A DNA stretch of 59,874 nt, taken from IMG/VR virus record IMGVR_UViG_3300004202_000003, positions 1 to 59,874 of that record; one strand, 5' to 3'. The translations under genes and the position numbers were made by a program. Under the pieces are notes generated by a model, which searched no databases, was not told the origin of the DNA, and saw nothing but the letters and a program-made list of their open reading frames with translations. Numbering within the stretch: the first letter of the stretch is position 1; each line of letters opens with the position of its first letter. The stretch comes from a virus. Taxonomy: Duplodnaviria > Caudoviricetes. Shown piece after piece: positions 1 through 59,874 of this stretch.

Positions 1-91
1 CGCCGCCGCCGTCCGAGGACAACAGCGTGACGTGATAGACCACCTTCTCCTTGTCCTCGAATAGCTTGGTCACTGTCGCCGCATCTGCCAT
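1..91 (-). CDS. N-terminal part of a small virion-region protein that continues at the other end of the window (59556-59874)
   Basis: ATG at 91 with AGGAGAG RBS; reads MADAATVTKLFEDKEKVVYHVTLLSSDGGG and runs off the left edge. Confidence 0.75.
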   Translation of the reverse strand, partial: MADAATVTKLFEDKEKVVYHVTLLSSDGGG

Positions 92-110
92 GGTGCTCTC
101 CTTGAGTGAA

Positions 111-740
111 TTACCTGCCGCCGATGAGGTTCAGCGACGTGCGTGCCGGAGCGTTCGCGCTGCCGCGATCGGCCCGATATTCGGCCGCATAGATGGCGGC
201 CTCGAACTGGTTGCTGGAGTACTCGACCAATTCCGGTGCCGACCAGTCCTTTTTTGGCTGCGCGTAGAGCTTGGCCAGGACGCCGGCGGCGATCTTGTCT
301 TGGTAGAGGTTGTGGAACTCGTCGGGGTAGGTCGTCGCCGACTGCGACGGCCGCAGGGCCAGCCTGACGCGCAGCGTTCCAGCTTCGTCCGGTACCCGGC
401 GCAGCCCGATCTGCGTCGTGCCGACCACCACGGCCGCGCTCGGGCTTCCTGCCTCGGTATCCCGTAGCGGCGGGATAGAGCCCGGATCCGGCGTGTCGAT
501 CTCGACGTCATCGAGCTCGGCCTGCAGCAGCCAGGCGATCTCCATGCCGGTCGGCAAATCGGAAACCGTGTAATCGGCCGTGCTGGCCACCACGGCAATG
601 TCGGCCGGCGTGAAGCGATAGGCGCGTGACCGGTTGCAGAACTCGACGACGGTCTGCAGGATGGCGTCGTCGACCATCGGCAAGGGGCAGCCCGGGACAT
701 GCGGCTGCACCTTGGGCCGCAGCGCGGTCAGCGCGGCCAT
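111..740 (-). CDS. Putative head-tail adaptor / tail tubular protein
   Basis: 209 aa, downstream of capsid genes; overall pattern resembles podovirus adaptor proteins and the ORF at 56150-56746. Confidence 0.6.
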   Translation of the reverse strand: MAALTALRPKVQPHVPGCPLPMVDDAILQTVVEFCNRSRAYRFTPADIAVVASTADYTVSDLPTGMEIAWLLQAELDDVEIDTPDPGSIPPLRDTEAGSPSAAVVVGTTQIGLRRVPDEAGTLRVRLALRPSQSATTYPDEFHNLYQDKIAAGVLAKLYAQPKKDWSAPELVEYSSNQFEAAIYAAEYRADRGSANAPARTSLNLIGGR

Positions 741-743
741 GGT

Positions 744-1544
744 TTAGTCGGCCTTCTTTTCGGCGCGGGCGAACAACTCGGTCCGGATGCGTTCGCGCAA
801 CTTGTCGGCGCCGATGTTGGGGTGGAACTCGATGGCGTTCTGCTGGGCGAACTCCATCAGTTGCGGCCTGTCCAGCGTCGGCAGAAGCTCGTCGAGCGTC
901 GGCGCCGGATTGACGGGGGTTCCTGCCTCGCCTTGCGGCGTGCCGGCGCCTTCCGTGCCGTTCGCTGTCGGCTCGCCGGCGCCACCCGCTTGCGGTGTTT
1001 TGCCGGCGTTCTCGGCATCGGTCAGCATGACCTCCGTTGGGACAATCGCCAGCCGGACGGTGCCCTCGCGGTAGGCGGCTGCCTCTTCCGCGGTAGCCAT
1101 GTAGGTGATCGGCGTGCGGCCGTCCTCGGCCTGCTCGGCTGTCTTCCGCTCGGCTTCGAGATCCAGGCTGTGATTGGTCATCAGCGACAGCACTTCGCGG
1201 CGAATCTGTACCTCGTCCTTGCCGTCGGTCTGCACCACGCGATCGAGCTCGCGACGGGCGAAATGCACCATCTGCTCGACAGTCATGGCGTTGAGATTGA
1301 CGAAGGCGGCGACGTCATGCTGCTTGTTCATCGCGCGGCCCTTGCCCATGGTCAGGAAGGTGCCGCCATCCGCTGCAATCGGGGCGATCGCGAACGAATC
1401 CGTGTGCACCAGCAGCGCCTTGGCCAGCAATCCGCCGAAGTTATGCACCTGGCCGGGAAGCCATACCGCGCCGGTCTTGCAAACCGTGTCCTCCTGCCGG
1501 TCCTTCTTTCCGACATAGCGGATCCCGACGATCTGGTTGTTCAT
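744..1544 (-). CDS. Hypothetical protein of the head cluster (C-terminal small helical HeH-like region)
   Basis: 266 aa, AGGAG RBS, co-oriented in late operon. Confidence 0.65.
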   Translation of the reverse strand: MNNQIVGIRYVGKKDRQEDTVCKTGAVWLPGQVHNFGGLLAKALLVHTDSFAIAPIAADGGTFLTMGKGRAMNKQHDVAAFVNLNAMTVEQMVHFARRELDRVVQTDGKDEVQIRREVLSLMTNHSLDLEAERKTAEQAEDGRTPITYMATAEEAAAYREGTVRLAIVPTEVMLTDAENAGKTPQAGGAGEPTANGTEGAGTPQGEAGTPVNPAPTLDELLPTLDRPQLMEFAQQNAIEFHPNIGADKLRERIRTELFARAEKKAD

Positions 1545-1563
1545 GTAGGTTCTCCTGTAAGTG

Positions 1564-1591
1564 AAACGGGCGACCCCGAAGAGCCGCCCGT
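1564..1591 (-). terminator. Hairpin / weak intrinsic terminator after capsid and decoration genes
   Basis: ACGGGCG..TTCG..CGCCCGT followed by TTCAC on minus strand. Confidence 0.4.
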
Positions 1592-1614
1592 CTCGGTGCT
1601 GCTGGCTTCGCCTG

Positions 1615-2064
1615 TTACTGGACGCCCAGCGCTTCGCCTTCGACCTTGGCGTAGATCGTGCCGGTGGCGGCTTCCGTAGCGGCGCCGGTGCCGAACACGA
1701 TGGTCAGCCACGAATCAACCTCGACCCGATAGGGCGGGAAGATTTCGTAGGTCAGCGTCTCGGCGTTCTGCCCCCAGGCTCCGTCCGCCTTGATCGCGGT
1801 GTCGGCGCCCGAAACGGCGGCGCTGCCGTCGCAGGGCGTGAAACCGATCTTGGCGGTCAGGCTCGGCGAGCCGTTGCTGTCAAGCTCCGTGGTCTTGGTG
1901 ACGACGCGATGCACATCCGTGCCAGCCGGGACACGAACGAGCTTGACGATATCCGCGGCATCGATGTCGGCGTTGGTGACGGCGACGGAATCGACGAACA
2001 CGGAATTGTTGCCCCCGTCGCTGGAATACGCGGGGTTCTTGCTGGTGCTGGTAACGGTACCCAT
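1615..2064 (-). CDS. Putative capsid decoration/cement protein
   Basis: 149 aa beta-rich, A/T/G/V-rich protein immediately after the major capsid gene; AAGGAG RBS. Confidence 0.65.
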   Translation of the reverse strand: MGTVTSTSKNPAYSSDGGNNSVFVDSVAVTNADIDAADIVKLVRVPAGTDVHRVVTKTTELDSNGSPSLTAKIGFTPCDGSAAVSGADTAIKADGAWGQNAETLTYEIFPPYRVEVDSWLTIVFGTGAATEAATGTIYAKVEGEALGVQ

Positions 2065-2130
2065 GTGGAGACTCCTTGTAGATGGGGTTGCCGCCGACGA
2101 GGCTTACGCCGGCGGCTTACTGCGGGTTGA

Positions 2131-3438
2131 TCAGGAGACGGACAGCTTCACCGCGACGTCGACCGCCAGGACACCGTGATCCGTGGGGATCTTGGCGCCG
2201 GTCGAGTCGGGCACGTTGAAGCGAACCTTGGTCGCACCCTCCACGCCGAAGACTGCGAACTCGGGCTCGCGCTCGAAGTTGTGCAGCTTTTCAGCCCAGG
2301 AGTAGTGCGTACCGCTGGCGGCGTCCTTGCCGTAGGCGTTGGCCAGCGCCTGCGCACCCAGCACGACGCAGCGCTCGACGGCGTAGCCTGACGTCAGGCC
2401 GGTATTGACCTGTTGCGCGGTTTCCGTTGCCGTCGCGGCGTTGGCCGACGTGATGATCTTGGCGTAGTCGCTGGGCAGGAAACGGATTGCCCGGCTGATC
2501 TTCTTCACCAGGATGCCGTTCCACATGCCGACCTCGCCGCGGAACAGCGGATGCTTGCTGCCGTAGGCCGCGCGGGTAATCGCGTTCTGCTGGAAGGCGC
2601 GCAGGGAGCCCTCGGTCAGCAGCTGCGAATACACGTTCGGCGGGACCAGCATCACCCACATCGGATCGTCGCCAGCCGCGGGGTCATCGGGAATCTGGAC
2701 CGGCTGCAAAGTCAGTTCCAGGTTGTCGATGATGTTGCGGATCTGGTCGATGTGCGACAGCGTGAGATCGTCGGTCGAGGCGATCGAGGCCAGTTGCGCG
2801 CCGCCTTGCGTCAGACCGGTGCCGTTGACGACGTAGTGGCGGTTGTAGGTCGGCGCCAGGATCGGATTGACCATGATGTCGGCGAAGTCCGCATCGCCGC
2901 CGGACGAGGCACCCGAGGCGAACTGCAGCGGAACCACCCAATCGTTGCCGTTGACCTGCCCGCGGGCGCCGGCCAGATGGCAGAGCGTGCGCTGTTCGAA
3001 GTAGCGCGCGGCCAGACCCACGGCCTGCGAACGAGCCAGGCGACGCAGATCATGCACGGTGCGCTGCTGCGACATGCGACCGCCGGCGTTGACCGGGAAG
3101 GTCCATTGGTCGATCTTGACGTCCATGTTGCTGAAGGACATCGGCGTGCCGCGGCCCTCGGCGTTGCGGTCGCCCATGATCGGCTTCGCCGTGGCGATGT
3201 CGATGCAGTCCATTCGCGCCTGGTCGCCGGCGGTCTTGGTCAGGTCCATGATTTCGACGATCGGCATGCCCGGGGCAGATTGCAGCTTGGACAGCTTGCC
3301 GTCGACTTCGGCCATGGTGGGCTTGGGGCCGACCATGTTGCGGAACGTGCCGGCCTTCTTCTGAGTCTGCGCGAAGAGCGCGGCGCCGTAGATGAGTGCG
3401 GCTTGACTGGAGCCGCTGGCTACATTGGTTTGGGACAT
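2131..3438 (-). CDS. Major capsid protein (N4-gp56 / DUF4043-like)
   Basis: 435 aa; motifs DLTKTAGD, MSQQRTVHDLR, HPLFRGEVGMWNGILV, LGAQALANAYG, DHGV; follows scaffold. Confidence 0.9.
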   Translation of the reverse strand: MSQTNVASGSSQAALIYGAALFAQTQKKAGTFRNMVGPKPTMAEVDGKLSKLQSAPGMPIVEIMDLTKTAGDQARMDCIDIATAKPIMGDRNAEGRGTPMSFSNMDVKIDQWTFPVNAGGRMSQQRTVHDLRRLARSQAVGLAARYFEQRTLCHLAGARGQVNGNDWVVPLQFASGASSGGDADFADIMVNPILAPTYNRHYVVNGTGLTQGGAQLASIASTDDLTLSHIDQIRNIIDNLELTLQPVQIPDDPAAGDDPMWVMLVPPNVYSQLLTEGSLRAFQQNAITRAAYGSKHPLFRGEVGMWNGILVKKISRAIRFLPSDYAKIITSANAATATETAQQVNTGLTSGYAVERCVVLGAQALANAYGKDAASGTHYSWAEKLHNFEREPEFAVFGVEGATKVRFNVPDSTGAKIPTDHGVLAVDVAVKLSVS

Positions 3439-3456
3439 TTGCCTTCTCCTGTAATG

Positions 3457-3478
3457 AAAAAACCCGCACAGGGCGGGT
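3457..3478 (-). terminator. Intrinsic terminator-like hairpin between scaffold and capsid genes
   Basis: ACCCGC-CCTGT-GCGGGT-TTTTT on minus strand. Confidence 0.55.
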
Positions 3479-3501
3479 CTTCAGTGGGGTGAAAGGCCGG
3501 G

Positions 3502-4584
3502 TTAGCGGAGTCGGTTCAGCTTTGCCTCGATCTGCTCGGGAGTCATCGTCATGAATTCGGCAGTCAGTTGCGCGCCGGACTTGCCGAGCATCGCCGCTGC
3601 TTCATCTGTCGCCGGCGCGGATCCGCCGGGTATGTCTCCCAAGGAATGAGGCGCTGCTGCGCCGGACTTCTCCGCTGCGGCGAGTGCCGCTTCGGCCTTG
3701 GCCTTCAGTTCTGCTTCGGTAGGTGCCGCCGGCGATGCAGCCGCGGCCTGCGGTGCTGCCGTACCAGCCGGGAGAAGGTTGCCGCCATAGAGCGTTTTCA
3801 CGCCCTGCGCTGCGCGATTGATCAAGTCCGCGGTCGGGAGTCCGACCAGATCGGGATCGTTCGATAGCGCGCTGTAGGCATCGACCACGGTGTTCCACCT
3901 TGCGGTGGCCTTCGGGTCGTTGGCCGCCATGGCCGTGCGCAGCGCAACCAGTTCCGGATTGGCCGCGATGGCGGCTTCCTCGGCATCGATTCGCTGTTGC
4001 TCGGCTGATCTCTCCTGCACATCCTGTCCCGCCTTGATGCCTTTCACGGTCCCGGTCAGCTGCTCGATCATGGACATCTGGGCGCGAATGACTTTCGCCA
4101 CTCCCGGCAGATCCTGATCCAGTTGCGCCAGGTCTTCCTCGGAAAGCGCAGCTGCTGCGCTTTCGGCATCCGGCTTCTTCCCCGCCTGCAACTGCTTGAC
4201 TTCTTCGGCAAGGGCGGCGGCCGTGGCCTCGGCTTGCACGGCGCGGTTGCGTTCGCGCTCGAGCACCGAGTAGGGGATGGTGTGCTTCCCGTCTTGCGCA
4301 AGAACTTCCTTTTCGGGTTCGGCCGCACCGGCTTTCGCGGGTTCGGCGGTGCTTCCCGGCGGGGTTTCCGCAGGTTTCTCGGTCGGCTTGCCATCAGCGC
4401 CGGGCGTTGCGCTGGCATTGGTATCGCCCTGTTCGACCTTGAGTGCTGCTGCGGCTGCGGCGTCGTTGGCGTTGCCGGCCAGAGCGTCGAGTTGATCGTC
4501 GCTCATGTTGGCCAGCAGATCCGGGTTTGCCGCAAAGTTCGTGCTGCTGTCGGGTGTTGCTGGTGCTGCTGCAGGGGTTTGCAT
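3502..4584 (-). CDS. Putative scaffolding protein
   Basis: 360 aa Ala/Glu-rich coiled coil with DGKHTIPYSVL motif, just upstream of capsid gene. Confidence 0.75.
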   Translation of the reverse strand: MQTPAAAPATPDSSTNFAANPDLLANMSDDQLDALAGNANDAAAAAALKVEQGDTNASATPGADGKPTEKPAETPPGSTAEPAKAGAAEPEKEVLAQDGKHTIPYSVLERERNRAVQAEATAAALAEEVKQLQAGKKPDAESAAAALSEEDLAQLDQDLPGVAKVIRAQMSMIEQLTGTVKGIKAGQDVQERSAEQQRIDAEEAAIAANPELVALRTAMAANDPKATARWNTVVDAYSALSNDPDLVGLPTADLINRAAQGVKTLYGGNLLPAGTAAPQAAAASPAAPTEAELKAKAEAALAAAEKSGAAAPHSLGDIPGGSAPATDEAAAMLGKSGAQLTAEFMTMTPEQIEAKLNRLR

Positions 4585-4654
4585 CGCTGTTTCTCCGTCG
4601 CGGGTATTCGCCGCGGCCCGTCTCGCTGGGCTGCGTAGGAGGATGTGGGAAACG

Positions 4655-4675
4655 AAAAAGCCGCCCGGAGGCGGC
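4655..4675 (-). terminator. Intrinsic terminator
   Basis: GCCGCC-TCCG-GGCGGC-TTTTT on minus strand. Confidence 0.6.
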
Positions 4676-4716
4676 CTGCTCTTGGTGGCCTTATCGCTGG
4701 CCGTGCGTAGAAATCG

Positions 4717-5493
4717 TTATGCCGTGGTGCCCAGGTTGGCCCAGAGCACGGTGATGGTCCCGGTGAAGGTGCCGGTGATGGTGTTGTCGTGCGCGGCGTC
4801 GTCGTCGATCAGCAGGTTCAGGAACAAGTCGATCGCCGTAGCGGTGCCGTCGCGCCAGCGCGCGCCGCTTTCGGTCAGAGCCGTCGCCACCGATACCGCG
4901 TCGGTGGTGGCCACCTTCGCCACCGCCGTAGTGGTGGAAACCTTGGGCATGATCTGCCCCGTCTTGTTGGCCGCGTCCTGATGATCGGTCGGCGCCTCGA
5001 CGCCCAGGCCGATGTCGCCGTTCCAGGTGTTGATTGCTGGCGCCGTCAGCGTCACGGCACCGTCGATCACGGCTCCCATGATGTTGATGAGACCGGGCGG
5101 GAAGTCATAGACCTTGACGCCACCGTATTGCCCCTGCCCGGCTTCGTCGCCGAAGGTCAGCGGCGTCGCGGTACAGGTCAGGACGGTCTTGTGCAGCACA
5201 CCGTCCCCCTGCTCGACCACGGAAACCGTCGCGCCGTTCTTGGCACCGTTGCCCGACGTGGTGACCGGCGGCGCGGAAAGCGTCAGCGCACCCTGACTGG
5301 TGATCAGCGCGGCGAGCAGTGCCTCGACCGTCGTGTAGGCGGCACTCACCGTGAAGGCGTCGGGGTGCGCCGAGAAGTATTCGACGTCGCGCTCGAATAC
5401 CAGATGCGTCGTGCCGGCGAGCATTTGGACGACCAGCCCTGAAATGTCCGGGCCGGTGGTGTCGATCAGGGCGGTTACTTTGCGGATCTTCAT
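4717..5493 (-). CDS. Hypothetical Thr-rich structural protein between portal and scaffold
   Basis: 258 aa, GGAG RBS, beta-rich composition. Confidence 0.6.
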   Translation of the reverse strand: MKIRKVTALIDTTGPDISGLVVQMLAGTTHLVFERDVEYFSAHPDAFTVSAAYTTVEALLAALITSQGALTLSAPPVTTSGNGAKNGATVSVVEQGDGVLHKTVLTCTATPLTFGDEAGQGQYGGVKVYDFPPGLINIMGAVIDGAVTLTAPAINTWNGDIGLGVEAPTDHQDAANKTGQIMPKVSTTTAVAKVATTDAVSVATALTESGARWRDGTATAIDLFLNLLIDDDAAHDNTITGTFTGTITVLWANLGTTA

Positions 5494-5505
5494 GTCGGGT
5501 CTCCG

Positions 5506-7632
5506 TTATTGAAGTCTGGCGCCGATGTTGCCGACGATCTCGGCCAGCACGGCTACTTGCTCGGTCAAGTCCTTGATCATGGCCGCATCGACCGGACCGG
5601 CTGCCGTGGCTTCGGCCTGCGCCTTGGCTCGAGCTGCCTCGGCAGTAGTCTTCTCCACCTTCGCCTGCTTGTCGGCGAGGTCCAGCTCGACGGCGCGCTG
5701 CTGCAATGCCGCGGCCTGCTCTTCGGCGGCCTTGGCTTCGTCAGCGGCCTTCTGCTCTTCCGGCGTCTTGGGTGGCTCCTGGTCGCCAAGGTTCAGCCCC
5801 TTACGCAACCGCTTCACGATCTCGCTGCGCTGCGGGTCGTCACTGGCCGCCATCACGAAGTCGATCACCAGCATCTGCAGGTTTTCTGGCAGGCTCTTGG
5901 TCAGTTCGGTCAAGCGCAGGAAGCGCTGTTCTCGATAGCTGGCAGTGCCTGGCACGTCGGACAGCGCCACCTTGAGCCGGGCGCGCTGCACGTCGTTGGT
6001 GAGAATGGTCTGGTTCGGGTCGGTCGGATGCGGCGTCGGCACATTGAGTTTCACGGTCTTGGTGCCGTTGATCTCGTTCTCGATGTTGATCGCTGTCGGC
6101 TTGTCGCCGATGTCCTCGATGATCAGCGACATCAGCAAATCGCCCACCTGACGCCGCGCGAATTGATAGTTGTCGAAGATCTCGGCCAGCGTCTGTGTCG
6201 ATTGCTCGACCAGCGTGTTGGCGGCAACCCCTGAAATGCTCCCCTTCTGATTGCCCTCGAAACTGGCGTAAACGCCGGCGACGTTCTTGAGCGCCTGGCG
6301 CTTGTCGACCAGCGCGCTGTACTGCTGGCTGTTCAGCTGGAAGTCGGTTTCGACCTCGAATATGCCGCCTTGCGCTATCGCCTTCGGATCCAGAACGTGC
6401 ATAGCGTCGGGCCGCGCGGCTTCGCGTCGTACCGTTTCCGGCGAATCCTTGGTCACACCCTCGGTCATCTTGACGCGCTTGGCGGCCAGCAACCAGATCA
6501 TCTTGGTGTTGCGGGCGTTGATCTCGTCCTGCAGCGGCTTCATGGCACGGATCAGGCCGTAAGGCACGCCGGTCATGTCCTCGCGCTTGCCGAAGAACGG
6601 CACATACGGAAACTTGTCGTGCTTGTACGGCGTCGGCATGTCGGCCAGCTTGTGCGGTCCCACGAACCACGCCAGCCGCACCTTGGTGTAGAGCGCCGAC
6701 TGAACCTGCACCAGGTTGTAGGCCACGGCTTCGATGTGGTCGCGGTTCCGGCGGTCGAACTCGATCACGCGGCCGTCAGGCGTCTTCAGCACATGGCCAC
6801 GAATCCAGCGCCGGTACCAGACCTCTGACAGGCAGAGCCGCTTGCGGAAGGTGTCGCGCCACTCCTGCTCTTCATGTGTCCAGCCGCGCTCGCGGCCGTA
6901 GTCCATGGCCAGACCAGTGCTGCGCCCGCCATCGATCAGCATGGTCGGATCCATGCCGGACCAGCCGGCGCAGGACAGCTTGAGCAATTCAGCCTTGTCC
7001 GGGAACGCCTTTTCCACGACATCGACGTCATGCCAGCGCTTGCGCACCAGCCAGCGCCAGTCCAGCGTGTCGGGGCGCTTGCCGCGGAAGTCCCAGAAGA
7101 CCTCGTTGCGATGGACGTAGCCGACACGGTACGGGTAGAGGAAAGGGTTGTGCTCCCGAGCAACTTCCACCCAGCCCAGACCGGCCTTGGCTTGCGCGGC
7201 GAAGCCATCGGAACACGCGCGATCGGCCATGGTCTCGGTTTCGGCCTGCTTCATCCGGTAGTTCATCGCCTCGGCGACCTCGGAAAAGTCCTCGTCGGCG
7301 TTGGTGGCGATCTTCCAGTCGAGCCGCGTCTTGGCTTCCAATCCGAGCACTGCATCGATGGTCGGCGCCGTCAGGTTCTCGATGATGGGCGCCATGCCCA
7401 ACTCTTTCATGGCCGCCAGCGTCTCGGAATCAAGCTGATTGCCGTCGTAGTAGTCGGCCTCGATGTCGGCATTGGTGCGCCACGCCGGCTGCTCCTGGAC
7501 CTCCGAAATGATGTTCGCGAACTCGGCGGGCGTCATTTCGTCGGCAACATCGATCTTGGCCGACGAGGCGGACACAATGCGCCCGCCTTCTCCCGCCTGA
7601 TCGAGTCTTGCCTGTTCGCTCATATCGCCCAT
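5506..7632 (-). CDS. Portal protein (P22/933W-like)
   Basis: 708 aa after TerL; motifs DYYDGNQ, FPYVPFFG, PYGLIRAMKPLQDEINAR, SGVA; C-terminal coiled-coil barrel. Confidence 0.9.
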   Translation of the reverse strand: MGDMSEQARLDQAGEGGRIVSASSAKIDVADEMTPAEFANIISEVQEQPAWRTNADIEADYYDGNQLDSETLAAMKELGMAPIIENLTAPTIDAVLGLEAKTRLDWKIATNADEDFSEVAEAMNYRMKQAETETMADRACSDGFAAQAKAGLGWVEVAREHNPFLYPYRVGYVHRNEVFWDFRGKRPDTLDWRWLVRKRWHDVDVVEKAFPDKAELLKLSCAGWSGMDPTMLIDGGRSTGLAMDYGRERGWTHEEQEWRDTFRKRLCLSEVWYRRWIRGHVLKTPDGRVIEFDRRNRDHIEAVAYNLVQVQSALYTKVRLAWFVGPHKLADMPTPYKHDKFPYVPFFGKREDMTGVPYGLIRAMKPLQDEINARNTKMIWLLAAKRVKMTEGVTKDSPETVRREAARPDAMHVLDPKAIAQGGIFEVETDFQLNSQQYSALVDKRQALKNVAGVYASFEGNQKGSISGVAANTLVEQSTQTLAEIFDNYQFARRQVGDLLMSLIIEDIGDKPTAINIENEINGTKTVKLNVPTPHPTDPNQTILTNDVQRARLKVALSDVPGTASYREQRFLRLTELTKSLPENLQMLVIDFVMAASDDPQRSEIVKRLRKGLNLGDQEPPKTPEEQKAADEAKAAEEQAAALQQRAVELDLADKQAKVEKTTAEAARAKAQAEATAAGPVDAAMIKDLTEQVAVLAEIVGNIGARLQ

Positions 7633-7635
7633 GGC

Positions 7636-9102
7636 TTACATCAGTCTCCAGTTGTATTGACGTGGTTTCGCCTGGCGTTGCTCGACCGGGGCGACCCTGG
7701 CAAAGTCCCTGCTCATCCAGCCGTAGCGCGTCGCGCTGAGAACGTCGTCGTACAGCGCGACGATCTGGCCATCCTTGCGGTGATAGAGACGAAACTCGTC
7801 GAACCAATCGGACAGGTGCGCGAAGACCTTGAGACGTCCCGCGTTCATGTCATCCAGCATGCCGAGCACGCCAGCCTCGACCGATTGACGTATGGCCTTG
7901 GTCTCGTCCGGCGTGCCTTCCGGCGCGTGCTGGGCGTGCTGCACCAGCATGTTCAAGCCGCGATCGGCGTACTGGCGCTGCAGGATGATGCCGCTGCCCT
8001 TCTCATGCTGGTGACCGTCATGCGGCCAGGCGACGGGCATCCACGGCTTTTCGCCGCCACCGCAGCGCGGCTTCATGGCATCGACGTGCGTCGCCGGCGT
8101 CTGCTCGCGGATCTTGTAGCAGTCCGTGACGTACATGATCCCGGTGTCGTTGTCGAAGGCCAGCCACACCGCGGCAAATGGGTGGTCATAGCCGAAATCG
8201 ACCGCACACAGCCGTGGCCAGTGCGCCGGGATCGGAAACGGCGCCACCTTGATCACTTCCTCGTCGACCGGGAACACGCGGCCGGAGCCCAGCGTCGGAA
8301 TGCCCTTCGACCTGGCATCGCGTTCATGCGCCGGGAAACTCGCGATAATCCGCGCCCGCTCGTCCGCCGGAATGTGCTCGGCGTCCTCGATCGTCATGTT
8401 GGTGTCGGAGCGTTCCGGCGTCGGATCCACCAGGAACTGCCGAACGACCTCCGACATACCTTGCAGCGGCGTGAAGGACAGCGCCGACATGCCGCGCGTC
8501 GCGATGGTCCGCGCCAGACCCTCGGCGTAAATGTCCTGCGGCGGTTCCTCGTCGAACCAGACCAGATCGACCGGCGGGCCCTGCCACTTCCGTTGCCCCT
8601 GCGCGTAATACTTGAAGCGCAGCAGCGACCAGCCGCCCGACTTGTGCTTGACGCGAATGTAGTCGAACAACCCGGCCACGCCTGACGCCATGCCGTAGTC
8701 GCCGCCCAGACAGCGAGCCGGTATCGATCCAGTGCCCTCGTCGCCCGGCAGCCCAAGCAAGGCGCGCTGCGGGTTGTCGCGAGTGGATTCGCCGGTTTCC
8801 GATGACGCCCACGCCACAACAGGACGGGTCCAGACTCGTCCCGGCCACCACTCCGGATACTCGCCGGTCAGGTGATAAGCCCATTCGTTGCCGACGCAAA
8901 ACGTCTTGCCGTTCTGGTTGCCGGCGCGCAGCAATCGCTCGCGCATGATCCGGCCCAGCCGGTGAAAATCAAGCTGCTTCGGGTACGGCTTGTACGTCGC
9001 CAGTTTGTCCCGCGAAAGCTCGGCCAGTGCCTCCGTCAGAAGCGCGGCGCGAGCCTCTTCGGGTAGGGCATCGAGCCATTCAAACCCGGGTAGCGTGCCC
9101 AT
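7636..9102 (-). CDS. terL: Terminase large subunit
   Basis: Walker A AGNQNGKT, Walker B VWFDEEPP, SFTP motif, nuclease AVDFGYDHP and DDVLSATRY; start taken at MGTLPG (9102). Confidence 0.93.
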   Translation of the reverse strand: MGTLPGFEWLDALPEEARAALLTEALAELSRDKLATYKPYPKQLDFHRLGRIMRERLLRAGNQNGKTFCVGNEWAYHLTGEYPEWWPGRVWTRPVVAWASSETGESTRDNPQRALLGLPGDEGTGSIPARCLGGDYGMASGVAGLFDYIRVKHKSGGWSLLRFKYYAQGQRKWQGPPVDLVWFDEEPPQDIYAEGLARTIATRGMSALSFTPLQGMSEVVRQFLVDPTPERSDTNMTIEDAEHIPADERARIIASFPAHERDARSKGIPTLGSGRVFPVDEEVIKVAPFPIPAHWPRLCAVDFGYDHPFAAVWLAFDNDTGIMYVTDCYKIREQTPATHVDAMKPRCGGGEKPWMPVAWPHDGHQHEKGSGIILQRQYADRGLNMLVQHAQHAPEGTPDETKAIRQSVEAGVLGMLDDMNAGRLKVFAHLSDWFDEFRLYHRKDGQIVALYDDVLSATRYGWMSRDFARVAPVEQRQAKPRQYNWRLM

Positions 9103-9691
9103 TGATGACTTGGCCACCGCCGAGAGCCTGCAGCCGATCCACCATTGCCTGCAACACATCACGCGGCAGGTTGGCCAGCGCACCCATGCGCTGCTTGTTG
9201 TCCTCGGCGAACAGGCCCAGGTGCTTCATGGCCTTTTCGATTCCGCTGTTCTTGTCCCAGAACTTGACCTTCTTCGTGTAGCCGATGTGCTTGCGGCCTT
9301 TGCCCTTGCCATCGAACAACTCGTCGACCTCGATCGAGGCGACGGCGCCGGCCATGTCGTCCGGCCACTGGCGAATCGGCAGCAGCGCGCCGTTGTCGTC
9401 GAACAGCTTGCGCGGATCCGCGTGCACGATCTTCGAAAGCTCAGCCATCACCGAGTCGGTCGTCAGCCGATGTGCCCTGGCGAGCTCTTCCTGGCGCTCG
9501 CGGATCAGGCGCTGCACGTTCGGCCGTCCCAGCATGCGGACTGCCTGGCTCTTGGCGTTCGACTTGGCGTAGCCGGCGGTCAGCGCGGCGAGATCCCCGC
9601 GCTTGCCATTGGCGATGTATGCCTCGGCGAAGATGCGTTCGCGCTCCACCATGGCGACACGCCCCTTGGCGGCCGGCAACAACTTGGTCAT
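9080..9691 (-). CDS. terS: Terminase small subunit
   Basis: FAEAYI..AALTAGY..A.RML HTH pattern and KKVKFWDK; ATG 9691 overlaps the upstream stop (ATGA). Confidence 0.85.
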   Translation of the reverse strand: MTKLLPAAKGRVAMVERERIFAEAYIANGKRGDLAALTAGYAKSNAKSQAVRMLGRPNVQRLIRERQEELARAHRLTTDSVMAELSKIVHADPRKLFDDNGALLPIRQWPDDMAGAVASIEVDELFDGKGKGRKHIGYTKKVKFWDKNSGIEKAMKHLGLFAEDNKQRMGALANLPRDVLQAMVDRLQALGGGQVINGHATRV

Positions 9692-10059
9692 CGCAACATC
9701 CACACCACGCCAACCGCAGACGCAAGCGCGCTTGCTACCGCGGTCACGACCAGGCGAATCGCGGCCGTGCGCGCCTCGCGCTTGTCGGTCTTGGCGTTGT
9801 CGGCTGCCTCGACTTCCGCCTTGATCTTCTTGCCGATCCACTCGTGGTGCTCGTGATGCACTTCCTCGTGGCCATTCAAGACGGCCTGCCGAAGTTTTTG
9901 CTCATCGCTCAACAGATCATCGATCTTCTTGCTGATCGCGGCGATGCCTGCGTTCGTGGATTCGAATACGCCCAGCATCAGCAGCAGGGTTGTCCGGCGG
10001 TCCTCGTCGTTTTCCTTGGCGATCTTGGCCTTCAGCTCGCTCGCGACGTCGAAGCTCAT
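9688..10059 (-). CDS. Coiled-coil protein with C-terminal transmembrane helix (lysis-region accessory)
   Basis: MSFDVASELK...AIRLVVTAVASALASAVGVVWMLR; ATGA coupling on both sides. Confidence 0.6.
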   Translation of the reverse strand: MSFDVASELKAKIAKENDEDRRTTLLLMLGVFESTNAGIAAISKKIDDLLSDEQKLRQAVLNGHEEVHHEHHEWIGKKIKAEVEAADNAKTDKREARTAAIRLVVTAVASALASAVGVVWMLR

Positions 10060-10274
10060 TTCTGCTGGCCTCCCACAGCCGCCTCGCGGCACTTGAAGTA
10101 GATCCCGATGACCTCGATCAGCTTGTCCACGGTGCCGCCGAAGGTGTCGTCGGTCAGCGCCGGCAGCGTTTCCGGGCAGACCGTCACGGCGACGGGGTTG
10201 CCTGGGTCCGGTTTCACATTGCCCGGGCAGCCGGTCAGCAGCAGCGACAGCATGAGGATGGCGGCGTATCTCAC
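10056..10274 (-). CDS. Putative o-spanin (Rz1-like lipoprotein)
   Basis: Lipobox LLTG-C, Pro-rich mature part, follows i-spanin. Confidence 0.75.
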   Translation of the reverse strand: MRYAAILMLSLLLTGCPGNVKPDPGNPVAVTVCPETLPALTDDTFGGTVDKLIEVIGIYFKCREAAVGGQQK

Positions 10275-10564
10275 TTGGCACCGCCTTTCAGCTCCTCGTT
10301 GATCGTGCTCATGACTTCCGGCGTGTTCTTGCAGTCGCGATAGACCGGGATCTCCTTGATCTGTGTCTCGACCTTCTGCCGAATCGTCACGTTGCGCACG
10401 TCGATCTTGGCGATCTCCTGCGCGGTTGCCGTCAGGGCATCGGATTTGCCCTTGAACTCGGCCAGGTCGATCGCGTCTCTGTGGTCCATGGCCGCGCGCC
10501 AGCCGGTGACGCCACCGCCGGCAACTAGCGCAGCGGCGACGAGCACATAAATTAATGGGTTCAT
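10271..10564 (-). CDS. Putative i-spanin (Rz-like)
   Basis: N-terminal TM, periplasmic coiled coil, PVYRDC motif. Confidence 0.75.
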   Translation of the reverse strand: MNPLIYVLVAAALVAGGGVTGWRAAMDHRDAIDLAEFKGKSDALTATAQEIAKIDVRNVTIRQKVETQIKEIPVYRDCKNTPEVMSTINEELKGGAK

Positions 10565-10812
10565 GGTTCGCCTATCCCTCCACGTTTCGCCTCGGCTGTC
10601 TTGCCATTGACGTAGCCATAACCGGCCAGCCCAGCCAGCGGCACCGCGATCGCACCCAGCGCCGCGGCTACGTCGCGCCCTACCAGTAGCGCGGCAAGCG
10701 ACAGAATCACGACGGCAGCCGACATCGAGAGCGCGGCCATAAGCATGGCGATGCGCTTGGCGCTGGCCTTGTTGGTCCGACTGTCGCTGATCGCCTCCCG
10801 TAGCCAGCCCAC
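10561..10812 (-). CDS. Putative holin (two TM helices)
   Basis: 83 aa, two hydrophobic segments and a charged C-terminus, between endolysin and spanins. Confidence 0.6.
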   Translation of the reverse strand: MGWLREAISDSRTNKASAKRIAMLMAALSMSAAVVILSLAALLVGRDVAAALGAIAVPLAGLAGYGYVNGKTAEAKRGGIGEP

Positions 10813-10813
10813 G

Positions 10814-11317
10814 TCATGCGCCTTTCGTGTAGGTCGCCGTGCCGGCGTTGAAGGTCGCGGTCAGGATCTCGCGCCGCATCGCGGGCGCAAAGCTGATATG
10901 CACCCAAGTTCCCTCTTGGATGCACTGATCGAACTTGATCTCGCTGGCCTCAATCGCCTTGACGATTGATAGCGGATCCCCGAAGGCCGGGCAGATGATG
11001 TCGGCGGCAAAGCCTTTCGGGTGTGCCTTACGCGCGAAGTATTCATTCCAGGCATCGGCCCCCGGGTATTTCCCATGCCGCGCACACCAGGCGCCGTAAT
11101 CCTTCTGGCACAGCATTCGTTCCAGCGCCTCGCAGCGGTAGCCGGAATTAATGCGCAGCGGAAAGCCCAGCAGCGCCCGCACCTTCTCCAAGCCCACGGC
11201 CAGCACGAACAGGTTGGTGATGATCCTGTCCGGCGCGCGGTTGTCGACCCCCATCCGGACGGCCGCATCGCTGCGCGTGAGCTCGTCGAGGGTGAAGTGA
11301 TCGGTCAATGCGGTCAT
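10814..11317 (-). CDS. Endolysin, peptidase M15A family
   Basis: HFTLDELTRS, INSGYRC, H-x6-D (HPKGFAAD), FDQCIQE..WVHIS. Confidence 0.88.
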   Translation of the reverse strand: MTALTDHFTLDELTRSDAAVRMGVDNRAPDRIITNLFVLAVGLEKVRALLGFPLRINSGYRCEALERMLCQKDYGAWCARHGKYPGADAWNEYFARKAHPKGFAADIICPAFGDPLSIVKAIEASEIKFDQCIQEGTWVHISFAPAMRREILTATFNAGTATYTKGA

Positions 11318-11326
11318 GGGCCCTCG

Positions 11327-11354
11327 AAAAGAAAAAGCCCGCGCGATGGCGGGC
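11327..11354 (-). terminator. Intrinsic terminator upstream of lysis genes (tR'-like)
   Basis: GCCCGC-CATCGC-GCGGGC-TTTTTCTTTT on minus strand. Confidence 0.7.
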
Positions 11355-11463
11355 GAAGCCGTCGCCGTGGTGTTGAGCGACGGAGGAGGAGACTTGCCGG
11401 TTGCAGCGGCCGGCGCCGTGTTTGGAGCCCCTGTTTGCAGTCAGGGCCGGCTGGGATCAGCGG

Positions 11464-11504
11464 AAAGCAAGAAGCCCCGCGACCTTTTCAGGTGGCAGGG
11501 CTTC
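11464..11504 (-). terminator. Second hairpin/terminator in the late leader
   Basis: GAAGCCCTGCCACCT-GAAA-AGGTCGCGGGGCTTC-TTGCTTT on minus strand. Confidence 0.55.
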
Positions 11505-11583
11505 GGTTTCTCTGGGCGCAACTCGTCGGGCGCTATGCTCGGCTTATTCAATCGCTACTGCAACAGTGAATAGCGGCAGGAAT

Positions 11584-11997
11584 TCACCCTATTTCGTCGG
11601 TAACAACAACCGCCCGCCCTTTGTCGCCGATCTGGAGGCACAGCCTCGACAGGTCACCGGTGCCGTAATTGACGCGCCATTGATCGCCTGGGTCGCTCTC
11701 GTGCGCAAGGAACACAACCTTGCCGCGCTCTCCGGATGGATGCTCGATCGTGTCGCCTTCGTGAATGTCCTTCCCGTTGAAGTCGGACCAGGGTGCTCGT
11801 GATCGCTGTGCGTAAAACCGCTCCAGCCGCTTCAGTGCATGACTGATGCCTGCCCGCGAGAATGCCGCGTCTGTAACGTACAGCATCACAACAGCCTGCT
11901 CGGCTTGCGAGAAGTTTTCGAAGTCTCCGGTGCTTATGGCTGTAAAAATCGTATCGGAATCCTTCATCTGCTGGGCATAGGTCTCTTGTTTCACCAT
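11584..11997 (-). CDS. Hypothetical protein (C-terminal DFNGKDIHEGD, YopX-like motif)
   Basis: GGAGG RBS before ATG 11997. Confidence 0.6.
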   Translation of the reverse strand: MVKQETYAQQMKDSDTIFTAISTGDFENFSQAEQAVVMLYVTDAAFSRAGISHALKRLERFYAQRSRAPWSDFNGKDIHEGDTIEHPSGERGKVVFLAHESDPGDQWRVNYGTGDLSRLCLQIGDKGRAVVVTDEIG

Positions 11998-12011
11998 CAA
12001 CCTCCATTCGC

Positions 12012-12404
12012 CTACGTCAAATCCTTCTTCAGCGCCTCTTTCCAGAATGCCGCGGCGCCATCGATCAGCATCTGCTCCAAGATCGCCGTGCTTCTGAACT
12101 TCCATACCGAGGCCTCATAGACGTTGCTGATCGCCATCCGGTACGGCTGCGGCAAGTCCTCGATGATGGTGTCGCAGACATGGGCAGCCCAATCATCAAC
12201 GGGTTCGCACAGGTGAGCGAATGCGTCCTTGCCGCTGGCGCCTCCGGATCCCATGCCCGACGACTCGGTATCGTAGCCATCGGTCAGGACGTCGCCGCGG
12301 CGCCAGACGCCCCAATTGTGCAGATGCCAGTCGGGACGCTCGGGCACCAGCTGCCGCAGGCGCTCGAACTCAAGCCATGTCGAAGTGAAGTAGTCGCTAG
12401 CCAT
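12012..12404 (-). CDS. Putative late-gene antiterminator (Q-like)
   Basis: LHNWGVWRR motif, sigma4-like C-terminus (IEDLPQPYRMAI), position near the end of the nin region before terminators and lysis. Confidence 0.55.
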   Translation of the reverse strand: MASDYFTSTWLEFERLRQLVPERPDWHLHNWGVWRRGDVLTDGYDTESSGMGSGGASGKDAFAHLCEPVDDWAAHVCDTIIEDLPQPYRMAISNVYEASVWKFRSTAILEQMLIDGAAAFWKEALKKDLT

Positions 12405-12612
12405 GACTCTTACTCCTGTCGCGGTAGAGTTTCTGCCCGATCTGCTCGATGATCTGTCGCTCAATCCAGCCGAGCCTCGGATCATCGGCGCGCACCACAA
12501 GGATCCGGTGATCGTTCCATCCATTTTTTTTGACTTCCTCCACGTCCATGGTTTCAGGGATGAAGGCAGCAAGAGCGCAATGTGGGGTCGCGGACTTGTT
12601 GCCGGCGTTCAT
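12397..12612 (-). CDS. Hypothetical protein
   Basis: 71 aa, ATGA coupling to upstream gene. Confidence 0.6.
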   Translation of the reverse strand: MNAGNKSATPHCALAAFIPETMDVEEVKKNGWNDHRILVVRADDPRLGWIERQIIEQIGQKLYRDRSKSHG

Positions 12613-12905
12613 GTCAGACCTTTTTCGCCAAGCCGCACCAGTGACCGAATATGGCCCTGCAGCCACGCCATATCGACCTCGGCTTTCGTCATGCCTGGCG
12701 GCCGGCGCCGTTGGCCGTCATACACCGCATCGCATGCCGTGCAGCAGTAGGCGCCGCACAGGTCGTCGCTCTTGTGACTCAAGCCTTTGCCGCCGGCGGA
12801 TCCGCGGTAATGCGACCAGATCACGGTCTCGGGATTGTGCGTGCAGACGCCGGGAATGCGGACGAGGCAGGCTTCACCGCGGGCGGACTTGCGAATTGCG
12901 CTCAT
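12609..12905 (-). CDS. DUF1364 / YbcO-like nin-region nuclease
   Basis: IRKSARGEACLVRIPGVC..NPET..H..K..D..AYCCTACD. Confidence 0.85.
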   Translation of the reverse strand: MSAIRKSARGEACLVRIPGVCTHNPETVIWSHYRGSAGGKGLSHKSDDLCGAYCCTACDAVYDGQRRRPPGMTKAEVDMAWLQGHIRSLVRLGEKGLT

Positions 12906-13417
12906 TCGTCGAAGCCTTCCAAGAGGCTATCCATCATTTCCGCCGCCCGGGCGCCCTTCAGGTGTGGCCACAGCACGTTGGCGGCACGATCGCCGCGCAG
13001 GAACTTGATGGCGTCCTCATGGAAAACCCTGAAAGGCTCGTCGTCCATCGCCGCGTAGCTGGTCGAGTCGGGTATCGGGATGATGGCACCCTTCGGCCCC
13101 GGCACCCATTGGCAATGTCCGGATCCAATCTTCAGCCAGTCCCTGAAGGCCCGGAAACTCTGGAAGCGCTCCTGGGCATCGAACACGGTCTGCTCGATCT
13201 TCATGTGCCGGCGGTGGAAGGGACCAGACCGCGGCAGCTTCGCCTCGATCAGCGCCATTTCCCCAGGCTCCATGTCGCGCAGCCGGCCCCAGAAGCGGCG
13301 CCATGCCGCGCGGTCCTCGCGGTTGAAGCCATCGAACACCGAGAACAGGAACTCGCTTGCCGCGTCCAGGTTCTCCGGCATGGCCTTGTCGGTCCGCATG
13401 AGGTTGATGGTGGTCAT
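12902..13417 (-). CDS. DUF1367-like nin-region protein
   Basis: PRSGPFHRR, FRDWLKIGSGH, PDSTSYAAMDDEPF. Confidence 0.7.
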   Translation of the reverse strand: MTTINLMRTDKAMPENLDAASEFLFSVFDGFNREDRAAWRRFWGRLRDMEPGEMALIEAKLPRSGPFHRRHMKIEQTVFDAQERFQSFRAFRDWLKIGSGHCQWVPGPKGAIIPIPDSTSYAAMDDEPFRVFHEDAIKFLRGDRAANVLWPHLKGARAAEMMDSLLEGFDE

Positions 13418-13426
13418 TTCGCCGGC

Positions 13427-13954
13427 TTATCCATCGAAGCCACGCGATCGCATGGCCTCCAGACTCCCATGGAGAACCATCATTGCGCCGCTCTCGCGCA
13501 GCACTCTCGCGTGATTCGGGTGCATCACAAGCGCCGATCCCACGCCGTAGCGTTCTCCACCGTCAATGAAGTAGATTTTCCGCTGTCGCGTCGTGCCAAA
13601 GCGCTTGTTCCATTTCTTCTGGATGCGCCTGTGATAGCTCGCCGACTGGTTCCTGCGTTTCTTGTGGATTCGGTTCGGCTGATGCATGTATGTGAGCAGC
13701 GGAGACTCAACGACGCGGACGGCCCCAAACGGGCTGAATAACCCGCCGGCCATGTTGGCCATGCGCTCGCACTGATTGGCTCGCTCATTCTCTTCGAGGC
13801 TCTTGATGGCTTTCCTGATGTCGTCCAGCTTCAGCACGCCATCCCCTACAGCACAGCAAGTCATAGCCGTAAAACTTGCGTCAGGCCCGGCAGGGTCAAT
13901 GCCCATCCACATCGGGTTGAACGGCAGGCCTTTGATCTCGTCTTCTTGGTCCAT
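13427..13954 (-). CDS. Hypothetical protein
   Basis: TGATG coupling; basic HRRIQKKWNKRFG segment. Confidence 0.6.
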   Translation of the reverse strand: MDQEDEIKGLPFNPMWMGIDPAGPDASFTAMTCCAVGDGVLKLDDIRKAIKSLEENERANQCERMANMAGGLFSPFGAVRVVESPLLTYMHQPNRIHKKRRNQSASYHRRIQKKWNKRFGTTRQRKIYFIDGGERYGVGSALVMHPNHARVLRESGAMMVLHGSLEAMRSRGFDG

Positions 13955-14217
13955 CACACGGCCTCCAGAATCCGCCGGCACACGTCGGCGCTCTTCCCGA
14001 ACGCGGCCTCGACGATCTGCCGCGCCTGGCTGCCCTTGGGTAGCGTCGCCAGTGCCTTGTCGTAGCCGCCGATCATCGCGGCAAGCGCCAACTGCATCGC
14101 CTCGACGTCGCCGGCAATGCCGACGGCGCGCGCCCGGATCAGCACGTCATCACGCAGCCTCGAGCTCCGCTTGACCGTGCCGACGCCGAAGACTGTTTTC
14201 TTTGGGGCGGCAGTCAT
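13954..14217 (-). CDS. Hypothetical protein
   Basis: MTAAPKKTVFG..., ATGA coupling. Confidence 0.55.
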   Translation of the reverse strand: MTAAPKKTVFGVGTVKRSSRLRDDVLIRARAVGIAGDVEAMQLALAAMIGGYDKALATLPKGSQARQIVEAAFGKSADVCRRILEAV

Positions 14218-14531
14218 GCCTGCGGGCCTTTCAGGATTTGAAATAGCTGGTCGCTTACCAGTTTGTTGTAGAGGCGCTGGGCGTAGGCGGCTTGGGCTAT
14301 CCGCGACGTCGTTCCGAATTGCTGATATGCGCCGGTCGCGAGTTCCTGGTTCTGCACAAGGACGGCGGGCGCCTTCTGGTGAAACACGATGCCGCTGTAT
14401 TCGCCGATCTCGCCACGAAACAGTGGCCGCGGCACGATGATTGCGCGGCCAGGCATCAGAAACTCGGCCTTGCACACGGCCGGCGCCACGCCGGCGGCAA
14501 GGATGGTCTTGAGGAATCCCCGGCGGTCCAT
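14214..14531 (-). CDS. Small protein with twin-arginine (Tat)-like N-terminus
   Basis: MDRRGFLKTILAAGVAPAV; TGATG coupling. Confidence 0.65.
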   Translation of the reverse strand: MDRRGFLKTILAAGVAPAVCKAEFLMPGRAIIVPRPLFRGEIGEYSGIVFHQKAPAVLVQNQELATGAYQQFGTTSRIAQAAYAQRLYNKLVSDQLFQILKGPQA

Positions 14532-14929
14532 CAGAGCAACCTTCCCTGCTCAATGATCGGCTCGACCTCGATCTCGGCGCGCGGCTGGATCCTGTCGATG
14601 GCGTGAAAGACATGCTTCTCGCGTACCTGGCGATCGTTGAGATACACCCCGCGCCGGATGATCTTGCGGTCCTTCCCGGTTCCCTCCGTCTTCGCCTGCA
14701 GAACGTCGAGGATTACGGACTCGTCCAGGTCGGGCCGCTCGGTCGCGTACCAGACCCGGATGGTCACCCGCAGCGGGCCGGCAAACATGACCTTGGCCGC
14801 GGCCGGGATCTGGAGCAATGCGTCGCGCTCGTAGTCGCGGGCCTTCTGCGACTTGATGAACGCCGGACGGCCGCCGATCGTCACCAGCTTGCGGCTGTTC
14901 GCCTTCGAAGCGGGCTCGCCCATGATCAC
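14531..14929 (-). CDS. rusA: RusA-like Holliday junction resolvase
   Basis: GEPASKANSR, RPDLDES.ILD.LQ, YLNDRQV, PRAEIEV; start uncertain (GTG 14929 or ATG 15154). Confidence 0.75.
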   Translation of the reverse strand: MIMGEPASKANSRKLVTIGGRPAFIKSQKARDYERDALLQIPAAAKVMFAGPLRVTIRVWYATERPDLDESVILDVLQAKTEGTGKDRKIIRRGVYLNDRQVREKHVFHAIDRIQPRAEIEVEPIIEQGRLL

Positions 14930-15123
14930 GAACCGGACTCGCTGGACTTGCGCGGGCTCGGCTTCGCCTTCCAGCGCTCGACGGCCATCGCCTCGACCTT
15001 CGCCGCGGTACCCGGGCCGTAGTGCTCGCGCCAGTGCGCCAGGCATCGCCGCCGGTAGTCCTTGAGCCTCGGATCTCGCATCAACAGCAGAAAATCCGCC
15101 AGGTGTTCCTCGATCGGACGCAT
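14926..15123 (-). CDS. Hypothetical protein
   Basis: 65 aa helical ORF; overlaps the optional N-terminal extension of the RusA frame. Confidence 0.5.
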   Translation of the reverse strand: MRPIEEHLADFLLLMRDPRLKDYRRRCLAHWREHYGPGTAAKVEAMAVERWKAKPSPRKSSESGS

Positions 15124-15153
15124 GCTCTTGGTCCAATTGGCTAGGGTTGTCCA

Positions 15154-16308
15154 TTATTCGACAGTCTCCTCAACTCGGCCGGCAGCCTTGAAAACGCGCG
15201 CCTTGAAGGCTGGGAATGCGTCAATTCCTCCCGGCAATTCCCTTGGAACGCCCAACTCCCTCGCCTTCGCCTCGATGCCGCTGGCCGTCTCATGCCACTC
15301 CTGCACCCTGACGGCACTCCTGACCTCCTTGCCGCTGTTCAGCACCTTGGCTGCGAACAGGTCGAGGAATGCCGGGTTGATCGGGCTGCGGTCTTTGTCT
15401 GTCTCGCGCTGCGCGACGGCGAGGTCATAGGCTTGTCGAAGCCCGGCTTCCGTAAGCCCTGCTGCCTGCCAGTTTTTGGCAAGCGCCTGGGCTTGCGGGT
15501 TGTCCGTGAAGAACTTGCCGGCGACCTTCCCTCTCGCCCGCTCCCACTCGAAGACGAGGCCGATGAATTGCCCTGCAGTGCCGGCGTCAGCCGAATCCGA
15601 CGACGACGAATCTGCGGTTTTCCCCTGTGAGGTTTTCGTCGTCGTCGACGTACTCCCTTCGGAGAGAGGGTTTACTTCTTTCTCTCCCTGTCCCTTTCCC
15701 TCTCCCTGTCCACTGTCTACGGGGTTTTCGGGGGGACATGGCGGGGACACACTATTGTTGTCCCTTGGGACTTCTGGTTGGTGTCCCTTGGGACTGTCGA
15801 TTAATGTCCCTTGGGACAGTGGCGGGACTATGGGCCATTGTTCCGATCCTGTTTCAGCCCGATACGCCTTCCATTCTTCGAAGAGTGGATAGGTCGCTTC
15901 TGTCTTGTGGCGCTGGTGGTATTTCTTGATCCGCTCGCAATCGCGCTTCCAGCGCACGCGAAGCTTTCCATTCCAGGCCTCTACTGCCTTTTCCACGACG
16001 ACAGGATGATAGAGGCGACCGTCTGAGCACTTGACGAAGCTGCGTAGCGCGCCCTCTCGAACCCGCATCCACTCCTTGACCACTCGCCCGAATCCGGCCA
16101 ACTGCGACAGCACACGATCATCATCCGGCAGGCTGCCGGCTGGAACCTGATGCCAGGATGCCGCCCACAACAACACGGCCGCCCAGCAGGCCTCCGGTGA
16201 TTCGAGCGAGGCAAGATCACTATCACGCAACCGACGAACATCGAGCGGCATAAACGGGAAGTCGGTCAGGTCGACTTCGGCGGCAATGAGTGGATCTGGT
16301 GGCGTCAC
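15154..16308 (-). CDS. Replication initiator, DUF1376/YdaU family
   Basis: DFPFMPLDVRRLRDS, LWAASWHQVPAGSLPDDD, DGRLYHPVV; internal iterons. Confidence 0.85.
   Translation of the reverse strand: MTPPDPLIAAEVDLTDFPFMPLDVRRLRDSDLASLESPEACWAAVLLWAASWHQVPAGSLPDDDRVLSQLAGFGRVVKEWMRVREGALRSFVKCSDGRLYHPVVVEKAVEAWNGKLRVRWKRDCERIKKYHQRHKTEATYPLFEEWKAYRAETGSEQWPIVPPLSQGTLIDSPKGHQPEVPRDNNSVSPPCPPENPVDSGQGEGKGQGEKEVNPLSEGSTSTTTKTSQGKTADSSSSDSADAGTAGQFIGLVFEWERARGKVAGKFFTDNPQAQALAKNWQAAGLTEAGLRQAYDLAVAQRETDKDRSPINPAFLDLFAAKVLNSGKEVRSAVRVQEWHETASGIEAKARELGVPRELPGGIDAFPAFKARVFKAAGRVEETVE
15733..15828. repeat. Iteron array, probable replication origin
   Basis: TGTCCCTTGGGAC at 15759, 15782, 15805 (23-bp spacing) plus flanking GGGAC half sites. 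Confidence 0.8.
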
Positions 16309-17978
16309 GCTGCGAACTCCAGTCCAGCCTGGCGCGGAGTCGCCGCCTCGATCCGCGCCCGGGCAATCTCGACGTGCTCCGCTTCTAGCTCGATCCCGAC
16401 GAACCGGAATCCCTCGAGCACCGCCGCCTTGCCAGTGCTTCCGCTACCGGCGAATGGATCAAGGATCAATCCTTTCGGCGGCGTCACCAGCCTGCAGAGA
16501 TACCGCATCAACTCGGTCGGCTTGACTGTTGGATGATGGTTCTCGCTGGTCCGGTCAGTGCCTTCGGCCTGAAAGCTACCGGGGTTCTGCGTTCCGCTCG
16601 ACCAGTTCAACGGCTTCTTGTCTCGGCCTTCCAGCCCTTCATTGCGGTCAGCGCGGCTGGCCTTGGCGCAGTAGAAGAAGCGGGCGGCGGTGCCAGTATC
16701 GCCGCGGAATGTGCTGCCGGCCTCGTCGATGTCACCACCGAAGGCGCCGAAGGTGTTGCGAAACTTATCGCCGTTGCGTACCGTGACGGGTGCGGCGGCG
16801 CCGGCCTCGCTCGGGAACAGCGAAACAACTTCGTCGCTGCCGTCGTGAATCAGGTTGGCTGGCCAGCGGCCTAGAGCTTCAGCTTTCACTACGTTCGCAT
16901 TGACACGTTCTGCATGGGCGGCTTTTGCTGATTCATCGTGCATCCACGGCCTATCCCATCCTTCACCTTTTTTCTTGATGTTAACGGACTGATCACCACC
17001 ACCAAGACTGTCCTTGGTTTGCACTCTTCCACCATCAATGTTCAGCGCACCAACGCCATGCGCCAGCACGTTCTCTGCGACGGTTCCTGCCAGCGGCTTG
17101 CGTGCGACAACGATCGGTTCCCAAGCGGGTTTGAGGGCGGTGCCTAGCCCGCGAGGAATACGCGGTTTGCCGCACCCTCCACAAATCGGCCATGCTCCGC
17201 TAGTTTGTGGCTCCGATTGTCCGGCCATAATTCCAGATTCGTTCTCTCGTTCTCGAGCGGCTTGTGGTTGAGATGGTGAACGGTCTCCGTGCGTGTCAGC
17301 AGATGGCCGCACCATTCCGCCATCACCAGCCGATGCTCCATCACATACCCGTCCTTGCGCGCCATTGGCAGCGCCCATTCCGGCGCTCGGACGTATCGCA
17401 CCTGAACGTAATTCCCTTTCCTGTTCCGAAGCGTGACCCCGCCCTTCCATGCTGGATTGTTCTGCCCAAATTTCGGCGGAGGGAAATTCGAGCCATCCTT
17501 GAGTGGGTGAGCCTTGTTCCTGCAGGCCCGGCTGCAATATTTCCCTTTGTTCCTGTTCAGCGTCGACCTGCGCCGATACATCGGCTGCCCGCATCTGTCG
17601 CACACCACATTCGGCCTTCGATTGGGTTTCGCAATCACAGAAAACCTCCCCGCGCAAATTGTCCAAGTTCTTTGATTTTGGGAAGCCACTGGAATACACC
17701 CACATGATCGTGTCGCGGATCTCCCAGCCGGCGTCCTCGATCGCCACCATGAGCCGGTGAAACATGCGCGTCCCGCCGAAGGCCAGTAGATGCGCGCCGG
17801 GCTTCGCTACACGCAGCGCCTTGATCCAGTATTCCGGGCCGGGAACGCCGTGGTCCCAGCCCTTGCCCATGAACTTCAGGCCGTAGGGTGGATCGCACAC
17901 GATCGCGTCGATGCTGTCGGCCTCCATGCCGTCCATCACGTCGCGACAATCCCCCTGATAGCAGTGATTCAATTTCAC
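16305..17978 (-). CDS. DNA N4-C/N6-A methyltransferase (beta class) with large internal insertion
   Basis: DPPY near N-terminus, GFPKS, GTALKPAWEPI, GRWPAN, ARFFYCAK, HPTVKP, LDPFAGSGSTG. Confidence 0.92.
   Translation of the reverse strand: MKLNHCYQGDCRDVMDGMEADSIDAIVCDPPYGLKFMGKGWDHGVPGPEYWIKALRVAKPGAHLLAFGGTRMFHRLMVAIEDAGWEIRDTIMWVYSSGFPKSKNLDNLRGEVFCDCETQSKAECGVRQMRAADVSAQVDAEQEQREILQPGLQEQGSPTQGWLEFPSAEIWAEQSSMEGRGHASEQERELRSGAIRPSAGMGAANGAQGRVCDGASAGDGGMVRPSADTHGDRSPSQPQAARERENESGIMAGQSEPQTSGAWPICGGCGKPRIPRGLGTALKPAWEPIVVARKPLAGTVAENVLAHGVGALNIDGGRVQTKDSLGGGDQSVNIKKKGEGWDRPWMHDESAKAAHAERVNANVVKAEALGRWPANLIHDGSDEVVSLFPSEAGAAAPVTVRNGDKFRNTFGAFGGDIDEAGSTFRGDTGTAARFFYCAKASRADRNEGLEGRDKKPLNWSSGTQNPGSFQAEGTDRTSENHHPTVKPTELMRYLCRLVTPPKGLILDPFAGSGSTGKAAVLEGFRFVGIELEAEHVEIARARIEAATPRQAGLEFAA
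17144..17638 (-). CDS. HNH homing endonuclease nested in another frame of the methyltransferase
   Basis: GGGAGG RBS then GTG 17638; CDRC..YCSRAC Zn finger, NNPAWKGG, GYVMEHRLVM, VHHLN...N...NL. Confidence 0.85.
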   Translation of the reverse strand: MIAKPNRRPNVVCDRCGQPMYRRRSTLNRNKGKYCSRACRNKAHPLKDGSNFPPPKFGQNNPAWKGGVTLRNRKGNYVQVRYVRAPEWALPMARKDGYVMEHRLVMAEWCGHLLTRTETVHHLNHKPLENERTNLELWPDNRSHKLAEHGRFVEGAANRVFLAG

Positions 17979-18337
17979 AACAGCGACCTCTGCCCGACGA
18001 TCTGCTTTGCCTGCTGCAGCCGCGCGCCGGCACCAGCCCCGGTAAGCGGGGTCGCGGAACTGGTGCCGGGGTTCTCGGGCGCTGCTGCGGTGGTGGAGAC
18101 GGTCGCGAGAGCGGAGGATTGACCCGCATCGATCTGCGCCCGGCTGCCTCTCGCAGCAGCTGCCCGGGCCTCATGACTGACCACGGCCTGACTGCAGCCG
18201 CTTGCTCCTTCAGGTGTATTCGATTGGTTCTGGTGGCGGATGTGATCTACCAGCGCACGTCGGGTTTTCTCAGTCTCGCGCCGCGCCATCCAGTGCAGCA
18301 CACGGTTCCATTGCTCGGCTTCCCGGTTGGTCGGCAT
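17975..18337 (-). CDS. Hypothetical protein
   Basis: ATG right after the cII-like stop; GTGA coupling to the MTase. Confidence 0.55.
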   Translation of the reverse strand: MPTNREAEQWNRVLHWMARRETEKTRRALVDHIRHQNQSNTPEGASGCSQAVVSHEARAAAARGSRAQIDAGQSSALATVSTTAAAPENPGTSSATPLTGAGAGARLQQAKQIVGQRSLL

Positions 18338-18338
18338 A

Positions 18339-18584
18339 TTATTCGCCCCCTGTTCGCCCTGAATCCGCCGTTCCATTTCCACGGCCGGCGCGTACTCTGA
18401 CGGCATGGAGACGCCCGTACAGATGATCGAGCACCAGATCCCGCAGGTAGTCGGCCGGCCGCTGGCCATTGAGCACCGCCAGCGCCGAGAATTCCTCCTT
18501 GACCTCTTCCGGGACCGCTGTCTTCAGTTCCTCGGTGCATTTCCCGATTCCGGGAGTCGCGGCGCGCGATTCGTGCTGGCTCAT
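18339..18584 (-). CDS. CII-position regulator (ribbon-helix-helix-like)
   Basis: GKCTEELKT.V.EE....F..LA......ADYLRDLV...LYG; downstream of cro. Confidence 0.6.
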   Translation of the reverse strand: MSQHESRAATPGIGKCTEELKTAVPEEVKEEFSALAVLNGQRPADYLRDLVLDHLYGRLHAVRVRAGRGNGTADSGRTGGE

Positions 18585-18744
18585 GTCAGGTGAGATACAC
18601 TTGAAAAATGCTGATCGGAAAACTTCTGGGCTTAGTGGTTTTCGGCGCCATCCTGGCGATGCCCGTCCATGTCACCGCAGGCGCTGTTCTGGCGCCGTTC
18701 AGGCTGCGGGAGCGCTGGATTCTGGTGGCATCCATGGCATTCGC

Positions 18745-19038
18745 CTACACCGTCACCGCGCTGTTGATATTCGGCGCCGACTGAGGGCTGTGATCCACCA
18801 GCGGGCGTCCCTTCGGGTGCGGCCAATTCGCGTCCGGGATTCGCACCCACGCAACATCAGGACGCATCGCCTCGCATACGACCTCGCCGCCCATGGCACG
18901 CTCAATTGCCGGGCATCTTTCCTCCGGCACGTCTCCGGCAGCCCATTTATGCACCGCTTGAGCGGAGATCGGAGGGGTATAGAGCCCCCCGATTCCACTG
19001 AGGCCCAAGCGGTCTATCGCGATGTTGATCGGTTTCAT
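18745..19038 (-). CDS. cro: Cro-like repressor (YdaS family)
   Basis: ISAQAVHKW...VPEERCPAIERA.GG.V....MRPDV.W; divergent from cI. Confidence 0.85.
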   Translation of the reverse strand: MKPINIAIDRLGLSGIGGLYTPPISAQAVHKWAAGDVPEERCPAIERAMGGEVVCEAMRPDVAWVRIPDANWPHPKGRPLVDHSPQSAPNINSAVTV

Positions 19039-19047
19039 GACCACCAT

Positions 19048-19097
19048 TCAACCACAGGTTGATTCTAAATTCAACCCCCAGTTCAACTTTGGGTTGC
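19048..19097. promoter_or_regulatory. OR-type operators
   Basis: TCAACC-N3-GGTTGA palindrome: perfect at 19048-19062, degenerate at 19071-19085 and 19083-19097. Confidence 0.75.
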
Positions 19098-19132
19098 TTG
19101 GCACGATCCCGCGCTTGGCAGATGCTTGGTCC

Positions 19133-19486
19133 ATGCGACGACATCAATCCAAAACGGTATTCGGGGAGCGCGTTCGCGCAAGGCGACTGGCGCTCAAGAA
19201 ATCCCAGGGCTGGCTGGCTGGGCTGATGGGGGTATCAGTGAATGCGGTCAGCAAGTGGGAGAAAGGCGGCGACCCCTCGCTCTCTCACCTTCGGCAAATG
19301 GCCGAGTACCTGAAATGCTCGGTCGGCTACCTTGCTGGCGACCAGGGGGACGCGAAGATCTCTGAGGTTGTACGCCTGATGGAAGAACTAAACGATCAGG
19401 GACGCGAGGCCGTCTTCAATGCCGTGTATGCATTGCACGCCATTCAACCGAAGAAGACCAGCATCGCTCAAAGGAAACAGGCCTAG
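19133..19486 (+). CDS. cI: CI-like XRE HTH repressor lacking an S24 peptidase domain
   Basis: FGERVRARR...SQGWLA..MGVS.NAVSKWE.G; 117 aa; divergent from cro. Confidence 0.82.
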   Translation: MRRHQSKTVFGERVRARRLALKKSQGWLAGLMGVSVNAVSKWEKGGDPSLSHLRQMAEYLKCSVGYLAGDQGDAKISEVVRLMEELNDQGREAVFNAVYALHAIQPKKTSIAQRKQA

Positions 19487-19562
19487 TCATTGATATGGCG
19501 GAATGGCGCTCGCGTAGCATACAGACGTCATTGTTCTATGACAACTAGACACAGGACTAAAA

Positions 19563-19943
19563 ATGCACCTCCGCTTTTCCCGCTCAATCGCTGCTGCCGT
19601 CGTGCTGTCCGGATGCGCTGGACTGCAGGACTACCAGGCGTCTTGCGAGCAGAAGCACCAGTCTTTCCCTGCCTTCGCGGCCTGCTACAAGGCGGAAGTT
19701 CTCGCGGATCGTCGCGCGAACGGTGACCCGCACGTCAAGCTGCTGCTGCTCAAGACCGACCAGATCGCCGAGCGCGTCAAGGCCGGGCAATTATCCGACC
19801 TCGATGCCCGCGTTGAGTTTCAGCAGGCCTTCGTCGGGATCCGTGAAGGTGCGATGAGCGAGAATGCCCAGCGCCGCGCCGCTGCCAACACCACGACGAA
19901 CTGTGTAATGCGCGGCAACAAGATGGCCTGTAGCCCGTATTGA
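19563..19943 (+). CDS. Lipoprotein (immunity-region accessory gene)
   Basis: Lipobox VLSG-C; AGGA RBS. Confidence 0.7.
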   Translation: MHLRFSRSIAAAVVLSGCAGLQDYQASCEQKHQSFPAFAACYKAEVLADRRANGDPHVKLLLLKTDQIAERVKAGQLSDLDARVEFQQAFVGIREGAMSENAQRRAAANTTTNCVMRGNKMACSPY

Positions 19944-19956
19944 ACCGGCTCGCGCG

Positions 19957-20286
19957 ATGAACTTCGAGCAGTTGAAGAACTTTCTCGCGGTTCTCGCCCT
20001 GGTGATGATCGCCATGCAACTGGCCACCTGCTCGACAGCCTTTGGGGCCCCGCGCGCCGCGGTCGATGTCCCTCGCGACCCGGGCGGCAGGATTCACCGC
20101 AGCAGCACGGCCAGAACGGAGTTCAAGAAGGCCAACCCGTGTCCCACCACCGGCCGCAGTTCGGGTGCCTGCCCTGGCTACGTAATCGATCACGTTGTGC
20201 CACTCAAGCGCGGCGGGCCAGACGTGCCGGCCAACATGCAGTGGCAGACCAAGGCCGACGCAACGGCCAAGGACAAGTGGGAATGA
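19957..20286 (+). CDS. Exported HNH-motif protein
   Basis: Signal peptide/TM then NPCP..CPGYVIDHVVPLKRGG.D..NMQWQT. Confidence 0.75.
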   Translation: MNFEQLKNFLAVLALVMIAMQLATCSTAFGAPRAAVDVPRDPGGRIHRSSTARTEFKKANPCPTTGRSSGACPGYVIDHVVPLKRGGPDVPANMQWQTKADATAKDKWE

Positions 20287-20327
20287 CCACTCTCGAATAG
20301 CTCTCTTTCACCAGCGCCGATCGTCAC

Positions 20328-20352
20328 GCCCGCCTTGCGCGGGCTTTTTTTT
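20328..20352 (+). terminator. Intrinsic terminator ending the immunity operon
   Basis: GCCCGC-CTTGC-GCGGGC-T8. Confidence 0.85.
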
Positions 20353-20361
20353 GCCGTTGAT

Positions 20362-20400
20362 TCAACCAGTGGTTGACTTTGCTGCTAAACCTGTGGTTGA
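20362..20400. promoter_or_regulatory. OL-type operators / PL promoter
   Basis: TCAACCAGTGGTTGA (20362-20376) and TAAACCTGTGGTTGA (20386-20400); TTGACT -35-like box at 20373. Confidence 0.75.
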
Positions 20401-20447
20401 ATTCCATCGGACTGAAAAATTACCGAGCCGAAAACACAGGAGGAATC

Positions 20448-20726
20448 ATGCAAGGCCAAGAACAGCAGGCAGATGTAAAGCACACGCCGGGGCCAATGGT
20501 AGTCGATAGCAACACCGACCAAATTCCGTACCGCGTCTATTCCATGACGACGCAAGGAAGTGTCGGCCTGTTCTACAGCGAGGCCGATGCCGAACTGTTC
20601 GCCGCCGCGCCTGATCTGCTCGCCGCGCTGCGCGAAATTCTGCAATGGGCAGACAACGCAGGATGCCCGCAGCCTTTCCAGCGCAACGCGTTCGCCGCCA
20701 TCGCCAAAGCCGAGGGCCGGTCATGA
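20448..20726 (+). CDS. Phage hypothetical protein (KHTPGP...AAAPDLL family)
   Basis: AGGAGG RBS; first gene of PL operon. Confidence 0.75.
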   Translation: MQGQEQQADVKHTPGPMVVDSNTDQIPYRVYSMTTQGSVGLFYSEADAELFAAAPDLLAALREILQWADNAGCPQPFQRNAFAAIAKAEGRS

Positions 20727-20971
20727 GCCGCAACCGTCTCTTGGTCGGCGCCCTGACCGGCCTCGCCGCAGCCGCTGCGGCAGGCTTCCGCGGCGTCATG
20801 ATCAACGTCGGCAGTGCCTTGGATGCCTCTGTGACGAAGCCCCGACGCTCGACAGCGCAGTTCTCCGATGCCCGCTTTCCCAAGCACCCGCCCGGTACTG
20901 TCGCGCAGTCGAAGCGCGCCGCCGCCAAGGCCAAGAATCGCGCCAGGCATCGGCACGCCTGCAGGGGTTGA
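20723..20971 (+). CDS. Small basic hypothetical protein
   Basis: ATGA coupling; KRAAAKAKNRAR tail. Confidence 0.6.
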   Translation: MSRNRLLVGALTGLAAAAAAGFRGVMINVGSALDASVTKPRRSTAQFSDARFPKHPPGTVAQSKRAAAKAKNRARHRHACRG

Positions 20972-20973
20972 TC

Positions 20974-21246
20974 ATGACCGCGACTCTTATCGCCCTCCCC
21001 GTCAAGCCGCATAAGCCGCGCGGCGACAGCCAGGTCGTCAAGGTCGTCGGCCACGAATTCACCGCCTACTACGAAGCACACGGCCCCGACGACAGCGCTG
21101 GCCTGCCGAATGGCTACATCGAGCTCGGCAGCATCTACATCGACGACTGCCCCGACGACATGAGCGACGTTCTCGCGGCCCACGTCACCGAGGCGATCGC
21201 CGAACAGATCAACACGCGCCTGCGCGCCGAGGCTGGCCGACTCTAG
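20974..21246 (+). CDS. Hypothetical protein
   Basis: MTATLIALP..., follows previous stop. Confidence 0.6.
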   Translation: MTATLIALPVKPHKPRGDSQVVKVVGHEFTAYYEAHGPDDSAGLPNGYIELGSIYIDDCPDDMSDVLAAHVTEAIAEQINTRLRAEAGRL

Positions 21247-21272
21247 CGCCGCCATCACCAAGGAGGCTACCC

Positions 21273-21461
21273 ATGTGGTTCTACGATGACGCGCCCGACA
21301 AGGGCACCCGCCCAGCCGATCTCGAGCTCGACGATGAAGCCGAGGCGGAGAGCACTGGATTCCCCGACTTCCTCGCGCCGGTCTGGATCGAGGTCATTCT
21401 GCCGCTGGCGATTGTCCTGCTCGGCGTGCTTTCCATGAGCATGGCGAGGGTGCAGTCGTGA
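21273..21461 (+). CDS. Small membrane protein
   Basis: AAGGAGG RBS; C-terminal TM. Confidence 0.6.
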   Translation: MWFYDDAPDKGTRPADLELDDEAEAESTGFPDFLAPVWIEVILPLAIVLLGVLSMSMARVQS

Positions 21462-21547
21462 TCGCCCGGGTCTTCCGCGCGCTGCGCACCTACCGCAAGC
21501 TGCACGCCACTTGGCACTGCGCCTGGAATATGGCGGCAAGGCCATGA
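21458..21547 (+). CDS. 29-aa peptide (not in ORF track)
   Basis: GTG..TGA overlapping both neighbours (GTGA, ATGA): MIARVFRALRTYRKLHATWHCAWNMAARP. Confidence 0.45.
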   Translation: MIARVFRALRTYRKLHATWHCAWNMAARP

Positions 21548-21786
21548 CTCGCCCAGCGGATTACGTCGTCTTCGGCGTCGCCGTGCTCGCGATTCCGTTC
21601 CTGTTCGGGATGGGCGTCGGCGAAGACAAGGCGCGCCAGCAGATCGCGACAAAGTGCGAGGCGCAGCCAGGGGGCGCGCTCGCCTACTCGTACCAAGACA
21701 AGTCTGGAGTGGCATGCATCTACATCGAAACGCCGCGTCCCGAGTACGGCCGCGTCATGCGGAAGAAGAAGGCGACGAAGGCATGA
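21544..21786 (+). CDS. Small membrane protein
   Basis: N-terminal TM; coupled overlaps. Confidence 0.55.
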   Translation: MTRPADYVVFGVAVLAIPFLFGMGVGEDKARQQIATKCEAQPGGALAYSYQDKSGVACIYIETPRPEYGRVMRKKKATKA

Positions 21787-21977
21787 GCAATGCGCCACTT
21801 CCGCAGCACCCGCATGCCATCACCGACTGGCAGGCCGTCGCGATGTTTTTTGCCGGCGTCATCACCGAAGAACGGCCGGACTACGCGCCGCTGATTTTTC
21901 AGGTCGTGGAGGATTTCACGACACCCATCACCACCACGGCCGGGAACGGCCAGAAAGGAATTGAGGCAACAGCATGA
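21783..21977 (+). CDS. Hypothetical protein
   Basis: ATGA coupling on both sides. Confidence 0.55.
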   Translation: MSNAPLPQHPHAITDWQAVAMFFAGVITEERPDYAPLIFQVVEDFTTPITTTAGNGQKGIEATA

Positions 21978-23131
21978 ACGCACCAGCAACCACCAAGGAA
22001 GTCGGGCCGGTATCGGCCTTCGGGAATTTTCTCGAAAAGTTCAAGCCGCAACTGAAGTTGGCCTTGCCGGCGCACATGAACGCTGACCGCATGGCGCGGC
22101 TCGCGCTGACGGCATTCAGCACGTCGCAGCAGCTGCAGAACTGCGAGCCGCGCTCGATCGCCGCCGCGCTAATGACCGCCGGCCAGCTTGGCCTTGAGCC
22201 TGGCGTCAATGGCGCCGGATTTCTGATCCCCTACGGCAAGACGTGCACTTTCGTTCCCGGCTGGAAGGGGCTGGTGGACCTTGTCTCGCGTTCTGGCCGC
22301 GGCACCGTCTATACCGGTGTGATCTTCAAGGATCAGGAATACACCTTCACCGACGGCGCCAAGCGCGACCTGATCATCCACAACGAAACCGACCTTGACG
22401 CGCCGGAGGACATCACCCACGCCTTTGCAATCGGATGGGTGAAGGATGCCAGCATGCCGATCATCGAACTCTGGACGGTAGCGAAGATCCGTAAGCACCG
22501 CGACAAATACAACAAAGTCGGCTCGAAGCATTACAGCTTCCGCGACTGGGAAATGTACTGCCGCAAGATCCCGCTGCTGCAAGTGCTCAAGTACATGCCG
22601 AGCAGCATCGAACTCTCGAACGCCATTGCGATCAGCAATGCCTCTGAAGCCGGACGCGGCGCGACGATCGACGGGTTCGGTGTCGTGATTGATGACGACG
22701 ACGACCAAGGCGGCGGAAATCAAGGGGGCGCGACGGAGAAAGAAGCGGCGGCCGCCTACCCACAAGACCAGTTCGACAAGAACATTACCGGCTGGAAGAA
22801 GCTGATTGCCGATGGCAAGAAGACGGCCGACCAGATCATCGCCATGGCCAACAGCAAGGCGCCGCTGACCGCCGGGCAGATCGCCGCCATCAAGAATACT
22901 TCAGCGCCTGGCGCCGATGGCTCCGCACAAGCAAGCAACGGGGGTGCGGGTGCGGCCGCGCAGAACCCCGTTGCCGTCACCTTCGCCCAGGTCGAGGCGA
23001 AGCTGCTCAAGTCCGACAGCATGGACGTCCTGGATCTCGCCGCCGATCTGATTGGAGAAGTCGCCGATCCGGCGCAACGCTCCGAACTTTCGGCCATCTA
23101 CAACAAGCGTAAGGAGGAATTGCAGGCATGA
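21974..23131 (+). CDS. recT: RecT-family single-strand annealing protein
   Basis: LALPAHMNADRMARLALT, LQNCEPRSI, AGQLGLEPG..G.GFLIPY, GWKGLVDL..RSG, LKYMPSSIE. Confidence 0.9.
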   Translation: MNAPATTKEVGPVSAFGNFLEKFKPQLKLALPAHMNADRMARLALTAFSTSQQLQNCEPRSIAAALMTAGQLGLEPGVNGAGFLIPYGKTCTFVPGWKGLVDLVSRSGRGTVYTGVIFKDQEYTFTDGAKRDLIIHNETDLDAPEDITHAFAIGWVKDASMPIIELWTVAKIRKHRDKYNKVGSKHYSFRDWEMYCRKIPLLQVLKYMPSSIELSNAIAISNASEAGRGATIDGFGVVIDDDDDQGGGNQGGATEKEAAAAYPQDQFDKNITGWKKLIADGKKTADQIIAMANSKAPLTAGQIAAIKNTSAPGADGSAQASNGGAGAAAQNPVAVTFAQVEAKLLKSDSMDVLDLAADLIGEVADPAQRSELSAIYNKRKEELQA

Positions 23132-24903
23132 GCGCAGAACGGATGATTCACGACCTGGTACAAGGGTCCGACGAGTGGCACCAATTCCGGCTTGAGCATG
23201 ACGGCGCCAGCGAAGCCGCGGCCGCGCTCGGTCTTTCCAAGAAAACCATGCGCACCGAACTGCTGCGCATGAAGCACACCGGGATCGCCAAGGAATTCAG
23301 CGATTGGGTGCAGGAGAACGTGCTTGACCGCGGGCATGAAGCCGAGGCTGCGGCCCGCCCCTTTGTCGAACAGACGATCGGGCAAGACCTTTACCCGGCG
23401 ACCTACAGCTATGGCCGACTATCGGCAAGCTGCGACGGGCTCACGATGGACGGCGAAATCGCCTTCGAGCACAAGCAGTACAACCGGGAACTGTTCGCCG
23501 CCGTGAAGCGCGCCGAGCTTCCCGACGAGTACATGCCGCAATGTCAGCAGGTAATGCACGTCACCGGGGCCAAACTGCTGATCTTCGTTTGCTCTGACGG
23601 AACACCGGAGAATCTGGCCTCCATGGAAGTGCGGCCGGATCCGGAATGGGTCAAACGTATCGAGGCCGGCTGGGCGCAGTTCCACGAGGATCTGGCGAAT
23701 TACCAGCATGTCGAAGCCGCCCCCATCGTCACCGCCGCGCCGATCAACGAGCTGCCGGCGCTCATGGTCGAAATCACCGGCAGCGTCACCGCCTCGAACC
23801 TTGAGCAGTGGAAGGAAATCGTCACCGCACGCATCGCCGACATCAATACCGACCTGCAGACCGACAGGGACTTCGCCGACGCCGATGCAATGGTGAAGTT
23901 CCTCGACGACGGCGAGAAGCGCATCGATCTGGTGAAGTCGCAGGCCCAGGCCAACGCCGCCGACATCGATCGCGTGTTCCGCGCGCTGGACGAGATCAAG
24001 GCCAGCATGCGCAGCAAGCGGCTGGAGCTCGACAAGCTGGTCACGCGCCGCAAGGAATCCATCAAGATCGAGATCATGCAGGCCGGCAAGGACGCGCTGG
24101 CCTCGCACATCGCCGGCCTCAACAAGCGGCTCGCCAAGGTGCAGCTGCCGCCGATCGCCGCCGACTTCGCCGCCGCCATCAAGGGCAAACGCAATCTCGA
24201 ATCGATGCGCGATGCCGTGTTGAGCCTGGTCGCCGCCAAGAAGATCGAAGCCAACGAGATCGCCGACCGGATCACTCTGAACCTGCAGGCGCTGCACGAC
24301 GGCGCGCGGCCGGATGGCGCTGATTACACCTTCCTGTTCAGCGACTACGCAAGCCTGATCCTGAAGGCGCCCGACGACCTGGCGCTGGTGATCAAGTCTC
24401 GCATTTCCGAACACCAGATCGCCGAGGAAAAACGGCATGCGGAAGAACGCGAGCGGATCCGCATCGAGGAAGAGGCGAAAGCTACCGCCAAGGTCAAGGC
24501 CGAGCAGGAAGAAGCCGAGCGCCAGCGCCGGGCCGCCGAGGAAGCCGCGGCGAAGATTGAGCGCGACCGCCTGACCGAAGCCAACAGCACGCGGCACAAA
24601 GAACCCGCACCACAGCCTGACGCGCAGGTTTTACAGCCAGCGATGGCTTCACCATGCCCGGCTACGGCTGTGGTTGCGGTCCACGACAACGGCCGCCATA
24701 TCCGTCTCGGCGAAATCAACGCCCTGCTCGGCTTCACGGTGACCGCCGAATTCCTTGCCGGACTCGGTTTTGTCGCCACGCAGGACAAGAACGCCAGGCT
24801 GTACCGCGAATGCGACATGCCGGCGATCTGCCAAGCCATCATCGAGCACGTTGCTGGCGTGCCGGCAAGGATGCAGGCGGGAAAGCTCAGGGAGGCAGCC
24901 TGA
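23128..24903 (+). CDS. YqaJ/lambda-exonuclease-family protein with long coiled-coil C-terminus
   Basis: QGSDEW..FR....ASE, RGHEAE..AR, SASCDG, FEHK, Y.PQCQQ. Confidence 0.9.
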   Translation: MSAERMIHDLVQGSDEWHQFRLEHDGASEAAAALGLSKKTMRTELLRMKHTGIAKEFSDWVQENVLDRGHEAEAAARPFVEQTIGQDLYPATYSYGRLSASCDGLTMDGEIAFEHKQYNRELFAAVKRAELPDEYMPQCQQVMHVTGAKLLIFVCSDGTPENLASMEVRPDPEWVKRIEAGWAQFHEDLANYQHVEAAPIVTAAPINELPALMVEITGSVTASNLEQWKEIVTARIADINTDLQTDRDFADADAMVKFLDDGEKRIDLVKSQAQANAADIDRVFRALDEIKASMRSKRLELDKLVTRRKESIKIEIMQAGKDALASHIAGLNKRLAKVQLPPIAADFAAAIKGKRNLESMRDAVLSLVAAKKIEANEIADRITLNLQALHDGARPDGADYTFLFSDYASLILKAPDDLALVIKSRISEHQIAEEKRHAEERERIRIEEEAKATAKVKAEQEEAERQRRAAEEAAAKIERDRLTEANSTRHKEPAPQPDAQVLQPAMASPCPATAVVAVHDNGRHIRLGEINALLGFTVTAEFLAGLGFVATQDKNARLYRECDMPAICQAIIEHVAGVPARMQAGKLREAA

Positions 24904-25070
24904 TGGTTGCCACCTACGCCGCGGTCAGCACCCTTCTGAATTCGGCGAAGACGCGCGCCGAACTGATCGCGGCGTCCCAGACCATCCAGCACGTCGGCTG
25001 CATCAACCAGCGGGAGCGGCTGGCCGGCGTGGTCAAGCGCCGGCTGGAGGAATTCAGGAGGAAGCATTGA
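24903..25070 (+). CDS. Hypothetical protein (55 aa)
   Basis: GGAGG RBS, TGATG coupling; resembles the C-terminal helical domain of RecT. Confidence 0.55.
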   Translation: MVATYAAVSTLLNSAKTRAELIAASQTIQHVGCINQRERLAGVVKRRLEEFRRKH

Positions 25071-25591
25071 GCACCGCAGAACAATGGGTTTCGATGCCCG
25101 GCTACGAAGGCCTGTATGAAATCTCTGACCATGGGCGCATTCGCTCATTCCATCGGTCTTCAAAGCGAAAGTCGGAGTTCCTGAAGCCAACCGTGCGTGA
25201 TGACGGATACCTTCAGGTTGCGTTCTTCAAGGACGGAATACCGACAACATGGCTTGTTCATCGCGCAGTTCTGTTTGCCTTTGTCGGAGAGCCGCCAGAA
25301 GGGAAAGAGGGGGCGCATCGCAATGGTGACAAAGAAAACAACCACAAGGGGAACCTGCTTTGGGCGACTCCCATTGAGAACCACTCGCACAAGGTTGGCC
25401 ATGGAACCAATGGCGCTGGCGAGCGGAATGCGATGGCAAAGGTCACCGAGCAAATCGTCAGGGCAATTCGTTCGGAATACGTCCCGAGAAGTGTCGTAGC
25501 AAGCTGCGCCGCGCTCGGCAGAAGGTACGGCGTTTCATATCAAGCCGTTTGGGACATCGTGAAGTTTCGTCGCTGGAAGCACATCATCTAA
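25067..25591 (+). CDS. NUMOD4-HNH homing endonuclease
   Basis: EQWVSMPGYEGLYEISDHGRIRS, VHRAV..AFVG, HRNGDKENN...NL.W.T..EN; AGGAGG + TTG. Confidence 0.9.
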   Translation: MSTAEQWVSMPGYEGLYEISDHGRIRSFHRSSKRKSEFLKPTVRDDGYLQVAFFKDGIPTTWLVHRAVLFAFVGEPPEGKEGAHRNGDKENNHKGNLLWATPIENHSHKVGHGTNGAGERNAMAKVTEQIVRAIRSEYVPRSVVASCAALGRRYGVSYQAVWDIVKFRRWKHII

Positions 25592-25604
25592 AGGAGATCA
25601 ATCA

Positions 25605-26162
25605 ATGTTTCAGTTCAAAGAAATAAGCGCAAAACTATCGAACGTTAACGTCAGGTGCGAACTTCACGGCGAGGAAACCAAGCTCGCCGCCGACCTCTCG
25701 ATCGAGCTTCGCGGCCCCAACACCATCCTCGATCAGATCGCCTCCGGCCTGCTTCCATTTCTCTACCGCAAGGCCGAGGAAGGCGAAGACGATCAGGGCG
25801 AGCTCGATCTTGACCCCGGTCGCCTGGCCAAGCTGGCGTTTCCACTACTCGCCCAGCCGCTGAAGTGGGAGAAGGAATACAGCGGCTACACGTTCATCCT
25901 GCACTACGGCATCGACGAGAAAAGCAATACGACGCTGACGGACTGCCAGGTCGATAAATGGAAATTCGATTGCCAGGACGGCGGCACCGTCATCACCGGG
26001 CTTCGCGTGATCGCGCACCCGGAAGAGGACGAGATCGGCCATCTGTGTACGCAGATTCAGCAGTCGATCGTGATGTCGCTGATTCCGCCGTCTGCCGAGT
26101 ATTACGCGGACGGCAAGATCCCGGGCGGCAATGATGGCGCAGCAGGAGGCGATGAGTCATGA
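25605..26162 (+). CDS. Conserved phage hypothetical protein
   Basis: AAGGAG RBS; NVNVRCELHGEE motif. Confidence 0.7.
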   Translation: MFQFKEISAKLSNVNVRCELHGEETKLAADLSIELRGPNTILDQIASGLLPFLYRKAEEGEDDQGELDLDPGRLAKLAFPLLAQPLKWEKEYSGYTFILHYGIDEKSNTTLTDCQVDKWKFDCQDGGTVITGLRVIAHPEEDEIGHLCTQIQQSIVMSLIPPSAEYYADGKIPGGNDGAAGGDES

Positions 26163-26395
26163 ACAAGCCCAAGACACCCACCATCCCCATGTCGGCCGTC
26201 AAGAGTAGCCAGGTCGAGAGCATCGGCCACATGGGCGACACGCTGGCCGTCAAGTTCAAGAGCGGTCCCTCGGTTTACCACTACCACGGTGTCACGGCCG
26301 CGCAGTTCGAGGCCATGCAAAGGGCCGAATCGGTAGGCAGCTACCTGCATCAGCACATCAAGCCGAAGCACAAGTTCACGAAGGTGACCCCATGA
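26159..26395 (+). CDS. KTSC domain protein
   Basis: VKSSQVESIG...LAVKFKSG..YHYHGV.......AESVGSY....IK. Confidence 0.88.
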   Translation: MNKPKTPTIPMSAVKSSQVESIGHMGDTLAVKFKSGPSVYHYHGVTAAQFEAMQRAESVGSYLHQHIKPKHKFTKVTP

Positions 26396-27243
26396 GTGCA
26401 ATCAAACACCGTCGCATCTACGTCGCGTCGTCATGGCGCAACCCGATACAGCCGGAGATCGTCGCGGCGCTGCGCGAGGCCGGGCATGAGGTCTATGACT
26501 TCCGCAATCCGGCGCCAGGCAACAAGGGCTTCTCGTGGTCCGAGGTCGATCCGAACTGGCTGAATTGGGATCCCGGCACCTTCGCCGACAAGCTGAATAC
26601 GCACCCCGTTGCCGCGGCCGGCTTCGGCTTCGACAAGGCCGCGCTTGACTGGTGCGATACCTGCATCCTCGTCCTTCCCTGCGGGCGCAGCGCGCACCTG
26701 GAACTCGGGTACGCCGCCGGCCAGGGCAAGGACACCTATGTGCTGCTGCATCCGGACAAGTTCGAGCCCGAGTTGATGTATCTGCTCAACACTGCCTGCG
26801 CGACATCGATCGATCAGATCATCGACTGGATGGCCGAGCGGCAGCCGGCCGATGTACGGCGCTGGCACGCTGAGAACGGCGCCCACTTCACGCGCCCGGC
26901 AGGTCACGCGCTGCGCCTGTTGCGCGAGGTCGTCGAGCTCTGTGTCGCGGCCGGCGCCAGCGAGGATGAGATCGTTGATCACGCCAGCACAGAACTCGGA
27001 AAGGCATTGTTTCGCGAAGAATTCGGAGGCGACCCGGCGGCGGTACCGGGCGAGGTTGCGGACTGCGCGATACTGCTCGACATCTTTGCTCACCGCGCCG
27101 GCATCGATCGGCATGCCGAGACGCGCAAGAAGCTGGCCGTGCTGTGGGAGCGACAGTATGTGCCAGACGCGGATGGCGTGCTGTATCGCCTCGACGACAT
27201 GAGCGAGATCGTTCGGCGCGAAGCCGCGGCGCAGGAAGCATGA
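26392..27243 (+). CDS. Nucleoside deoxyribosyltransferase-like domain fused to a MazG-like domain
   Basis: IYVASSWRN..D..ALDWCD..VLPCGRSAHLELGYA.G; C-terminal LLREVVEL...EVADCAILL. Confidence 0.7.
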   Translation: MSAIKHRRIYVASSWRNPIQPEIVAALREAGHEVYDFRNPAPGNKGFSWSEVDPNWLNWDPGTFADKLNTHPVAAAGFGFDKAALDWCDTCILVLPCGRSAHLELGYAAGQGKDTYVLLHPDKFEPELMYLLNTACATSIDQIIDWMAERQPADVRRWHAENGAHFTRPAGHALRLLREVVELCVAAGASEDEIVDHASTELGKALFREEFGGDPAAVPGEVADCAILLDIFAHRAGIDRHAETRKKLAVLWERQYVPDADGVLYRLDDMSEIVRREAAAQEA

Positions 27244-29051
27244 AGCGCGATACGTTCTCCGGTGTGTCAGACGACGTGCGCGAGATCCGCCACTTTCACC
27301 TGTTCGCCGGACTCGGCGGCGGCGCCAAGGGCTTCAACAGCGCATCGGCCAGGGTCGGAAACATGGTCGGCAGGTTCCGCTGCATCGGCGGAATCGACGT
27401 CGACGCCGCCGCCATGCGCGACTTCGAGCGGCTGGCCGGCGTGCGCGGAACCGTGCTCGACCTGTTCGATCGCGACCAGTACCGCGACTTCCACGGCAGC
27501 GAGCCGCCGGAAGGCTGGCGCGAGGCGGAAGCGGCAGACATTCGCACGGCCGCCGGCAACGAGCGTCCGCATATCGTCTTCCTGTCGGCACCCTGCAAGG
27601 GCTTTTCCGGGCTGCTCAACGAGACGCGGAGCAAGACCGCCAAGTACCAGGCGCTGAACCGGCTGACGCTTCGCGGGGTCTGGCTGATGCTGGAGGCCTT
27701 CGCCGACGAGCCGCCCGAACTGATCGTCTTTGAGAACGTGCCGCGCATCGCGAATCGTGGCCGGTATCTGCTCGATCAGATCACCGCCCTGCTGCGCGCC
27801 TACGGTTACGCGGTGGCCGAAACCACGCACGACTGCGGCGAATTGGGCGGACTGGCGCAGTCGCGCAAGCGCTTCCTGCTGGTCGCGCGTCACGTCGAGA
27901 AGGTGCCGCCGTTCCTGTACGAGCCCGACAAGAAGCGCCTGCAGCCGGTCGGTGCTGTGCTTGATCGCATGCCGCTGCCTGGCGCCGCCGCCGGCGGGCC
28001 GATGCACCGCATCCCGTCGCTGCAATGGAAGACATGGGTACGGCTGGCATTTGTCGAGGCCGGTAGCGACTGGCGCAGCCTGAACAAGCTCGCCGTCGAG
28101 GATGGCGTGCTGCGTGACTTCCTGATCGTGCCGGACTACCACCGCGGCTATCTCGGCGTGAACAAGTGGGACGGGCCGGCCGGGACCATCGCAGGACACA
28201 GCCGCGCCACCAATGGAAATTTCTCGATCGCGGATCCCCGGGCACCAGCCGGCGCGCTGGAGTACCAGCAGTATGGCGTCTGTGGCTGGCAGGAAACGAT
28301 GGGGTCGGTGATCAACGTCAAGAGTCCAGGGCAGGGCACGTTCAGCATTGCCGACCCGCGCCACACGGGGCCGGCGAAGCACAGCAACGAATTCCGTATC
28401 GTCGCCTTCGGTGAGCCGGCAATGGCGGTCACCAGCGCGCACGGATCCGGGCAGTGCGTCGCCGATCCACGCCGCGCCGGCGAGGGCTTCGGCAAGTACA
28501 TGGTCACCCGATACAGCGAGGCCGCCGGTACGGTGATCTCGGGCAGCACAACCGGGCAGGGAGCCTATGCGGTGGCCGATCCTCGACCCAATGGCATCCC
28601 CGAGCATGGCGACCACTACCTGACCGGCGGGCACTACGGCGTCACGCGCTGGGATCAATCGACCGGTGCCGTGTCATCGGCGGCCTGCCACGATAACGGC
28701 CGCTGGAGTGTCGCGGATCCGCGCATGCCGGAACCCAGCGACAAGCTGGTGGCAGTGATTCGCGCCCTCGACGGAACCTGGCATCGCCCCTTCACCACGC
28801 TCGAGCTCGCCGCCCTGCAATCGCTGGTCGAGCCGGAGGAATACCTTGAACTCGACGGCCTCTCGGACAGCGACTGGAGGGAACGCATTGGAAACGCTGT
28901 TCCGCCAAGCGCCGCGGCGGCCATCGCCGGCGTCATGGGCACCACGCTGCTGCTCGCCTGGTCGGGCGAAACCTTCATGCTCTCGGCGTCGCCGATCTGG
29001 GTTCGGCCAGTGGCGGTGGCGCTTTCGGTGGCGACAGGAGAAGCCGAATGA
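27240..29051 (+). CDS. DNA cytosine-5 methyltransferase
   Basis: HLFAGLGG, SAPCKGFS, FENVP, QSRKR, RIGNAVPP; five internal ADPR repeats. Confidence 0.92.
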   Translation: MKRDTFSGVSDDVREIRHFHLFAGLGGGAKGFNSASARVGNMVGRFRCIGGIDVDAAAMRDFERLAGVRGTVLDLFDRDQYRDFHGSEPPEGWREAEAADIRTAAGNERPHIVFLSAPCKGFSGLLNETRSKTAKYQALNRLTLRGVWLMLEAFADEPPELIVFENVPRIANRGRYLLDQITALLRAYGYAVAETTHDCGELGGLAQSRKRFLLVARHVEKVPPFLYEPDKKRLQPVGAVLDRMPLPGAAAGGPMHRIPSLQWKTWVRLAFVEAGSDWRSLNKLAVEDGVLRDFLIVPDYHRGYLGVNKWDGPAGTIAGHSRATNGNFSIADPRAPAGALEYQQYGVCGWQETMGSVINVKSPGQGTFSIADPRHTGPAKHSNEFRIVAFGEPAMAVTSAHGSGQCVADPRRAGEGFGKYMVTRYSEAAGTVISGSTTGQGAYAVADPRPNGIPEHGDHYLTGGHYGVTRWDQSTGAVSSAACHDNGRWSVADPRMPEPSDKLVAVIRALDGTWHRPFTTLELAALQSLVEPEEYLELDGLSDSDWRERIGNAVPPSAAAAIAGVMGTTLLLAWSGETFMLSASPIWVRPVAVALSVATGEAE

Positions 29052-29926
29052 TACTCAGCGACGAACAAATGTCGGCCGCCTGCGGAACCAACATCAGCGG
29101 ATGGGACGAGGTTGCCAGGCCCGTCGGTAAGCAGGATCTTCCTGGATGGGTGAAGGATGCCCATGTCGATTGGATGAATGGCTGCGGCAATTCACCAAAC
29201 GTGAAGGTCAAGACAATTGGCCCAGCATACGACTGGCCAGATCAGCGCTTCGAGAAGGTCGGCAACGAAACCTACATTGCCCGCCACCCCGATGGACGCG
29301 CCGTTGTGCATTACCACAATGGCCGGGTTTCTCTGACAAAAATGAAGGACACGCGCAACGCATTTGTTCAGGACGTTCTCTCTGGCCGCCGCAAGGAACT
29401 TCCGGAGGTTGAGGTTATGGCCACAACCAAGCAAGATGGCTATGGCGGCTCCTGCTACTGGCTGAAGATGCTTGATGGATCCGATCTGGTGCTGCGTGGG
29501 CCATGGCACGGCGGTGCGCCGAGCGGATACGTCGAAGTTGAAACACTCGACATCACATCCCCTTACTACAGCAAGGGCAGGTGGAACCGCAACAAGCCAT
29601 GGTATAGGCGCGGCGGCGGTCCGTCGGTGTATGTCACGGAAGACCTGTTCCTGCGAATTGTCGCGCGGTATTGCGCGCATGCACCGATCGCCAGAGTGCA
29701 GCACAGCTACGGCACTCGTCTGGAGCCGTTTCGTGTCGAATGGGGAGTACCCAAGGCGTTCATTTATCACCAGGAAATGATGCGAGCTCGGCGCAAAGAA
29801 CCGGCCGGACCATTCTGGCGAGTCTATTGGGACGGCAGCGAACGCTACTGCGGCGGCCTGCAAATTCCGCCGCATGGATTCATGGATGGCGTACAGCACG
29901 ACGGCTACCTGGAGGTCAGGGCATGA
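29048..29926 (+). CDS. Hypothetical protein
   Basis: 292 aa, ATGA coupling on both sides. Confidence 0.65.
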   Translation: MILSDEQMSAACGTNISGWDEVARPVGKQDLPGWVKDAHVDWMNGCGNSPNVKVKTIGPAYDWPDQRFEKVGNETYIARHPDGRAVVHYHNGRVSLTKMKDTRNAFVQDVLSGRRKELPEVEVMATTKQDGYGGSCYWLKMLDGSDLVLRGPWHGGAPSGYVEVETLDITSPYYSKGRWNRNKPWYRRGGGPSVYVTEDLFLRIVARYCAHAPIARVQHSYGTRLEPFRVEWGVPKAFIYHQEMMRARRKEPAGPFWRVYWDGSERYCGGLQIPPHGFMDGVQHDGYLEVRA

Positions 29927-30579
29927 CCATCACCGCCTACCCGCTTCAATGGCCGACCGGCTGGCCGCGCGCCCATCCAATGCAGATGCGTCGCGGAAAG
30001 TTCGGCGTCCGCAGCTATCGCAACGGATCGTCCTACAAATCGCTGAACGACATCACGGTATCCGAGGCAACGCGGCGCATTCTCTCCGAGCTCGAAACCA
30101 TGGGGATCGATTCTCAGGACGTCGTGATCTCCACCAGCGTCAAGCTGCGCCTCGACGGCCTTCCACGCAGCGGCGAGAAGGAGCCCGACGACAGCGGTGC
30201 CGCCGTGTATTGGGTCACTGCCGCGGGCGACCACCGCGTCATGGCGATCGACAGGTACTACACCGTCGCCGACAACCTGGCTGCCATCGCGGCAACGCTG
30301 GACGCCATGCGCGCGATCGAGCGTCACGGCGGCGCGCAGATCCTCGATCGCGCCTTCACTGGTTTTACCGCCCTGCCGGCGCCAGGCGAGTCGAAGTCGT
30401 GGCGCGACATTCTGGACGTGCCAGACCACGGCGACAAGGACAGCCAACTGGCGCGCGCCAAGATGCACTACCGGGCATGCGCCAGCGCGAACCATCCGGA
30501 CAAAGGCGGAGATTCTGCGCGCATGGCCGAGATCAACAAAGCCTGGGAGCAGGCGCAGAAGGAGCTCGGCGATGGATGA
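29923..30579 (+). CDS. Phage protein with C-terminal J domain
   Basis: AYPLQWPTGWPR N-terminus; YR.....HPDKGGD...MAEINKA. Confidence 0.85.
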   Translation: MTITAYPLQWPTGWPRAHPMQMRRGKFGVRSYRNGSSYKSLNDITVSEATRRILSELETMGIDSQDVVISTSVKLRLDGLPRSGEKEPDDSGAAVYWVTAAGDHRVMAIDRYYTVADNLAAIAATLDAMRAIERHGGAQILDRAFTGFTALPAPGESKSWRDILDVPDHGDKDSQLARAKMHYRACASANHPDKGGDSARMAEINKAWEQAQKELGDG

Positions 30580-30757
30580 GCAAATCTGGAAAGCCGTGCA
30601 TCGCATGGAGGCTGCGGCCGAGAAGGCATCACAAGCCGCTCAGACCATGGAGCATGCGGCGCAACGAATTGCCTTCCTGCTTGAGGATGGCTACGGCGGC
30701 AATGGACCCCGGCTGATCGAACTGCTTTCCAATGCCGAGGCGGTACGAAATGGCTAA
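30572..30757 (+). CDS. Hypothetical protein
   Basis: AAGGAG RBS; MDEQIWK... Confidence 0.55.
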   Translation: MDEQIWKAVHRMEAAAEKASQAAQTMEHAAQRIAFLLEDGYGGNGPRLIELLSNAEAVRNG

Positions 30758-30857
30758 CCTGATTCTTGCCCTCAACACCCTCACCCTGCCGGGCGCGATC
30801 GGACTGTGCGCCGTTTGCGCGCTCGCCAGCTGGGTTGCCTACCTGATCTGGAGATAA
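30750..30857 (+). CDS. 35-aa membrane peptide (not in ORF track)
   Basis: MANLILALNTLTLPGAIGLCAVCALASWVAYLIWR fills the gap between neighbours. Confidence 0.45.
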   Translation: MANLILALNTLTLPGAIGLCAVCALASWVAYLIWR

Positions 30858-30859
30858 CC

Positions 30860-31102
30860 GTGGCCACCACCGATGCCGCACTGCTCGAGCACGCCGCCGA
30901 TCTGTTGGAGATCGACGCCACCAGCCTGCGCGAATGCCACAACGCCGACCCGCAGAAGCCTGACTGGAAAGACGAACCGGATGCCCGGGCCGCGCACGAC
31001 GACGCGCTCGCGACGGCGATACGGCTGCGCATGCTGGCCAAGCGAATGAAGCCATCAAGCCCGGGGCCGGCGCGGTTCTACACGGACGGCATGCCCGACT
31101 GA
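30860..31102 (+). CDS. Hypothetical protein
   Basis: GGAG RBS + GTG. Confidence 0.55.
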   Translation: MATTDAALLEHAADLLEIDATSLRECHNADPQKPDWKDEPDARAAHDDALATAIRLRMLAKRMKPSSPGPARFYTDGMPD

Positions 31103-31132
31103 CCATGCCGGCACAAACTCTTGGAGACAGCA

Positions 31133-32014
31133 ATGGCTGACCACACCCACATCGAATGGACCGACGCCACATGGAACATCATCACCGGCTGCTCTGTCGT
31201 CTCGGCCGGATGCCGACATTGCTACGCGATGAAGCTGGCCGGCACCCGTCTGCAACACCACCCGTCGCGCGCCGGGCTCACGATCGACACCAAGGAAGGT
31301 CCGGTCTGGAACGGCCAGGTGCGGTTCAATGAGCAATGGCTTACCCAGCCGCTCGCCTGGAAGCGCCCGCGCAAGGTATTTGTCTGCGCGCATGGCGACT
31401 TGTTCCATGAGTCGGTGCCGTATGAGTGGATCGAGAGTGTCTTCGCTGTAATGATCCGCTCCCCGCAGCACATATTCCAGGTACTGACGAAGCGGCCGGC
31501 GAGGATGCGAGAGTTCTGCAAGAGCCGGGGCTACTTACTGCCGAACGTATGGCTCGGCGTCAGCGTCGAGGATCAGGCCGCCGCCAACGAGCGCATTCCG
31601 CTGCTGCTGCAAACACCTGCCGCCGTGCGCTGGATCAGCGCGGAGCCGCTGCTGGGTCCGGTCGATCTAGCCCACATCATGCGCAACTCACCTGACGATG
31701 AATGGACATTTTGCGACAACGCCCTGACTGGTTTCCGAGCACACAAATGCGGGGGCCATCACGGTGCGCGCCTCGATTGGGTCGTCGTCGGCGGCGAGTC
31801 GGGCGCCAATTCGCGGCCGATGGTTCTCGGTTGGGCAAAGGACATCGTGCGCCAGTGCCAGGAAGCCGGCGTTCCGGTGCTGATGAAACAAGTCGGCGCG
31901 AACCCGACGAACCGCGAAGGCGAACCACACAAGATCAGCGACCGCAAGGGCTCGATCATGGAGGAATGGCCCGAGGTTCTGCGAGTAAGGGAGTATCCGG
32001 AGGCGCGGCCATGA
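31133..32014 (+). CDS. Phage Gp37/Gp68 (DUF5131) family protein
   Basis: IEWTDATWN..TGC..VS.GC.HCYA, DLFH, FQVLTKRP, NVWLGVSVE, SAEPLLG, WVVVGGESG. Confidence 0.92.
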   Translation: MADHTHIEWTDATWNIITGCSVVSAGCRHCYAMKLAGTRLQHHPSRAGLTIDTKEGPVWNGQVRFNEQWLTQPLAWKRPRKVFVCAHGDLFHESVPYEWIESVFAVMIRSPQHIFQVLTKRPARMREFCKSRGYLLPNVWLGVSVEDQAAANERIPLLLQTPAAVRWISAEPLLGPVDLAHIMRNSPDDEWTFCDNALTGFRAHKCGGHHGARLDWVVVGGESGANSRPMVLGWAKDIVRQCQEAGVPVLMKQVGANPTNREGEPHKISDRKGSIMEEWPEVLRVREYPEARP

Positions 32015-32214
32015 ACACACTGTGGGCACCAAAGATAACTCTCAAGAGCGGGAAGTCGTGGCTGTACGCGCATGCCATTGGCTTCACACGCACCGAAGCG
32101 AAAGACAACTACTTTAAGAGTGGACGCGTAGCAACTGACGAGTTTTATGGCTCGAAGGTTACGTTCGTCAAGGTCAAGGTGGAAGAAATCGCCATCGCCA
32201 AGGTGAAGCCATGA
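32011..32214 (+). CDS. Hypothetical protein
   Basis: GGAGG RBS, ATGA coupling. Confidence 0.55.
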   Translation: MNTLWAPKITLKSGKSWLYAHAIGFTRTEAKDNYFKSGRVATDEFYGSKVTFVKVKVEEIAIAKVKP

Positions 32215-32390
32215 CGCCAGCCCAGCGAGTCGACAAGATCCTCGCCGAAGCCGTCGGCCGTGATCTGAATTCATGGGAACGCTTCGAGTTCCTTCCGAGC
32301 ATCAAGCAGCGCGCGACGCTGACGGAGAAGCAGGAGAAGGTGCTAGCCGACATCGAGGTGCGGGTATTCGGGAGCGGCGATGATGACTGA
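32211..32390 (+). CDS. 59-aa hypothetical protein (not in ORF track)
   Basis: MTPAQRVDKILAEAVGRDLNSWERFEFLPSIKQRATLTEKQEKVL...; ATGA coupling. Confidence 0.6.
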   Translation: MTPAQRVDKILAEAVGRDLNSWERFEFLPSIKQRATLTEKQEKVLADIEVRVFGSGDDD

Positions 32391-33087
32391 TCGCTACCCG
32401 ATTCCAGAGTTCCTGCGCCGGCAGCCGCAGGTCGAGCGCAAGGCGGTCGAGCGCCCGATGCTGTTCAGCGCGCCGATGGTCCGCGCCCTGCTCGCCGGCA
32501 CCAAGACGCAGACGCGGCGCGTGATGAAACAGCAACCTATTGAAGGAGGCCCAATTGGAGGGTTTGCTTTCGTGGATGGAGTTTGGTGCGCTCTATCCAG
32601 ACGCGACGGCAGCATTCACAGCAAGCTGGACCGGAAGTGCCCCTACGGCAAGCCCGGCGACCGGCTATGGGTGCGGGAGGCGTGGGCTGCTTTCGGTCCT
32701 TTCAAGGACGGGATGCACTGTCACTACCGAGCAACGGATGAGCATCCGGAAGCGTCGAAATGGAAGCCGCCGATCCACATGCCGCGCGTCTATTCGCGCA
32801 TCCTGCTCGAAATCGTCGCCGTCCGCGTCGAACGGCTGCAGGACATTAGCGAGGCGGATGCGGTGGCCGAGGGAATCGTTAGCGAGAACGTTATCGTCGG
32901 CTGCAATTGCTACGGCGGGCATCACGTCGAGGAAAGCGCTGATCGGTATTTCTTCGATGGATGCGCTGAAGAAGGTTTCGAGTCTGCCGTCGATGCCTAT
33001 CGCGCGCTGTGGGAGTCGATCAACGGCCCCGATTCATGGGCGGCAAATCCGTGGGTCTTTGTGATTTCGTTCCGGAGGGTTGAGTAA
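32380..33087 (+). CDS. ASCH/PUA-like phage protein
   Basis: ERPMLFSAPMVRALLAGTKTQTRR, CPYG.PGDRLWVRE, VERLQDISE.DA.AEG, ANPWVFVISF. Confidence 0.8.
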   Translation: MMTDRYPIPEFLRRQPQVERKAVERPMLFSAPMVRALLAGTKTQTRRVMKQQPIEGGPIGGFAFVDGVWCALSRRDGSIHSKLDRKCPYGKPGDRLWVREAWAAFGPFKDGMHCHYRATDEHPEASKWKPPIHMPRVYSRILLEIVAVRVERLQDISEADAVAEGIVSENVIVGCNCYGGHHVEESADRYFFDGCAEEGFESAVDAYRALWESINGPDSWAANPWVFVISFRRVE

Positions 33088-33491
33088 TGCCGGCAAACCA
33101 CTGCATCCCACACACAGAGGCAACGAAAGAAAAGATGCGGAAGGCGCATCTTGGGAAACCGGCGCCGAAGTGGTACACATTTGACAGCGCCAAGGGTAGC
33201 CGACAGAAGCGACCGCCCGAGCGAAAGTTTGTGCTGGTCCGGATGGCAAGCCTAGAGCCCGGTTGCTTGCCCGAGGGTATTGCAGTTGGCTACCGAAAAA
33301 ACGCAGCGGGCGACAAGCAATCTCCGTATTTCGTGGTGCCGGGCCTGCACACCGGCACCGTGCTTGCGTGGTGCGATTGCCTGCCGGAAGGCTTTACGTG
33401 GCCTAACGACCAAGCTCAGGGAGCCGGAGGCGGCCTTATCGCCGGAGGCTCCGCTGGAACGACGGGTTCGACCACACGGGAGGAAACATGA
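33087..33491 (+). CDS. Hypothetical protein with N-terminal NUMOD3-like motif; C-terminus encoded by attC-A
   Basis: HTEATKEKMRKAHLGK; TAATG coupling. Confidence 0.6.
   Translation: MPANHCIPHTEATKEKMRKAHLGKPAPKWYTFDSAKGSRQKRPPERKFVLVRMASLEPGCLPEGIAVGYRKNAAGDKQSPYFVVPGLHTGTVLAWCDCLPEGFTWPNDQAQGAGGGLIAGGSAGTTGSTTREET
33401..33472 (-). mobile_element. attC site A (72 bp)
   Basis: Minus strand: R'' GTCGAAC, 5 nt, L'' GTT(C)CAG(C), hairpin, L' CCTGAGC, 6 nt, R' GTTAGGC. Confidence 0.85.
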
Positions 33492-33853
33492 AGGTCAAAG
33501 TATTCCCATACCGCGAAAGGATTGGGATGGGCAACATGATGTGGAGCGGCCCGCGCTTTGAAATGCGGGGCGGCAAATTCCCCAAGGAACACCCCGTCGG
33601 TGGCGGTTCGTGGGATGCCCCAGACGGCCAAGGTGGGAGCGGCGAGAACATCAAAGCGTTCCGAGCGCGCGGCTATTGGGCGTCGTGCTTCCCGGAGGGC
33701 GACGGAATAACTTGGAAGCCGTTGAACGGCCAAAGCGATACCCAGTGCATGAGCGATATAAGAGACTGTTTCGTCGAGTGGGATGTGCATTGGGCTGTGG
33801 GGTCGAACGTTGAAGGTAACAGGCCGCCGCGTGAGGCGGGCGAGAAAACGTGA
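33488..33853 (+). CDS. Cassette-borne hypothetical protein (cassette 33407-33807)
   Basis: GGGAGG RBS; reads into attC-B. Confidence 0.7.
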   Translation: MKVKVFPYRERIGMGNMMWSGPRFEMRGGKFPKEHPVGGGSWDAPDGQGGSGENIKAFRARGYWASCFPEGDGITWKPLNGQSDTQCMSDIRDCFVEWDVHWAVGSNVEGNRPPREAGEKT

Positions 33854-33891
33854 GGCGATTGCCGGCGGTCCTGTTGACCGACGGGTTGGCC
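33802..33891 (-). mobile_element. attC site B (90 bp)
   Basis: Minus strand: R'' GGCCAAC, 5 nt, L'' GGT(C)AACA, hairpin, L' TGTTACC, 6 nt, R' GTTCGAC. Confidence 0.85.
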
Positions 33892-33912
33892 GGCTGGACA
33901 TTGGAGGCAGAC

Positions 33913-34365
33913 ATGACCGGAATAGAGCTGATTGCAACAGAGCGGATGCGGCAGGTAAAGCAGGAGGGTTGGACGCCTGAGCATGACGACGAACACGACG
34001 ACGAATCGCTGGCGCTTGCGGCAATTTGCTACGCAGCACCAATTCCGATCTTCCGGCGCAAGGGCGGGGAGACGTACTTTGAGTTTCTCGATCCGTGGCC
34101 GGATTCGTGGGACGTTGAATGGGACAAGCGACCGTTCGACAGCTACAACGGGGAGCCGCGAGAGCCGACACCAGCGGAGCGGATACGGATGCTGGTGAAA
34201 GCCGGGGCGCTGATAGCGGCAGAAATCGACAGGCTGCAACGGGCTGCACTGAAGACGCCCAACGCACAAGCTCAGGGAGCCGAAGGCGGCCTTATCGCCG
34301 GAGGCTCCCCTGGAGCGACGGGTTCGGCGGCGCATGTTGCGGAGAGAGGACAGAACGATGAGTAA
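33913..34365 (+). CDS. Cassette-borne phage protein (ER.RQ...EGWTPEHDDEH...LVKAGALI.AEI.RL family; cassette 33808-34262)
   Basis: GGAGG RBS; recognisable phage motif; reads through attC-C. Confidence 0.75.
   Translation: MTGIELIATERMRQVKQEGWTPEHDDEHDDESLALAAICYAAPIPIFRRKGGETYFEFLDPWPDSWDVEWDKRPFDSYNGEPREPTPAERIRMLVKAGALIAAEIDRLQRAALKTPNAQAQGAEGGLIAGGSPGATGSAAHVAERGQNDE
34257..34328 (-). mobile_element. attC site C (72 bp)
   Basis: Minus strand: R'' GCCGAAC, 5 nt, L'' GCT(C)CAGG, hairpin, L' CCTGAGC, 6 nt, R' GTTGGGC; 57/60 identical to site A. Confidence 0.87.
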
Positions 34366-34804
34366 GACGGAAGAATTTGCGAAGATGATGAGCGAAATAC
34401 ACCACGACCTTCTTGTTGTGATGCAGGCGGCGTTCATCGAATGGCAGCACGGCAACGGAGCCGATGCGGCGATGACGTGGATTGCCAACACGCTCGATGG
34501 CCCAGGGTTGATACCGGACAAAAACGCGCCATACGGCAAAGAGGCGCAAGCGTGGTTTGACGCCAACCAAGCGCACCCGATGCCGCCGTGCTCGGTTTGC
34601 GGTAGGCCATCGAACCAACTTGGCGGCGGTGTTTCCGCGTGCAGCGTGGAGCATTTCAGGCAGGCCAAGGACAAGACGCCGAACGGCGAGGTGAGGGGCG
34701 CGAGCGTGACGGCGCAGCCGGCATGCGAAGCGTCCAGCCGCGAAGCGGCGACCTCGACCGTGGTGTTAGAGCCCACGGCAAAGGAGACGAAATGTTCGGA
34801 GTGA
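34358..34804 (+). CDS. Cassette-borne phage protein (Ead/Ea22-region-like motif, Cys/His cluster; cassette 34263-34683)
   Basis: MQAAFIEWQHG....AMTWIANTLDGPG; CSVC..CSVEH; reads through attC-D. Confidence 0.7.
   Translation: MSKTEEFAKMMSEIHHDLLVVMQAAFIEWQHGNGADAAMTWIANTLDGPGLIPDKNAPYGKEAQAWFDANQAHPMPPCSVCGRPSNQLGGGVSACSVEHFRQAKDKTPNGEVRGASVTAQPACEASSREAATSTVVLEPTAKETKCSE
34678..34771 (-). mobile_element. attC site D (94 bp)
   Basis: Minus strand: R'' CTCTAAC, 5 nt, L'' GGT(C)GAGG, hairpin, L' CCTCACC, 5 nt, R' GTTCGGC. Confidence 0.85.
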
Positions 34805-35058
34805 AGATCATCGAGAGCTTGCTGATGGTGGAAGACGGCGAGCCCTACGAAGTGCGGCGCACCTGGCGCGAGCGGCTGTTCTCTCTTCCGTGGCGACCGA
34901 TGCGAGCAACGCGGACAGTGGTTCCAAAAGTGCCGAAACGTGAAGCGGTTCGGATGCCTGACGGATCGCTGGTGATGCACCCGGCAATGGCAGCAGAACT
35001 GCGCCGATACAAAGCCGCTGGCGGACATAGTTTCGGTGGGCCACGTAATGGGCTCTAA
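34792..35058 (+). CDS. Cassette-borne hypothetical protein (cassette 34684-35058)
   Basis: AAGGAG RBS; stop TAA lies within the CTCTAAC core. Confidence 0.7.
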   Translation: MFGVKIIESLLMVEDGEPYEVRRTWRERLFSLPWRPMRATRTVVPKVPKREAVRMPDGSLVMHPAMAAELRRYKAAGGHSFGGPRNGL

Positions 35059-35071
35059 CGCAAAGTAGCCA
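35053..35071 (-). mobile_element. Simple recombination site heading the cassette array (attI/secondary-site-like)
   Basis: Minus strand TGGCTAC-TTTGC-G|TTAGAG; no partner L''/R'' arm seen. Confidence 0.6.
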
Positions 35072-35212
35072 CCCGAAAAACCCGCGAACTACACCTGGTA
35101 GGTTTCCATTCCGATATAGGACAGTGAAATACACCATGACCCCCTGGCTCTCTCCTGACGACTATCTGCGCCGGACAATGGCAGCTACGTGGCAGCGGGA
35201 ACTTTTCTGACC

Positions 35213-35563
35213 GTGCAAACGCTCGATCTCAACCAAGCCGCCGCCTTCCTGCGTTTGCACCCGCACACGCTGGAAGCCAAGGCGCGCGCCGGAGAGATAC
35301 CGGGAGCAAAGCCTGGCAAATGCTGGGTTTTCCTCGACGTTGATCTGGCCGACTGGTTGCGAGCACAATACCGGGCAAAAGAACCCAAGGAGGAAGCATG
35401 TCGCTCTACAAGCGTGGTCGCATCTGGTGGTGCGAGTGGGAGGTCGGCGGCGAAAGAGTTAGAGAATCGACTTACACGTCCGACCGCAAGGCCGCGCAGG
35501 AATTCCACGACCGCCGCCGTGCTGACATTTGGCGCGAGACAAGGCTTGGCGAAACCCGGATAG
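35213..35563 (+). CDS. xis: Excisionase-like HTH protein
   Basis: LDLNQAAAFLRLHP.TL...AR.GEIPGAK.GK.W.F...DL..WL; overlaps int; start GTG 35213 or 35189. Confidence 0.8.
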   Translation: MQTLDLNQAAAFLRLHPHTLEAKARAGEIPGAKPGKCWVFLDVDLADWLRAQYRAKEPKEEACRSTSVVASGGASGRSAAKELENRLTRPTARPRRNSTTAAVLTFGARQGLAKPG

Positions 35564-36546
35564 CCACCTGGGACGAAGCCGCACTGGCTTGGGTTGACGA
35601 ACACGCGCAGCACAAGAAGAGCTACGAAACCGACCGCACGCGGCTGCTGTGGCTCACCAAGCGGCTGACCGGGCAATCGCTGGCCGCCATCACCACCGAC
35701 GCCCTGCTCGGCCTGCGCAAGACGCTGCTGAAGGAACGCGAGCCGGCCACCGCCAACCGGTATCTGGCCGTGGTCTCTGCCGTGCTGCACTATGCCCACG
35801 CGAAATCCATCATCGGCGCCGTCCCGAAAATTCCCTACCTGCCCGAAGCCCGCGAGCGGTTTCGCTGGCTCACGCGCGCCCAGGCCAAGGCGCTGATCGC
35901 CGAGCTACCGGAACCTCTGGCTGCAATGACCCGCCTCGCCCTCGCAACGGGCCTGCGGCGGGCGAACGTCACCGGCTTGACATGGGACAGCCTCGACGAG
36001 GCCCGCCGTGTCGCTTGGGTCTGGCCAGACGAAGCCAAGGCCGGAAAGCCGATCGCGGTCCCGCTGAATGAGGACGCGCTGGCCGTGCTGAAGCAGCAGC
36101 GCGCCTTGCCGACGACATGGGACAAGAAGGGAGAGAAACGCAGAGACCCGAACCACGTCTTTACATACCGTGGACAGCCGGTATGCCACACCACCACGAA
36201 GGCGTGGGAACTGGCTCTGGAGCGCGCCGGCATTGCGCCGGGCTTCACCTTCCACGATCTGCGACATACCTGGGCATCGTGGCACGTCATGGGCGGCACG
36301 CCGCTGGAAGTACTGCGGCAGCTGGGCGGGTGGGCTGGGATGGATATGGTGCTGCGGTACGCGCACCTAGCGCCGGGCTATATCGCCGGCTATGCGGAGA
36401 ACGCATCCCTCACAATTTCCCCCACAGTGGGGAGCGATGTTAGTGAGAACTCTCGCGAAGAACTAGAGGGGTTGGGGTGGCTGATGGGACTCGAACCCAC
36501 GACAACTGGAATCACAAACCCGCGACCGAAGAAGAAAGCCGCTTAG
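35398..36546 (+). CDS. int: Phage tyrosine integrase
   Basis: N-terminal arm-binding region; TGLRRAN (R), AKAGK (K), FHDLRHTWAS (HxxR), LGGW, RYAHL (Y). Confidence 0.95.
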   Translation: MSLYKRGRIWWCEWEVGGERVRESTYTSDRKAAQEFHDRRRADIWRETRLGETRIATWDEAALAWVDEHAQHKKSYETDRTRLLWLTKRLTGQSLAAITTDALLGLRKTLLKEREPATANRYLAVVSAVLHYAHAKSIIGAVPKIPYLPEARERFRWLTRAQAKALIAELPEPLAAMTRLALATGLRRANVTGLTWDSLDEARRVAWVWPDEAKAGKPIAVPLNEDALAVLKQQRALPTTWDKKGEKRRDPNHVFTYRGQPVCHTTTKAWELALERAGIAPGFTFHDLRHTWASWHVMGGTPLEVLRQLGGWAGMDMVLRYAHLAPGYIAGYAENASLTISPTVGSDVSENSREELEGLGWLMGLEPTTTGITNPRPKKKAA

Positions 36547-36635
36547 ATTCAGCCAGTTGGTAGCATCGACTGTGGGGAAAAGACGCCTGAAAACGGGGTG
36601 AAATCAGGCAGTCACGGCACAATTTCCCCCACAGT
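36411..36635. repeat. Putative integrase arm-type sites flanking the attP core
   Basis: CACAATTTCCCCCACAGT at 36411-36428 and 36618-36635; inverted ACTGTGGGGAAA at 36569-36580. Confidence 0.75.
36473..36517 (-). other. attP core = 3' half of tRNA-His(GUG)
   Basis: Minus strand TTGTGATTCCAGTTGTCGTGGGTTCGAGTCCCATCAGCCACCCCA: anticodon loop, T arm, acceptor 3' strand, CCA; no 5' half. Confidence 0.9.
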
Positions 36636-36650
36636 TGTCTTCGATGGGCC

Positions 36651-37037
36651 TCAAGCGCCCTCTTCCGTCCACTCCGGTAGCGGCACGGTCTTCCCGGCGA
36701 GTGCGTGGGTACAGTCGGAGAGGAACTGAATCTGCCCGTCCTTCACGAACGAATGGCAGATGCCGCACTTGAACCGCGACGGCTTTTCGCCTTTCGCTTC
36801 CTGCTCGGCGTTGTAGGTGCACCAGCAATTGTCGCCAGGCTTGAAACCCGGAACGTGGCACCCGCAGCGGACCAGCACGGACGGGCTGAATGTCGGACGC
36901 ACGGCATCGCCATTCCATGTCCAGCGAGGCCCGTTCCCAGCGCCGTGATAGATCAGGTGCGTATCGCCGCATCCCGGGCACATGAAGACCAGCCCGCCGC
37001 CCTCGACGTCGCGCAGGAGCTTAGATAGCGCGCTCAC
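36651..37037 (-). CDS. DUF6527-like Cys/His protein
   Basis: FMCPGC..H, WTWNGD..PTFSPSVLV, CHSFVKDGQIQFLSDCTHALAGKTV; GTGA coupling to giant gene. Confidence 0.75.
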   Translation of the reverse strand: MSALSKLLRDVEGGGLVFMCPGCGDTHLIYHGAGNGPRWTWNGDAVRPTFSPSVLVRCGCHVPGFKPGDNCWCTYNAEQEAKGEKPSRFKCGICHSFVKDGQIQFLSDCTHALAGKTVPLPEWTEEGA

Positions 37038-40000
37038 GGCGTCGGCCGCCCCATCGCCTTCCGCTCCTTGCCCTTGTATTCCTCGACGGCGGCGTTCTTC
37101 TTGCCGACGATCTCGGCCACCTTCTCGTCGAGCTCGCGCTTGGTCATGCCCTGCCGCCCGTAGTCCCTGGCAGCCTGCCGCTGCTCGTCGCCCAACTCCT
37201 TGAGCTTGCCCTTCATATCCAGCACCGCATTGCGCTGGAGCGTGTCGACCGGGTAGCGCTCGAGCTTCAGGCCGAAGCCGGACGCAATGGCCTCGGGAAC
37301 CGGATAGGCGCGGCCCAGCGGATCCTCCTTGCCCTTGACGGCGTTGTCGATCTTGGTGCCAGCCCAAGTGCCGGAGTAGGGAATCGGCACGTTCGGCGCG
37401 AAACTCTTGTAGAAGTGCCCGCCGACCTTGGCCGCCTTCTCCACCCATGTGTCGGTTTCCTTGGTCAGATCCTTGCCGGTGAAGGCCGACTTGTTGACCA
37501 GGAACTCGGCCGCGATGATCAGCGGCCCGCCAGGCATCAGCGGCTGCGGGATCATCGGCAGCGCCGTCTTGTCCTGGCCGTAGTCGACCACGTCGCCGAC
37601 CGGGATCCAGCGGCGCACGTCGAGGAATACCGGATCGCTGGTCGTCCTGCCGTCGCGCAGCTTCGATTCCCTGTTCCACGGCATGCGGACCAGTTTCGGC
37701 ACGATGCCCCAGAGTCGGCCGGCCTTCTCGTCGGGCAGGTAGGCGCGCTCCTTGTCCTCGTCGCCGTCGGCACCCAGCATGGCGTAGGCCAGCGCATTCA
37801 GGCCGCCGGCCACCAGCATGTACTTGGCGATCTTCCACGGCTTCCGGGCCGCCGTCTCGGTCAGCATCGGAATCGCGCGGTAGGCAAAGGCGATGAACGG
37901 CATCGCGGTGCCGCGCATGGCGTTGATCCACGGCGCGTTGATGTGGTAGTCGAGGAAGGCCTTGCGCGCCAGCTTGCCGGCCTCCTGATCGGTCTTCCCC
38001 TCGTCGATGCTCTTGAGGAAGGCGGCCAGCCGGAATACGGAGTCCTCAGCCTGGTAGTAATCCTGCGCCTTGGTCACCACCGCGCCGGTGACGCGGCCCG
38101 CCGTCGATTGCTTGGCCGCTGCCTTGGCGCCGGCCCACGCCTCGCCGAACTGGCCATGCAGCGCCAGCGACATGATCGCGCTCACCTTGAGGATAGCGGC
38201 CTCGTCGTCGGCCATACCGACCTCTTCGCGCAACTGCTGCAACAGGGGTTCGAGAACTTCCTTCCGGAGTTCGTGCGTGGTGAACATGCCCTGCGTGGCG
38301 CCGGAGTCCTCGTAGCGATCGAGAAGCGCCTTGGCGTCCATGTCACCGTTGGCCGCCGCCACCATCAGCCGCACCGCGGCGATCGCATCCCGGGCCCCGA
38401 CGTCGTGCATGTCGGCCATCACGAAGTTGCCCATGATGTTGTTGACGTGCGTCGTCGGTGTCAGCGCGGTCTTCGATAGTTTCCATGCACGCAGGATCGA
38501 GGCGTAGGCCGCGCCGAAGGGTTCGAAGCGGCCGGCGCTGATCTGCCTGACGTCGTTCCAGATCGGGCCAGGCACTACCATGCCGGCCAGCGCGCCGAAC
38601 TTGAACACGTTGGTACCGGGAATCTTCGCCGTCGGCACCGTCACCCATTCGTCGGGCGTGAAGGCGCGCATCATGGAATCCGAGGCGTCGGCCATCTGCA
38701 GGCCTTCGTCTTCGGCCTCTTCCGGCGTCTTGGCGTACTCGTCGGCTACCCACTCATGGAAGCGCCCGACTTCGATGTCGCGGTTCATCATGAACAGCGT
38801 GCGCGCCACGGCGTACTTGGCTTCGTCGAGCTCGCCCATCATCGTGCGCTCGTCCTGGGTGAAATCGCGCCAGAGGGTGATACGGTCCGCAGCCTTGCGC
38901 GCCCGGATCTCCCAGACGCCCTCGACCTTGTAGCCGGACAAATTGGGCGGAATTGCCGTGCCCTCGGCCACGAAGGCAAAGCGCCCGGCCTCGTTCTTCA
39001 GCACCTGCACGCGCTTTCCCTTCATTTCGTCCTGCCACCAGCCCGGCGCCGAGTGAATGCGATCCGGGTCGACGTCCATCTTCAGGCCGCGGCCCTTGTA
39101 CTGGTCGCCGAGGATCTTGATCGCCTTGGCACGCTCGGCCTTCCAGGTCTTGTCGTCGGTGTTCAGGTCATACTTGGCATAGCTGCGGTGCAGGTAGGCG
39201 AGGAAGTTGCGTTCTGCCGTCTCGGCATCCAGCTGGCCAAGGCGTACCGCCTCGATCGTCAGTTTGGCGATCTGGATCTTGATGTCCTTCAGCACCTGCT
39301 GGGATTCCGGCGGCAGCTGCGCCATCAGGCGATCGGCTTCGGCGCCGCGGTTGTTCAGCCACTGGTAGGCGACGCGCGACTGCGCGCGATCGAGTGTCAT
39401 CAATCCCTCGACGAACGTCTTGGTCTGCCTGGCGGCTTTCTGCTGGGCCGTCTGCATGCCGGTGCGGCGGTCGACGTAGGACTCGTTGAGGCCGTAATCC
39501 GACACCAAGCCAGCCTTGATGCCCTCGGGCATCTTGCCGCCCAAGAAGGCCATCAGCTTGTCGTAGGCCGGGCCGGTGATCTTGGCGGCGAGTTCACCAC
39601 CAGCCTTGCGCAGGATGGTATCGAGGATGCCGGTACGGGGTTCCTGTGGTTGAGCGCCAGCGGCGCGGCGCGACTCAAGGATGCTTGGGTTCTCCGGATC
39701 GAATCGCCCGGTGTTCGACGTCGCGCTCTTGATCTGCACCGGATCGCGAACCATCAGGTTCTTGATGCCGAGTTCCTTGATCCAGACACCATCGAACCCC
39801 TGAGCCTTGAGGTAGGCGCGCACCCGCGGATCTTCTTCGAGGATGTCCCAATTCCCGGTGGCGACGTCTTGCGCCAGCAGGGAGGCCTTCTCGGGCAGCA
39901 TGCCGTTTGCGCGCATCGCCTGATCGAAGCGAATGATGTCCTGGCGGTTCTCGTAGTCGAACACCCGCTCGGCACGCACATAAACCGGAAGCACGTTCGG

Positions 40001-43000
40001 CTGCGCGTCCGCGATCTTCTCGGGTGACGTGGCTGCAAAACTTCCCGCGAACGACGGGCTCGGCGACAGGAAGATCCCGCCGTCCTGTTTGCCGCTCCTG
40101 AATACCGTAAAGTCCTTGCCGGTGCCGTGATAAAGCACCAGCGGCTTGCCGTCAGCGCGAGTTATTTTCGAACCACCAAACCACCGCTTGAACGCCGCAG
40201 ATGCTGTATCAACGGCACCGAAAGCCGACGCTGGCGCTACCGCACTTCGCGACGCCGCCACCGTCCCGCTCGGCATCGTCTCGGCGCCCAGGTTGTCGCC
40301 GCGCCGCATGTAGGCCGATGCCTGCGCCAGCAAGTCGTGGAGCTCTGCCGTAGTGACGTCAATCGCAACACCCGCCGCCCTGGCCATGTCGCGCAGCCAT
40401 TGCCGCACTACCGCGCGGACGTAGCCGAACAGGGTGCGCCCTGGGTCAGTCTCGGCCATGCGCGCCAGCACTTCCTGCGCGACTTCCTCGTCGCTGGCTT
40501 CTGGGTAGCGCAGGCGCACGGCTTCGACCGTTGCATAGTCCGGGTGTCCCGGTGCATAAATATCCTCTTCGACCGCACCTTTCGCCCGGGCCGCGCGCAT
40601 GACTTCCTTCAGGACGCCTTTGAACCGGTCGCCCATCATCTGCGCCAAGCCGAAGTGGCCGACCGCCTCGTGCATCAGCACCTGCCAGGCGCGGCCGGTG
40701 TTGATCTGGCCATTGGCGTGCTTCAGATTCATCGTGATCAGGTAGATCAGGCCGGCGTCATCATGGAACACACCCTCGGCGAATGGGCTGGGGCGGAAGC
40801 GCGCAGGTATGTCGGCGACGGTCCTGACAACACGGATGTTCAGCGCAGCGGCGCCGGCAAACTGCTTGCGAAACTTGTCGACGACGGACTGGATGGCGTG
40901 GGTCGACTCGGTAGTCACGGGATTGGTGGGATTGCCTCGCGACTCAAGGATGTTCGGGTTCGTTGCGCTGAAGGCTCCGGTGTTTGATGTGGCGCTCTTG
41001 ATCTGCGTCGGCTTGAAAACGGCGTATGTCGTGCCGCCCTCTTGGTTCTCGATCACAAGTCCATCATGCCCGAGCTTGCGCAACGCCGCCTCGCTCGGAA
41101 CGTCGCCAAGATTCCACGCCATCGAGTCGATGTAGTACGGATTCTTCATCGACAAGAAGACCGGCATTACCTGCCCGCCATCCTCGGCATCTTCCCCTGC
41201 GTAGATTTCTGCATGTTCGCTACTGTCGGAGAAGAAGAACATTGCCTCGTCGCTGAACTTCGCTGACGAGAACTTTGAGAAATCAGCCTTTGTGCCGTGA
41301 TACGCGCGCAGCGGCTTACCGTCAGCATCAACAACGGCGCTCTTTCCGAACCATCGCTTGAACTCCGCCGACTCGGTATCCACCGCCTTGGTCGACTTGG
41401 TTGTGGCACGCGACTCCATGCCGCCTTCCGGCTTATCGACCACCACCATGCGCGCATTGACACCGGTATTGACCGGCAGCGACGGGTCAAGGAAGGTTCC
41501 GTCTTCCAGCTTCTCCGACGTGCCGCCGACTTCATCGAGCCAGTTGCGGAAGGCCTGCGCTTTCTTGTCCTGGCCGAAGAACACGCCCTCACCCATGATC
41601 GCTACCAGACGCCCGCCCGGCTTCAGAAGCGTGTAGGCATGCTGGACGTGCTCGGCATCGCGGCGATCGCTGAACGGCGGATTCATGATGATGCGGTCGT
41701 AGCCGCTGTTGTAGCCGCTCTTTCTGACGCCCGTCAGTTCGTCGCGGTCGCGCCACTCGGATTGCCTGGCGTCCTTGCCAAGCGGGATGAAACCGACGCG
41801 GTTGCTGCCCATGCCACCGCTGCCGCTCATGATGCCCTCGACGCCATCCTTGTCGCGGAACACGTCGCCGTAGGTAAAGCCGCGCGGGTTCATGTCCATG
41901 AAGTCGGAACCGACCAGGCGGAAGCCCTTGGCCTCCAGCAGTTCGCGACGGTCGACAGCCATTTCGACGACATCCGGATCAACGCCGGCGGCGCGGATCC
42001 GCTCGGCGATATGCCCCCAGCCGGCGGAAGGCTCGAGCACGGACATGCCTTCCTTGACGTCGGCAGCCTGCACCAGTTCGTCGGCGACGCTGGCCGGCGT
42101 CGGGAAGAAGTCAAGGCCGTCGTTCTTGCGCCCGATCATGGCGCGCTCCATCTGCTTGATCTTGTCGACCTCAGGCGGCGCGGCACGCAAGTCCATGAAC
42201 TCGCGCAGGGCGGCGCGAAGCTCGGCCGGGGTTTCGATCCCGATGGCCTTCAGCCTGGCGCGCTCGGCCCGCACGTTCTCGAACAGGTAGGGCATCGAGA
42301 TCCTGTGACTGGAGAACTCCTTGACCTTGGCGACGACTTCCTCGCCGAAGTCCGGCGACAGCGTGATGCGCTTGTCGTCGTCGCCCTTCCAGATGCCGGC
42401 CTCTTGGGCGGCGCTGGGGCTCATGATGATGATGTTCTGGCCTCGCTTGAACGGCAGGACAACGGCCTTGCCCTTGAAGCCGCTGCGCTTGATCGCTGTC
42501 TCGGCGTCATCCTTCGACGCGAAGATGGCCGGCGCACTGTCCTTCTTCTTGAAGGTAGATACCTGGTGCAGATGCTCCTTGGCGAAGGCGAGATAGGCAT
42601 TGCTCACGTCGTCGGCAACCTTCAGTAGCGCAGCCCCTACCTTCTTGGCGCCGTCGATGTCCAGCATCTGCCGGCCCATGGTCGCCAGGTCAGAGCGGAA
42701 AGCCGTGTAGCGCGGGAAGTCGACATAGTCGGCGGTCTCGGCGGTCGGCGGCGCACTGCGGTGCTTTTCCTGATCGCCGTAGTTCGGGAACTTGGCGCGC
42801 AGTTCGTTGGCCTTGGCGGTGTGCAGGAAGCCGCGCAGCATTTCTACCTGCGCCTTCTGCCGTACGCGATCGAGGAATTTGGTTTTCCCGCTCTCGATGG
42901 CCTGGGCGATGTTGCGCATGGTCTTGGCCAGCGCCTTGTCGGAGTTCGCGGCAGCCTCGGCGTTGGCGGCCATGCGAGCGCGGCGGTCGGTGTTCTCCTT

Positions 43001-46000
43001 GCGGTCCAGGTTGAGCGATTCGTCGGCGCGCTCTTCCAGCCGGTCGGCCATTTCCGTCAGTCGTTCCACAGCGGTCTGGCTGCGGTCGTCTTCGAAGGCG
43101 TCGCGACGGGTCTGCACGGCTTCCTTGGCCTGCTCGGCATTGCCGCCGATGAAGGCGAGGAAGGCATCGGCATTCTCGCGGGTCTTGAACTGGAAGCCGG
43201 GGACGGCGCCGGCGGCGCGGTAGCTGCTGTACCAGCCGCCCAACTTCTTCGCGGTCGCGTTCCAGTGGTTGTAGACGTCGCGCTCGACGCGCTCGGCGGC
43301 CTTCACCACGAACAGCGGTTCGCCGGTCTTGGTATGCTTGGTCTCGATGACCTGGCCATCGGTTGTCGTGGCGGCGACACGAATATCCGTGCGCTGCTGG
43401 TCGCCCCTGGCCTTGCGCTCCGCGCGTGACTTTTCGGCGGCGAGCTCATCGAAGGCGACGCGCTGCTCCGGCGTCATGGTCATGCGCGCCGCGCCCAGCG
43501 TCATATCGCCTTCCGCCATCTTGGCCCGCAGATACATTTCGAAGTCGTCAAGCGTCTTCGGGTCTTTCATGGCCGCTGTCATCTGCGCGACACGCTCTGT
43601 TTGCGCGGCACGCATCGACCTGACGTGCTCGGCGTACTCGGCAAGGTCGGCGTCTGTCGTGCGCTCGACTTGGGCGCGCACGGCATTGGCATAGGCGTCA
43701 CGGCCGCCCATGGTGTAGCTGATGCCGCGCCCGATCGAGAAGTCGTCCATCAAGTCGCGCACAGCCATGGCTACAACTTGGGCCTTGGTGTCCGACTTGT
43801 ACCGCGACGCCGCCATGCCGCCCATGTGCTTGAGGATGTCGTCTTTCTTCATGGCCGCGAATTCGGCGGTCAGTTCCTCGGTGCTGTTCTGCAGGCGCTG
43901 GAAGGCGGCCTTGTACTCGGCCAGTGTTGCCGTGCCATCGCGCAGCCGGTCGACGGTGGCGTCGTGCTCGGCGAGCGTGGTCTTGATGTTGGGGTTCTCG
44001 CGGCGGGCCTGGTCCTGTGCTGGCACGCGATCGGCATCGGTCAGGCCTTCGCCATGCTTCTTGTTCGCGGCCTCGACGACCGACGACAGCGGAACGGTAT
44101 CCTTGGGCTTGGCCGGCGCCGGCCGCTCGGCCTTGTAGGCGAAGCCGAACGGATACCAGAGGCCGTCGACGCTGAACTCGCGCCGCGCGTGCGAAATGCC
44201 GTCGATGTCGCCGAACTGGTCTTTTCCGCTCAGGGTGTAGCGGACGTATTCGCCGCGCTCGAACGTCACTGGCTCCATTGCGTCGCCGTTCAGGCGTTCC
44301 AGCGTGAATGAATCCCTGTCCTGCTCAGTCGGCATCGCCACATGGTCAACGATCTTGTCCTTGCCTGGCGCTGTCGCATGCCAGCTCGGCGGCTCCATCC
44401 GGTCATCCTTCGGCACCCACTGGTCACCGTCCTTCTTGACCTGTTGAACCTTCACGTTCCACTGGCCGGGAAGATCGCCCTCCTTAAATTCCAGAACCTT
44501 GTCGTACTGGTTCCAGTAGTCGACGTGGATGATGTTGCCCGGCGTGTAGAACTCGCGCACAGCAGCCAGCGGATCGGCTTTGGGCTTCTTGCGCTTCGCC
44601 ACTTCGGCCTTTGCCTTCTCCGCTGCCGGCTGGCTGCTCTTGGCGATCTGGTTGAGCATGCCGTCCGACATTTCCGAGACCGGCTTGCCGGCGATTGATG
44701 CGTCAGGTTGAGCGGCCGCCTTTGCTTCATCCCAACCGCGATACCAGTCGCGCGGATTCTTCCCGGTGGCCGTGGTGAAGTAGGACGGCAATTCGCGCGG
44801 CTTACCTGCTTTGAAGTCGGCGACCCCGGAAGCGTAATGCAGCCCCTGATCCCGGCTTGCCGTCTCGCCAGCGCCGACTTTCTGCTTATGCCCAAGCTCT
44901 GACTCCGCCACGATCATGTAGCCGTCCTGCTGCGTGCGGACCTCGAGCCTGCCGTCGGGCAGAATCTTGGTGACGGTGCCGGCGATGTTGACGCGGCCAT
45001 TCACGCCAGGCTTGGTCAGCTTCACCACGTCGCCGACCTTGCGGGCATCGGCAGCCGCGCCGCCCTGGATGGTCGCTACTCCATCGTCACCCACAGCTAT
45101 TGCCTTGGAAGCAATATTGGCAGGGAGAAGGAACTCAGCGCCATCGGCCACAACGCCTGTTTGAACGTATTTCGGTAGATCTGCTGTTGAGACGTCGACG
45201 AATGAAATGGGCCCGCCGTAGCCTTCGCTGAACGGTAGAGCAATCCCGATGAGCGAGTTGGTGAATTGCGGGTTCTTGCCGACCTCGCCCGGTCGGTTAC
45301 CGCGCCACAAGCGGGTCATTCCGTCGGCTACTGGTGGAAGCCCGACCTCGATCTCTGCTGCCTTTTGACGAAGTTGCCGAATTCTCGGCGTGTCGGCAAA
45401 TCCATCATCTACAGCTGGCGGCTGTTTATCCTGGTCGTCGATCTTGGTCAGGAAGCGGGCGCCATGCGAGATATTGCCGTCGATCTCGAAAATCCCCTGC
45501 TCTTTGTCCTGGACCTTCGTGATCTTCCCGGTTCGCACCGGATCAATCAGTTTCGTGCCGTCGGCCTGGGTGTAGGTGCCGCGAGCGATGTATGAAACCC
45601 TGTCGCCGACTTTGAGCGACTTCATCGCCTCGCGGTTCTCCGCGAAGCCCTTGTCGATTTCGGCGTACTTGTCGACTACCGGTGCAGGCGCATCGAACAG
45701 CCCGCCCTGCCCCTGCGCCGCCAGCACGTCCGCGGGCCTGTCACTGCCGGTAAGTTGGAATGATCCGCGCTCGGCATCGGCCTGGCGCTTGTCCTCGGCC
45801 GCCTGTTCGTCCTTGAGGCGTTGCGCCTCGGCGGCCTGTGCTGCCCTGTCGCGGGCTGCTAATTCTGCTTCGCTTTGGCTGGAAAGGGTGAGGGCAGGCC
45901 GTGCTTCTTCGCCTGAAGCTCGATCGCCACCCGGCGCGACGCCAGTTCCATCACCTTCTGCTGCTGCCCGGCCGGCAGCTTCTGCAGGCTTTTCGGTGGC

Positions 46001-48721
46001 TGAAATGGCTTGCTCATTGATCTTCTCCTGAATGTCGGCGGTCGCGCCGCGCAGGTAGTTCAGATGCGTCTCGTCTTGGTACTTCGATGCCAAGTCTTCC
46101 AGGAAGTTCTCGGCAGCGTCTTCGCCAATTGCCGCATGCAGCGCGTCGACGGTTTCATTGTAGGCCGGCAGTAGCTCTTCTTCAAGGCGCGTTTCCTCGT
46201 CGAGCACGTTCTGGGCCTCGATGCGCAGCACGTCGGCGGCGATGTCCTCCAGCTTGCGCGCCACGGTCTTGACGCCCAGGCGCTGCGCCTTCTCCTTGAG
46301 CTTGGCGGTTTCCTCGGCCTGCATGCCCTTTTCCATGGCCGCCGTGCTCAGGATCTTCTCGCCACCCAGCGCCCGCGTAATCAAGTCCTCGAGCTCGCGC
46401 GCCGGGCCGATGTCGGAATCCTGCCGGATCTGATGAAAGCCGTCCTCGTCGAACAGGTAGCTAGCCAGCGCCGACAGATCGGTGGTGCCGGTCTTGGTGA
46501 AGAGGCCCGGCATGTAGCGGCCGGCGGGATCTCCGCCGACGTCCTGCATGATCTCGCGGCTGATGCCGCCACGATTCACGATGGCCTGCAGCAGGCTGCT
46601 GGCGGTCTTCGGTGTGCGCGACGCCGTGCGGATTTCCTTGGGCTCGGTGTAGGCAATCGGCTTCTTGGTCTTGCCGCTCTTGATCCAGTCCTTGAATTCG
46701 CCAATTGCCATCGGCGTGATTGCGCCCATGCCCTGCCAGCCCTGCTCGTAGTTGGCGTGGTAGATCGCCTGCGCGTCGGCCTCGGAGTCGGCGCCGAGAA
46801 CAATCTTGTGCTCATCGAATTTGCCGGTTTTCGGGTCGATCTGGTCGACGACATAGGCCGTGCGCGCGGTCTGGGCGCCTGGCTTGATAAAGACATCCAG
46901 ATGGTCTTTGTCCTTGCCGATCGTGCCCTTAATGTAGCCGTAGTGGTGCTGCATCTGGTTCTGCCATTCGCGCCCAGCGGAGTCCTTGCCGGCACGCACA
47001 GAGCCCGCGGGATTCTCGATGCTGATGTCCATGCCCTGAAACCGGACGTGACCCTTGGCGTAGTTGCCGGCGGCCTTTTGCGCCTCGGTCGGCTGCGGCG
47101 TGGCATTGAGGGGTGACGTCGCCGCGGCGTGCGCCTGAACGTCGAGCGGCGTTACTGCATCCGTGCCGGCTGCTCCCAGAGCCATACCCGGCTCGCCGCC
47201 GGGTGCAGCGACTTCGGCAGCAGTATCTGGGGTAAATGACACTGCACCGTCACTGAAGCCGCCCACAACTCGGCTTCCTGCAATGTCAGCACCTTGTCCT
47301 TGATCGCCCGGCGCAGGTATTTCGGCAACTTCGTTTCCAGCGACTTGGCCATTGGTCTGCCCCTGCCAGTGGTTGAACAGCATCGTCGCCATGGTCTGAT
47401 CGACGCGCATCAGGCGCTGCAGCAGTTCCGGCGACGCTCGCGGTGAATGCTTCAGCAGGCCGATCGCGGTCGATACCTGGCGCTCGCTGGGCCCGCCGTC
47501 TTCCGGCGCCGGGAGAGCGGGACGCGGCAGCATTGCCTGCCCGGCGGGAAGCTCCGGCTGCGCTTGGGTATAGGTAGCGCCATTGCGCTGATTCGTCAGT
47601 TCCGGCGACGGGCCGGCGGGAATGAACTCGCCCTCGACGCCTCCACCGCCCGGGCCCGCCCCGATGTCGCCAGCTGGAATCGCATTGTCAGGTTGGTCGC
47701 CGCCCGCCTTGCCCATGAGGCGATCTTTCGCCATCTGCCCAGCCTTGAAGCCGCCCGCCATCAGCGTGGTCTGCAACATCGTCGGGCCGGCGACCTCCTT
47801 GAAGGAGTCGCGCCAATCGGTAGGCGACGTGAATTCGCGTCTGGGCGCCTTGGTCATGCCGGCGTCGACCTCAGCGTTGTGCTGCCCCATCTGGGTGGCG
47901 GTCTCCGTCGCCAGTTCCTCGCCGTAGAGCGCGCCGAGCTTGCCGGCGAAGCGCGTCGCGATGTTCTTGCCGAACAGCTTGCCGATCGCGCCCTTGACCG
48001 GCGCCGTCAGGATCCCGAACGACAGCGCATTACCGGCCGCCTCCGGTACGGCTTCCCATAGGCCATAGGCCTTGATCGTGTCGGCGAGTTGCGCCTGCTT
48101 GGCCTGAAACTCCTGCGGGCTGATGGGCTTCCCGGTTGTCTTGAGGCTTTCCGCGTTCACCGTGTCGTGCAGGTCGCGCACGAACTGGTTGGTCGCCATG
48201 CGGTAGGCGGCGGTGCCAGAGGCTGCCATACCCGCAGCGTAGCCAGCAACAGGCGAGGCCACCATGCCGGCCGGAATACCGGCACCCAGACCGGCCGCAG
48301 CACCCGCTGCAGAAAAGCCGGCGCTCGGGCCCAGCGAGTTGATGTCCTGCGCGGTGATGCCCGGGATTGCGGTCTTGGTGTTGGCGTCGCCTGGCTTCGA
48401 TACCTCCTGCGCGCGCTGGCGAGCGCGATTGATCAGCGCATCCTTCCAGTCTGACGTCGCATAGGGATCGTCGCCCTCGACCGCGGCCGCCACCGCTGCC
48501 GGCGTGTGATAGACCACGGCATCCCAGACATTGCGGCCAAGTGAGGACAGGGTATCACCTACCCCCATGCTGGCCGGCGCCGCCTGTTCCGGTGCCTGGT
48601 CGGGCTCGAACGAGACGAGCTTGAAGTTCTGCGCCGACGCGTCGGGGAAGTTGGCGCGGACCGGATCCGCCTTGAAATCGGAGTCGACGGCGAGCGGTAT
48701 CCGCTCAAGACCTTGAGCCAT
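37034..48721 (-). CDS. Giant polyvalent virion/ejected protein (pyrophosphatase-like, adenine MTase, ART-like x2-3, zincin, LPD38-like C-terminus)
   Basis: 3895 aa; GNYAKGH..IENP..DHLDVF..FDEHK; DFFPTP..LEPSAG.G..MNPPF; two FKRWFG..YHGT modules; HEAVGH. Confidence 0.88.
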   Translation of the reverse strand: MAQGLERIPLAVDSDFKADPVRANFPDASAQNFKLVSFEPDQAPEQAAPASMGVGDTLSSLGRNVWDAVVYHTPAAVAAAVEGDDPYATSDWKDALINRARQRAQEVSKPGDANTKTAIPGITAQDINSLGPSAGFSAAGAAAGLGAGIPAGMVASPVAGYAAGMAASGTAAYRMATNQFVRDLHDTVNAESLKTTGKPISPQEFQAKQAQLADTIKAYGLWEAVPEAAGNALSFGILTAPVKGAIGKLFGKNIATRFAGKLGALYGEELATETATQMGQHNAEVDAGMTKAPRREFTSPTDWRDSFKEVAGPTMLQTTLMAGGFKAGQMAKDRLMGKAGGDQPDNAIPAGDIGAGPGGGGVEGEFIPAGPSPELTNQRNGATYTQAQPELPAGQAMLPRPALPAPEDGGPSERQVSTAIGLLKHSPRASPELLQRLMRVDQTMATMLFNHWQGQTNGQVAGNEVAEIPAPGDQGQGADIAGSRVVGGFSDGAVSFTPDTAAEVAAPGGEPGMALGAAGTDAVTPLDVQAHAAATSPLNATPQPTEAQKAAGNYAKGHVRFQGMDISIENPAGSVRAGKDSAGREWQNQMQHHYGYIKGTIGKDKDHLDVFIKPGAQTARTAYVVDQIDPKTGKFDEHKIVLGADSEADAQAIYHANYEQGWQGMGAITPMAIGEFKDWIKSGKTKKPIAYTEPKEIRTASRTPKTASSLLQAIVNRGGISREIMQDVGGDPAGRYMPGLFTKTGTTDLSALASYLFDEDGFHQIRQDSDIGPARELEDLITRALGGEKILSTAAMEKGMQAEETAKLKEKAQRLGVKTVARKLEDIAADVLRIEAQNVLDEETRLEEELLPAYNETVDALHAAIGEDAAENFLEDLASKYQDETHLNYLRGATADIQEKINEQAISATEKPAEAAGRAAAEGDGTGVAPGGDRASGEEARPALTLSSQSEAELAARDRAAQAAEAQRLKDEQAAEDKRQADAERGSFQLTGSDRPADVLAAQGQGGLFDAPAPVVDKYAEIDKGFAENREAMKSLKVGDRVSYIARGTYTQADGTKLIDPVRTGKITKVQDKEQGIFEIDGNISHGARFLTKIDDQDKQPPAVDDGFADTPRIRQLRQKAAEIEVGLPPVADGMTRLWRGNRPGEVGKNPQFTNSLIGIALPFSEGYGGPISFVDVSTADLPKYVQTGVVADGAEFLLPANIASKAIAVGDDGVATIQGGAAADARKVGDVVKLTKPGVNGRVNIAGTVTKILPDGRLEVRTQQDGYMIVAESELGHKQKVGAGETASRDQGLHYASGVADFKAGKPRELPSYFTTATGKNPRDWYRGWDEAKAAAQPDASIAGKPVSEMSDGMLNQIAKSSQPAAEKAKAEVAKRKKPKADPLAAVREFYTPGNIIHVDYWNQYDKVLEFKEGDLPGQWNVKVQQVKKDGDQWVPKDDRMEPPSWHATAPGKDKIVDHVAMPTEQDRDSFTLERLNGDAMEPVTFERGEYVRYTLSGKDQFGDIDGISHARREFSVDGLWYPFGFAYKAERPAPAKPKDTVPLSSVVEAANKKHGEGLTDADRVPAQDQARRENPNIKTTLAEHDATVDRLRDGTATLAEYKAAFQRLQNSTEELTAEFAAMKKDDILKHMGGMAASRYKSDTKAQVVAMAVRDLMDDFSIGRGISYTMGGRDAYANAVRAQVERTTDADLAEYAEHVRSMRAAQTERVAQMTAAMKDPKTLDDFEMYLRAKMAEGDMTLGAARMTMTPEQRVAFDELAAEKSRAERKARGDQQRTDIRVAATTTDGQVIETKHTKTGEPLFVVKAAERVERDVYNHWNATAKKLGGWYSSYRAAGAVPGFQFKTRENADAFLAFIGGNAEQAKEAVQTRRDAFEDDRSQTAVERLTEMADRLEERADESLNLDRKENTDRRARMAANAEAAANSDKALAKTMRNIAQAIESGKTKFLDRVRQKAQVEMLRGFLHTAKANELRAKFPNYGDQEKHRSAPPTAETADYVDFPRYTAFRSDLATMGRQMLDIDGAKKVGAALLKVADDVSNAYLAFAKEHLHQVSTFKKKDSAPAIFASKDDAETAIKRSGFKGKAVVLPFKRGQNIIIMSPSAAQEAGIWKGDDDKRITLSPDFGEEVVAKVKEFSSHRISMPYLFENVRAERARLKAIGIETPAELRAALREFMDLRAAPPEVDKIKQMERAMIGRKNDGLDFFPTPASVADELVQAADVKEGMSVLEPSAGWGHIAERIRAAGVDPDVVEMAVDRRELLEAKGFRLVGSDFMDMNPRGFTYGDVFRDKDGVEGIMSGSGGMGSNRVGFIPLGKDARQSEWRDRDELTGVRKSGYNSGYDRIIMNPPFSDRRDAEHVQHAYTLLKPGGRLVAIMGEGVFFGQDKKAQAFRNWLDEVGGTSEKLEDGTFLDPSLPVNTGVNARMVVVDKPEGGMESRATTKSTKAVDTESAEFKRWFGKSAVVDADGKPLRAYHGTKADFSKFSSAKFSDEAMFFFSDSSEHAEIYAGEDAEDGGQVMPVFLSMKNPYYIDSMAWNLGDVPSEAALRKLGHDGLVIENQEGGTTYAVFKPTQIKSATSNTGAFSATNPNILESRGNPTNPVTTESTHAIQSVVDKFRKQFAGAAALNIRVVRTVADIPARFRPSPFAEGVFHDDAGLIYLITMNLKHANGQINTGRAWQVLMHEAVGHFGLAQMMGDRFKGVLKEVMRAARAKGAVEEDIYAPGHPDYATVEAVRLRYPEASDEEVAQEVLARMAETDPGRTLFGYVRAVVRQWLRDMARAAGVAIDVTTAELHDLLAQASAYMRRGDNLGAETMPSGTVAASRSAVAPASAFGAVDTASAAFKRWFGGSKITRADGKPLVLYHGTGKDFTVFRSGKQDGGIFLSPSPSFAGSFAATSPEKIADAQPNVLPVYVRAERVFDYENRQDIIRFDQAMRANGMLPEKASLLAQDVATGNWDILEEDPRVRAYLKAQGFDGVWIKELGIKNLMVRDPVQIKSATSNTGRFDPENPSILESRRAAGAQPQEPRTGILDTILRKAGGELAAKITGPAYDKLMAFLGGKMPEGIKAGLVSDYGLNESYVDRRTGMQTAQQKAARQTKTFVEGLMTLDRAQSRVAYQWLNNRGAEADRLMAQLPPESQQVLKDIKIQIAKLTIEAVRLGQLDAETAERNFLAYLHRSYAKYDLNTDDKTWKAERAKAIKILGDQYKGRGLKMDVDPDRIHSAPGWWQDEMKGKRVQVLKNEAGRFAFVAEGTAIPPNLSGYKVEGVWEIRARKAADRITLWRDFTQDERTMMGELDEAKYAVARTLFMMNRDIEVGRFHEWVADEYAKTPEEAEDEGLQMADASDSMMRAFTPDEWVTVPTAKIPGTNVFKFGALAGMVVPGPIWNDVRQISAGRFEPFGAAYASILRAWKLSKTALTPTTHVNNIMGNFVMADMHDVGARDAIAAVRLMVAAANGDMDAKALLDRYEDSGATQGMFTTHELRKEVLEPLLQQLREEVGMADDEAAILKVSAIMSLALHGQFGEAWAGAKAAAKQSTAGRVTGAVVTKAQDYYQAEDSVFRLAAFLKSIDEGKTDQEAGKLARKAFLDYHINAPWINAMRGTAMPFIAFAYRAIPMLTETAARKPWKIAKYMLVAGGLNALAYAMLGADGDEDKERAYLPDEKAGRLWGIVPKLVRMPWNRESKLRDGRTTSDPVFLDVRRWIPVGDVVDYGQDKTALPMIPQPLMPGGPLIIAAEFLVNKSAFTGKDLTKETDTWVEKAAKVGGHFYKSFAPNVPIPYSGTWAGTKIDNAVKGKEDPLGRAYPVPEAIASGFGLKLERYPVDTLQRNAVLDMKGKLKELGDEQRQAARDYGRQGMTKRELDEKVAEIVGKKNAAVEEYKGKERKAMGRPTP

Positions 48722-48773
48722 GGGTCAGTCCTTCGGAATGGGTTTGTGATGGCCCGCCAGAACAGCAGGACCA

Positions 48774-48811
48774 GAAACGCAAAACCCGCCACGAGGGGCG
48801 GGTTCTTTTCT
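48774..48811. terminator. Hairpin, possible bidirectional terminator upstream of the giant gene
   Basis: AACCCGCC-ACGAGG-GGCGGGTT with A/T runs on both sides. Confidence 0.55.
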
Positions 48812-48841
48812 TTGGGCGCAACGGCCCGCCGCTACTTTACC

Positions 48842-50488
48842 TCAAGCCGGAACCACAATTCCAGCCCGGCGCGCTTCGTCTTCCAGTGCCCGGCGCTCGG
48901 GGCTGCCGTCTTTCGGGTAAGTCTCGAGCTCGCGCTGCAGGATGGCCCGGCGTTCGCCGTCGCGCGCCGCCTGCTGGTCGGCCGAAACTCGCGGGAAATC
49001 CGGGGGCGTCGTCGAGGCGCGCGGCGCGTTGACCTTCTGCATGCCGCCGCTGATCTTCCCGGTGACTTGCCGCGTGCCGATGCCTGTCGTCGTCACTGCC
49101 GGCGCGGCAGGCTGCCCGGGTTGCGGTGTCGCCTGTCCAGCATCGCCGCCGAGAATGAAGGTACGGCCACCGTAGGACACGGCAGGCACGCGCTGCTGCT
49201 TGCCGCCGACTTCGACCACAGCGGTACCGGTCGTGCCCTTGTCGGCGATCTCTGCCAGCTGCGCTGGCGTCAGCCCGGGGTTCTTCATGAACAGCCGCTC
49301 GGCGGTCACTGCCTTGGCGGTGGTCTCCGGTGACCAGTTCCACTTGCCGGATGCCTGATCGAAGTTCCCGCTGCGCTCGAGCAGGATCTTGCGGGCGTCG
49401 TCGAGGACCGGGCCGGCTTCCTTCACATCGAATCCGCGATTGGCGCCAGGCGCATAGGTCTGCCCGGTGCCGGGAATCACCAGCGTCTGATCCTTTCCGA
49501 CGGCAACGGGCTTGTTCAGCGCCTCCTGCGAATCGGCATGGGCCTTGAACAGTATCTCGGCGCGCTTGGCCTCGATCTCGGAAATGCGCTTGGGATCGCG
49601 CAGCGCCAGCAGGTACTCGGCGAGCCGTTCCTTCGGCACGGCGATATCGCGCGTCTGGCCGTCGCCGGTATTGACCGTGAACACATGCGAGCCGTCCTCG
49701 TTGCGCTTGAACTGGTCGATCGTGTTGCCGTCGGCGACATAGCGGTTGTAGGCGTCGACGAAGCCGCTGATGTTGCCTGTCGTGCGATAGACGCGATCGG
49801 CGCGATCATTGGCGCGGGCCAGCAGTGCATCGCGGTTCTGCGTCATCTGGTTGTAGTAGCCGGTCGCGAGATCCGGGCGGTTGAGCTTGATGGCGGCCTC
49901 GTACATGTTCTTGGACATCGCGAACATTTTTTCTTCGTCGCGCATGTCCTTGCTGCCCTTCATGCCGGCGGTCGCTGCCGTGCGGATCTGACTCGTCGCC
50001 CCCTCTTCCTCGCGCCCCTTGGCCAGCCCCTGCACCGCCGCCGCCTTGTCGGGCATGCCGAAACGGGTATAGACATCGGCCTGATTGCGGAAGCGCTGGG
50101 CATCGACCTGCTCCGGCGAGAAAGGCGTGTCCTGTTCCCGGTTGCCCATCTTGTGCCGTGTCGTGGTCTTGGCGGCGAAGCTGGGACGCACACCCTCCGG
50201 TGCCTCACTGGCGCCGTCGGCCGGCGTGTTGAGTTGCGCCCGGGCCTGCTCGGTCGGTTGCCCGCCCTCCATGTACTTCGGCAGGTACTGACCAGTGTCC
50301 TGGTCATAGACCATGCCGTCGGCGCCGGGCGTCGTATCGGTAAGCTCGGTACCGGATACCGTCTCCGGTTTCACGTCGGCGGCCTTGGCCAGTCCGTAGT
50401 TCATCATGCCGCCCTTGATGTCGCTGCCGGCGCGCGACAGCAGTTCGTAGGTCGCCAGATCGTTGCGCGTCATACGCAGTCCGCCCAT
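48842..50488 (-). CDS. Putative internal virion (DNA ejection) protein
   Basis: 548 aa, helical, between S74-domain gene and giant gene; GGAGG RBS. Confidence 0.65.
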   Translation of the reverse strand: MGGLRMTRNDLATYELLSRAGSDIKGGMMNYGLAKAADVKPETVSGTELTDTTPGADGMVYDQDTGQYLPKYMEGGQPTEQARAQLNTPADGASEAPEGVRPSFAAKTTTRHKMGNREQDTPFSPEQVDAQRFRNQADVYTRFGMPDKAAAVQGLAKGREEEGATSQIRTAATAGMKGSKDMRDEEKMFAMSKNMYEAAIKLNRPDLATGYYNQMTQNRDALLARANDRADRVYRTTGNISGFVDAYNRYVADGNTIDQFKRNEDGSHVFTVNTGDGQTRDIAVPKERLAEYLLALRDPKRISEIEAKRAEILFKAHADSQEALNKPVAVGKDQTLVIPGTGQTYAPGANRGFDVKEAGPVLDDARKILLERSGNFDQASGKWNWSPETTAKAVTAERLFMKNPGLTPAQLAEIADKGTTGTAVVEVGGKQQRVPAVSYGGRTFILGGDAGQATPQPGQPAAPAVTTTGIGTRQVTGKISGGMQKVNAPRASTTPPDFPRVSADQQAARDGERRAILQRELETYPKDGSPERRALEDEARRAGIVVPA

Positions 50489-50490
50489 GA

Positions 50491-51609
50491 TTAAACCTCC
50501 ACCATTTCAAGGCCCAGCATTCCATAGTTGACTGAGGCGAAGCCCAGATCATCCCTGCTCACGGCGTCCGGCATGATCGGCTCGACCTCATCGGCCATGA
50601 CGCCGCGCAGGCGCTTGCCGTCGCCGATGTAGTTGAACTCGTAAAGATTCAGTCCGGTGCGTTCGTCCTTGCCGACAAGCGCGATGTTCTCCTTCAGGCG
50701 GCGATCGGACGATCCCCACAGTCCTGCGCTGGCGCCACCACTGTAAATGTCCATGCCCATCTTCGCCATGCCGAGCACGGTTCCAAGTCCGCTGTTGTCG
50801 TTGGCGACCGCAGTGTTGTAGTTGTTGGACTGCATGCCGGCAACCGTGCCAAGCCCGCTTTGCAGCAGCGAGCGCCCCTGTCCGGTGATGTTCGCCGCCG
50901 ACGTCATGCCGTTGATCAGTTGCGTTCCCGGTGCCATGGTGTTGCTCACGGCCGAGGTTCCGGCGCCAGTCGCAACCGAGTAGGCGCCGGTCGAAGCGCC
51001 AGGGAGTCCGCGGCCGAGTCCAGCGGCATCCATCCGGCGTGCCCAGCCGATGCTGCGCTGCTTGTCGCGGGCGCCGGTAGCCGCGCCGGCGACGGCCGAG
51101 GCGTTGGCTGTGCCCATGCCGCCGATCAGCGTCGCGATCTTCTTCGGCGCGAAGCCGTACCGCATGCCCTGGCGCATCAGCATGTTGGCCTGCTGCGTCT
51201 GGCCGCGGCGCGTATCGGCGACGGCGGTCCCGGCAGCCTCTTCTATCCTGGCGTCGGAGCCCTCCTTGACGGCATCGGCCACCATGCCTTGCTCAAGCGG
51301 CCGGAAGGTGCTGGTGTTGTAGTCGTAGTAGTCCTTACCCTGCCGCGCCGTCTCGTCCATGATGCGCTGCTGGGCCTCGGCGACCGGCTTTGCCACGGCC
51401 ATGTTCTGATCGTACTGGCGCTTGGATTCTTCGAGAACGCGATCACCCTGGTCCGCCATGATTTGCGCGGATTCTCTGGACGCAGCTGCCATGGGGGTGT
51501 AGTCGGGTGCCGCTGGCGCATCGCCGCCAAATATGTCGCGCTTGACCAGTCGAATATCGAGTAGTGGCGGCGCACAGTCGGCCTGCATCCAGAATTTGCG
51601 GTTACTCAT
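50491..51609 (-). CDS. Virion protein with C-terminal peptidase S74 (intramolecular chaperone)-like domain
   Basis: Ala/Gly-rich pilot-like body; SDRRLKENI...LYEFNY...GVMADEV...VNY. Confidence 0.8.
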   Translation of the reverse strand: MSNRKFWMQADCAPPLLDIRLVKRDIFGGDAPAAPDYTPMAAASRESAQIMADQGDRVLEESKRQYDQNMAVAKPVAEAQQRIMDETARQGKDYYDYNTSTFRPLEQGMVADAVKEGSDARIEEAAGTAVADTRRGQTQQANMLMRQGMRYGFAPKKIATLIGGMGTANASAVAGAATGARDKQRSIGWARRMDAAGLGRGLPGASTGAYSVATGAGTSAVSNTMAPGTQLINGMTSAANITGQGRSLLQSGLGTVAGMQSNNYNTAVANDNSGLGTVLGMAKMGMDIYSGGASAGLWGSSDRRLKENIALVGKDERTGLNLYEFNYIGDGKRLRGVMADEVEPIMPDAVSRDDLGFASVNYGMLGLEMVEV

Positions 51610-51946
51610 GATCGTCCCTTTCCCTCGCTAACCAAATGTGCGTTTCAGTCTGGCCGTACTGCTTGAAGCCAAGGGCTTGCGCCACTCGCAGCGCCCGCCC
51701 GTTGTCATGTGTCACCGGCGTAAACAGCGTGCCGTGGCGAGCCTGCCAGCGGGCGATGATCGTCCTGCACTCCTTCAGTACGCCACGCCCGCCCAAGCCT
51801 TGCGGAAAGGCCGCCAGATGCACCACGCTTCCGGTCCGCGTAGCCACGCCGCGGGACAGTTTCACGAACTCATCGGCTCTCGACAGGCTCGCGACTACCT
51901 TGTCCAGCGGGACTCCTGATCGCTGGGCGATTTCCGACAGGTCCAT
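51602..51946 (-). CDS. GNAT-like tail-region protein
   Basis: V..DN.RALR....LGF...G motif; position typical of podovirus tail assembly genes. Confidence 0.55.
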   Translation of the reverse strand: MDLSEIAQRSGVPLDKVVASLSRADEFVKLSRGVATRTGSVVHLAAFPQGLGGRGVLKECRTIIARWQARHGTLFTPVTHDNGRALRVAQALGFKQYGQTETHIWLARERDDHE

Positions 51947-51948
51947 TG

Positions 51949-52140
51949 CTACTGCAGGCGTTCGAGGATCTCGTTGATCTTGTTCGCGCAGTCCGCCGCC
52001 GTCGCCGTGTCAGCGTTCAGCGGCTTGATCGCCGCCACGCGCCGGGCCGTGATGATTTCCAGCGACTCCTTGATGGCCCCATCGAAGCGCGCCCGGTTCT
52101 CGCCTGGCTTGGGCGCCGAGGGTATGGCTGGCTTCTTCAT
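51949..52140 (-). CDS. Small tail-region protein
   Basis: 63 aa, KINEILERLQ; ATGA coupling. Confidence 0.65.
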   Translation of the reverse strand: MKKPAIPSAPKPGENRARFDGAIKESLEIITARRVAAIKPLNADTATAADCANKINEILERLQ

Positions 52141-54224
52141 GCCTGCGCCAACTCCTTGGGCGTTTCAGCCAGTCGGATCTCCTTCACAGCGCATTGCGAC
52201 GTGACCTCGACGCTGAAGTGATCTTTCTTGTAGCCGGCCGGCAGCCGGAACACGAGCTCGCTGGTAATGACGCGCGACGCAATGATCTCGTCGCCAGAGT
52301 AGAGCGTGACCGTGACCTGGTTGCTCGCCGGGTTGTCTGGCGGAATCGTGATGGCTGATCCGTTGATGTGGATCTCGCCATAGTCGTCGTCGCCATAGCC
52401 TCCGCCGATTGCATCGGACATGGGAGCGGTCAGTGGTCCGCTTGCCGGCGACGGGAACAGCGCCGCGTTGGCGGCCTCGATCGCTGCAATTGCCGCCGTC
52501 AGCGCCGCGATTGCAGTTGGATTGGCCGCCAGATCAAAGTCGATCTTGCCGGCGCCGATGTTGATGGGCTTCGGAAACACGAATTCCTTGCTGCGCCAGT
52601 TGCCCTGCAGCGGCGTCTTGCTTGCGGAGTCCCACAGCAGAATCCCGGTCGAGTTGGTGATGTAGAGCTCGCCGCTGGATACGTCGGCATAGAGTTCAGT
52701 CACCGGCATCGAGACGCCGATCACTGCCGAACCATCGAATATCAGCATGGCGCCGACACCATCGTCAGCGGTGTAGGCGACGTAGACGCGACCGTTCGCC
52801 GTGGCGAAGATCATCGTTTCAGGGTTCAATGTCTCCCATTCGTCGAGGGTGTACCAGGTATCAGTGAAGATCCTCACGCCGCTGGCGCCAACATAGACAG
52901 CGCCATGCCTCGATGAATACAGCACGCCATCGCCGACGCTGATCACGCTGCGCTTGGAAAGGCAGGGGTACATTCCCTGAACGTCCTCGCCAGACATCGA
53001 TGCCGGATCCACGCCGGTGGCAACGAACGGCATACCAGCTGTCGCCATGACAGCCGTCGTGCCGAATACCGCCAGCCCGACGCCGTTGTAGCCGCTGGCC
53101 AGTTGATAGACCTCCGGCCACGCATGCGGTTGATAGGGCTCGGAGGCGCACAGGAGATTTCCCACGAAGCCCAGCAGTGAGCCCGAAGGATGTACGCAGA
53201 GCCCGGTCAAGCCGACCGGAGGCGGCAGCCATCCATCGGTGATCAGTTCGTCGCCGGCGAGATTGATATCGGTAATCGTGTCGTTGTAGGTTGTCGTCGC
53301 CGCAGCGACGCCGGTTGCATCGAGCAATTCCCATGTACCGCTCGCTCCGGTCGTGCGATAGACGCGCTTGATCATGCCCGACGTATTCCACGGCACCTTG
53401 CGCGTCCATGTGTCTGTCGTGTCGGTGGCGTTGTTGTAGGCACCGGTCGGGTTGCTGGTGACCGTGAAGGTCATGGTCTTCGACGCGGCATTGATCGCCG
53501 TCAGCACCCAGGTTCCGTTGACGTTCGTGACGGTGGTCACGCCGGCGATCGTGACAGATTCGCCGACGCGGTTGTAATGCAGGTTCGTCGTGGTGATCGT
53601 TACCGACTTGCCGGTGTAGGTCAGCGCCGTGATGTCGCCGGAATTCGGCGGCACGACATCGATCGCGGAAAGCGCCCAGGTGTCGTCGACCTTGCCGACT
53701 GTCTCAGCGGAGATCGGCGACGGCGCCGATTCCTCGCCCAGCGCCGAGTAGAAGGTGTAGCAGTAGAAGCGGGTAGCAGCCGACCCGACGCCGCCTGACG
53801 GCGAAACGGTTGGGGCTGTCTGTGGGGCCGGGATGCCGAGGGCGAGTTCATTTGCCGCGAGCGGGTAGTTGTCGGCCCCGCCTGATACCGCGTTGGTGTA
53901 GGTCGCCATCTTCGGCTGGCCGTCACCAGTCCAGCAGAAGCGTGATTCGACATCAGTCGATAGCGGAACACGCACGCAATCGACATCGGTTGGCCAGGAG
54001 AACCACGCCGACGACAGCGTACCGCTACGCGCCTTGAAGATAGACGACGCCGGATTGGTCTTGGGCGATGCCGGCGTATAGGTCAGCGCTGGATTGCGCA
54101 GGGGGCGCAATTCGCCCGACTGCAGCTTGACGTTGGATGCCGACCGCGCAGCCTCATTGGGCAGCAGGCGGCTTCCCATGCGCGGGATCATGCCGCTGAA
54201 TGGGGTGATGCGGATCATCGCCAT
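52137..54224 (-). CDS. Tail nozzle / DNA-stabilisation-like protein
   Basis: FSGMIPR...RLLP, GEESAPSP, SEPYQPHAWP, PCLSKRS, WRSKEF, FRLPAG; start MAMIRIT at 54224. Confidence 0.7.
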   Translation of the reverse strand: MAMIRITPFSGMIPRMGSRLLPNEAARSASNVKLQSGELRPLRNPALTYTPASPKTNPASSIFKARSGTLSSAWFSWPTDVDCVRVPLSTDVESRFCWTGDGQPKMATYTNAVSGGADNYPLAANELALGIPAPQTAPTVSPSGGVGSAATRFYCYTFYSALGEESAPSPISAETVGKVDDTWALSAIDVVPPNSGDITALTYTGKSVTITTTNLHYNRVGESVTIAGVTTVTNVNGTWVLTAINAASKTMTFTVTSNPTGAYNNATDTTDTWTRKVPWNTSGMIKRVYRTTGASGTWELLDATGVAAATTTYNDTITDINLAGDELITDGWLPPPVGLTGLCVHPSGSLLGFVGNLLCASEPYQPHAWPEVYQLASGYNGVGLAVFGTTAVMATAGMPFVATGVDPASMSGEDVQGMYPCLSKRSVISVGDGVLYSSRHGAVYVGASGVRIFTDTWYTLDEWETLNPETMIFATANGRVYVAYTADDGVGAMLIFDGSAVIGVSMPVTELYADVSSGELYITNSTGILLWDSASKTPLQGNWRSKEFVFPKPINIGAGKIDFDLAANPTAIAALTAAIAAIEAANAALFPSPASGPLTAPMSDAIGGGYGDDDYGEIHINGSAITIPPDNPASNQVTVTLYSGDEIIASRVITSELVFRLPAGYKKDHFSVEVTSQCAVKEIRLAETPKELAQA

Positions 54225-54225
54225 G

Positions 54226-54936
54226 TCAGTAATAGATGACAACGTATCCGTGTTGCCCGGCGTACCCAACGCTACCCGGATAATCCGCGTCGCCCGCATT
54301 TGCAACGACTGTTCCGCTTCCTGCGGTATTTATCGTGTTGTCGCCTGAAACAAAGCCAGAGCCACCTCCGCCGCCCGCGTAGTTCACGGCTCCGTAGCCC
54401 CCCCAATAGCCGTCTCCACCATTCCCCCCGAAGCCTGACCCAGCGCCCCCATATAAAGCAGACGCGCCAGCCACTTGCGATCCGCCCTGGCCAACAGTAC
54501 CTCCGCCGTCTGACGTGCCTGCCGCGCCGGAACTACCACCGCCGGCGCCGCCATCCGATCCCGAATAGGCATAGCCAGCGCCGCCGCCAGAGCCGGCGAT
54601 AACCATGGCGTTGCCCTGTGCAACAGAAGTATTGAAGACCCCGCAGAGGCCGCCACCAGTTCCGGTGTACGCGCTGCTAGAACCCCCCGCGCCCACTTTG
54701 ATCTGTAGTGTCTGTCCTGGCACTACAGTCACATCGCCTTGCGCGAAACCGCCGCCGCCCCCACTTGATCCGTATGTAGTCGAGCTTCCGCCTCCGGCAC
54801 CCCATACCTTGATCCGAACCTGCCCAGAGTTGTCTTCTGGAATTACGAGCGAATTATCTGTCGCGTATAGTGCGACGCGACTGAACGGGGCCGCAAGCAG
54901 CTTTCCCCCAAACCCGCAGAGCGCATTCACCATCAT
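54226..54936 (-). CDS. Glycine-rich tail/adhesin-like protein
   Basis: KVWGAGGG..GGGGGF...V.PGQTL.IKVGAGG; ends GYVVIYY. Confidence 0.75.
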   Translation of the reverse strand: MMVNALCGFGGKLLAAPFSRVALYATDNSLVIPEDNSGQVRIKVWGAGGGSSTTYGSSGGGGGFAQGDVTVVPGQTLQIKVGAGGSSSAYTGTGGGLCGVFNTSVAQGNAMVIAGSGGGAGYAYSGSDGGAGGGSSGAAGTSDGGGTVGQGGSQVAGASALYGGAGSGFGGNGGDGYWGGYGAVNYAGGGGGSGFVSGDNTINTAGSGTVVANAGDADYPGSVGYAGQHGYVVIYY

Positions 54937-54938
54937 GG

Positions 54939-56153
54939 CTACGGTTCCGTACTCACGGCATAAGTCGCCATCAGCACGACCTCGATCAAATGCGCGTCAA
55001 CATCCAGCGTGTCGGCCCCATCGGTCGCCTTGCGCGAAACCCGGACAATGATCTCGTCGCCGGCCGCCCAGGATCCGCCCGGCGTGATCGCGGCCGTCTC
55101 GGGCGAGATCTGCCGCTTGCCGCTGGCGCTGGTATCGGTCACGGTGACGGCCGTTCCCCATGCGCTATCGATGGTATCGCCGTCGCCTTGGGCCTGCATT
55201 TCGATCTGCCACACACAATCGTGCGACGTCGCGCTGCCAGCCTCCTTGTAGATGAACAAGGCCTTGAAGCCGGCCGATTTATCGAGCGCTTGGGGTGCGC
55301 GGAACGAGAACTGCGCGTACTCGATGGCGTCCTTGTCGAAGGCCATGTAGCCCGTCATCACCTTGTGGGTCGTCGATTCGTCCCACGCCAGCGGAGCCGC
55401 GCCACTGGTCACCGGCACCTTCATCGCGCCTACCGGGAAGCAGCCAATGACCTCCTTGACGCCGATCAATGCGATCGTGCCAGGCGCATCCTGGTGGGTC
55501 TGCGTGCGATCAGCCGTGGGATCTCCCGGGTCGATCGTGAGCTCGAAGGCATCATCCGTCGTGCCTTTGAAGATGATCTTCTTGCCGGCACCCATGGTCA
55601 GGTCGCCAGTCATGGTGCCGCCGGTCAGCGACAGATACAGTGTGTCGAGATACGTCTTGAGCGCCGCCTTGATGTTCGCCCAGGTGGTCTTCTTGACACC
55701 ATCGACGTCCTCGCTGTCGCTGATCCCGAGGCTATCCGCATCGACAGGCGCTGCCTTCGCGGTAGCGCCGGCGATTGTGGCGCCGAGATTCACGGCGGCC
55801 TGCATCAGACTGGCGGTTGGTCGGCACGAAACAATGTCGCCGATCGACCAGGTAGTTGCGCTGGTTCCCTCCTGCCCGCGGCCGGCCACGTCAGCCGTAT
55901 TCGTGCCCGGCACGCCGATCGTGAAGGCGTCGGTGCCGGCGTCGTGGCGCACCACGTGGACGATCTCCTTGGTACCGTCTGCCTTCTGCAGCGTCAGCTT
56001 GGTGTATTCGTCCGTTGTTGCGCCGCCGTCGTTGATGGTCGGGAAGCGCGTACCCTGCCCGGTATAGACAGAGCCCGAGGTCGAGAGCGCCGTCAGGGCG
56101 CCGGCCAGCGTGCTGTTGCCGTTGTTGGATGCCTTGTAGGTGATGGTAGTCAT
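54939..56153 (-). CDS. Putative tail fibre/spike protein
   Basis: N-terminal anchor (GQEGTSATTWSIGD), YLSLTGGTMTGDL fibre motif. Confidence 0.7.
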   Translation of the reverse strand: MTTITYKASNNGNSTLAGALTALSTSGSVYTGQGTRFPTINDGGATTDEYTKLTLQKADGTKEIVHVVRHDAGTDAFTIGVPGTNTADVAGRGQEGTSATTWSIGDIVSCRPTASLMQAAVNLGATIAGATAKAAPVDADSLGISDSEDVDGVKKTTWANIKAALKTYLDTLYLSLTGGTMTGDLTMGAGKKIIFKGTTDDAFELTIDPGDPTADRTQTHQDAPGTIALIGVKEVIGCFPVGAMKVPVTSGAAPLAWDESTTHKVMTGYMAFDKDAIEYAQFSFRAPQALDKSAGFKALFIYKEAGSATSHDCVWQIEMQAQGDGDTIDSAWGTAVTVTDTSASGKRQISPETAAITPGGSWAAGDEIIVRVSRKATDGADTLDVDAHLIEVVLMATYAVSTEP

Positions 56154-56746
56154 GCGTTGGCTCCGGGTGTAATGAGCGCGACAAAGGCCTTGTAGCTGAG
56201 TTCAGAGCGCCCCGAGTTGACGTGCTCGTCATCCTTGCTCTCGGCCCAATGGATCACATACCGCGCCAGCGCCGGCTCAAGGGATTCGGGAAGCTCGCTG
56301 ATCGTGTCGTCCAGCGCGTAGGTGCCCGGCACGCGCACGCTCTTGACATCGAGGCTCTGCCCGGCATTGGCCGGCGGATAGACGAGGAAACGCAAGGGCT
56401 CGCCCTCGATCGGGCACCACTGTTGCGCCGCAGACTTGGTATCGCCGCGCCAGGCCGGCTTGTAGGCATCGAGAGCGGCGCGATTGAACCGTGTCAGGGC
56501 GGCGCCGTTGGTGATGCACAGCACATCGAGAAGCTGCTGGTCAGTCGTGAAACTCAATGTCTGCTCGGCCCCATTGGCACAGGTGAAGGCATTGACCTTG
56601 GTGAAGAGCGCCGGAAGGATGATCGAGACTTCCTTGATGCCGGCATTGACGGCGCGCACCAGTTCGTCGTTCGACTGACGATAGGCAGAGCTCGTCGTGT
56701 CGTTGAGCGGATCGCGCGCCAGGGTGATGATGGTCTGGGGGGTCAC
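56150..56746 (-). CDS. Putative adaptor protein (DUF6682-like)
   Basis: TIIT.AR..LND....R.S..EL...VN.G; FLVYPP; KDDE. Confidence 0.7.
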   Translation of the reverse strand: MTPQTIITLARDPLNDTTSSAYRQSNDELVRAVNAGIKEVSIILPALFTKVNAFTCANGAEQTLSFTTDQQLLDVLCITNGAALTRFNRAALDAYKPAWRGDTKSAAQQWCPIEGEPLRFLVYPPANAGQSLDVKSVRVPGTYALDDTISELPESLEPALARYVIHWAESKDDEHVNSGRSELSYKAFVALITPGANA

Positions 56747-56785
56747 GGTGCCACCCTCTCCGATCGGTCGGCGCCGGCGAGCGGT

Positions 56786-57085
56786 TTATGGAGCAGGGGA
56801 TTGCGCATTGAATTCCTCCTGGGTGATCGTCGGCCAGCCGGCATACCGCAGCATCAGCGTCGAGTTGTCGCCCTTGAGAACCGTGATGTAGGGCGATTGA
56901 CCGTCCCACTCGGCGGCGTAGATGATCTGCGGATCGGCGGCGTAGCCGTCTCCAAGGGACTCGCCCTTGGCGTGAAGTTGTCCGGCGAAGTCGGTTGCCT
57001 GAATCCGTACCGGGACCAGTTGGCCGAGGGCTTCGGCCATTGCGGTGCGGCGTTCTGCCGCGATGATGACGTGGTAGATGCTCAT
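56786..57085 (-). CDS. Hypothetical protein following the spike gene
   Basis: MSIYHVIIAAE..., ATGA coupling. Confidence 0.6.
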   Translation of the reverse strand: MSIYHVIIAAERRTAMAEALGQLVPVRIQATDFAGQLHAKGESLGDGYAADPQIIYAAEWDGQSPYITVLKGDNSTLMLRYAGWPTITQEEFNAQSPAP

Positions 57086-59556
57086 CGATCGATCGCTCCA
57101 AGTTCGGATTGCGAATGGGTCTTCGTGTCGGCATAGATGCCACGGACGGTGCCGTTGAGTTGGTACAGGCCAGCGAGACAGCCGACTTCGAGTTTGGTCG
57201 GTGCTGGGACGCTGGCCGATGTGTCGGGGGTTTGCGCCACGCCGTTGAAATCCATCTTGATGTCGTTGGTCAACGCCGCGAATGACGCCTTGCTTTGGGT
57301 GCCGGGGGTGTAGGCGTCGGATGTTGCCTGCACCCATTGCTGTACCCCTCCAACGCTTCCAGAAAACGCGCTTACCGTAGCGTTTGCAAGATATATGTGC
57401 GCGAAATTATTACTCGTTCCATCGCTTAGTGCAGCGACGGTCGCGAGAGCAGAAACCCCGCTCTCGCGCCGGAAGCTATCCACATGCAGCGTCTTGATGT
57501 TCGCAACATCGGCGCCGGTGTAGGTCAGGACATCAGCATCGCGCTGGACGGCGGTGGCTCCGGTGGCGATGTATGACGTTCTCTTCGTCCCAAGTTCGAT
57601 CTGCGCATCACAGAAGACGCCAGAACCTTGGAGGGTCGTGTCAACGATTCCAGTTGATTGCGTCGGGTTTGTGGTTGCGGCTGGATATACGTCGAACTTG
57701 TACGCCACCGCCGTTGCTGTCTGCGACAAGCCAACTTCCCAAAACGAATCGTTATAGCTGCGGCAATACACAGCACCGGTTGGGGCCACTGTGAAACCCG
57801 TGTAGGCTGACCAGAGGGTTGCAACTCCGTTACTTGTATCTACAGTACAGGCGACTAGATTTGTTGTGCCGACGTTCAAATAGAAGAACAGCACTGGATA
57901 TGCAGCTTGCGGTCCGGTAGTTTTGGCAATAAGCACGGAGGCTGTCCAAGGCGCGGCCGTAAGCGTGGCCGCTATTGCACTCACCCCCTCTATGACACCG
58001 GCAGCATTATCTGTCAGCGTCCATGCATAGTTGGCTTGGCCGTTCGGACCTACAGCGTTCTGTGTTGCTGCTGGTGTGCCTGCGGGATTCCAGCTTGTCA
58101 ATGTGTTGCTGTAGGTGCATACGTTGATCCCCAGCGGTTCGGGGTGATACCCAAGCGCCGGATAGGTCGCGCTGTCGGAAGTGGGCAGCGGGTTGCCGCT
58201 GTAGTCAGTCGCAAAGCACTTGACGCCATCGACGCAGGAGCCGTGATAGACGTAGGTTGCGCCTACGTCCTGATAGGCGGTTGCTACACTGCCGAGTTCA
58301 AGCTGGGCGCAGGCGAAGCCGGCAGAGCCTTGAGCGGCCACATCTGCCGTGCCGGTTGATTGGTTTGCCACAGTTGTTCCGGCTGGGACAAGCTGTGAAT
58401 ACCAGGTGTCTGTAGTTGCCGCAAAAGTAAGCGACACCTTCCACCAATTAGCGTCGTGGCTTGTACATGTTGCTGACGACGCAACAACCGTATAGCCGGT
58501 CATGGCCGTCCAGACGGTAGCTACTCCGTTCGTCGTATCGACGGTGCAACTTGCCACTTTCCCGCCAGCACCGAAACCAGTGTAAATCAGCGGGTAGCTG
58601 GATTGCGCGCCAACAGTTTTTGCCACATACGCCGTTAGCGTGTAGGTTCCTGCCGCAAGGCTGTGGGTGGCGTAAATCGTTTCGGTGTTGCCCGCTGAGT
58701 TGTCGGTCAGCGTCCAGCCCTGCGCCGATACACCCGTTGGGCCTACGCGATCCTGTACCGGCGAGGGCGTCGATGCTTGTGTCCAGCCCAACGTAGTTCC
58801 GCTGGTGTTATTGAGTTGATTGCTGAACTTAATTAGGTTCCGCTGCACCGCGCCGACGCTGACGTATTCGCGCAAGGTCGTTTGATCAGAGCAACCAGTA
58901 ACATCCAGCGCCATCAACTCTGTGACCGTCACCGATGTTGCGGTATTTCCAGCACGACGGATTATGTAGAAACTTGGATTCGCCGAAGTCACTACACCAA
59001 GACCATTATACGTTGTCGGTATAGAGGTCAGCGTGACCGTCACGTCAGCCATTCCGCTACAGTTGCTCCACACGATCGTTACGGTGCCGGTGCCCGACAA
59101 CTTGGCTTGCAGCAGAACAGATTGACCGACAGGGACAACGATCTGCTGCCGAATGTGATCGTTGTCGGCGGGTAGCGTCAATGTGTTCGCGCTCGGAGTT
59201 CCAGCCGTTCCACCCTTCGCCCACGCAGCGTTCGTCACATCCTCGGTGCTGCCTGATGCGAGTCTGTTATAAGTCCGCCGCACACCCCTGAACCGCGCCT
59301 CGCCTGCCAGCGCCGTGTATTGCCGGCCCTCGAAGTCCTTTTCGGTGGCCGTGGTGGCGCGAACGAAGGAAGGGGTGAGGGTGCCGCGCTGCGGTACTAC
59401 AGTCGTGAGGAGATCGGCGGCGATCGGCATGCCGTCGAGCAGCGCGCGCCTTCTGGAACCGCTGCCGAACAGGTTGCCGATCGCGCGCTCGATCATGCAC
59501 GGCGGCAGTCCGCGCACGCCGCCGAAACGGCCGCGGGCGAACCTTCTTGGCGTCAT
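57082..59556 (-). CDS. Head spike / fibre-like carbohydrate-binding protein with internal duplication
   Basis: FVRATTAT, two NL..S...AQ(L/I)ELG..T.Y modules, TSYIAT...V.R.AD, LamG-like end (LNGTVR). Confidence 0.75.
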   Translation of the reverse strand: MTPRRFARGRFGGVRGLPPCMIERAIGNLFGSGSRRRALLDGMPIAADLLTTVVPQRGTLTPSFVRATTATEKDFEGRQYTALAGEARFRGVRRTYNRLASGSTEDVTNAAWAKGGTAGTPSANTLTLPADNDHIRQQIVVPVGQSVLLQAKLSGTGTVTIVWSNCSGMADVTVTLTSIPTTYNGLGVVTSANPSFYIIRRAGNTATSVTVTELMALDVTGCSDQTTLREYVSVGAVQRNLIKFSNQLNNTSGTTLGWTQASTPSPVQDRVGPTGVSAQGWTLTDNSAGNTETIYATHSLAAGTYTLTAYVAKTVGAQSSYPLIYTGFGAGGKVASCTVDTTNGVATVWTAMTGYTVVASSATCTSHDANWWKVSLTFAATTDTWYSQLVPAGTTVANQSTGTADVAAQGSAGFACAQLELGSVATAYQDVGATYVYHGSCVDGVKCFATDYSGNPLPTSDSATYPALGYHPEPLGINVCTYSNTLTSWNPAGTPAATQNAVGPNGQANYAWTLTDNAAGVIEGVSAIAATLTAAPWTASVLIAKTTGPQAAYPVLFFYLNVGTTNLVACTVDTSNGVATLWSAYTGFTVAPTGAVYCRSYNDSFWEVGLSQTATAVAYKFDVYPAATTNPTQSTGIVDTTLQGSGVFCDAQIELGTKRTSYIATGATAVQRDADVLTYTGADVANIKTLHVDSFRRESGVSALATVAALSDGTSNNFAHIYLANATVSAFSGSVGGVQQWVQATSDAYTPGTQSKASFAALTNDIKMDFNGVAQTPDTSASVPAPTKLEVGCLAGLYQLNGTVRGIYADTKTHSQSELGAIDR

Positions 59557-59874
59557 TACGCCTTCCTCAGAGTCACGGTGAAGTCGTAGCTCGCGCCGCT
59601 GGTGGCGCCGTAGGTGGTGAGCACCAGGTCGCCGGTGCTTCCGGATCCCGTATCGAGCTTCCCCTTGCCGTCGCTCAGTGCGCCGTAGTCCTCCATATAG
59701 TTTCCGGAGGCCGGCACGGCGGCATTCACGTTCGACGTGTGCTTCCAGATCAGGGCGATCTTCGAGAAACCCTGCACGGAGGCGCGCAAGTCGAGCAGCG
59801 GAAGGGAGTGCGGCTCGGTTACGCCGTCCCGAGACACCAGAGTGCTCTTGTCGGCGATGATGGTCTCGGTTTCG
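59556..59874 (-). CDS. C-terminal part of the small virion-region protein starting at 91
   Basis: Frame open from the right edge: ETETIIADKSTLV...TGDLVLTT.G...G.SY. Confidence 0.75.
   Translation of the reverse strand, partial: ETETIIADKSTLVSRDGVTEPHSLPLLDLRASVQGFSKIALIWKHTSNVNAAVPASGNYMEDYGALSDGKGKLDTGSGSTGDLVLTTYGATSGASYDFTVTLRKA

Follow-up and report, generated by a model that had tools for sequence, protein, structure and literature searches.

A circular temperate phage genome of 59.9 kb, analysed here as a stretch of 59,874 nucleotides (the window), carries a cassette array of four small genes separated by attC hairpins. This array is probably a CALIN, a cluster of attC sites lacking an integrase, whose genes are encoded by the attC bottom strand and read across the crossover into the next unit. 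The array occupies positions 33401–35068 on the plus strand, where four hairpin sites (S1–S4) and a half-site (S5) follow the pattern RYYYAAC...GTTRRRY (Table 1). The array lies within the 3' end of a gene resident in the phage, and xis and int follow shortly downstream.

Table 1. Predicted features of the array and its flanks (window positions). R1 and R2 are the covariance models described in the text.
Feature	Positions	Strand	Description
Resident phage gene body, to its in-frame Asn codon	33087–33407	+	Open frame now extends to 33491; weak NUMOD3 match only
attC S1, bottom strand	33401–33472	+	R' GCCTAAC 33401–33407 (AAC 33405–33407), hairpin, R'' GTTCGAC 33466–33472; R1 83.4 bits, R2 68.9 bits
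Cassette gene 1	33488–33853	+	No family assigned; GGAGG before ATG; stop inside S2 hairpin
attC S2, bottom strand, long loop	33802–33891	+	R' GTCGAAC 33802–33808 (AAC 33806–33808), R'' GTTGGCC 33885–33891; R1 23.4 bits, R2 42.3 bits (E 4e-9)
Cassette gene 2	33913–34365	+	Very large phage protein family ending ...AEIDRLQR
attC S3, bottom strand	34257–34328	+	R' GCCCAAC 34257–34263 (AAC 34261–34263), R'' GTTCGGC 34322–34328; R1 87.4 bits (+) versus 6.9 bits (-), R2 76.8 bits
Cassette gene 3	34358–34804	+	phrog_18739 at 6e-14; crosses S4 AAC in frame
Probable attC S4, atypical	34678–34771	+	R' GCCGAAC 34678–34684 (AAC 34682–34684), R'' GTTAGAG 34765–34771
Cassette gene 4	34792–35058	+	Ends on TAA 35056–35058 of its own CTCTAAC R' box; no match in family search
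Half-site S5, right array edge	35053–35068	+	R'-type box CTCTAAC (AAC 35057–35059), followed by Ala-Lys-stop, in frame with the upstream gene
Excisionase-like HTH gene	35189–35399	+	HTH_17 and excisionase PHROGs
Ordinary phage tyrosine integrase	35398–36546	+	Int_N and Phage_int_M domains; TIGR02249 17 bits versus a cut-off of 265

The repeats were characterized with two covariance models, R1, built from nine copies of the site, and R2, built only from 105 other sites. Across the window and seven loci, R1 found 42 sites (E ≤ 0.04), all on the seed strand. With R2, S1–S3 scored 42–77 bits and no other match in the window was better than E 0.1; S4 was recognised by neither model. Stem covariation reached 0.293 against 0.087 in shuffles (none of 500 attained 0.293) and was at most 0.096 when the pairing partners were slid, and a G.T pair at position 23/123 was conserved in 92 of 101 rows. 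Boxes, hairpin and complementarity between the R'' of one site and the R' of the next were all present in the array: complementary pairs are the R' region of S2 with the R'' region of S1 (11 of 12 positions), the S4 R' with the S3 R'', and the S4 R'' region with S5 (11 of 11 positions). S1 and S3, which are 91% identical, fit the RYYYAAC/GTTRRRY consensus exactly, and S2, S4 and S5 depart from it at one base each. Across the family AAC is found in 145 of 145 sites, by construction of the parser, and the following base is G in 139 of them.

The lengths of S1–S4 (72, 90, 72 and 94 nt) fall inside the attC range of 57–141 bp given in the available text of PMC5027507. On inspection, the sites have unpaired central spacers of 5–6 nt, and an extrahelical T and G on the L'' arm, across the stem from the cleaved AAC, as in attC sites. 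S4 departs from this layout in that its hairpin is branched, with an extra 16-nt mini-hairpin inserted within the 3' arm; its DNA fold has an energy of -29 kcal/mol (z -2.6). The folding energies of S1–S3 are unexceptional for their G+C content (z -0.35 to -1.2). S5 has no hairpin (fold -3.1 kcal/mol, z +0.96) and matches neither model. No Rfam family matches the hairpins. The same site family adjoins IntI genes in four of five IMG/VR records tested; at one locus, L004, a site of 88.7 bits accompanies a 343-aa gene that scores 479 bits on TIGR02249. A 24-nt core of S1 also occurs in seven other IMG/VR contigs. The original prediction had called these repeats attC sites, and the model scores, the layout and the presence of the same family beside intI all bear this out; S1–S3 can accordingly be assigned, by sequence and predicted fold, to the integron attC sites.

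Whole-genome scans found the phage integrase to be the sole tyrosine recombinase, and an integron integrase (IntI) is absent from the 59.9-kb genome. The intI, attI and Pc that adjoin the array of a complete integron are thus not all present, and S5 and its flank, which does not fold, have no similarity to the L004 attI. Three model-supported sites lie within 930 nt with no IntI nearby, where a CALIN has at least two attC sites and no nearby IntI. As the phage has no IntI, the region is classed, on sequence grounds, as a CALIN in a temperate phage.

The orientation of the sites was examined next to that of the genes. On the window plus strand, a 6-nt spacer follows the AAC, a 5-nt spacer precedes the GTT, and it is the GTT arm that carries the unpaired T and G. 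In the available text of PMC5027507 this is the layout of the attC bottom strand, which is cut between A and C; the crossover had been placed at the AAC in the original prediction, consistent with this layout. In 80 bacterial intI loci, 56 of 56 R1 matches were both upstream of intI and on the intI strand, and adjoining genes were on the opposite strand at 46 of 51 sites. In the phage arrays, by comparison, plus-strand genes match C5 and N6/N4 methylases, an exonuclease, a DHH phosphoesterase and a Mom-like protein. The layout identifies the window plus strand as the attC bottom strand, and the genes therefore lie on the opposite strand from those of canonical cassettes. The canonical arrangement, with a top-strand gene followed by its own attC and expressed from Pc, is not that of the window. 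This inverted coding strand is an addition to the original reading.

The sequence was read directly for the manner in which each gene ends. As had been predicted, the upstream gene and cassette genes 1–3 cross the AAC free of stops and in one frame, in which it is read as Asn; none has a stop of its own. Upstream of the AAC there are 107 stop-free codons for the upstream gene (33087–33491), 133 for gene 1 and 142 for gene 2, and gene 3, with 183 codons in all, is in frame 0 at the S4 AAC. The upstream gene stops on TGA 33489–33491, overlapping ATG 33488 of gene 1; gene 1 on TGA 33851–33853, within the S2 hairpin; gene 2 on TAA 34363–34365, 8 nt inside gene 3; and gene 3 on TGA 34802–34804, 13 nt inside gene 4. 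Stops that overlap or adjoin the next start codon had been expected throughout, and read-through ends on or beside the next start at three of the four window junctions; the expectation fails at gene 2, where stop and start are 59 nt apart, its likely start being ATG 33913 (GGAGG five bases upstream) and not GTG 33850. Each of the four cassette genes has its own Shine-Dalgarno sequence, and those in the RNA folds of S3 and S4 are largely unpaired. Joining the AA of S1 to the C of S5, which deletes the four cassettes, gives Trp-Pro-Asn-Ala-Lys-stop, the same in-frame stop two codons past the Asn that was originally reported. The Ala-Lys-stop of S5 is presumably the original end of gene 33087, the array having separated this gene from its final two codons and its stop.

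Taken alone, the window has one frame at four of five junctions (p ~0.14), which is not beyond chance. We surveyed a larger set of arrays, a non-random frame at the AAC in many arrays having been set beforehand as the test. Phage-borne arrays gave at least 147 model matches, distributed over ~57 IMG/VR contigs, of which four encode an IntI. Among 145 phage-borne sites, with genes called by a longest-ORF heuristic, the upstream gene crosses the AAC in frame 0 at 69 and in another frame at 13, counts that are not independent events because the sites are interrelated; IMG/VR 'viral' records may include host DNA, and the second sample, chosen by a 3'-arm motif, favours one subfamily. At the remaining sites, the box TAA terminates 33 genes, an earlier stop terminates 25, and 5 sites have no ORF; own stops, on the box TAA or just upstream, thus occur in ~40% of cassettes. 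The bacterial control of 51 sites showed no frame bias (crossings 10:9:3; frames overall 11:14:13), and the test came out in favour of a non-random frame. Among the 69 frame-0 genes, 21 stop at +6, two codons past the Asn, leaving the hairpin untranslated, and 20 stop inside it. A next start was predicted for 25 full read-throughs, and in 18 of these the stop is no more than 20 nt away from it.

Comparison of loci was used to locate the ends of the common blocks. Left ends fell at the AAC in 16 cases (plus 3 one-sided) and at the GTT in 2 (plus 6), so that GTT-type ends make up 8 of 27 informative left ends; right ends fell at the AAC in 11 cases and at the GTT in 1 (plus 2). Common blocks thus mostly run from AAC to AAC, which agrees with the unit proposed at the outset, namely attC, ribosome-binding site and gene. 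In the closest natural comparison, between the window and locus L013, only the stretch from GTT to AAC is in common and the hairpins differ on both sides. Gene 2 has PHROG matches from 1e-19 over residues 6–119 and 491 viral relatives; its residues beyond Thr-Pro-Asn form a tail derived from S3, and its L013 relative, at 90% identity, has a different tail. The homologue comparison that had been suggested was run, and similarity ends before the Pro/Ser-Asn while tails follow the neighbouring attC; the tails do not belong to the protein families. Relatives of gene 33087 in three IMG/VR loci (56–60% identity) have no attC match and end 0–4 residues after the equivalent of WPN or soon after CDCL. 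Phages with the empty site, also suggested earlier, were searched for among relatives and none was found, so that mobility of the window array is at most putative.

These results are consistent with the following scheme. Four cassettes would have been inserted at a GTTAGGC-type secondary site (GCCTAAC on the plus strand). In the direction of translation, the mobile unit consists of C, the attC hairpin, a Shine-Dalgarno sequence, the gene and RYYYAA, and the bottom strand, which integron integrase folds and cuts between A and C of the AAC, is the coding strand; an IntI of the host or of a phage may move the units. The gene is flush with the R' box, so that its end depends on the frame. Gene 4 is an example of the first frame, stopped by the box TAA. 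The second frame, known from other arrays, is stopped by a TGA that lies eight bases upstream. In the third, in which AAC is Asn, there is no stop, and tail and stop are taken from the next unit, as in the upstream gene and genes 1–3. Read-through ending at or near the next start may couple translation and keep the hairpin RNA open. Translational coupling is plausible, although the Shine-Dalgarno sequences of all four genes mean that it is not needed for initiation; putative coupling and putative melting of the hairpins by translation both have precedents in the available text of PMC8876359.

It is a credible possibility, if one we would not favour, that the structure is as described and the read-through a neutral by-product, with no selection for coupling or melting and the tails tolerated as junk. 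Cassettes would arise or move by cutting at gene-end AACs, and genes would simply run on into a G+C-rich, stop-poor attC. Consistent with this, the resident upstream gene was invaded two codons before its presumed stop, a Shine-Dalgarno sequence stands in front of every gene, 41 of the 69 frame-0 genes terminate before the hairpin is complete, the tails change without constraint from one neighbour to another, and an open stretch of 25–30 codons is not rare at ~62% G+C (estimate ~0.4). Neutrality does not, however, readily account for the ratio of frame-0 to other crossings, 69:13 in phage arrays but 10:12 in bacteria with the same kind of box, for the stop found before GTT+50 in frame 0 at 140 of 145 sites against 111 of 145 in frame 1, or for the exact ATGA overlap that ends 6 of the 25 full read-throughs.

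The remaining alternatives concern the identity of the sites, of the recombinase and of the genes. That the hairpins are a non-integron intergenic repeat of phages (terminators, REP-like elements or promoter-stem-loop shuffling modules) mobilised through homologous recombination would suit a phage that lacks IntI but encodes a YqaJ-type recombinase, the absence of an Rfam match, and the block boundaries that fall in the conserved 3' arm and not at the AAC. It is nevertheless very unlikely, given that block ends are mostly at the AAC, that the box, spacer and unpaired-base layout fits the attC description in the available text of PMC5027507, and that in bacterial integrons, as in four viral records, the same site family is found directly upstream of bona fide intI and without exception on its strand. 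Recombination of the sites by the phage's own Int/Xis pair is still less probable. The geometry is integron-like, with an integrase gene on the bottom strand beside the array and the L004 intI in the equivalent place, but this Int is an ordinary arm-binding phage enzyme by its domains and its integron-integrase score, it has its own tRNA-like attP at 36473–36517, and the L004 attI has no likeness in S5 and its flank. Least probable, and scarcely tenable, is that the real genes are on the minus strand, in canonical orientation, and the plus frames are their shadows. Long minus-strand open frames do exist, for example 33673–35028 (451 aa), and the minus frame is the longer at 34 of 43 phage sites; these frames traverse several attC sites, however, and the 451-aa frame has no PHROG match, while the plus-strand genes have strong family matches, Shine-Dalgarno sequences and hundreds of relatives.

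The preferred reading, a CALIN with bottom-strand genes that cross into the next unit, can be extended to a broader proposal, which we offer tentatively and consider rather unlikely in its entirety. Phages of freshwater and soil proteobacteria might maintain a cassette class of their own, bottom-strand-coded, read by phage transcription towards the integrase rather than from Pc, and born by attC insertion at gene-end AACs, with the upstream gene caught in the act. Box and first codons of the next attC would jointly provide a stop in each of the three frames, and the stop-less frame-0 form would be selected as ribosomes unwind the hairpins and reach the next start. If true, this would supply a concrete route for the birth of cassettes, a question still debated for integrons. 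Multidrug resistance owes its gene capture mainly to integrons, and cassette creation and the translation of genes behind stable attC hairpins are only partly understood. Phage-borne arrays are widespread, break two textbook rules (that the gene is on the top strand and that its own attC comes after it) and end their genes at the crossover in a regular manner. Together with a cargo of phage genes such as DNA-modification enzymes and nucleases, these regular ends make phages users, possibly makers, and not only carriers of cassettes. The arrays also offer simple constructs for asking if translation through attC governs how downstream cassettes are expressed.

A full-text literature search of a limited collection found no description of bottom-strand coding or of stop-less cassettes. 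Integrons and CALINs have been reported in 21 phages (Qi et al. 2023, PMC9892861), and like the array described here they include integrase-less attC clusters in temperate and virulent phages, DNA methyltransferase cargo, and 5'-GTTRRRY-3' motifs, inverted or multiple, at some array edges. In contrast, the available portion of its text describes cassettes co-oriented as in bacteria and mentions neither bottom-strand genes nor missing stops nor frame bias. The window sites have in common with those of proteobacterial chromosomal and mobile integrons the R'/R'' boxes, unpaired spacers, unpaired T and G and variable loop, and the same models find the site family next to intI. Bacterial cassettes differ in having top-strand genes whose ends lie at or ahead of their own attC (46 of 51), with no frame bias on the bottom strand, whereas window genes are on the bottom strand, directly before the crossover, and often stop-less. 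A further parallel is ORF-11/ORF-18 of attI1 in class 1 integrons, whose frame spans the crossover, takes its stop from the incoming cassette and has been proposed to couple translation to the next gene (PMC8876359, in the text available). Those are leader frames of 11–18 codons in attI, however, whereas in the window it is the genes of the cassettes that span crossovers, those of attC, at each of the array's junctions. According to the same text, Jacquier et al. (2009) found attC stem-loops to be ribosome barriers that are relieved by short frames inside attC, the mechanism invoked in the original prediction, in which translating through the attC hairpin keeps downstream cassettes expressed; that result concerns top-strand RNA of class 1 cassettes, and the present arrays would present bottom-strand RNA in phages.

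An array of four short genes with imperfect hairpins between them (sites S1-S4, followed by the half-site S5) is located in the window between a resident gene, which begins at 33087, and an excisionase-like gene (see table). At 59,874 bp the window spans a complete IMG/VR virus record, and a 59,887-nt contig from a public freshwater metagenome run wraps around it, one end mapping to 31000-36502 and the other to 36488-36600; the genome is therefore circular or circularly permuted. All genes from approximately 21.9 kb to 36.5 kb lie on the + strand, the last two being the excisionase-like gene and a phage integrase. A whole-genome scan revealed a single tyrosine recombinase, scoring 17 bits on the integron-integrase model TIGR02249 (cut-off 265), and the array is therefore a CALIN (cluster of attC sites lacking an integrase). 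Phage-borne integrons and CALINs are already documented (PMC9892861). Among INPHARED phages there was no close relative of 31000-36600, just DUF5131 and integrase pieces at 65-77%.

Coordinates of the array sites, of other genes of the phage and of the integrase gene of viral locus L004
Feature	Record	Position	Strand	Remark
S1	window	33401-33472	+	imperfect hairpin, RYYYAAC ... GTTRRRY
S2	window	33802-33891	+	imperfect hairpin, RYYYAAC ... GTTRRRY
S3	window	34257-34328	+	imperfect hairpin, RYYYAAC ... GTTRRRY
S4	window	34678-34771	+	imperfect hairpin, RYYYAAC ... GTTRRRY
S5	window	35053-35059	+	bare box
Excisionase-like gene	window	35189-35399	+	downstream neighbour of the array
Ordinary phage integrase	window	35398-36546	+	end of the + strand gene run
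P22-like portal	window	5506-7632	-	phage-encoded
N6/N4 methylase	window	16305-17978	-	phage-encoded
YqaJ-type recombinase domain	window	23128-24903	+	phage-encoded
C-5 methylase	window	27144-29051	+	phage-encoded
DUF5131 (Gp37/Gp68) protein	window	31121-32014	+	phage-encoded
intI	L004	5806-6837	site strand	TIGR02249 479 bits

Two further features of the genome were recorded. A 3,895-aa open frame (37034-48721, - strand) with InPase (1e-53) and ART-PolyVal (1e-45) domains resembles the 'polyvalent proteins' of phages. A tRNA-like stretch (36473-36517) at the integrase gene's 3' end is probably the attP core; read depth there is 100-170 in four metagenome runs, whereas the phage itself stands at 64 in run X1 and is almost absent from the three others, loose ends at this stretch resemble tRNA sequence, and circle closure in the public contig falls at 36488-36502. 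Scans of the window detected no tRNA (ARAGORN, no complete tRNA) and no Rfam family.

The hairpin sites of the window are integron attC sites, with RYYYAAC as R' box, GTTRRRY as R'' box and the crossover at the AAC. Bases 3' of each GTT are complementary to those 5' of the following AAC (11/12 for S1/S2, 11/11 for S4/S5, GTTCGGC against GCCGAAC for S3/S4), the signature left by opening a circular cassette at a single position within a paired R box. S1 and S3 share 91% identity over 70 nt, and a 24-nt word of their core was found in seven other IMG/VR contigs, in all of which the likeness starts at the AAC and stops at GGGTT, with unrelated flanks and compensatory changes in the arms. Run on the window and the seven loci, a covariance model built from these nine copies (R1) detected 42 sites at E <= 0.04, every time on the strand of the seed copy. 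A 3'-arm motif scan gathered 79 further viral loci, in which R1 detected 105 sites; a second model (R2), whose source was these 105 sites only, scored S3 at 76.8, S1 at 68.9 and S2 at 42.3 bits, and beyond these three gave nothing better than E 0.1 across the 59.9-kb window. Covariation of stem pairs was 0.293 versus 0.087 in shuffles (0/500 reached 0.293) and at most 0.096 with slid partners, in a model-fitted alignment that itself favours structure. S4, recognised by neither R1 nor R2, has by eye the arms of the family plus an extra 16-nt mini-hairpin in its 3' arm (fold -29 kcal/mol, z -2.6), and is probably an attC site as well. This mini-hairpin (34725-34745) sits where family members carry the middle unpaired base. 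A purpose-built arm-alignment scanner lacked the sensitivity needed for AAC...GTT hairpins, detecting S2 alone, and covariance models were used instead. In a run X3 contig with a loose end at 33429, the S1 core and 3' arm are shared while the 5' arm and R' box differ; more members of the family therefore co-occur in this habitat.

The original prediction, that genes of the array cross the AAC in frame and end in the next unit, holds as written when read in the window sequence. Of the four read-through frames, three terminate at or within the following start region, the overlaps being 4, 8 and 13 nt. One correction concerns the junction of genes 1 and 2: gene 2 most likely starts from ATG 33913 behind GGAGG rather than from GTG 33850, and the gene 1 stop lies 59 nt upstream, inside the S2 hairpin.

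Frames were surveyed more widely by taking, at each site, the longest + strand open frame covering the 45 nt before the AAC, with frame 0 reading the AAC as an Asn codon. A first sample of 43 sites gave 27 frame-0 crossings, 5 ends on the TAA of the box, 4 crossings in other frames and 7 stops before the box, 5 of these at -8. The second sample (103 sites) gave 43, 28, 9 and 18, respectively, with 9 of the early stops at -8 and 4 at -11, and 5 sites had no ORF of 50 codons. Combined, the 145 sites comprise 69 frame-0 crossings, 33 ends on the box TAA, 25 stops before the box, 13 other frames and 5 without an ORF. When the same script was applied to 51 bacterial control sites, crossings were 10 in frame 0, 9 in frame 1 and 3 in frame 2, with overall frames of 11:14:13.

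T at -1, which creates the TAA, is present in 90/145 sites, TGA at -8 is frequent, and TAG two codons past the Asn (+6) occurs in many. All three frames therefore often meet a stop at the junction, and of these stops only the frame-0 one lies beyond the crossover. Among the 69 frame-0 genes, 21 stop at +6, 20 inside the hairpin and 28 past the GTT; 25 of the last group have a predicted next start, and 18 of these terminate no more than 20 nt from it, six through an exact ATGA overlap. A stop occurs before GTT+50 at 140/145 sites in frame 0 versus 111/145 in frame 1. A start codon overlaps the -8 TGA in 13/14 cases against ~10.5 by chance, from which we conclude nothing. The box is longer than seven bases, with G at -7 in 122/145 sites, and across the 145 (window, L003-L009, L173-L251) conservation of the R' box spans ~11 nt, roughly (T/A)G(A/G)(C/G)GCC(T)AAC.

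Crossing the AAC exchanges protein tails. Among array proteins of the first eight loci, the sole similarities are attC-derived tails of 21-30 residues; the bodies are unrelated. Gene 2 has 491 viral relatives, and of 38 whose C-termini were inspected (G+C 31-70%), most keep ...AEIDRLQR and then reach their own stop within ~15 residues, a few have longer extensions and one is truncated; judged by these relatives, the 34-residue tail of the window copy is not part of the protein family. A copy in locus L013, 90% identical, reads over its AAC in the same frame, enters a different attC and carries a different tail; however, DNA similarity to the window is confined there to the stretch that begins at the upstream site's GTT and ends three bases beyond the AAC, and the hairpins on both sides are unlike. 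Protein similarity ends ahead of the Pro/Ser-Asn and tails vary with the attC, as had been anticipated. The proposed cassette unit of attC plus gene was likewise borne out: among 60 de-duplicated blocks that different loci have in common, the left end is at AAC in 16 (+3 one-sided) and at GTT in 2 (+6), and the right end is at AAC in 11 and at GTT in 1 (+2). Since block ends are mostly at the AAC, the usual shared unit is AAC-hairpin-gene-AAC. The minority of exchanges at the other end of the hairpin could stem from top-strand events or from homologous exchange in the conserved 3' arm; the phage encodes a YqaJ-type recombinase.

The array was probably inserted into the end of the resident gene, at a secondary GTT site. 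Relatives of this gene have no attC match and end at the equivalent WPN or a few residues later, and removal of the array from the window yields Trp-Pro-Asn-Ala-Lys-stop. Secondary-site insertion is classic integron behaviour. Off-target integrase activity is reported in PMC10127599. The search for phages with the empty site came up empty, a 23-nt word of the right flank occurring in 0 viral contigs; the upstream gene's three relatives are remote and lie beside different genes. Contigs of four runs compared with 31000-36600 gave no joint that removes cassettes; as these were contigs only, missing variants are no evidence. A skip from 31777 to 35432 was discarded (one side just 21 nt), and X3-X5, in which the region is present in part, gave low-depth pieces identical to the window. 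The sequencing runs listed for the window include no RNA run.

Integron integrases accompany the same site family elsewhere. L004 carries nine family sites followed, after an attI-like gap of 80 nt between the last AAC and the intI start, by a 343-aa gene on the same strand that lies well above the TIGR02249 cut-off of 265. Three more records (L213, rated 99% complete, L241 and L195) carry IntI at no less than 450 bits, making four IMG/VR records at 450-479 bits, in all of which the attC sites are upstream of intI on its strand, with cassette genes directed towards it. A ParB-like gene lies 3' of intI in L004. In two related sites the 3' end is aberrant and lacks GGGTT (L004 4956-5029; L005 4106-4179, - as stored); at the former, the upstream frame extends 258 nt beyond the AAC into the next gene, which may represent a fused cassette with a decayed attC.

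An IntI from the host or from related phages would move the units, and read-through would give some benefit. Precedents exist in the review PMC8876359, in which crossover-spanning leader frames and attC barriers are described: ORF-11 of attI1 spans the crossover, is ended by a stop that the inserted cassette supplies, and couples translation, and attC stem-loops block ribosomes, a block relieved by short frames within the attC. Predicted RNA folds of S1-S4 range from -31 to -54 kcal/mol, and those of S3 and S4 leave most of the following Shine-Dalgarno sequence unpaired; any benefit would therefore be ribosome delivery or unwinding rather than unmasking. This adaptive reading is a tentative one that we place somewhat below an even chance. 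Read-through as a neutral by-product is only slightly less likely.

Hairpin layout identifies the attC strand. According to Nivina et al. 2016 (PMC5027507), the recombined strand is the bottom strand, cleaved between A and C of the AAC in its R' box (RYYYAAC), and extrahelical G and T near L'' lie on the arm opposite the AAC. On the + strand of the window the AAC arm is clean and the unpaired bases are on the GTT arm (e.g. GGC-T-CCC-T-CTC-G-AC in several family members), with spacers of 6 nt after the AAC and 5 nt before the GTT; this match makes the + strand the attC bottom strand. Bacterial loci agree independently: in 80 loci retrieved with the L004 IntI (57-66% identical; Burkholderiales, Nitrosomonadales, Methylococcales and others), 56/56 R1 matches are on the intI strand upstream of intI, the position of the bottom strand in a canonical integron. 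In these bacterial arrays the gene adjoining the site is on the opposite strand at 46/51 sites. At a few bacterial sites the bottom strand carries the longer adjoining frame (L143 6671-6737, where the AAC is crossed in frame 0, L096 606-672 and L127 7359-7430); these may be inverted cassettes within ordinary arrays.

The + strand genes of the phage arrays, judged by homology, are real: they match a C-5 methylase (8e-41), an N6/N4 methylase, a DHH phosphoesterase (9e-106), a Mom-like protein (5e-35) and an Rv2179c-like exonuclease (1e-53; PHROG 1e-62), and window genes 2 and 3 have PHROG matches. Long - strand frames span several sites, a 451-aa one has no family match, and they were rejected as genes. 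Neither codon-position G+C nor longest-ORF length separated real genes from antisense shadow frames in phage arrays, and homology was used instead. A limited full-text literature search revealed no mention of bottom-strand-coded arrays, stop-less cassette genes or an AAC frame rule; inverted coding may already stand in the site tables that supplement PMC9892861. Together, the + strand family matches and the bottom-strand layout mean that the coding strand is inverted relative to canonical cassettes; this holds for L004 and L213 too, whose genes are directed at intI.

Follow-up and report, generated by a model that had tools for sequence, protein, structure and literature searches.

In the textbook view, integrons belong to bacteria, and their cassettes hold genes without promoters that are transcribed from the side of the integrase. 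The clusters named CALIN, with at least two attC sites on one strand, at most 4 kb apart and no IntI nearby (Cury et al. 2016, PMC4889954), have been described also in phages by Qi, Rajabal, Ghaly, Tetu and Gillings (2023, Front Microbiol, PMC9892861), who reported 17 phage CALINs, each of at least two sites, with recombination of the phage attC sites by IntI1 in five of the six tested, and who give co-oriented cassettes as the typical layout. Complete integrons in phages are named in the same work for Vibrio anguillarum phages, a P1-like phage and a Shewanella prophage and, compared by the headings of that paper alone, appear as fragments or mosaics of bacterial integrons. Integrons with an inverted integrase have been named for Treponema and others (Cury et al. 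2016, PMC4889954).

The array described here lies in the window, i.e., the whole stretch of DNA that was analysed (59,874 nt, Caudoviricetes, IMG/VR record IMGVR_UViG_3300004202_000003). Like the phage CALINs of Qi et al. (2023), it holds attC sites without an IntI on the genome, and a cargo including phage-type genes; its rarity was overestimated in the initial annotation, integrase-less phage attC clusters having already been published. However, the window-type arrays differ from those CALINs by a systematic reversal of gene polarity, observed over about 30 viral contigs, and by the array being part of a coupled operon; the main text of Qi et al. mentions neither bottom-strand genes nor a retained attI, and in the published accounts consulted the reversed polarity and the retained attI were not found in print. 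Two viral contigs related in layout (L013 and L066) possess cassettes together with attI and intI, as the published complete phage integrons do, and resemble the inverted-integrase integrons in that intI has the orientation of the cassette genes; in the latter, however, the integrase is flipped relative to attC, whereas in L013 and L066 intI lies, as usual, on the strand of the bottom-strand model and the genes are flipped relative to their attC. The sedentary chromosomal integrons of the Gallionella-MAG order, which consist of IntI, attI and homogeneous attC arrays, have several traits in common with the window: the attC family (one model), complementary boxes, the motif at the attI junction and cassettes bounded at AA|C. 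But the window has no intI, its genes occupy the bottom strand where the chromosomal ones occupy the top strand, and expression of the window genes must come from an attI-distal promoter; in the phage arrays, moreover, 46 of 83 cassette genes end inside the attC of the neighbour.

Sites, cassettes and terminus of the array

Table 1. Features of the array and its surroundings, in positions of the window
Feature	Position	Strand	Details
Gene C (backbone)	33087..33491	+	from the ORF list; last 28 codons read from attC site 1
attC site 1	33401..33472	+	R2 81.1 bits at 33399-33474; hairpin of cassette D
Cassette D	33407..33807	+	401 nt; ORF D 33488-33853; boxes 33466-33477 and 33797-33808, 11/12
attC site 2	33802..33891	+	R2 44.3 bits at 33800-33893; hairpin of cassette E
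Cassette E	33808..34262	+	455 nt; ORF E 33913-34365; boxes 33885-33895 and 34253-34263, 9/11
attC site 3	34257..34328	+	R2 86.7 bits at 34255-34330; hairpin of cassette F
Cassette F	34263..34683	+	421 nt; ORF F 34358-34804; boxes GTTCGGCG (34321-34328) and CGCCGAAC (34677-34684), 8/8
attC site 4	34678..34771	+	R2 25.7 bits, E 5e-6, at 34676-34773; hairpin of cassette G
Cassette G	34684..35058	+	375 nt; ORF G 34792-35058; boxes GTTAGAGCCCA (34765-34775) and TGGGCTCTAAC (35049-35059), 11/11
attI-like core	35057..35075	+	terminal AAC without a hairpin, then GCAAAGTAGCCACCCG
Excisionase (HTH_17), xis	35189..35401	+	PF12728, E 7e-11; phrog_1840
Phage tyrosine integrase	35398..36546	+	PF00589, 96.5 bits; no TIGR02249 match
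Probable attP core	36473..36517	.	45 nt in common with the 3' end of a host tRNA; lies within the 3' part of int

The covariance model R2, built from relatives and run with filters off over both strands of the 59.9-kb window, gave 35 matches at E<=10, of which only four reached E<=5e-6; all of these are on the + strand and coincide with the four palindromes that the initial annotation had taken for attC sites, the match ends lying 2 nt outside each. The next-best match (17.2 bits, 28449-28554, minus strand) is without AAC/GTT, and the two strongest sites, when scored on the minus strand, fall to 14.5 bits (34255-34330) and 9.9 bits (33399-33474). Sites 1 and 3 are 91% identical, and the 24-nt core of site 1 was found again in seven other viral contigs; site 2 has a long, variable terminal structure, and site 4, the weakest of the four and also with a long terminal structure, is missed by R2 under default filters and detected with the filters off only. 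With four sites in 1.4 kb and no IntI across the genome, the array is a CALIN in the above sense.

AAC and GTT bound the palindrome in all four sites. On the + strand the AAC stands on the 5' arm and two single-base bulges on the 3' arm, opposite the AAC, which bears out the proposed layout of extra bases; in attC sites, such extrahelical bases are found, when the recombinogenic (bottom) strand is folded, on the arm that faces the AAC (Nivina 2016). Owing to this rule and to the geometry of family sites relative to intI (see below), the + strand of the window sites is, by sequence criteria, the bottom, recombinogenic strand. By single-sequence folding energy, the + strand of site 4 is the sole one that folds better than shuffles (z -2.46), sites 1-3 not doing so (z -0.1 to -1.2); the energy being uninformative for these three, the structural support rests on covariation across relatives. 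No Rfam family matched at the gathering threshold over the whole window or at E<=10 over 32800-35400, the matches to mir-330 (21 bits) and NiCo (17 bits) being rejected as chance.

The boundary C bases at 33407, 33808, 34263, 34684 and 35059 delimit the four cassettes, and in each of them the flanking boxes pair across the cassette's own gene, as had been claimed from the sequence. This cross-matching, put forward as the signature of cassettes, extends to the whole site family: R' of one site and R'' of the following one pair for 5 nt or more past GTT/AAC in 43 of the 61 cases of neighbouring sites, versus the same pairing within one site in 4 of 76 and between random pairs in 3.1% of 5,524. 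Cassette D is arranged in the order C, hairpin 1, GTT box, Shine-Dalgarno sequence and ORF D, with the end ...GGTCGAA, and in cassette G the TAA stop of ORF G arises from the boundary TAA|C. A 16-nt inverted repeat (33394-33409 and 35033-35048, 88%) links both ends of the array, and about one such pair is estimated to be expected by chance per 2.6 kb.

The cargo belongs to phage gene families, in agreement with its first description: ORF E matched nine PHROG families (best E 1.3e-19) and ORF F phrog_18739 (E 6e-14). Homologues were also found for D (3 loci), F (4) and G (3, weak), none of them with an R2 site in the surrounding 1.2 kb; they therefore give no test of the boundaries, showing instead that these genes exist outside cassettes as well. 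A non-cassette homologue of ORF D (in L241) has its own stop at the position of the AAC box of the window.

The array ends in what may be regarded, from its likeness to integron junctions, as an attI-like site. Its core agrees at 13 of 16 positions with the consensus of eight intI-adjacent integron junctions and is the single best of the 119,716 16-mers of the window, the runner-up 16-mer after an AAC scoring 9. Cassette G, as it adjoins attI, is probably the newest cassette. At the other end, gene C is not a cassette, since no site (no R2 match) lies upstream of it; in a relative (L050) without gene C and the array, the ASCH-like gene directly abuts xis, and alignment to this xis places the true start of the window xis likely near 35216. 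The ASCH-like protein itself was found in two distant viral loci only (L010, L011), without sites.

These genes belong to a long rightward operon of the phage that runs towards attI (RecT, RecE ... DUF5131, ASCH-like, C, D-G, xis, int). The recombinases of the window are one tyrosine and no serine enzyme, and the statement that the sole site-specific recombinase is an ordinary phage integrase holds: it is of the tRNA-targeting type, and the best six-frame match to TIGR02249 in the window, 10.5 bits versus a cut-off of 265, leaves no IntI. Of the components of a complete integron, intI is absent, attI is present by likeness, and the genes are not on the top strand. No tRNA gene is found in the window; loose ends at the probable attP core continue into sequence resembling a tRNA, the circular permutation of the source contig falls here as well, and the core has a depth of 95-149 in all four runs versus 0-66 in every other bin. 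The integrase is 60-70% identical to those of 14 viral contigs, mostly without arrays, and only 4 of the 34 contigs with related phage integrases have any R2 site; the array is therefore not fixed in this phage lineage.

Relatives with and without an integron integrase

The 81 sites of the family, 57 to 127 nt long with the variation taken up by the terminal loop, have AAC in 79 and GTT in 78 cases. Their cells are paired to 93.6%, versus 70.9% in shuffles, with 306 double-change cells, double changes in 15 of the 20 pairs of the family structure, and pairing as high in none of 500 shuffles. The fold of R box, unpaired spacer, L box and variable terminal structure is conserved among them, the sequence only little. 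The same structure is present in 115 chromosomal sites, with the same G-T pair on the same strand in 102. In one chromosomal contig an IntI (L023:4129-5103, TIGR02249 418.7 bits, over the cut-off) is followed by R2 sites, and L023 has even a 23-nt core in common with the window. Among 151 sampled genomes of the Gallionella-MAG order, R2 matched at E<=1e-5 in 102, and IntI exceeded the cut-off in 61. For the bacterial contigs with a listed R2 match at most 16 kb from an IntI over the cut-off, the match was on the intI strand and on the 5' side of intI, i.e., in the bottom-strand orientation, in 23 of 23. On this evidence from model matches and gene neighbourhood, the window sites belong to the same attC family as the sites beside true IntI genes; the family as such stands next to IntI, its members in the window do not.

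Homology confined to single cassettes, with its ends at AA|C, occurs in the related phage arrays. The viral contigs L013 and L066 have one common cassette, whose identity of 92-93% sets in right behind the upstream AAC and runs as far as the downstream one, between unrelated flanks, and the same AA|C-bounded pattern was found for L015 versus L066 and for the chromosomal L028 versus L031. Both L013 and L066 encode a full IntI directly after attI; these are 71% identical to one another, use a second attI type, and are 59-64% identical to nine of the ten compared chromosomal IntI and 44-45% to the divergent L030. Neither such relatives with a complete integron, IntI included, nor the attI-like core had figured in the initial annotation. 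A scan for the attI motif was followed by a search of 41 viral loci, and 18 of these have the integrase-less layout too, with different cassettes. No common cassettes were seen in the first 62 phage intervals (all-against-all blastn at E<=1e-10, and tblastx), versus five homologous pairs in the enlarged set of 218 intervals.

Cassette E, which gave the best comparison for the window itself, has 90% nucleotide identity to the viral contig L157 from 33885 (GTT) to 34267 (AAC+3) and no further, both hairpin cores being unrelated (53% and 60%). Boundaries unrelated to the AAC/GTT cores, named beforehand as evidence against cassettes, were thus not seen here, as the homology ends at the boxes; however, as it begins only with the GTT box, the upstream hairpin is left outside, contrary to the AA|C model. 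No close relative of the phage was found with the 20-nt anchor 35094-35113, whose matches among metagenome contigs were two unrelated chance ones. Neither an excision joint nor an alternative array order occurred in the assembled contigs of four runs, contigs being unable to show rare forms. A joint 31777 -> 35432 (21-nt sides; X1, X3) was discarded as of the kind arising from repeats or other organisms, and the uncovered parts of the array in X3-X5 have no meaning at a depth of 2-3.

Gene polarity and the explanations of the array

The orientation of all ORFs on the attC bottom strand, opposite to usual cassettes, had been remarked from the sequence and is confirmed by codon scores. In the window, three of three scored intervals favour the + (bottom) strand, among them cassettes D (+18.9 sense vs -10.1 antisense) and F (+16.3 vs -9.3). 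The bottom (model) strand carries the gene in 46 of the 48 intervals from phages, whereas the intI-adjacent chromosomal intervals have them on the opposite (top) strand in 54 of 62 and on the bottom strand in 8; in 18 further viral arrays, 47 intervals scored sense, 4 antisense and 3 unclear. ORFs D-G, all on the + strand, are marked by Shine-Dalgarno sequences and by stops that overlap starts. After the hairpins, the Shine-Dalgarno sequence with the start codon comes at a median of 23 nt. With the genes on this strand, an integron promoter in the vicinity of attI cannot drive their expression.

It is likely that the region is an integrase-less integron platform in a temperate phage, with the cassettes D-G, an attI-like end and IntI provided in trans. 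Each cassette would consist of the attC hairpin followed by its gene, with the attI-like end placed just upstream of xis-int. The IntI, coming from a chromosomal integron of the host or from a co-resident phage with an IntI of its own, would fold the + (bottom) strand of each site and cleave between the A and C of the AAC box, so that the cassettes, presumably mobile to this day, could be excised in circular form (401, 455, 421 and 375 nt), new ones being inserted at the attI-like site. Expression of D-G would be ensured by read-through from the phage's own rightward operon.

A frozen relic, i.e., an array left by an IntI-bearing ancestor (such as L066 and L013) or captured whole, in which no recombination occurs now and the cassettes are ordinary phage genes with hairpins as mere decoration, is rather unlikely. 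The phage lacks IntI, site 4 is weak, cassette E and its L157 copy differ in the upstream hairpin, implying that a process other than AA|C exchange has acted, and the four runs' contigs hold no array variants, all of which would suit a relic; but the 8-12 nt of box complementarity, useless except in circular form, are kept by all four cassettes, the attI-like core is kept as well, and the recurrence of the layout in viral loci with differing cassettes favours turnover over decay. Recombination by an enzyme of the phage, either the tyrosine integrase with Xis or RecT/RecE acting on the hairpin arms and IntI being uninvolved, seems very improbable. The array does immediately precede xis-int, both here and in L051, L048 and L072, RecT and RecE are encoded, and the exchange at both boxes shown by the comparison of cassette E is what recombination on short conserved arms would produce; however, the integrase has a tRNA-type attP core of its own and no IntI signature, 30 of the 34 contigs with related integrases are without sites, the site family is found beside IntI in every one of the 23 bacterial contigs, and the array ends in an integron-type attI core.

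That the hairpins are RNA elements of the operon transcript, serving its processing, stability or translational coupling, and that their likeness to attC is secondary, can hardly be credited. They do lie on the sense strand, with the translation starts at the short distance given above, and the non-Watson-Crick pairs are G-U on that strand in 73 of 81; but the same G-T is kept on the same DNA strand in 102 of the 115 chromosomal sites, whose genes and mRNA are of the other strand, the box pairing across genes and the AA|C-ended homology would be unexplained, and Rfam offers no family. Promoter-stem-loop cassettes of T4-type phages, REP/RAYT and the hairpin ends of IS200/IS605 were considered as possible analogues and set aside given the link to IntI.

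Implications for phages and integrons

Beyond the single platform with IntI in trans, a wider view is put forward tentatively and with less than even confidence: phages of integron-bearing bacteria may keep a mirror-image pool of accessory genes shuffled by IntI of the host or of a phage, with attC before the gene and the gene on the bottom strand. Such arrays would form the tail of a phage operon and terminate in an attI facing an often absent intI. Ordinary phage genes would turn into cassettes in place, as suggested by D, E and F. IntI is SOS-induced, and the shuffling would therefore coincide with prophage induction. The opposite polarity might also serve as an expression firewall: a phage that captured host cassettes, of which many are anti-phage, would not express them, nor would the host integron express those of the phage.

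The recombination sites that organise these phage genes are of the family found in the chromosomal integrons of the likely hosts; here the polarity is opposite, and an integrase is usually lacking. Should IntI act in trans, phages would gain a site-specific swapping of accessory genes beside homologous and illegitimate recombination, their evolution would be tied to the stress-induced integrase of the host, and a second, unexplored pool of cassettes would exist. The system is a natural test of how the strand choice of IntI constrains gene orientation, and the cassette and non-cassette copies of the D, E and F families may show the birth of cassettes.

The array and its place in the phage genome

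The complete virus record of 59,874 bp clearly belongs to a phage, since head, portal, terminase, tail and internal virion proteins are encoded. The attC array occupies the distal end of a long rightward operon, which also holds genes for RecT and RecE, an HNH nuclease, DNA methyltransferases, and the DUF5131 and ASCH-like proteins, and its genes all lie on one strand with overlapping stops and starts. The methyltransferase and deoxyribosyltransferase-like genes of the early regions may have DNA-modification or anti-restriction functions, and a methyltransferase-looking stretch is present in the translation of the single large ORF opposite to int.

Coordinates of the phage genes and of the genes around the attC array
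Feature	Position	Strand	Remark
Major head protein	2131-3438		
Portal	5506-7632		
Large terminase	7636-9183		
Two large DNA methyltransferase genes and a nucleoside deoxyribosyltransferase-like gene	16305-17978, 26392-27243, 27144-29051		early regions
RecT and RecE	21974-24903		long rightward operon
DUF5131 protein	31121-32014		same operon
ASCH-like protein	32380-33087		same operon
Gene C (backbone)	33087-33491	+	
ORF D	33488-33853	+	
ORF E	33913-34365	+	
ORF F	34358-34804	+	
ORF G	34792-35058	+	
Excisionase			downstream of gene G
Tyrosine integrase	35398-36546		after excisionase
3,895-aa ORF	37034-48721	-	directly downstream of int

Site 1 is repeated directly as site 3 over 70 nt with 91% identity, and the 24-nt core of the two occurs in exact copies in seven other viral contigs, always flanked by ...YAAC-G and CGGGTT..., with compensatory stem changes. 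A covariance model built from nine copies of this site (R1) revealed same-strand arrays of further, far more varied sites in the seven contigs, and a second model (R2) was made from 50 of the sites so found. Run unfiltered over the whole window, R2 matched exactly the four palindromes that the initial annotation had claimed as attC sites, and nothing else of note. The fold is strongly backed by covariation across 81 sites; single-sequence folding energies of the window sites were not significant, and no family in Rfam corresponds to these sites. In two metagenome runs (X1 and X3), some short contigs share with the window only the hairpin core of site 1 (33429-33468), both flanks being unrelated, and therefore other cassettes with the same core are present in the same samples.

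Scanning one genome per species for the 24-nt core yielded eight MAG contigs. In one of them, 60 kb long and from a Gallionella MAG, the sites follow a gene that the integron-integrase model TIGR02249 scores at 418.7 bits against a cut-off of 265. The match of this gene (L023:4129-5103; G006:C50:56605-57620) covers model positions 1-279 and then, after a change of frame, 279-314, which may reflect either a frameshift close to the end of the gene or an assembly error. Among the 151 genomes sampled from the order of this MAG, R2 matches at E<=1e-5 were found in 102 and IntI over the cut-off in 61, both tallies including one genome flagged unpublished (G033).

Strand of the sites and polarity of the genes

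Among the best 150 of 686 R2 matches, 23 contigs carry an over-cut-off IntI with a site within 16 kb, and in 23/23 the site lies on the intI strand, 5' of intI. Because integron cassettes read away from intI and the sites are on the intI strand, R2 is a model of the bottom strand. This assignment agrees with the rule of Nivina (2016) that on the bottom strand the extrahelical bases stand on the arm opposite AAC, the bulges in the window being on the 3' arm of the + strand. A conserved G-T pair is found on the same strand in 73/81 phage and 102/115 chromosomal sites, and for this reason belongs to the DNA strand that folds and not to a transcript.

The polarity of the genes was scored as codon log-odds per between-site interval, with training on 49 long phage ORFs. 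The model (bottom) strand was favoured in 46/48 intervals of the first eight viral sources (the window and seven viral-contig loci) and in 13/14 of short MAG contigs, whereas it was favoured in 8/62 intervals of intI-adjacent chromosomal arrays and 11/38 of genomic arrays without intI nearby, the phage-trained codon model, which could be weaker on bacterial arrays, still calling these clearly the opposite way. The cruder longest-ORF rule, undecided in 35/48 of the GC-rich phage intervals, agrees in the decided cases (12 to 1 in phage arrays versus 2 to 48 beside intI). The same strand was favoured in loci found independently by their phage integrase (5/7 intervals in L051, 5/5 in L066), and those found by the attI motif gave 47 sense, 4 antisense and 3 unclear intervals. 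As described by Richard et al. (2024) and Nivina (2016), the choice of the bottom strand fixes the cassette orientation for expression from Pc, and it is exactly this rule that the phage arrays break.

Concerning the cargo, the family of E has at least 510 viral occurrences, with a cassette context in only 4 of the best 80 loci; viral homologues of D, F and G number 3, 4 and 3 (weak), and no attC site was found near any of these homologues. Domain and phage-family searches assigned a function to none of the cassette genes. In the contig locus L241, the copy of D is homologous from the ATG onwards and terminates at a stop codon of its own, at precisely the position taken by the AAC box in the window. 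Among the 83 sense ORFs that are clear in phage arrays, the stop precedes the boundary in 29, coincides with it as TAA|C in 8 and lies beyond it, inside the neighbouring attC, in 46. D, E and F are of the last kind, overrunning by 46, 103 and 121 nt, so that their tails depend on context.

Cassette boundaries, attI-like ends and the recombinase

In 43/61 neighbouring pairs, R' of one site and R'' of the next are complementary for at least 5 bases beyond GTT/AAC. By the same measure, the figure is 4/76 for the two boxes of a single site and 3.1% for 5,524 pairs drawn at random across loci. Thirteen failing neighbours have a run below 4 nt; in most of them the gap is long and probably hides a missed site. 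Cassette E of the window (run 2, 9/11 overall) is among the thirteen. The box pairings reported earlier for the window (11/11, 8/8, 9/11 and 11/12), as well as the unit sizes, proved correct on re-checking.

The comparison of 218 intervals gave five homologous pairs.

Homologous cassette pairs and identity of their hairpin cores
Pair	Module	Upstream hairpin core	Downstream core	Remark
L013 / L066	92%	93%	66%	flanks unrelated
L015 / L066	85%	81%	50%	flanks unrelated
L028 / L031 (chromosomal)	98%	98%	60%	flanks unrelated
Window cassette E / L157	90%	53%	60%	flanks unrelated
Window cassette E / L159	68%	43%	47%	too divergent for boundary mapping

In the first three pairs, the gene travels with the hairpin upstream of it in the model direction. 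Between the viral contigs L013 and L066, identity begins just after the upstream AAC and ends two bases past the downstream AAC; on this alignment, the shared unit is a cassette as defined by AA|C bottom-strand cleavage, with the attC before its gene. Cassette E and L157 are alike from the GTT box (33885) to AAC+3 (34267), with neither hairpin core in common, and both ends of the homology thus fall on core boxes, not at boundaries unrelated to the AAC/GTT cores, which the initial annotation had set against its reading. The hairpin of E has nevertheless been exchanged; as guesses, top-strand recombination may have occurred now and then, or RecT/RecE may have acted on the conserved arms.

Where it faces the integrase genes, each array terminates in an orphan ...AAC, which pairs with the last R' box and has no hairpin. 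In eight integrons with an adjacent intI, the 16 nt that come after this AAC are conserved (consensus GTAAAGTAGACACCCT); the window junction agrees at 13/16 positions, and L051, L015 and L012, all phage loci, at 12-13/16. No other of the 119,716 16-mers in the window matches as well, and among the 1,332 that follow an AAC the runner-up scores 9. A scan of viral contigs for the motif gave 44 loci, many of which are expected by chance at this pattern length; R2 sites stood upstream on the same strand in 18 of the 41 searched, and no IntI-like gene was found within 5 kb at any of the 44. One 37-kb viral contig (L111 and L112) carries at least two arrays, which run on opposite strands and each have the attI-like motif at their end; a third array may be present. 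The two ends of the window array are joined by an inverted repeat of 16 nt (88%), with one arm just before site 1 (33394-33409) and the other just before the terminal AAC (35033-35048); in the 2.6 kb searched, chance alone would give about one such pair.

As to the enzyme, the window encodes one tyrosine and no serine recombinase, and the tyrosine integrase gave no match at all to TIGR02249. A 45-nt segment inside the 3' end of int (36473-36517) has a depth of 95-149 in all four metagenome runs compared, its loose ends read on into tRNA-like sequence, and the circularly permuted contig of the source run ends there; it is probably an ordinary tRNA-type attP core that corresponds to the 3' end of a host tRNA, and the phage integrase is probably not the cassette enzyme. 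Any attC site occurs in only 4/34 contigs with related integrases. The integrase of L050 is 70% identical to that of the window; there the ASCH-like gene abuts xis without gene C or an array. This gene ends ...GGCATAAcc directly before the xis ATG (L050:5800-5815), and its R-box-like TAAC stands exactly where the window has the extra 2.1 kb.

L013 and L066 hold complete integrons (L013:8262-14350; L066:1-4068): a full IntI (479 and 453 bits) comes directly after array and attI, downstream of the cassette genes and on their strand, and intI could be read as the last operon gene. In L066, xis and then the phage integrase come after IntI. The gene order of the window is the same except that intI is missing. 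In integrons, intI is under SOS control. Identity between the two phage IntI is 71%, and against ten chromosomal IntI, a small sample, it is 59-64% for nine and 44-45% for the divergent L030; both loci use a second attI type, AAC-TTAAATTC...CGACACC.

Relation to known phage integrons

Qi et al. (2023) described integrons or parts of them in 21 phages, as well as 17 CALINs (attC clusters lacking an integron integrase), and found that IntI1 recombined 5/6 phage attC sites. A term search of the main text showed no mention of reversed genes, and our literature searches returned no phage case of bottom-strand cassettes or of an attI platform lacking an integrase. In the window, a temperate phage carries a genuine attC array whose end is attI-like and whose genes are reversed; this is a variant of the attC clusters already published for phages by Qi et al. 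(2023). IntI-driven insertion outside att sites, as presented in a preprint (10.1101/2022.09.11.507474), could seed arrays in phages, and the putative recombination of the window array is likely to be performed by IntI in trans.
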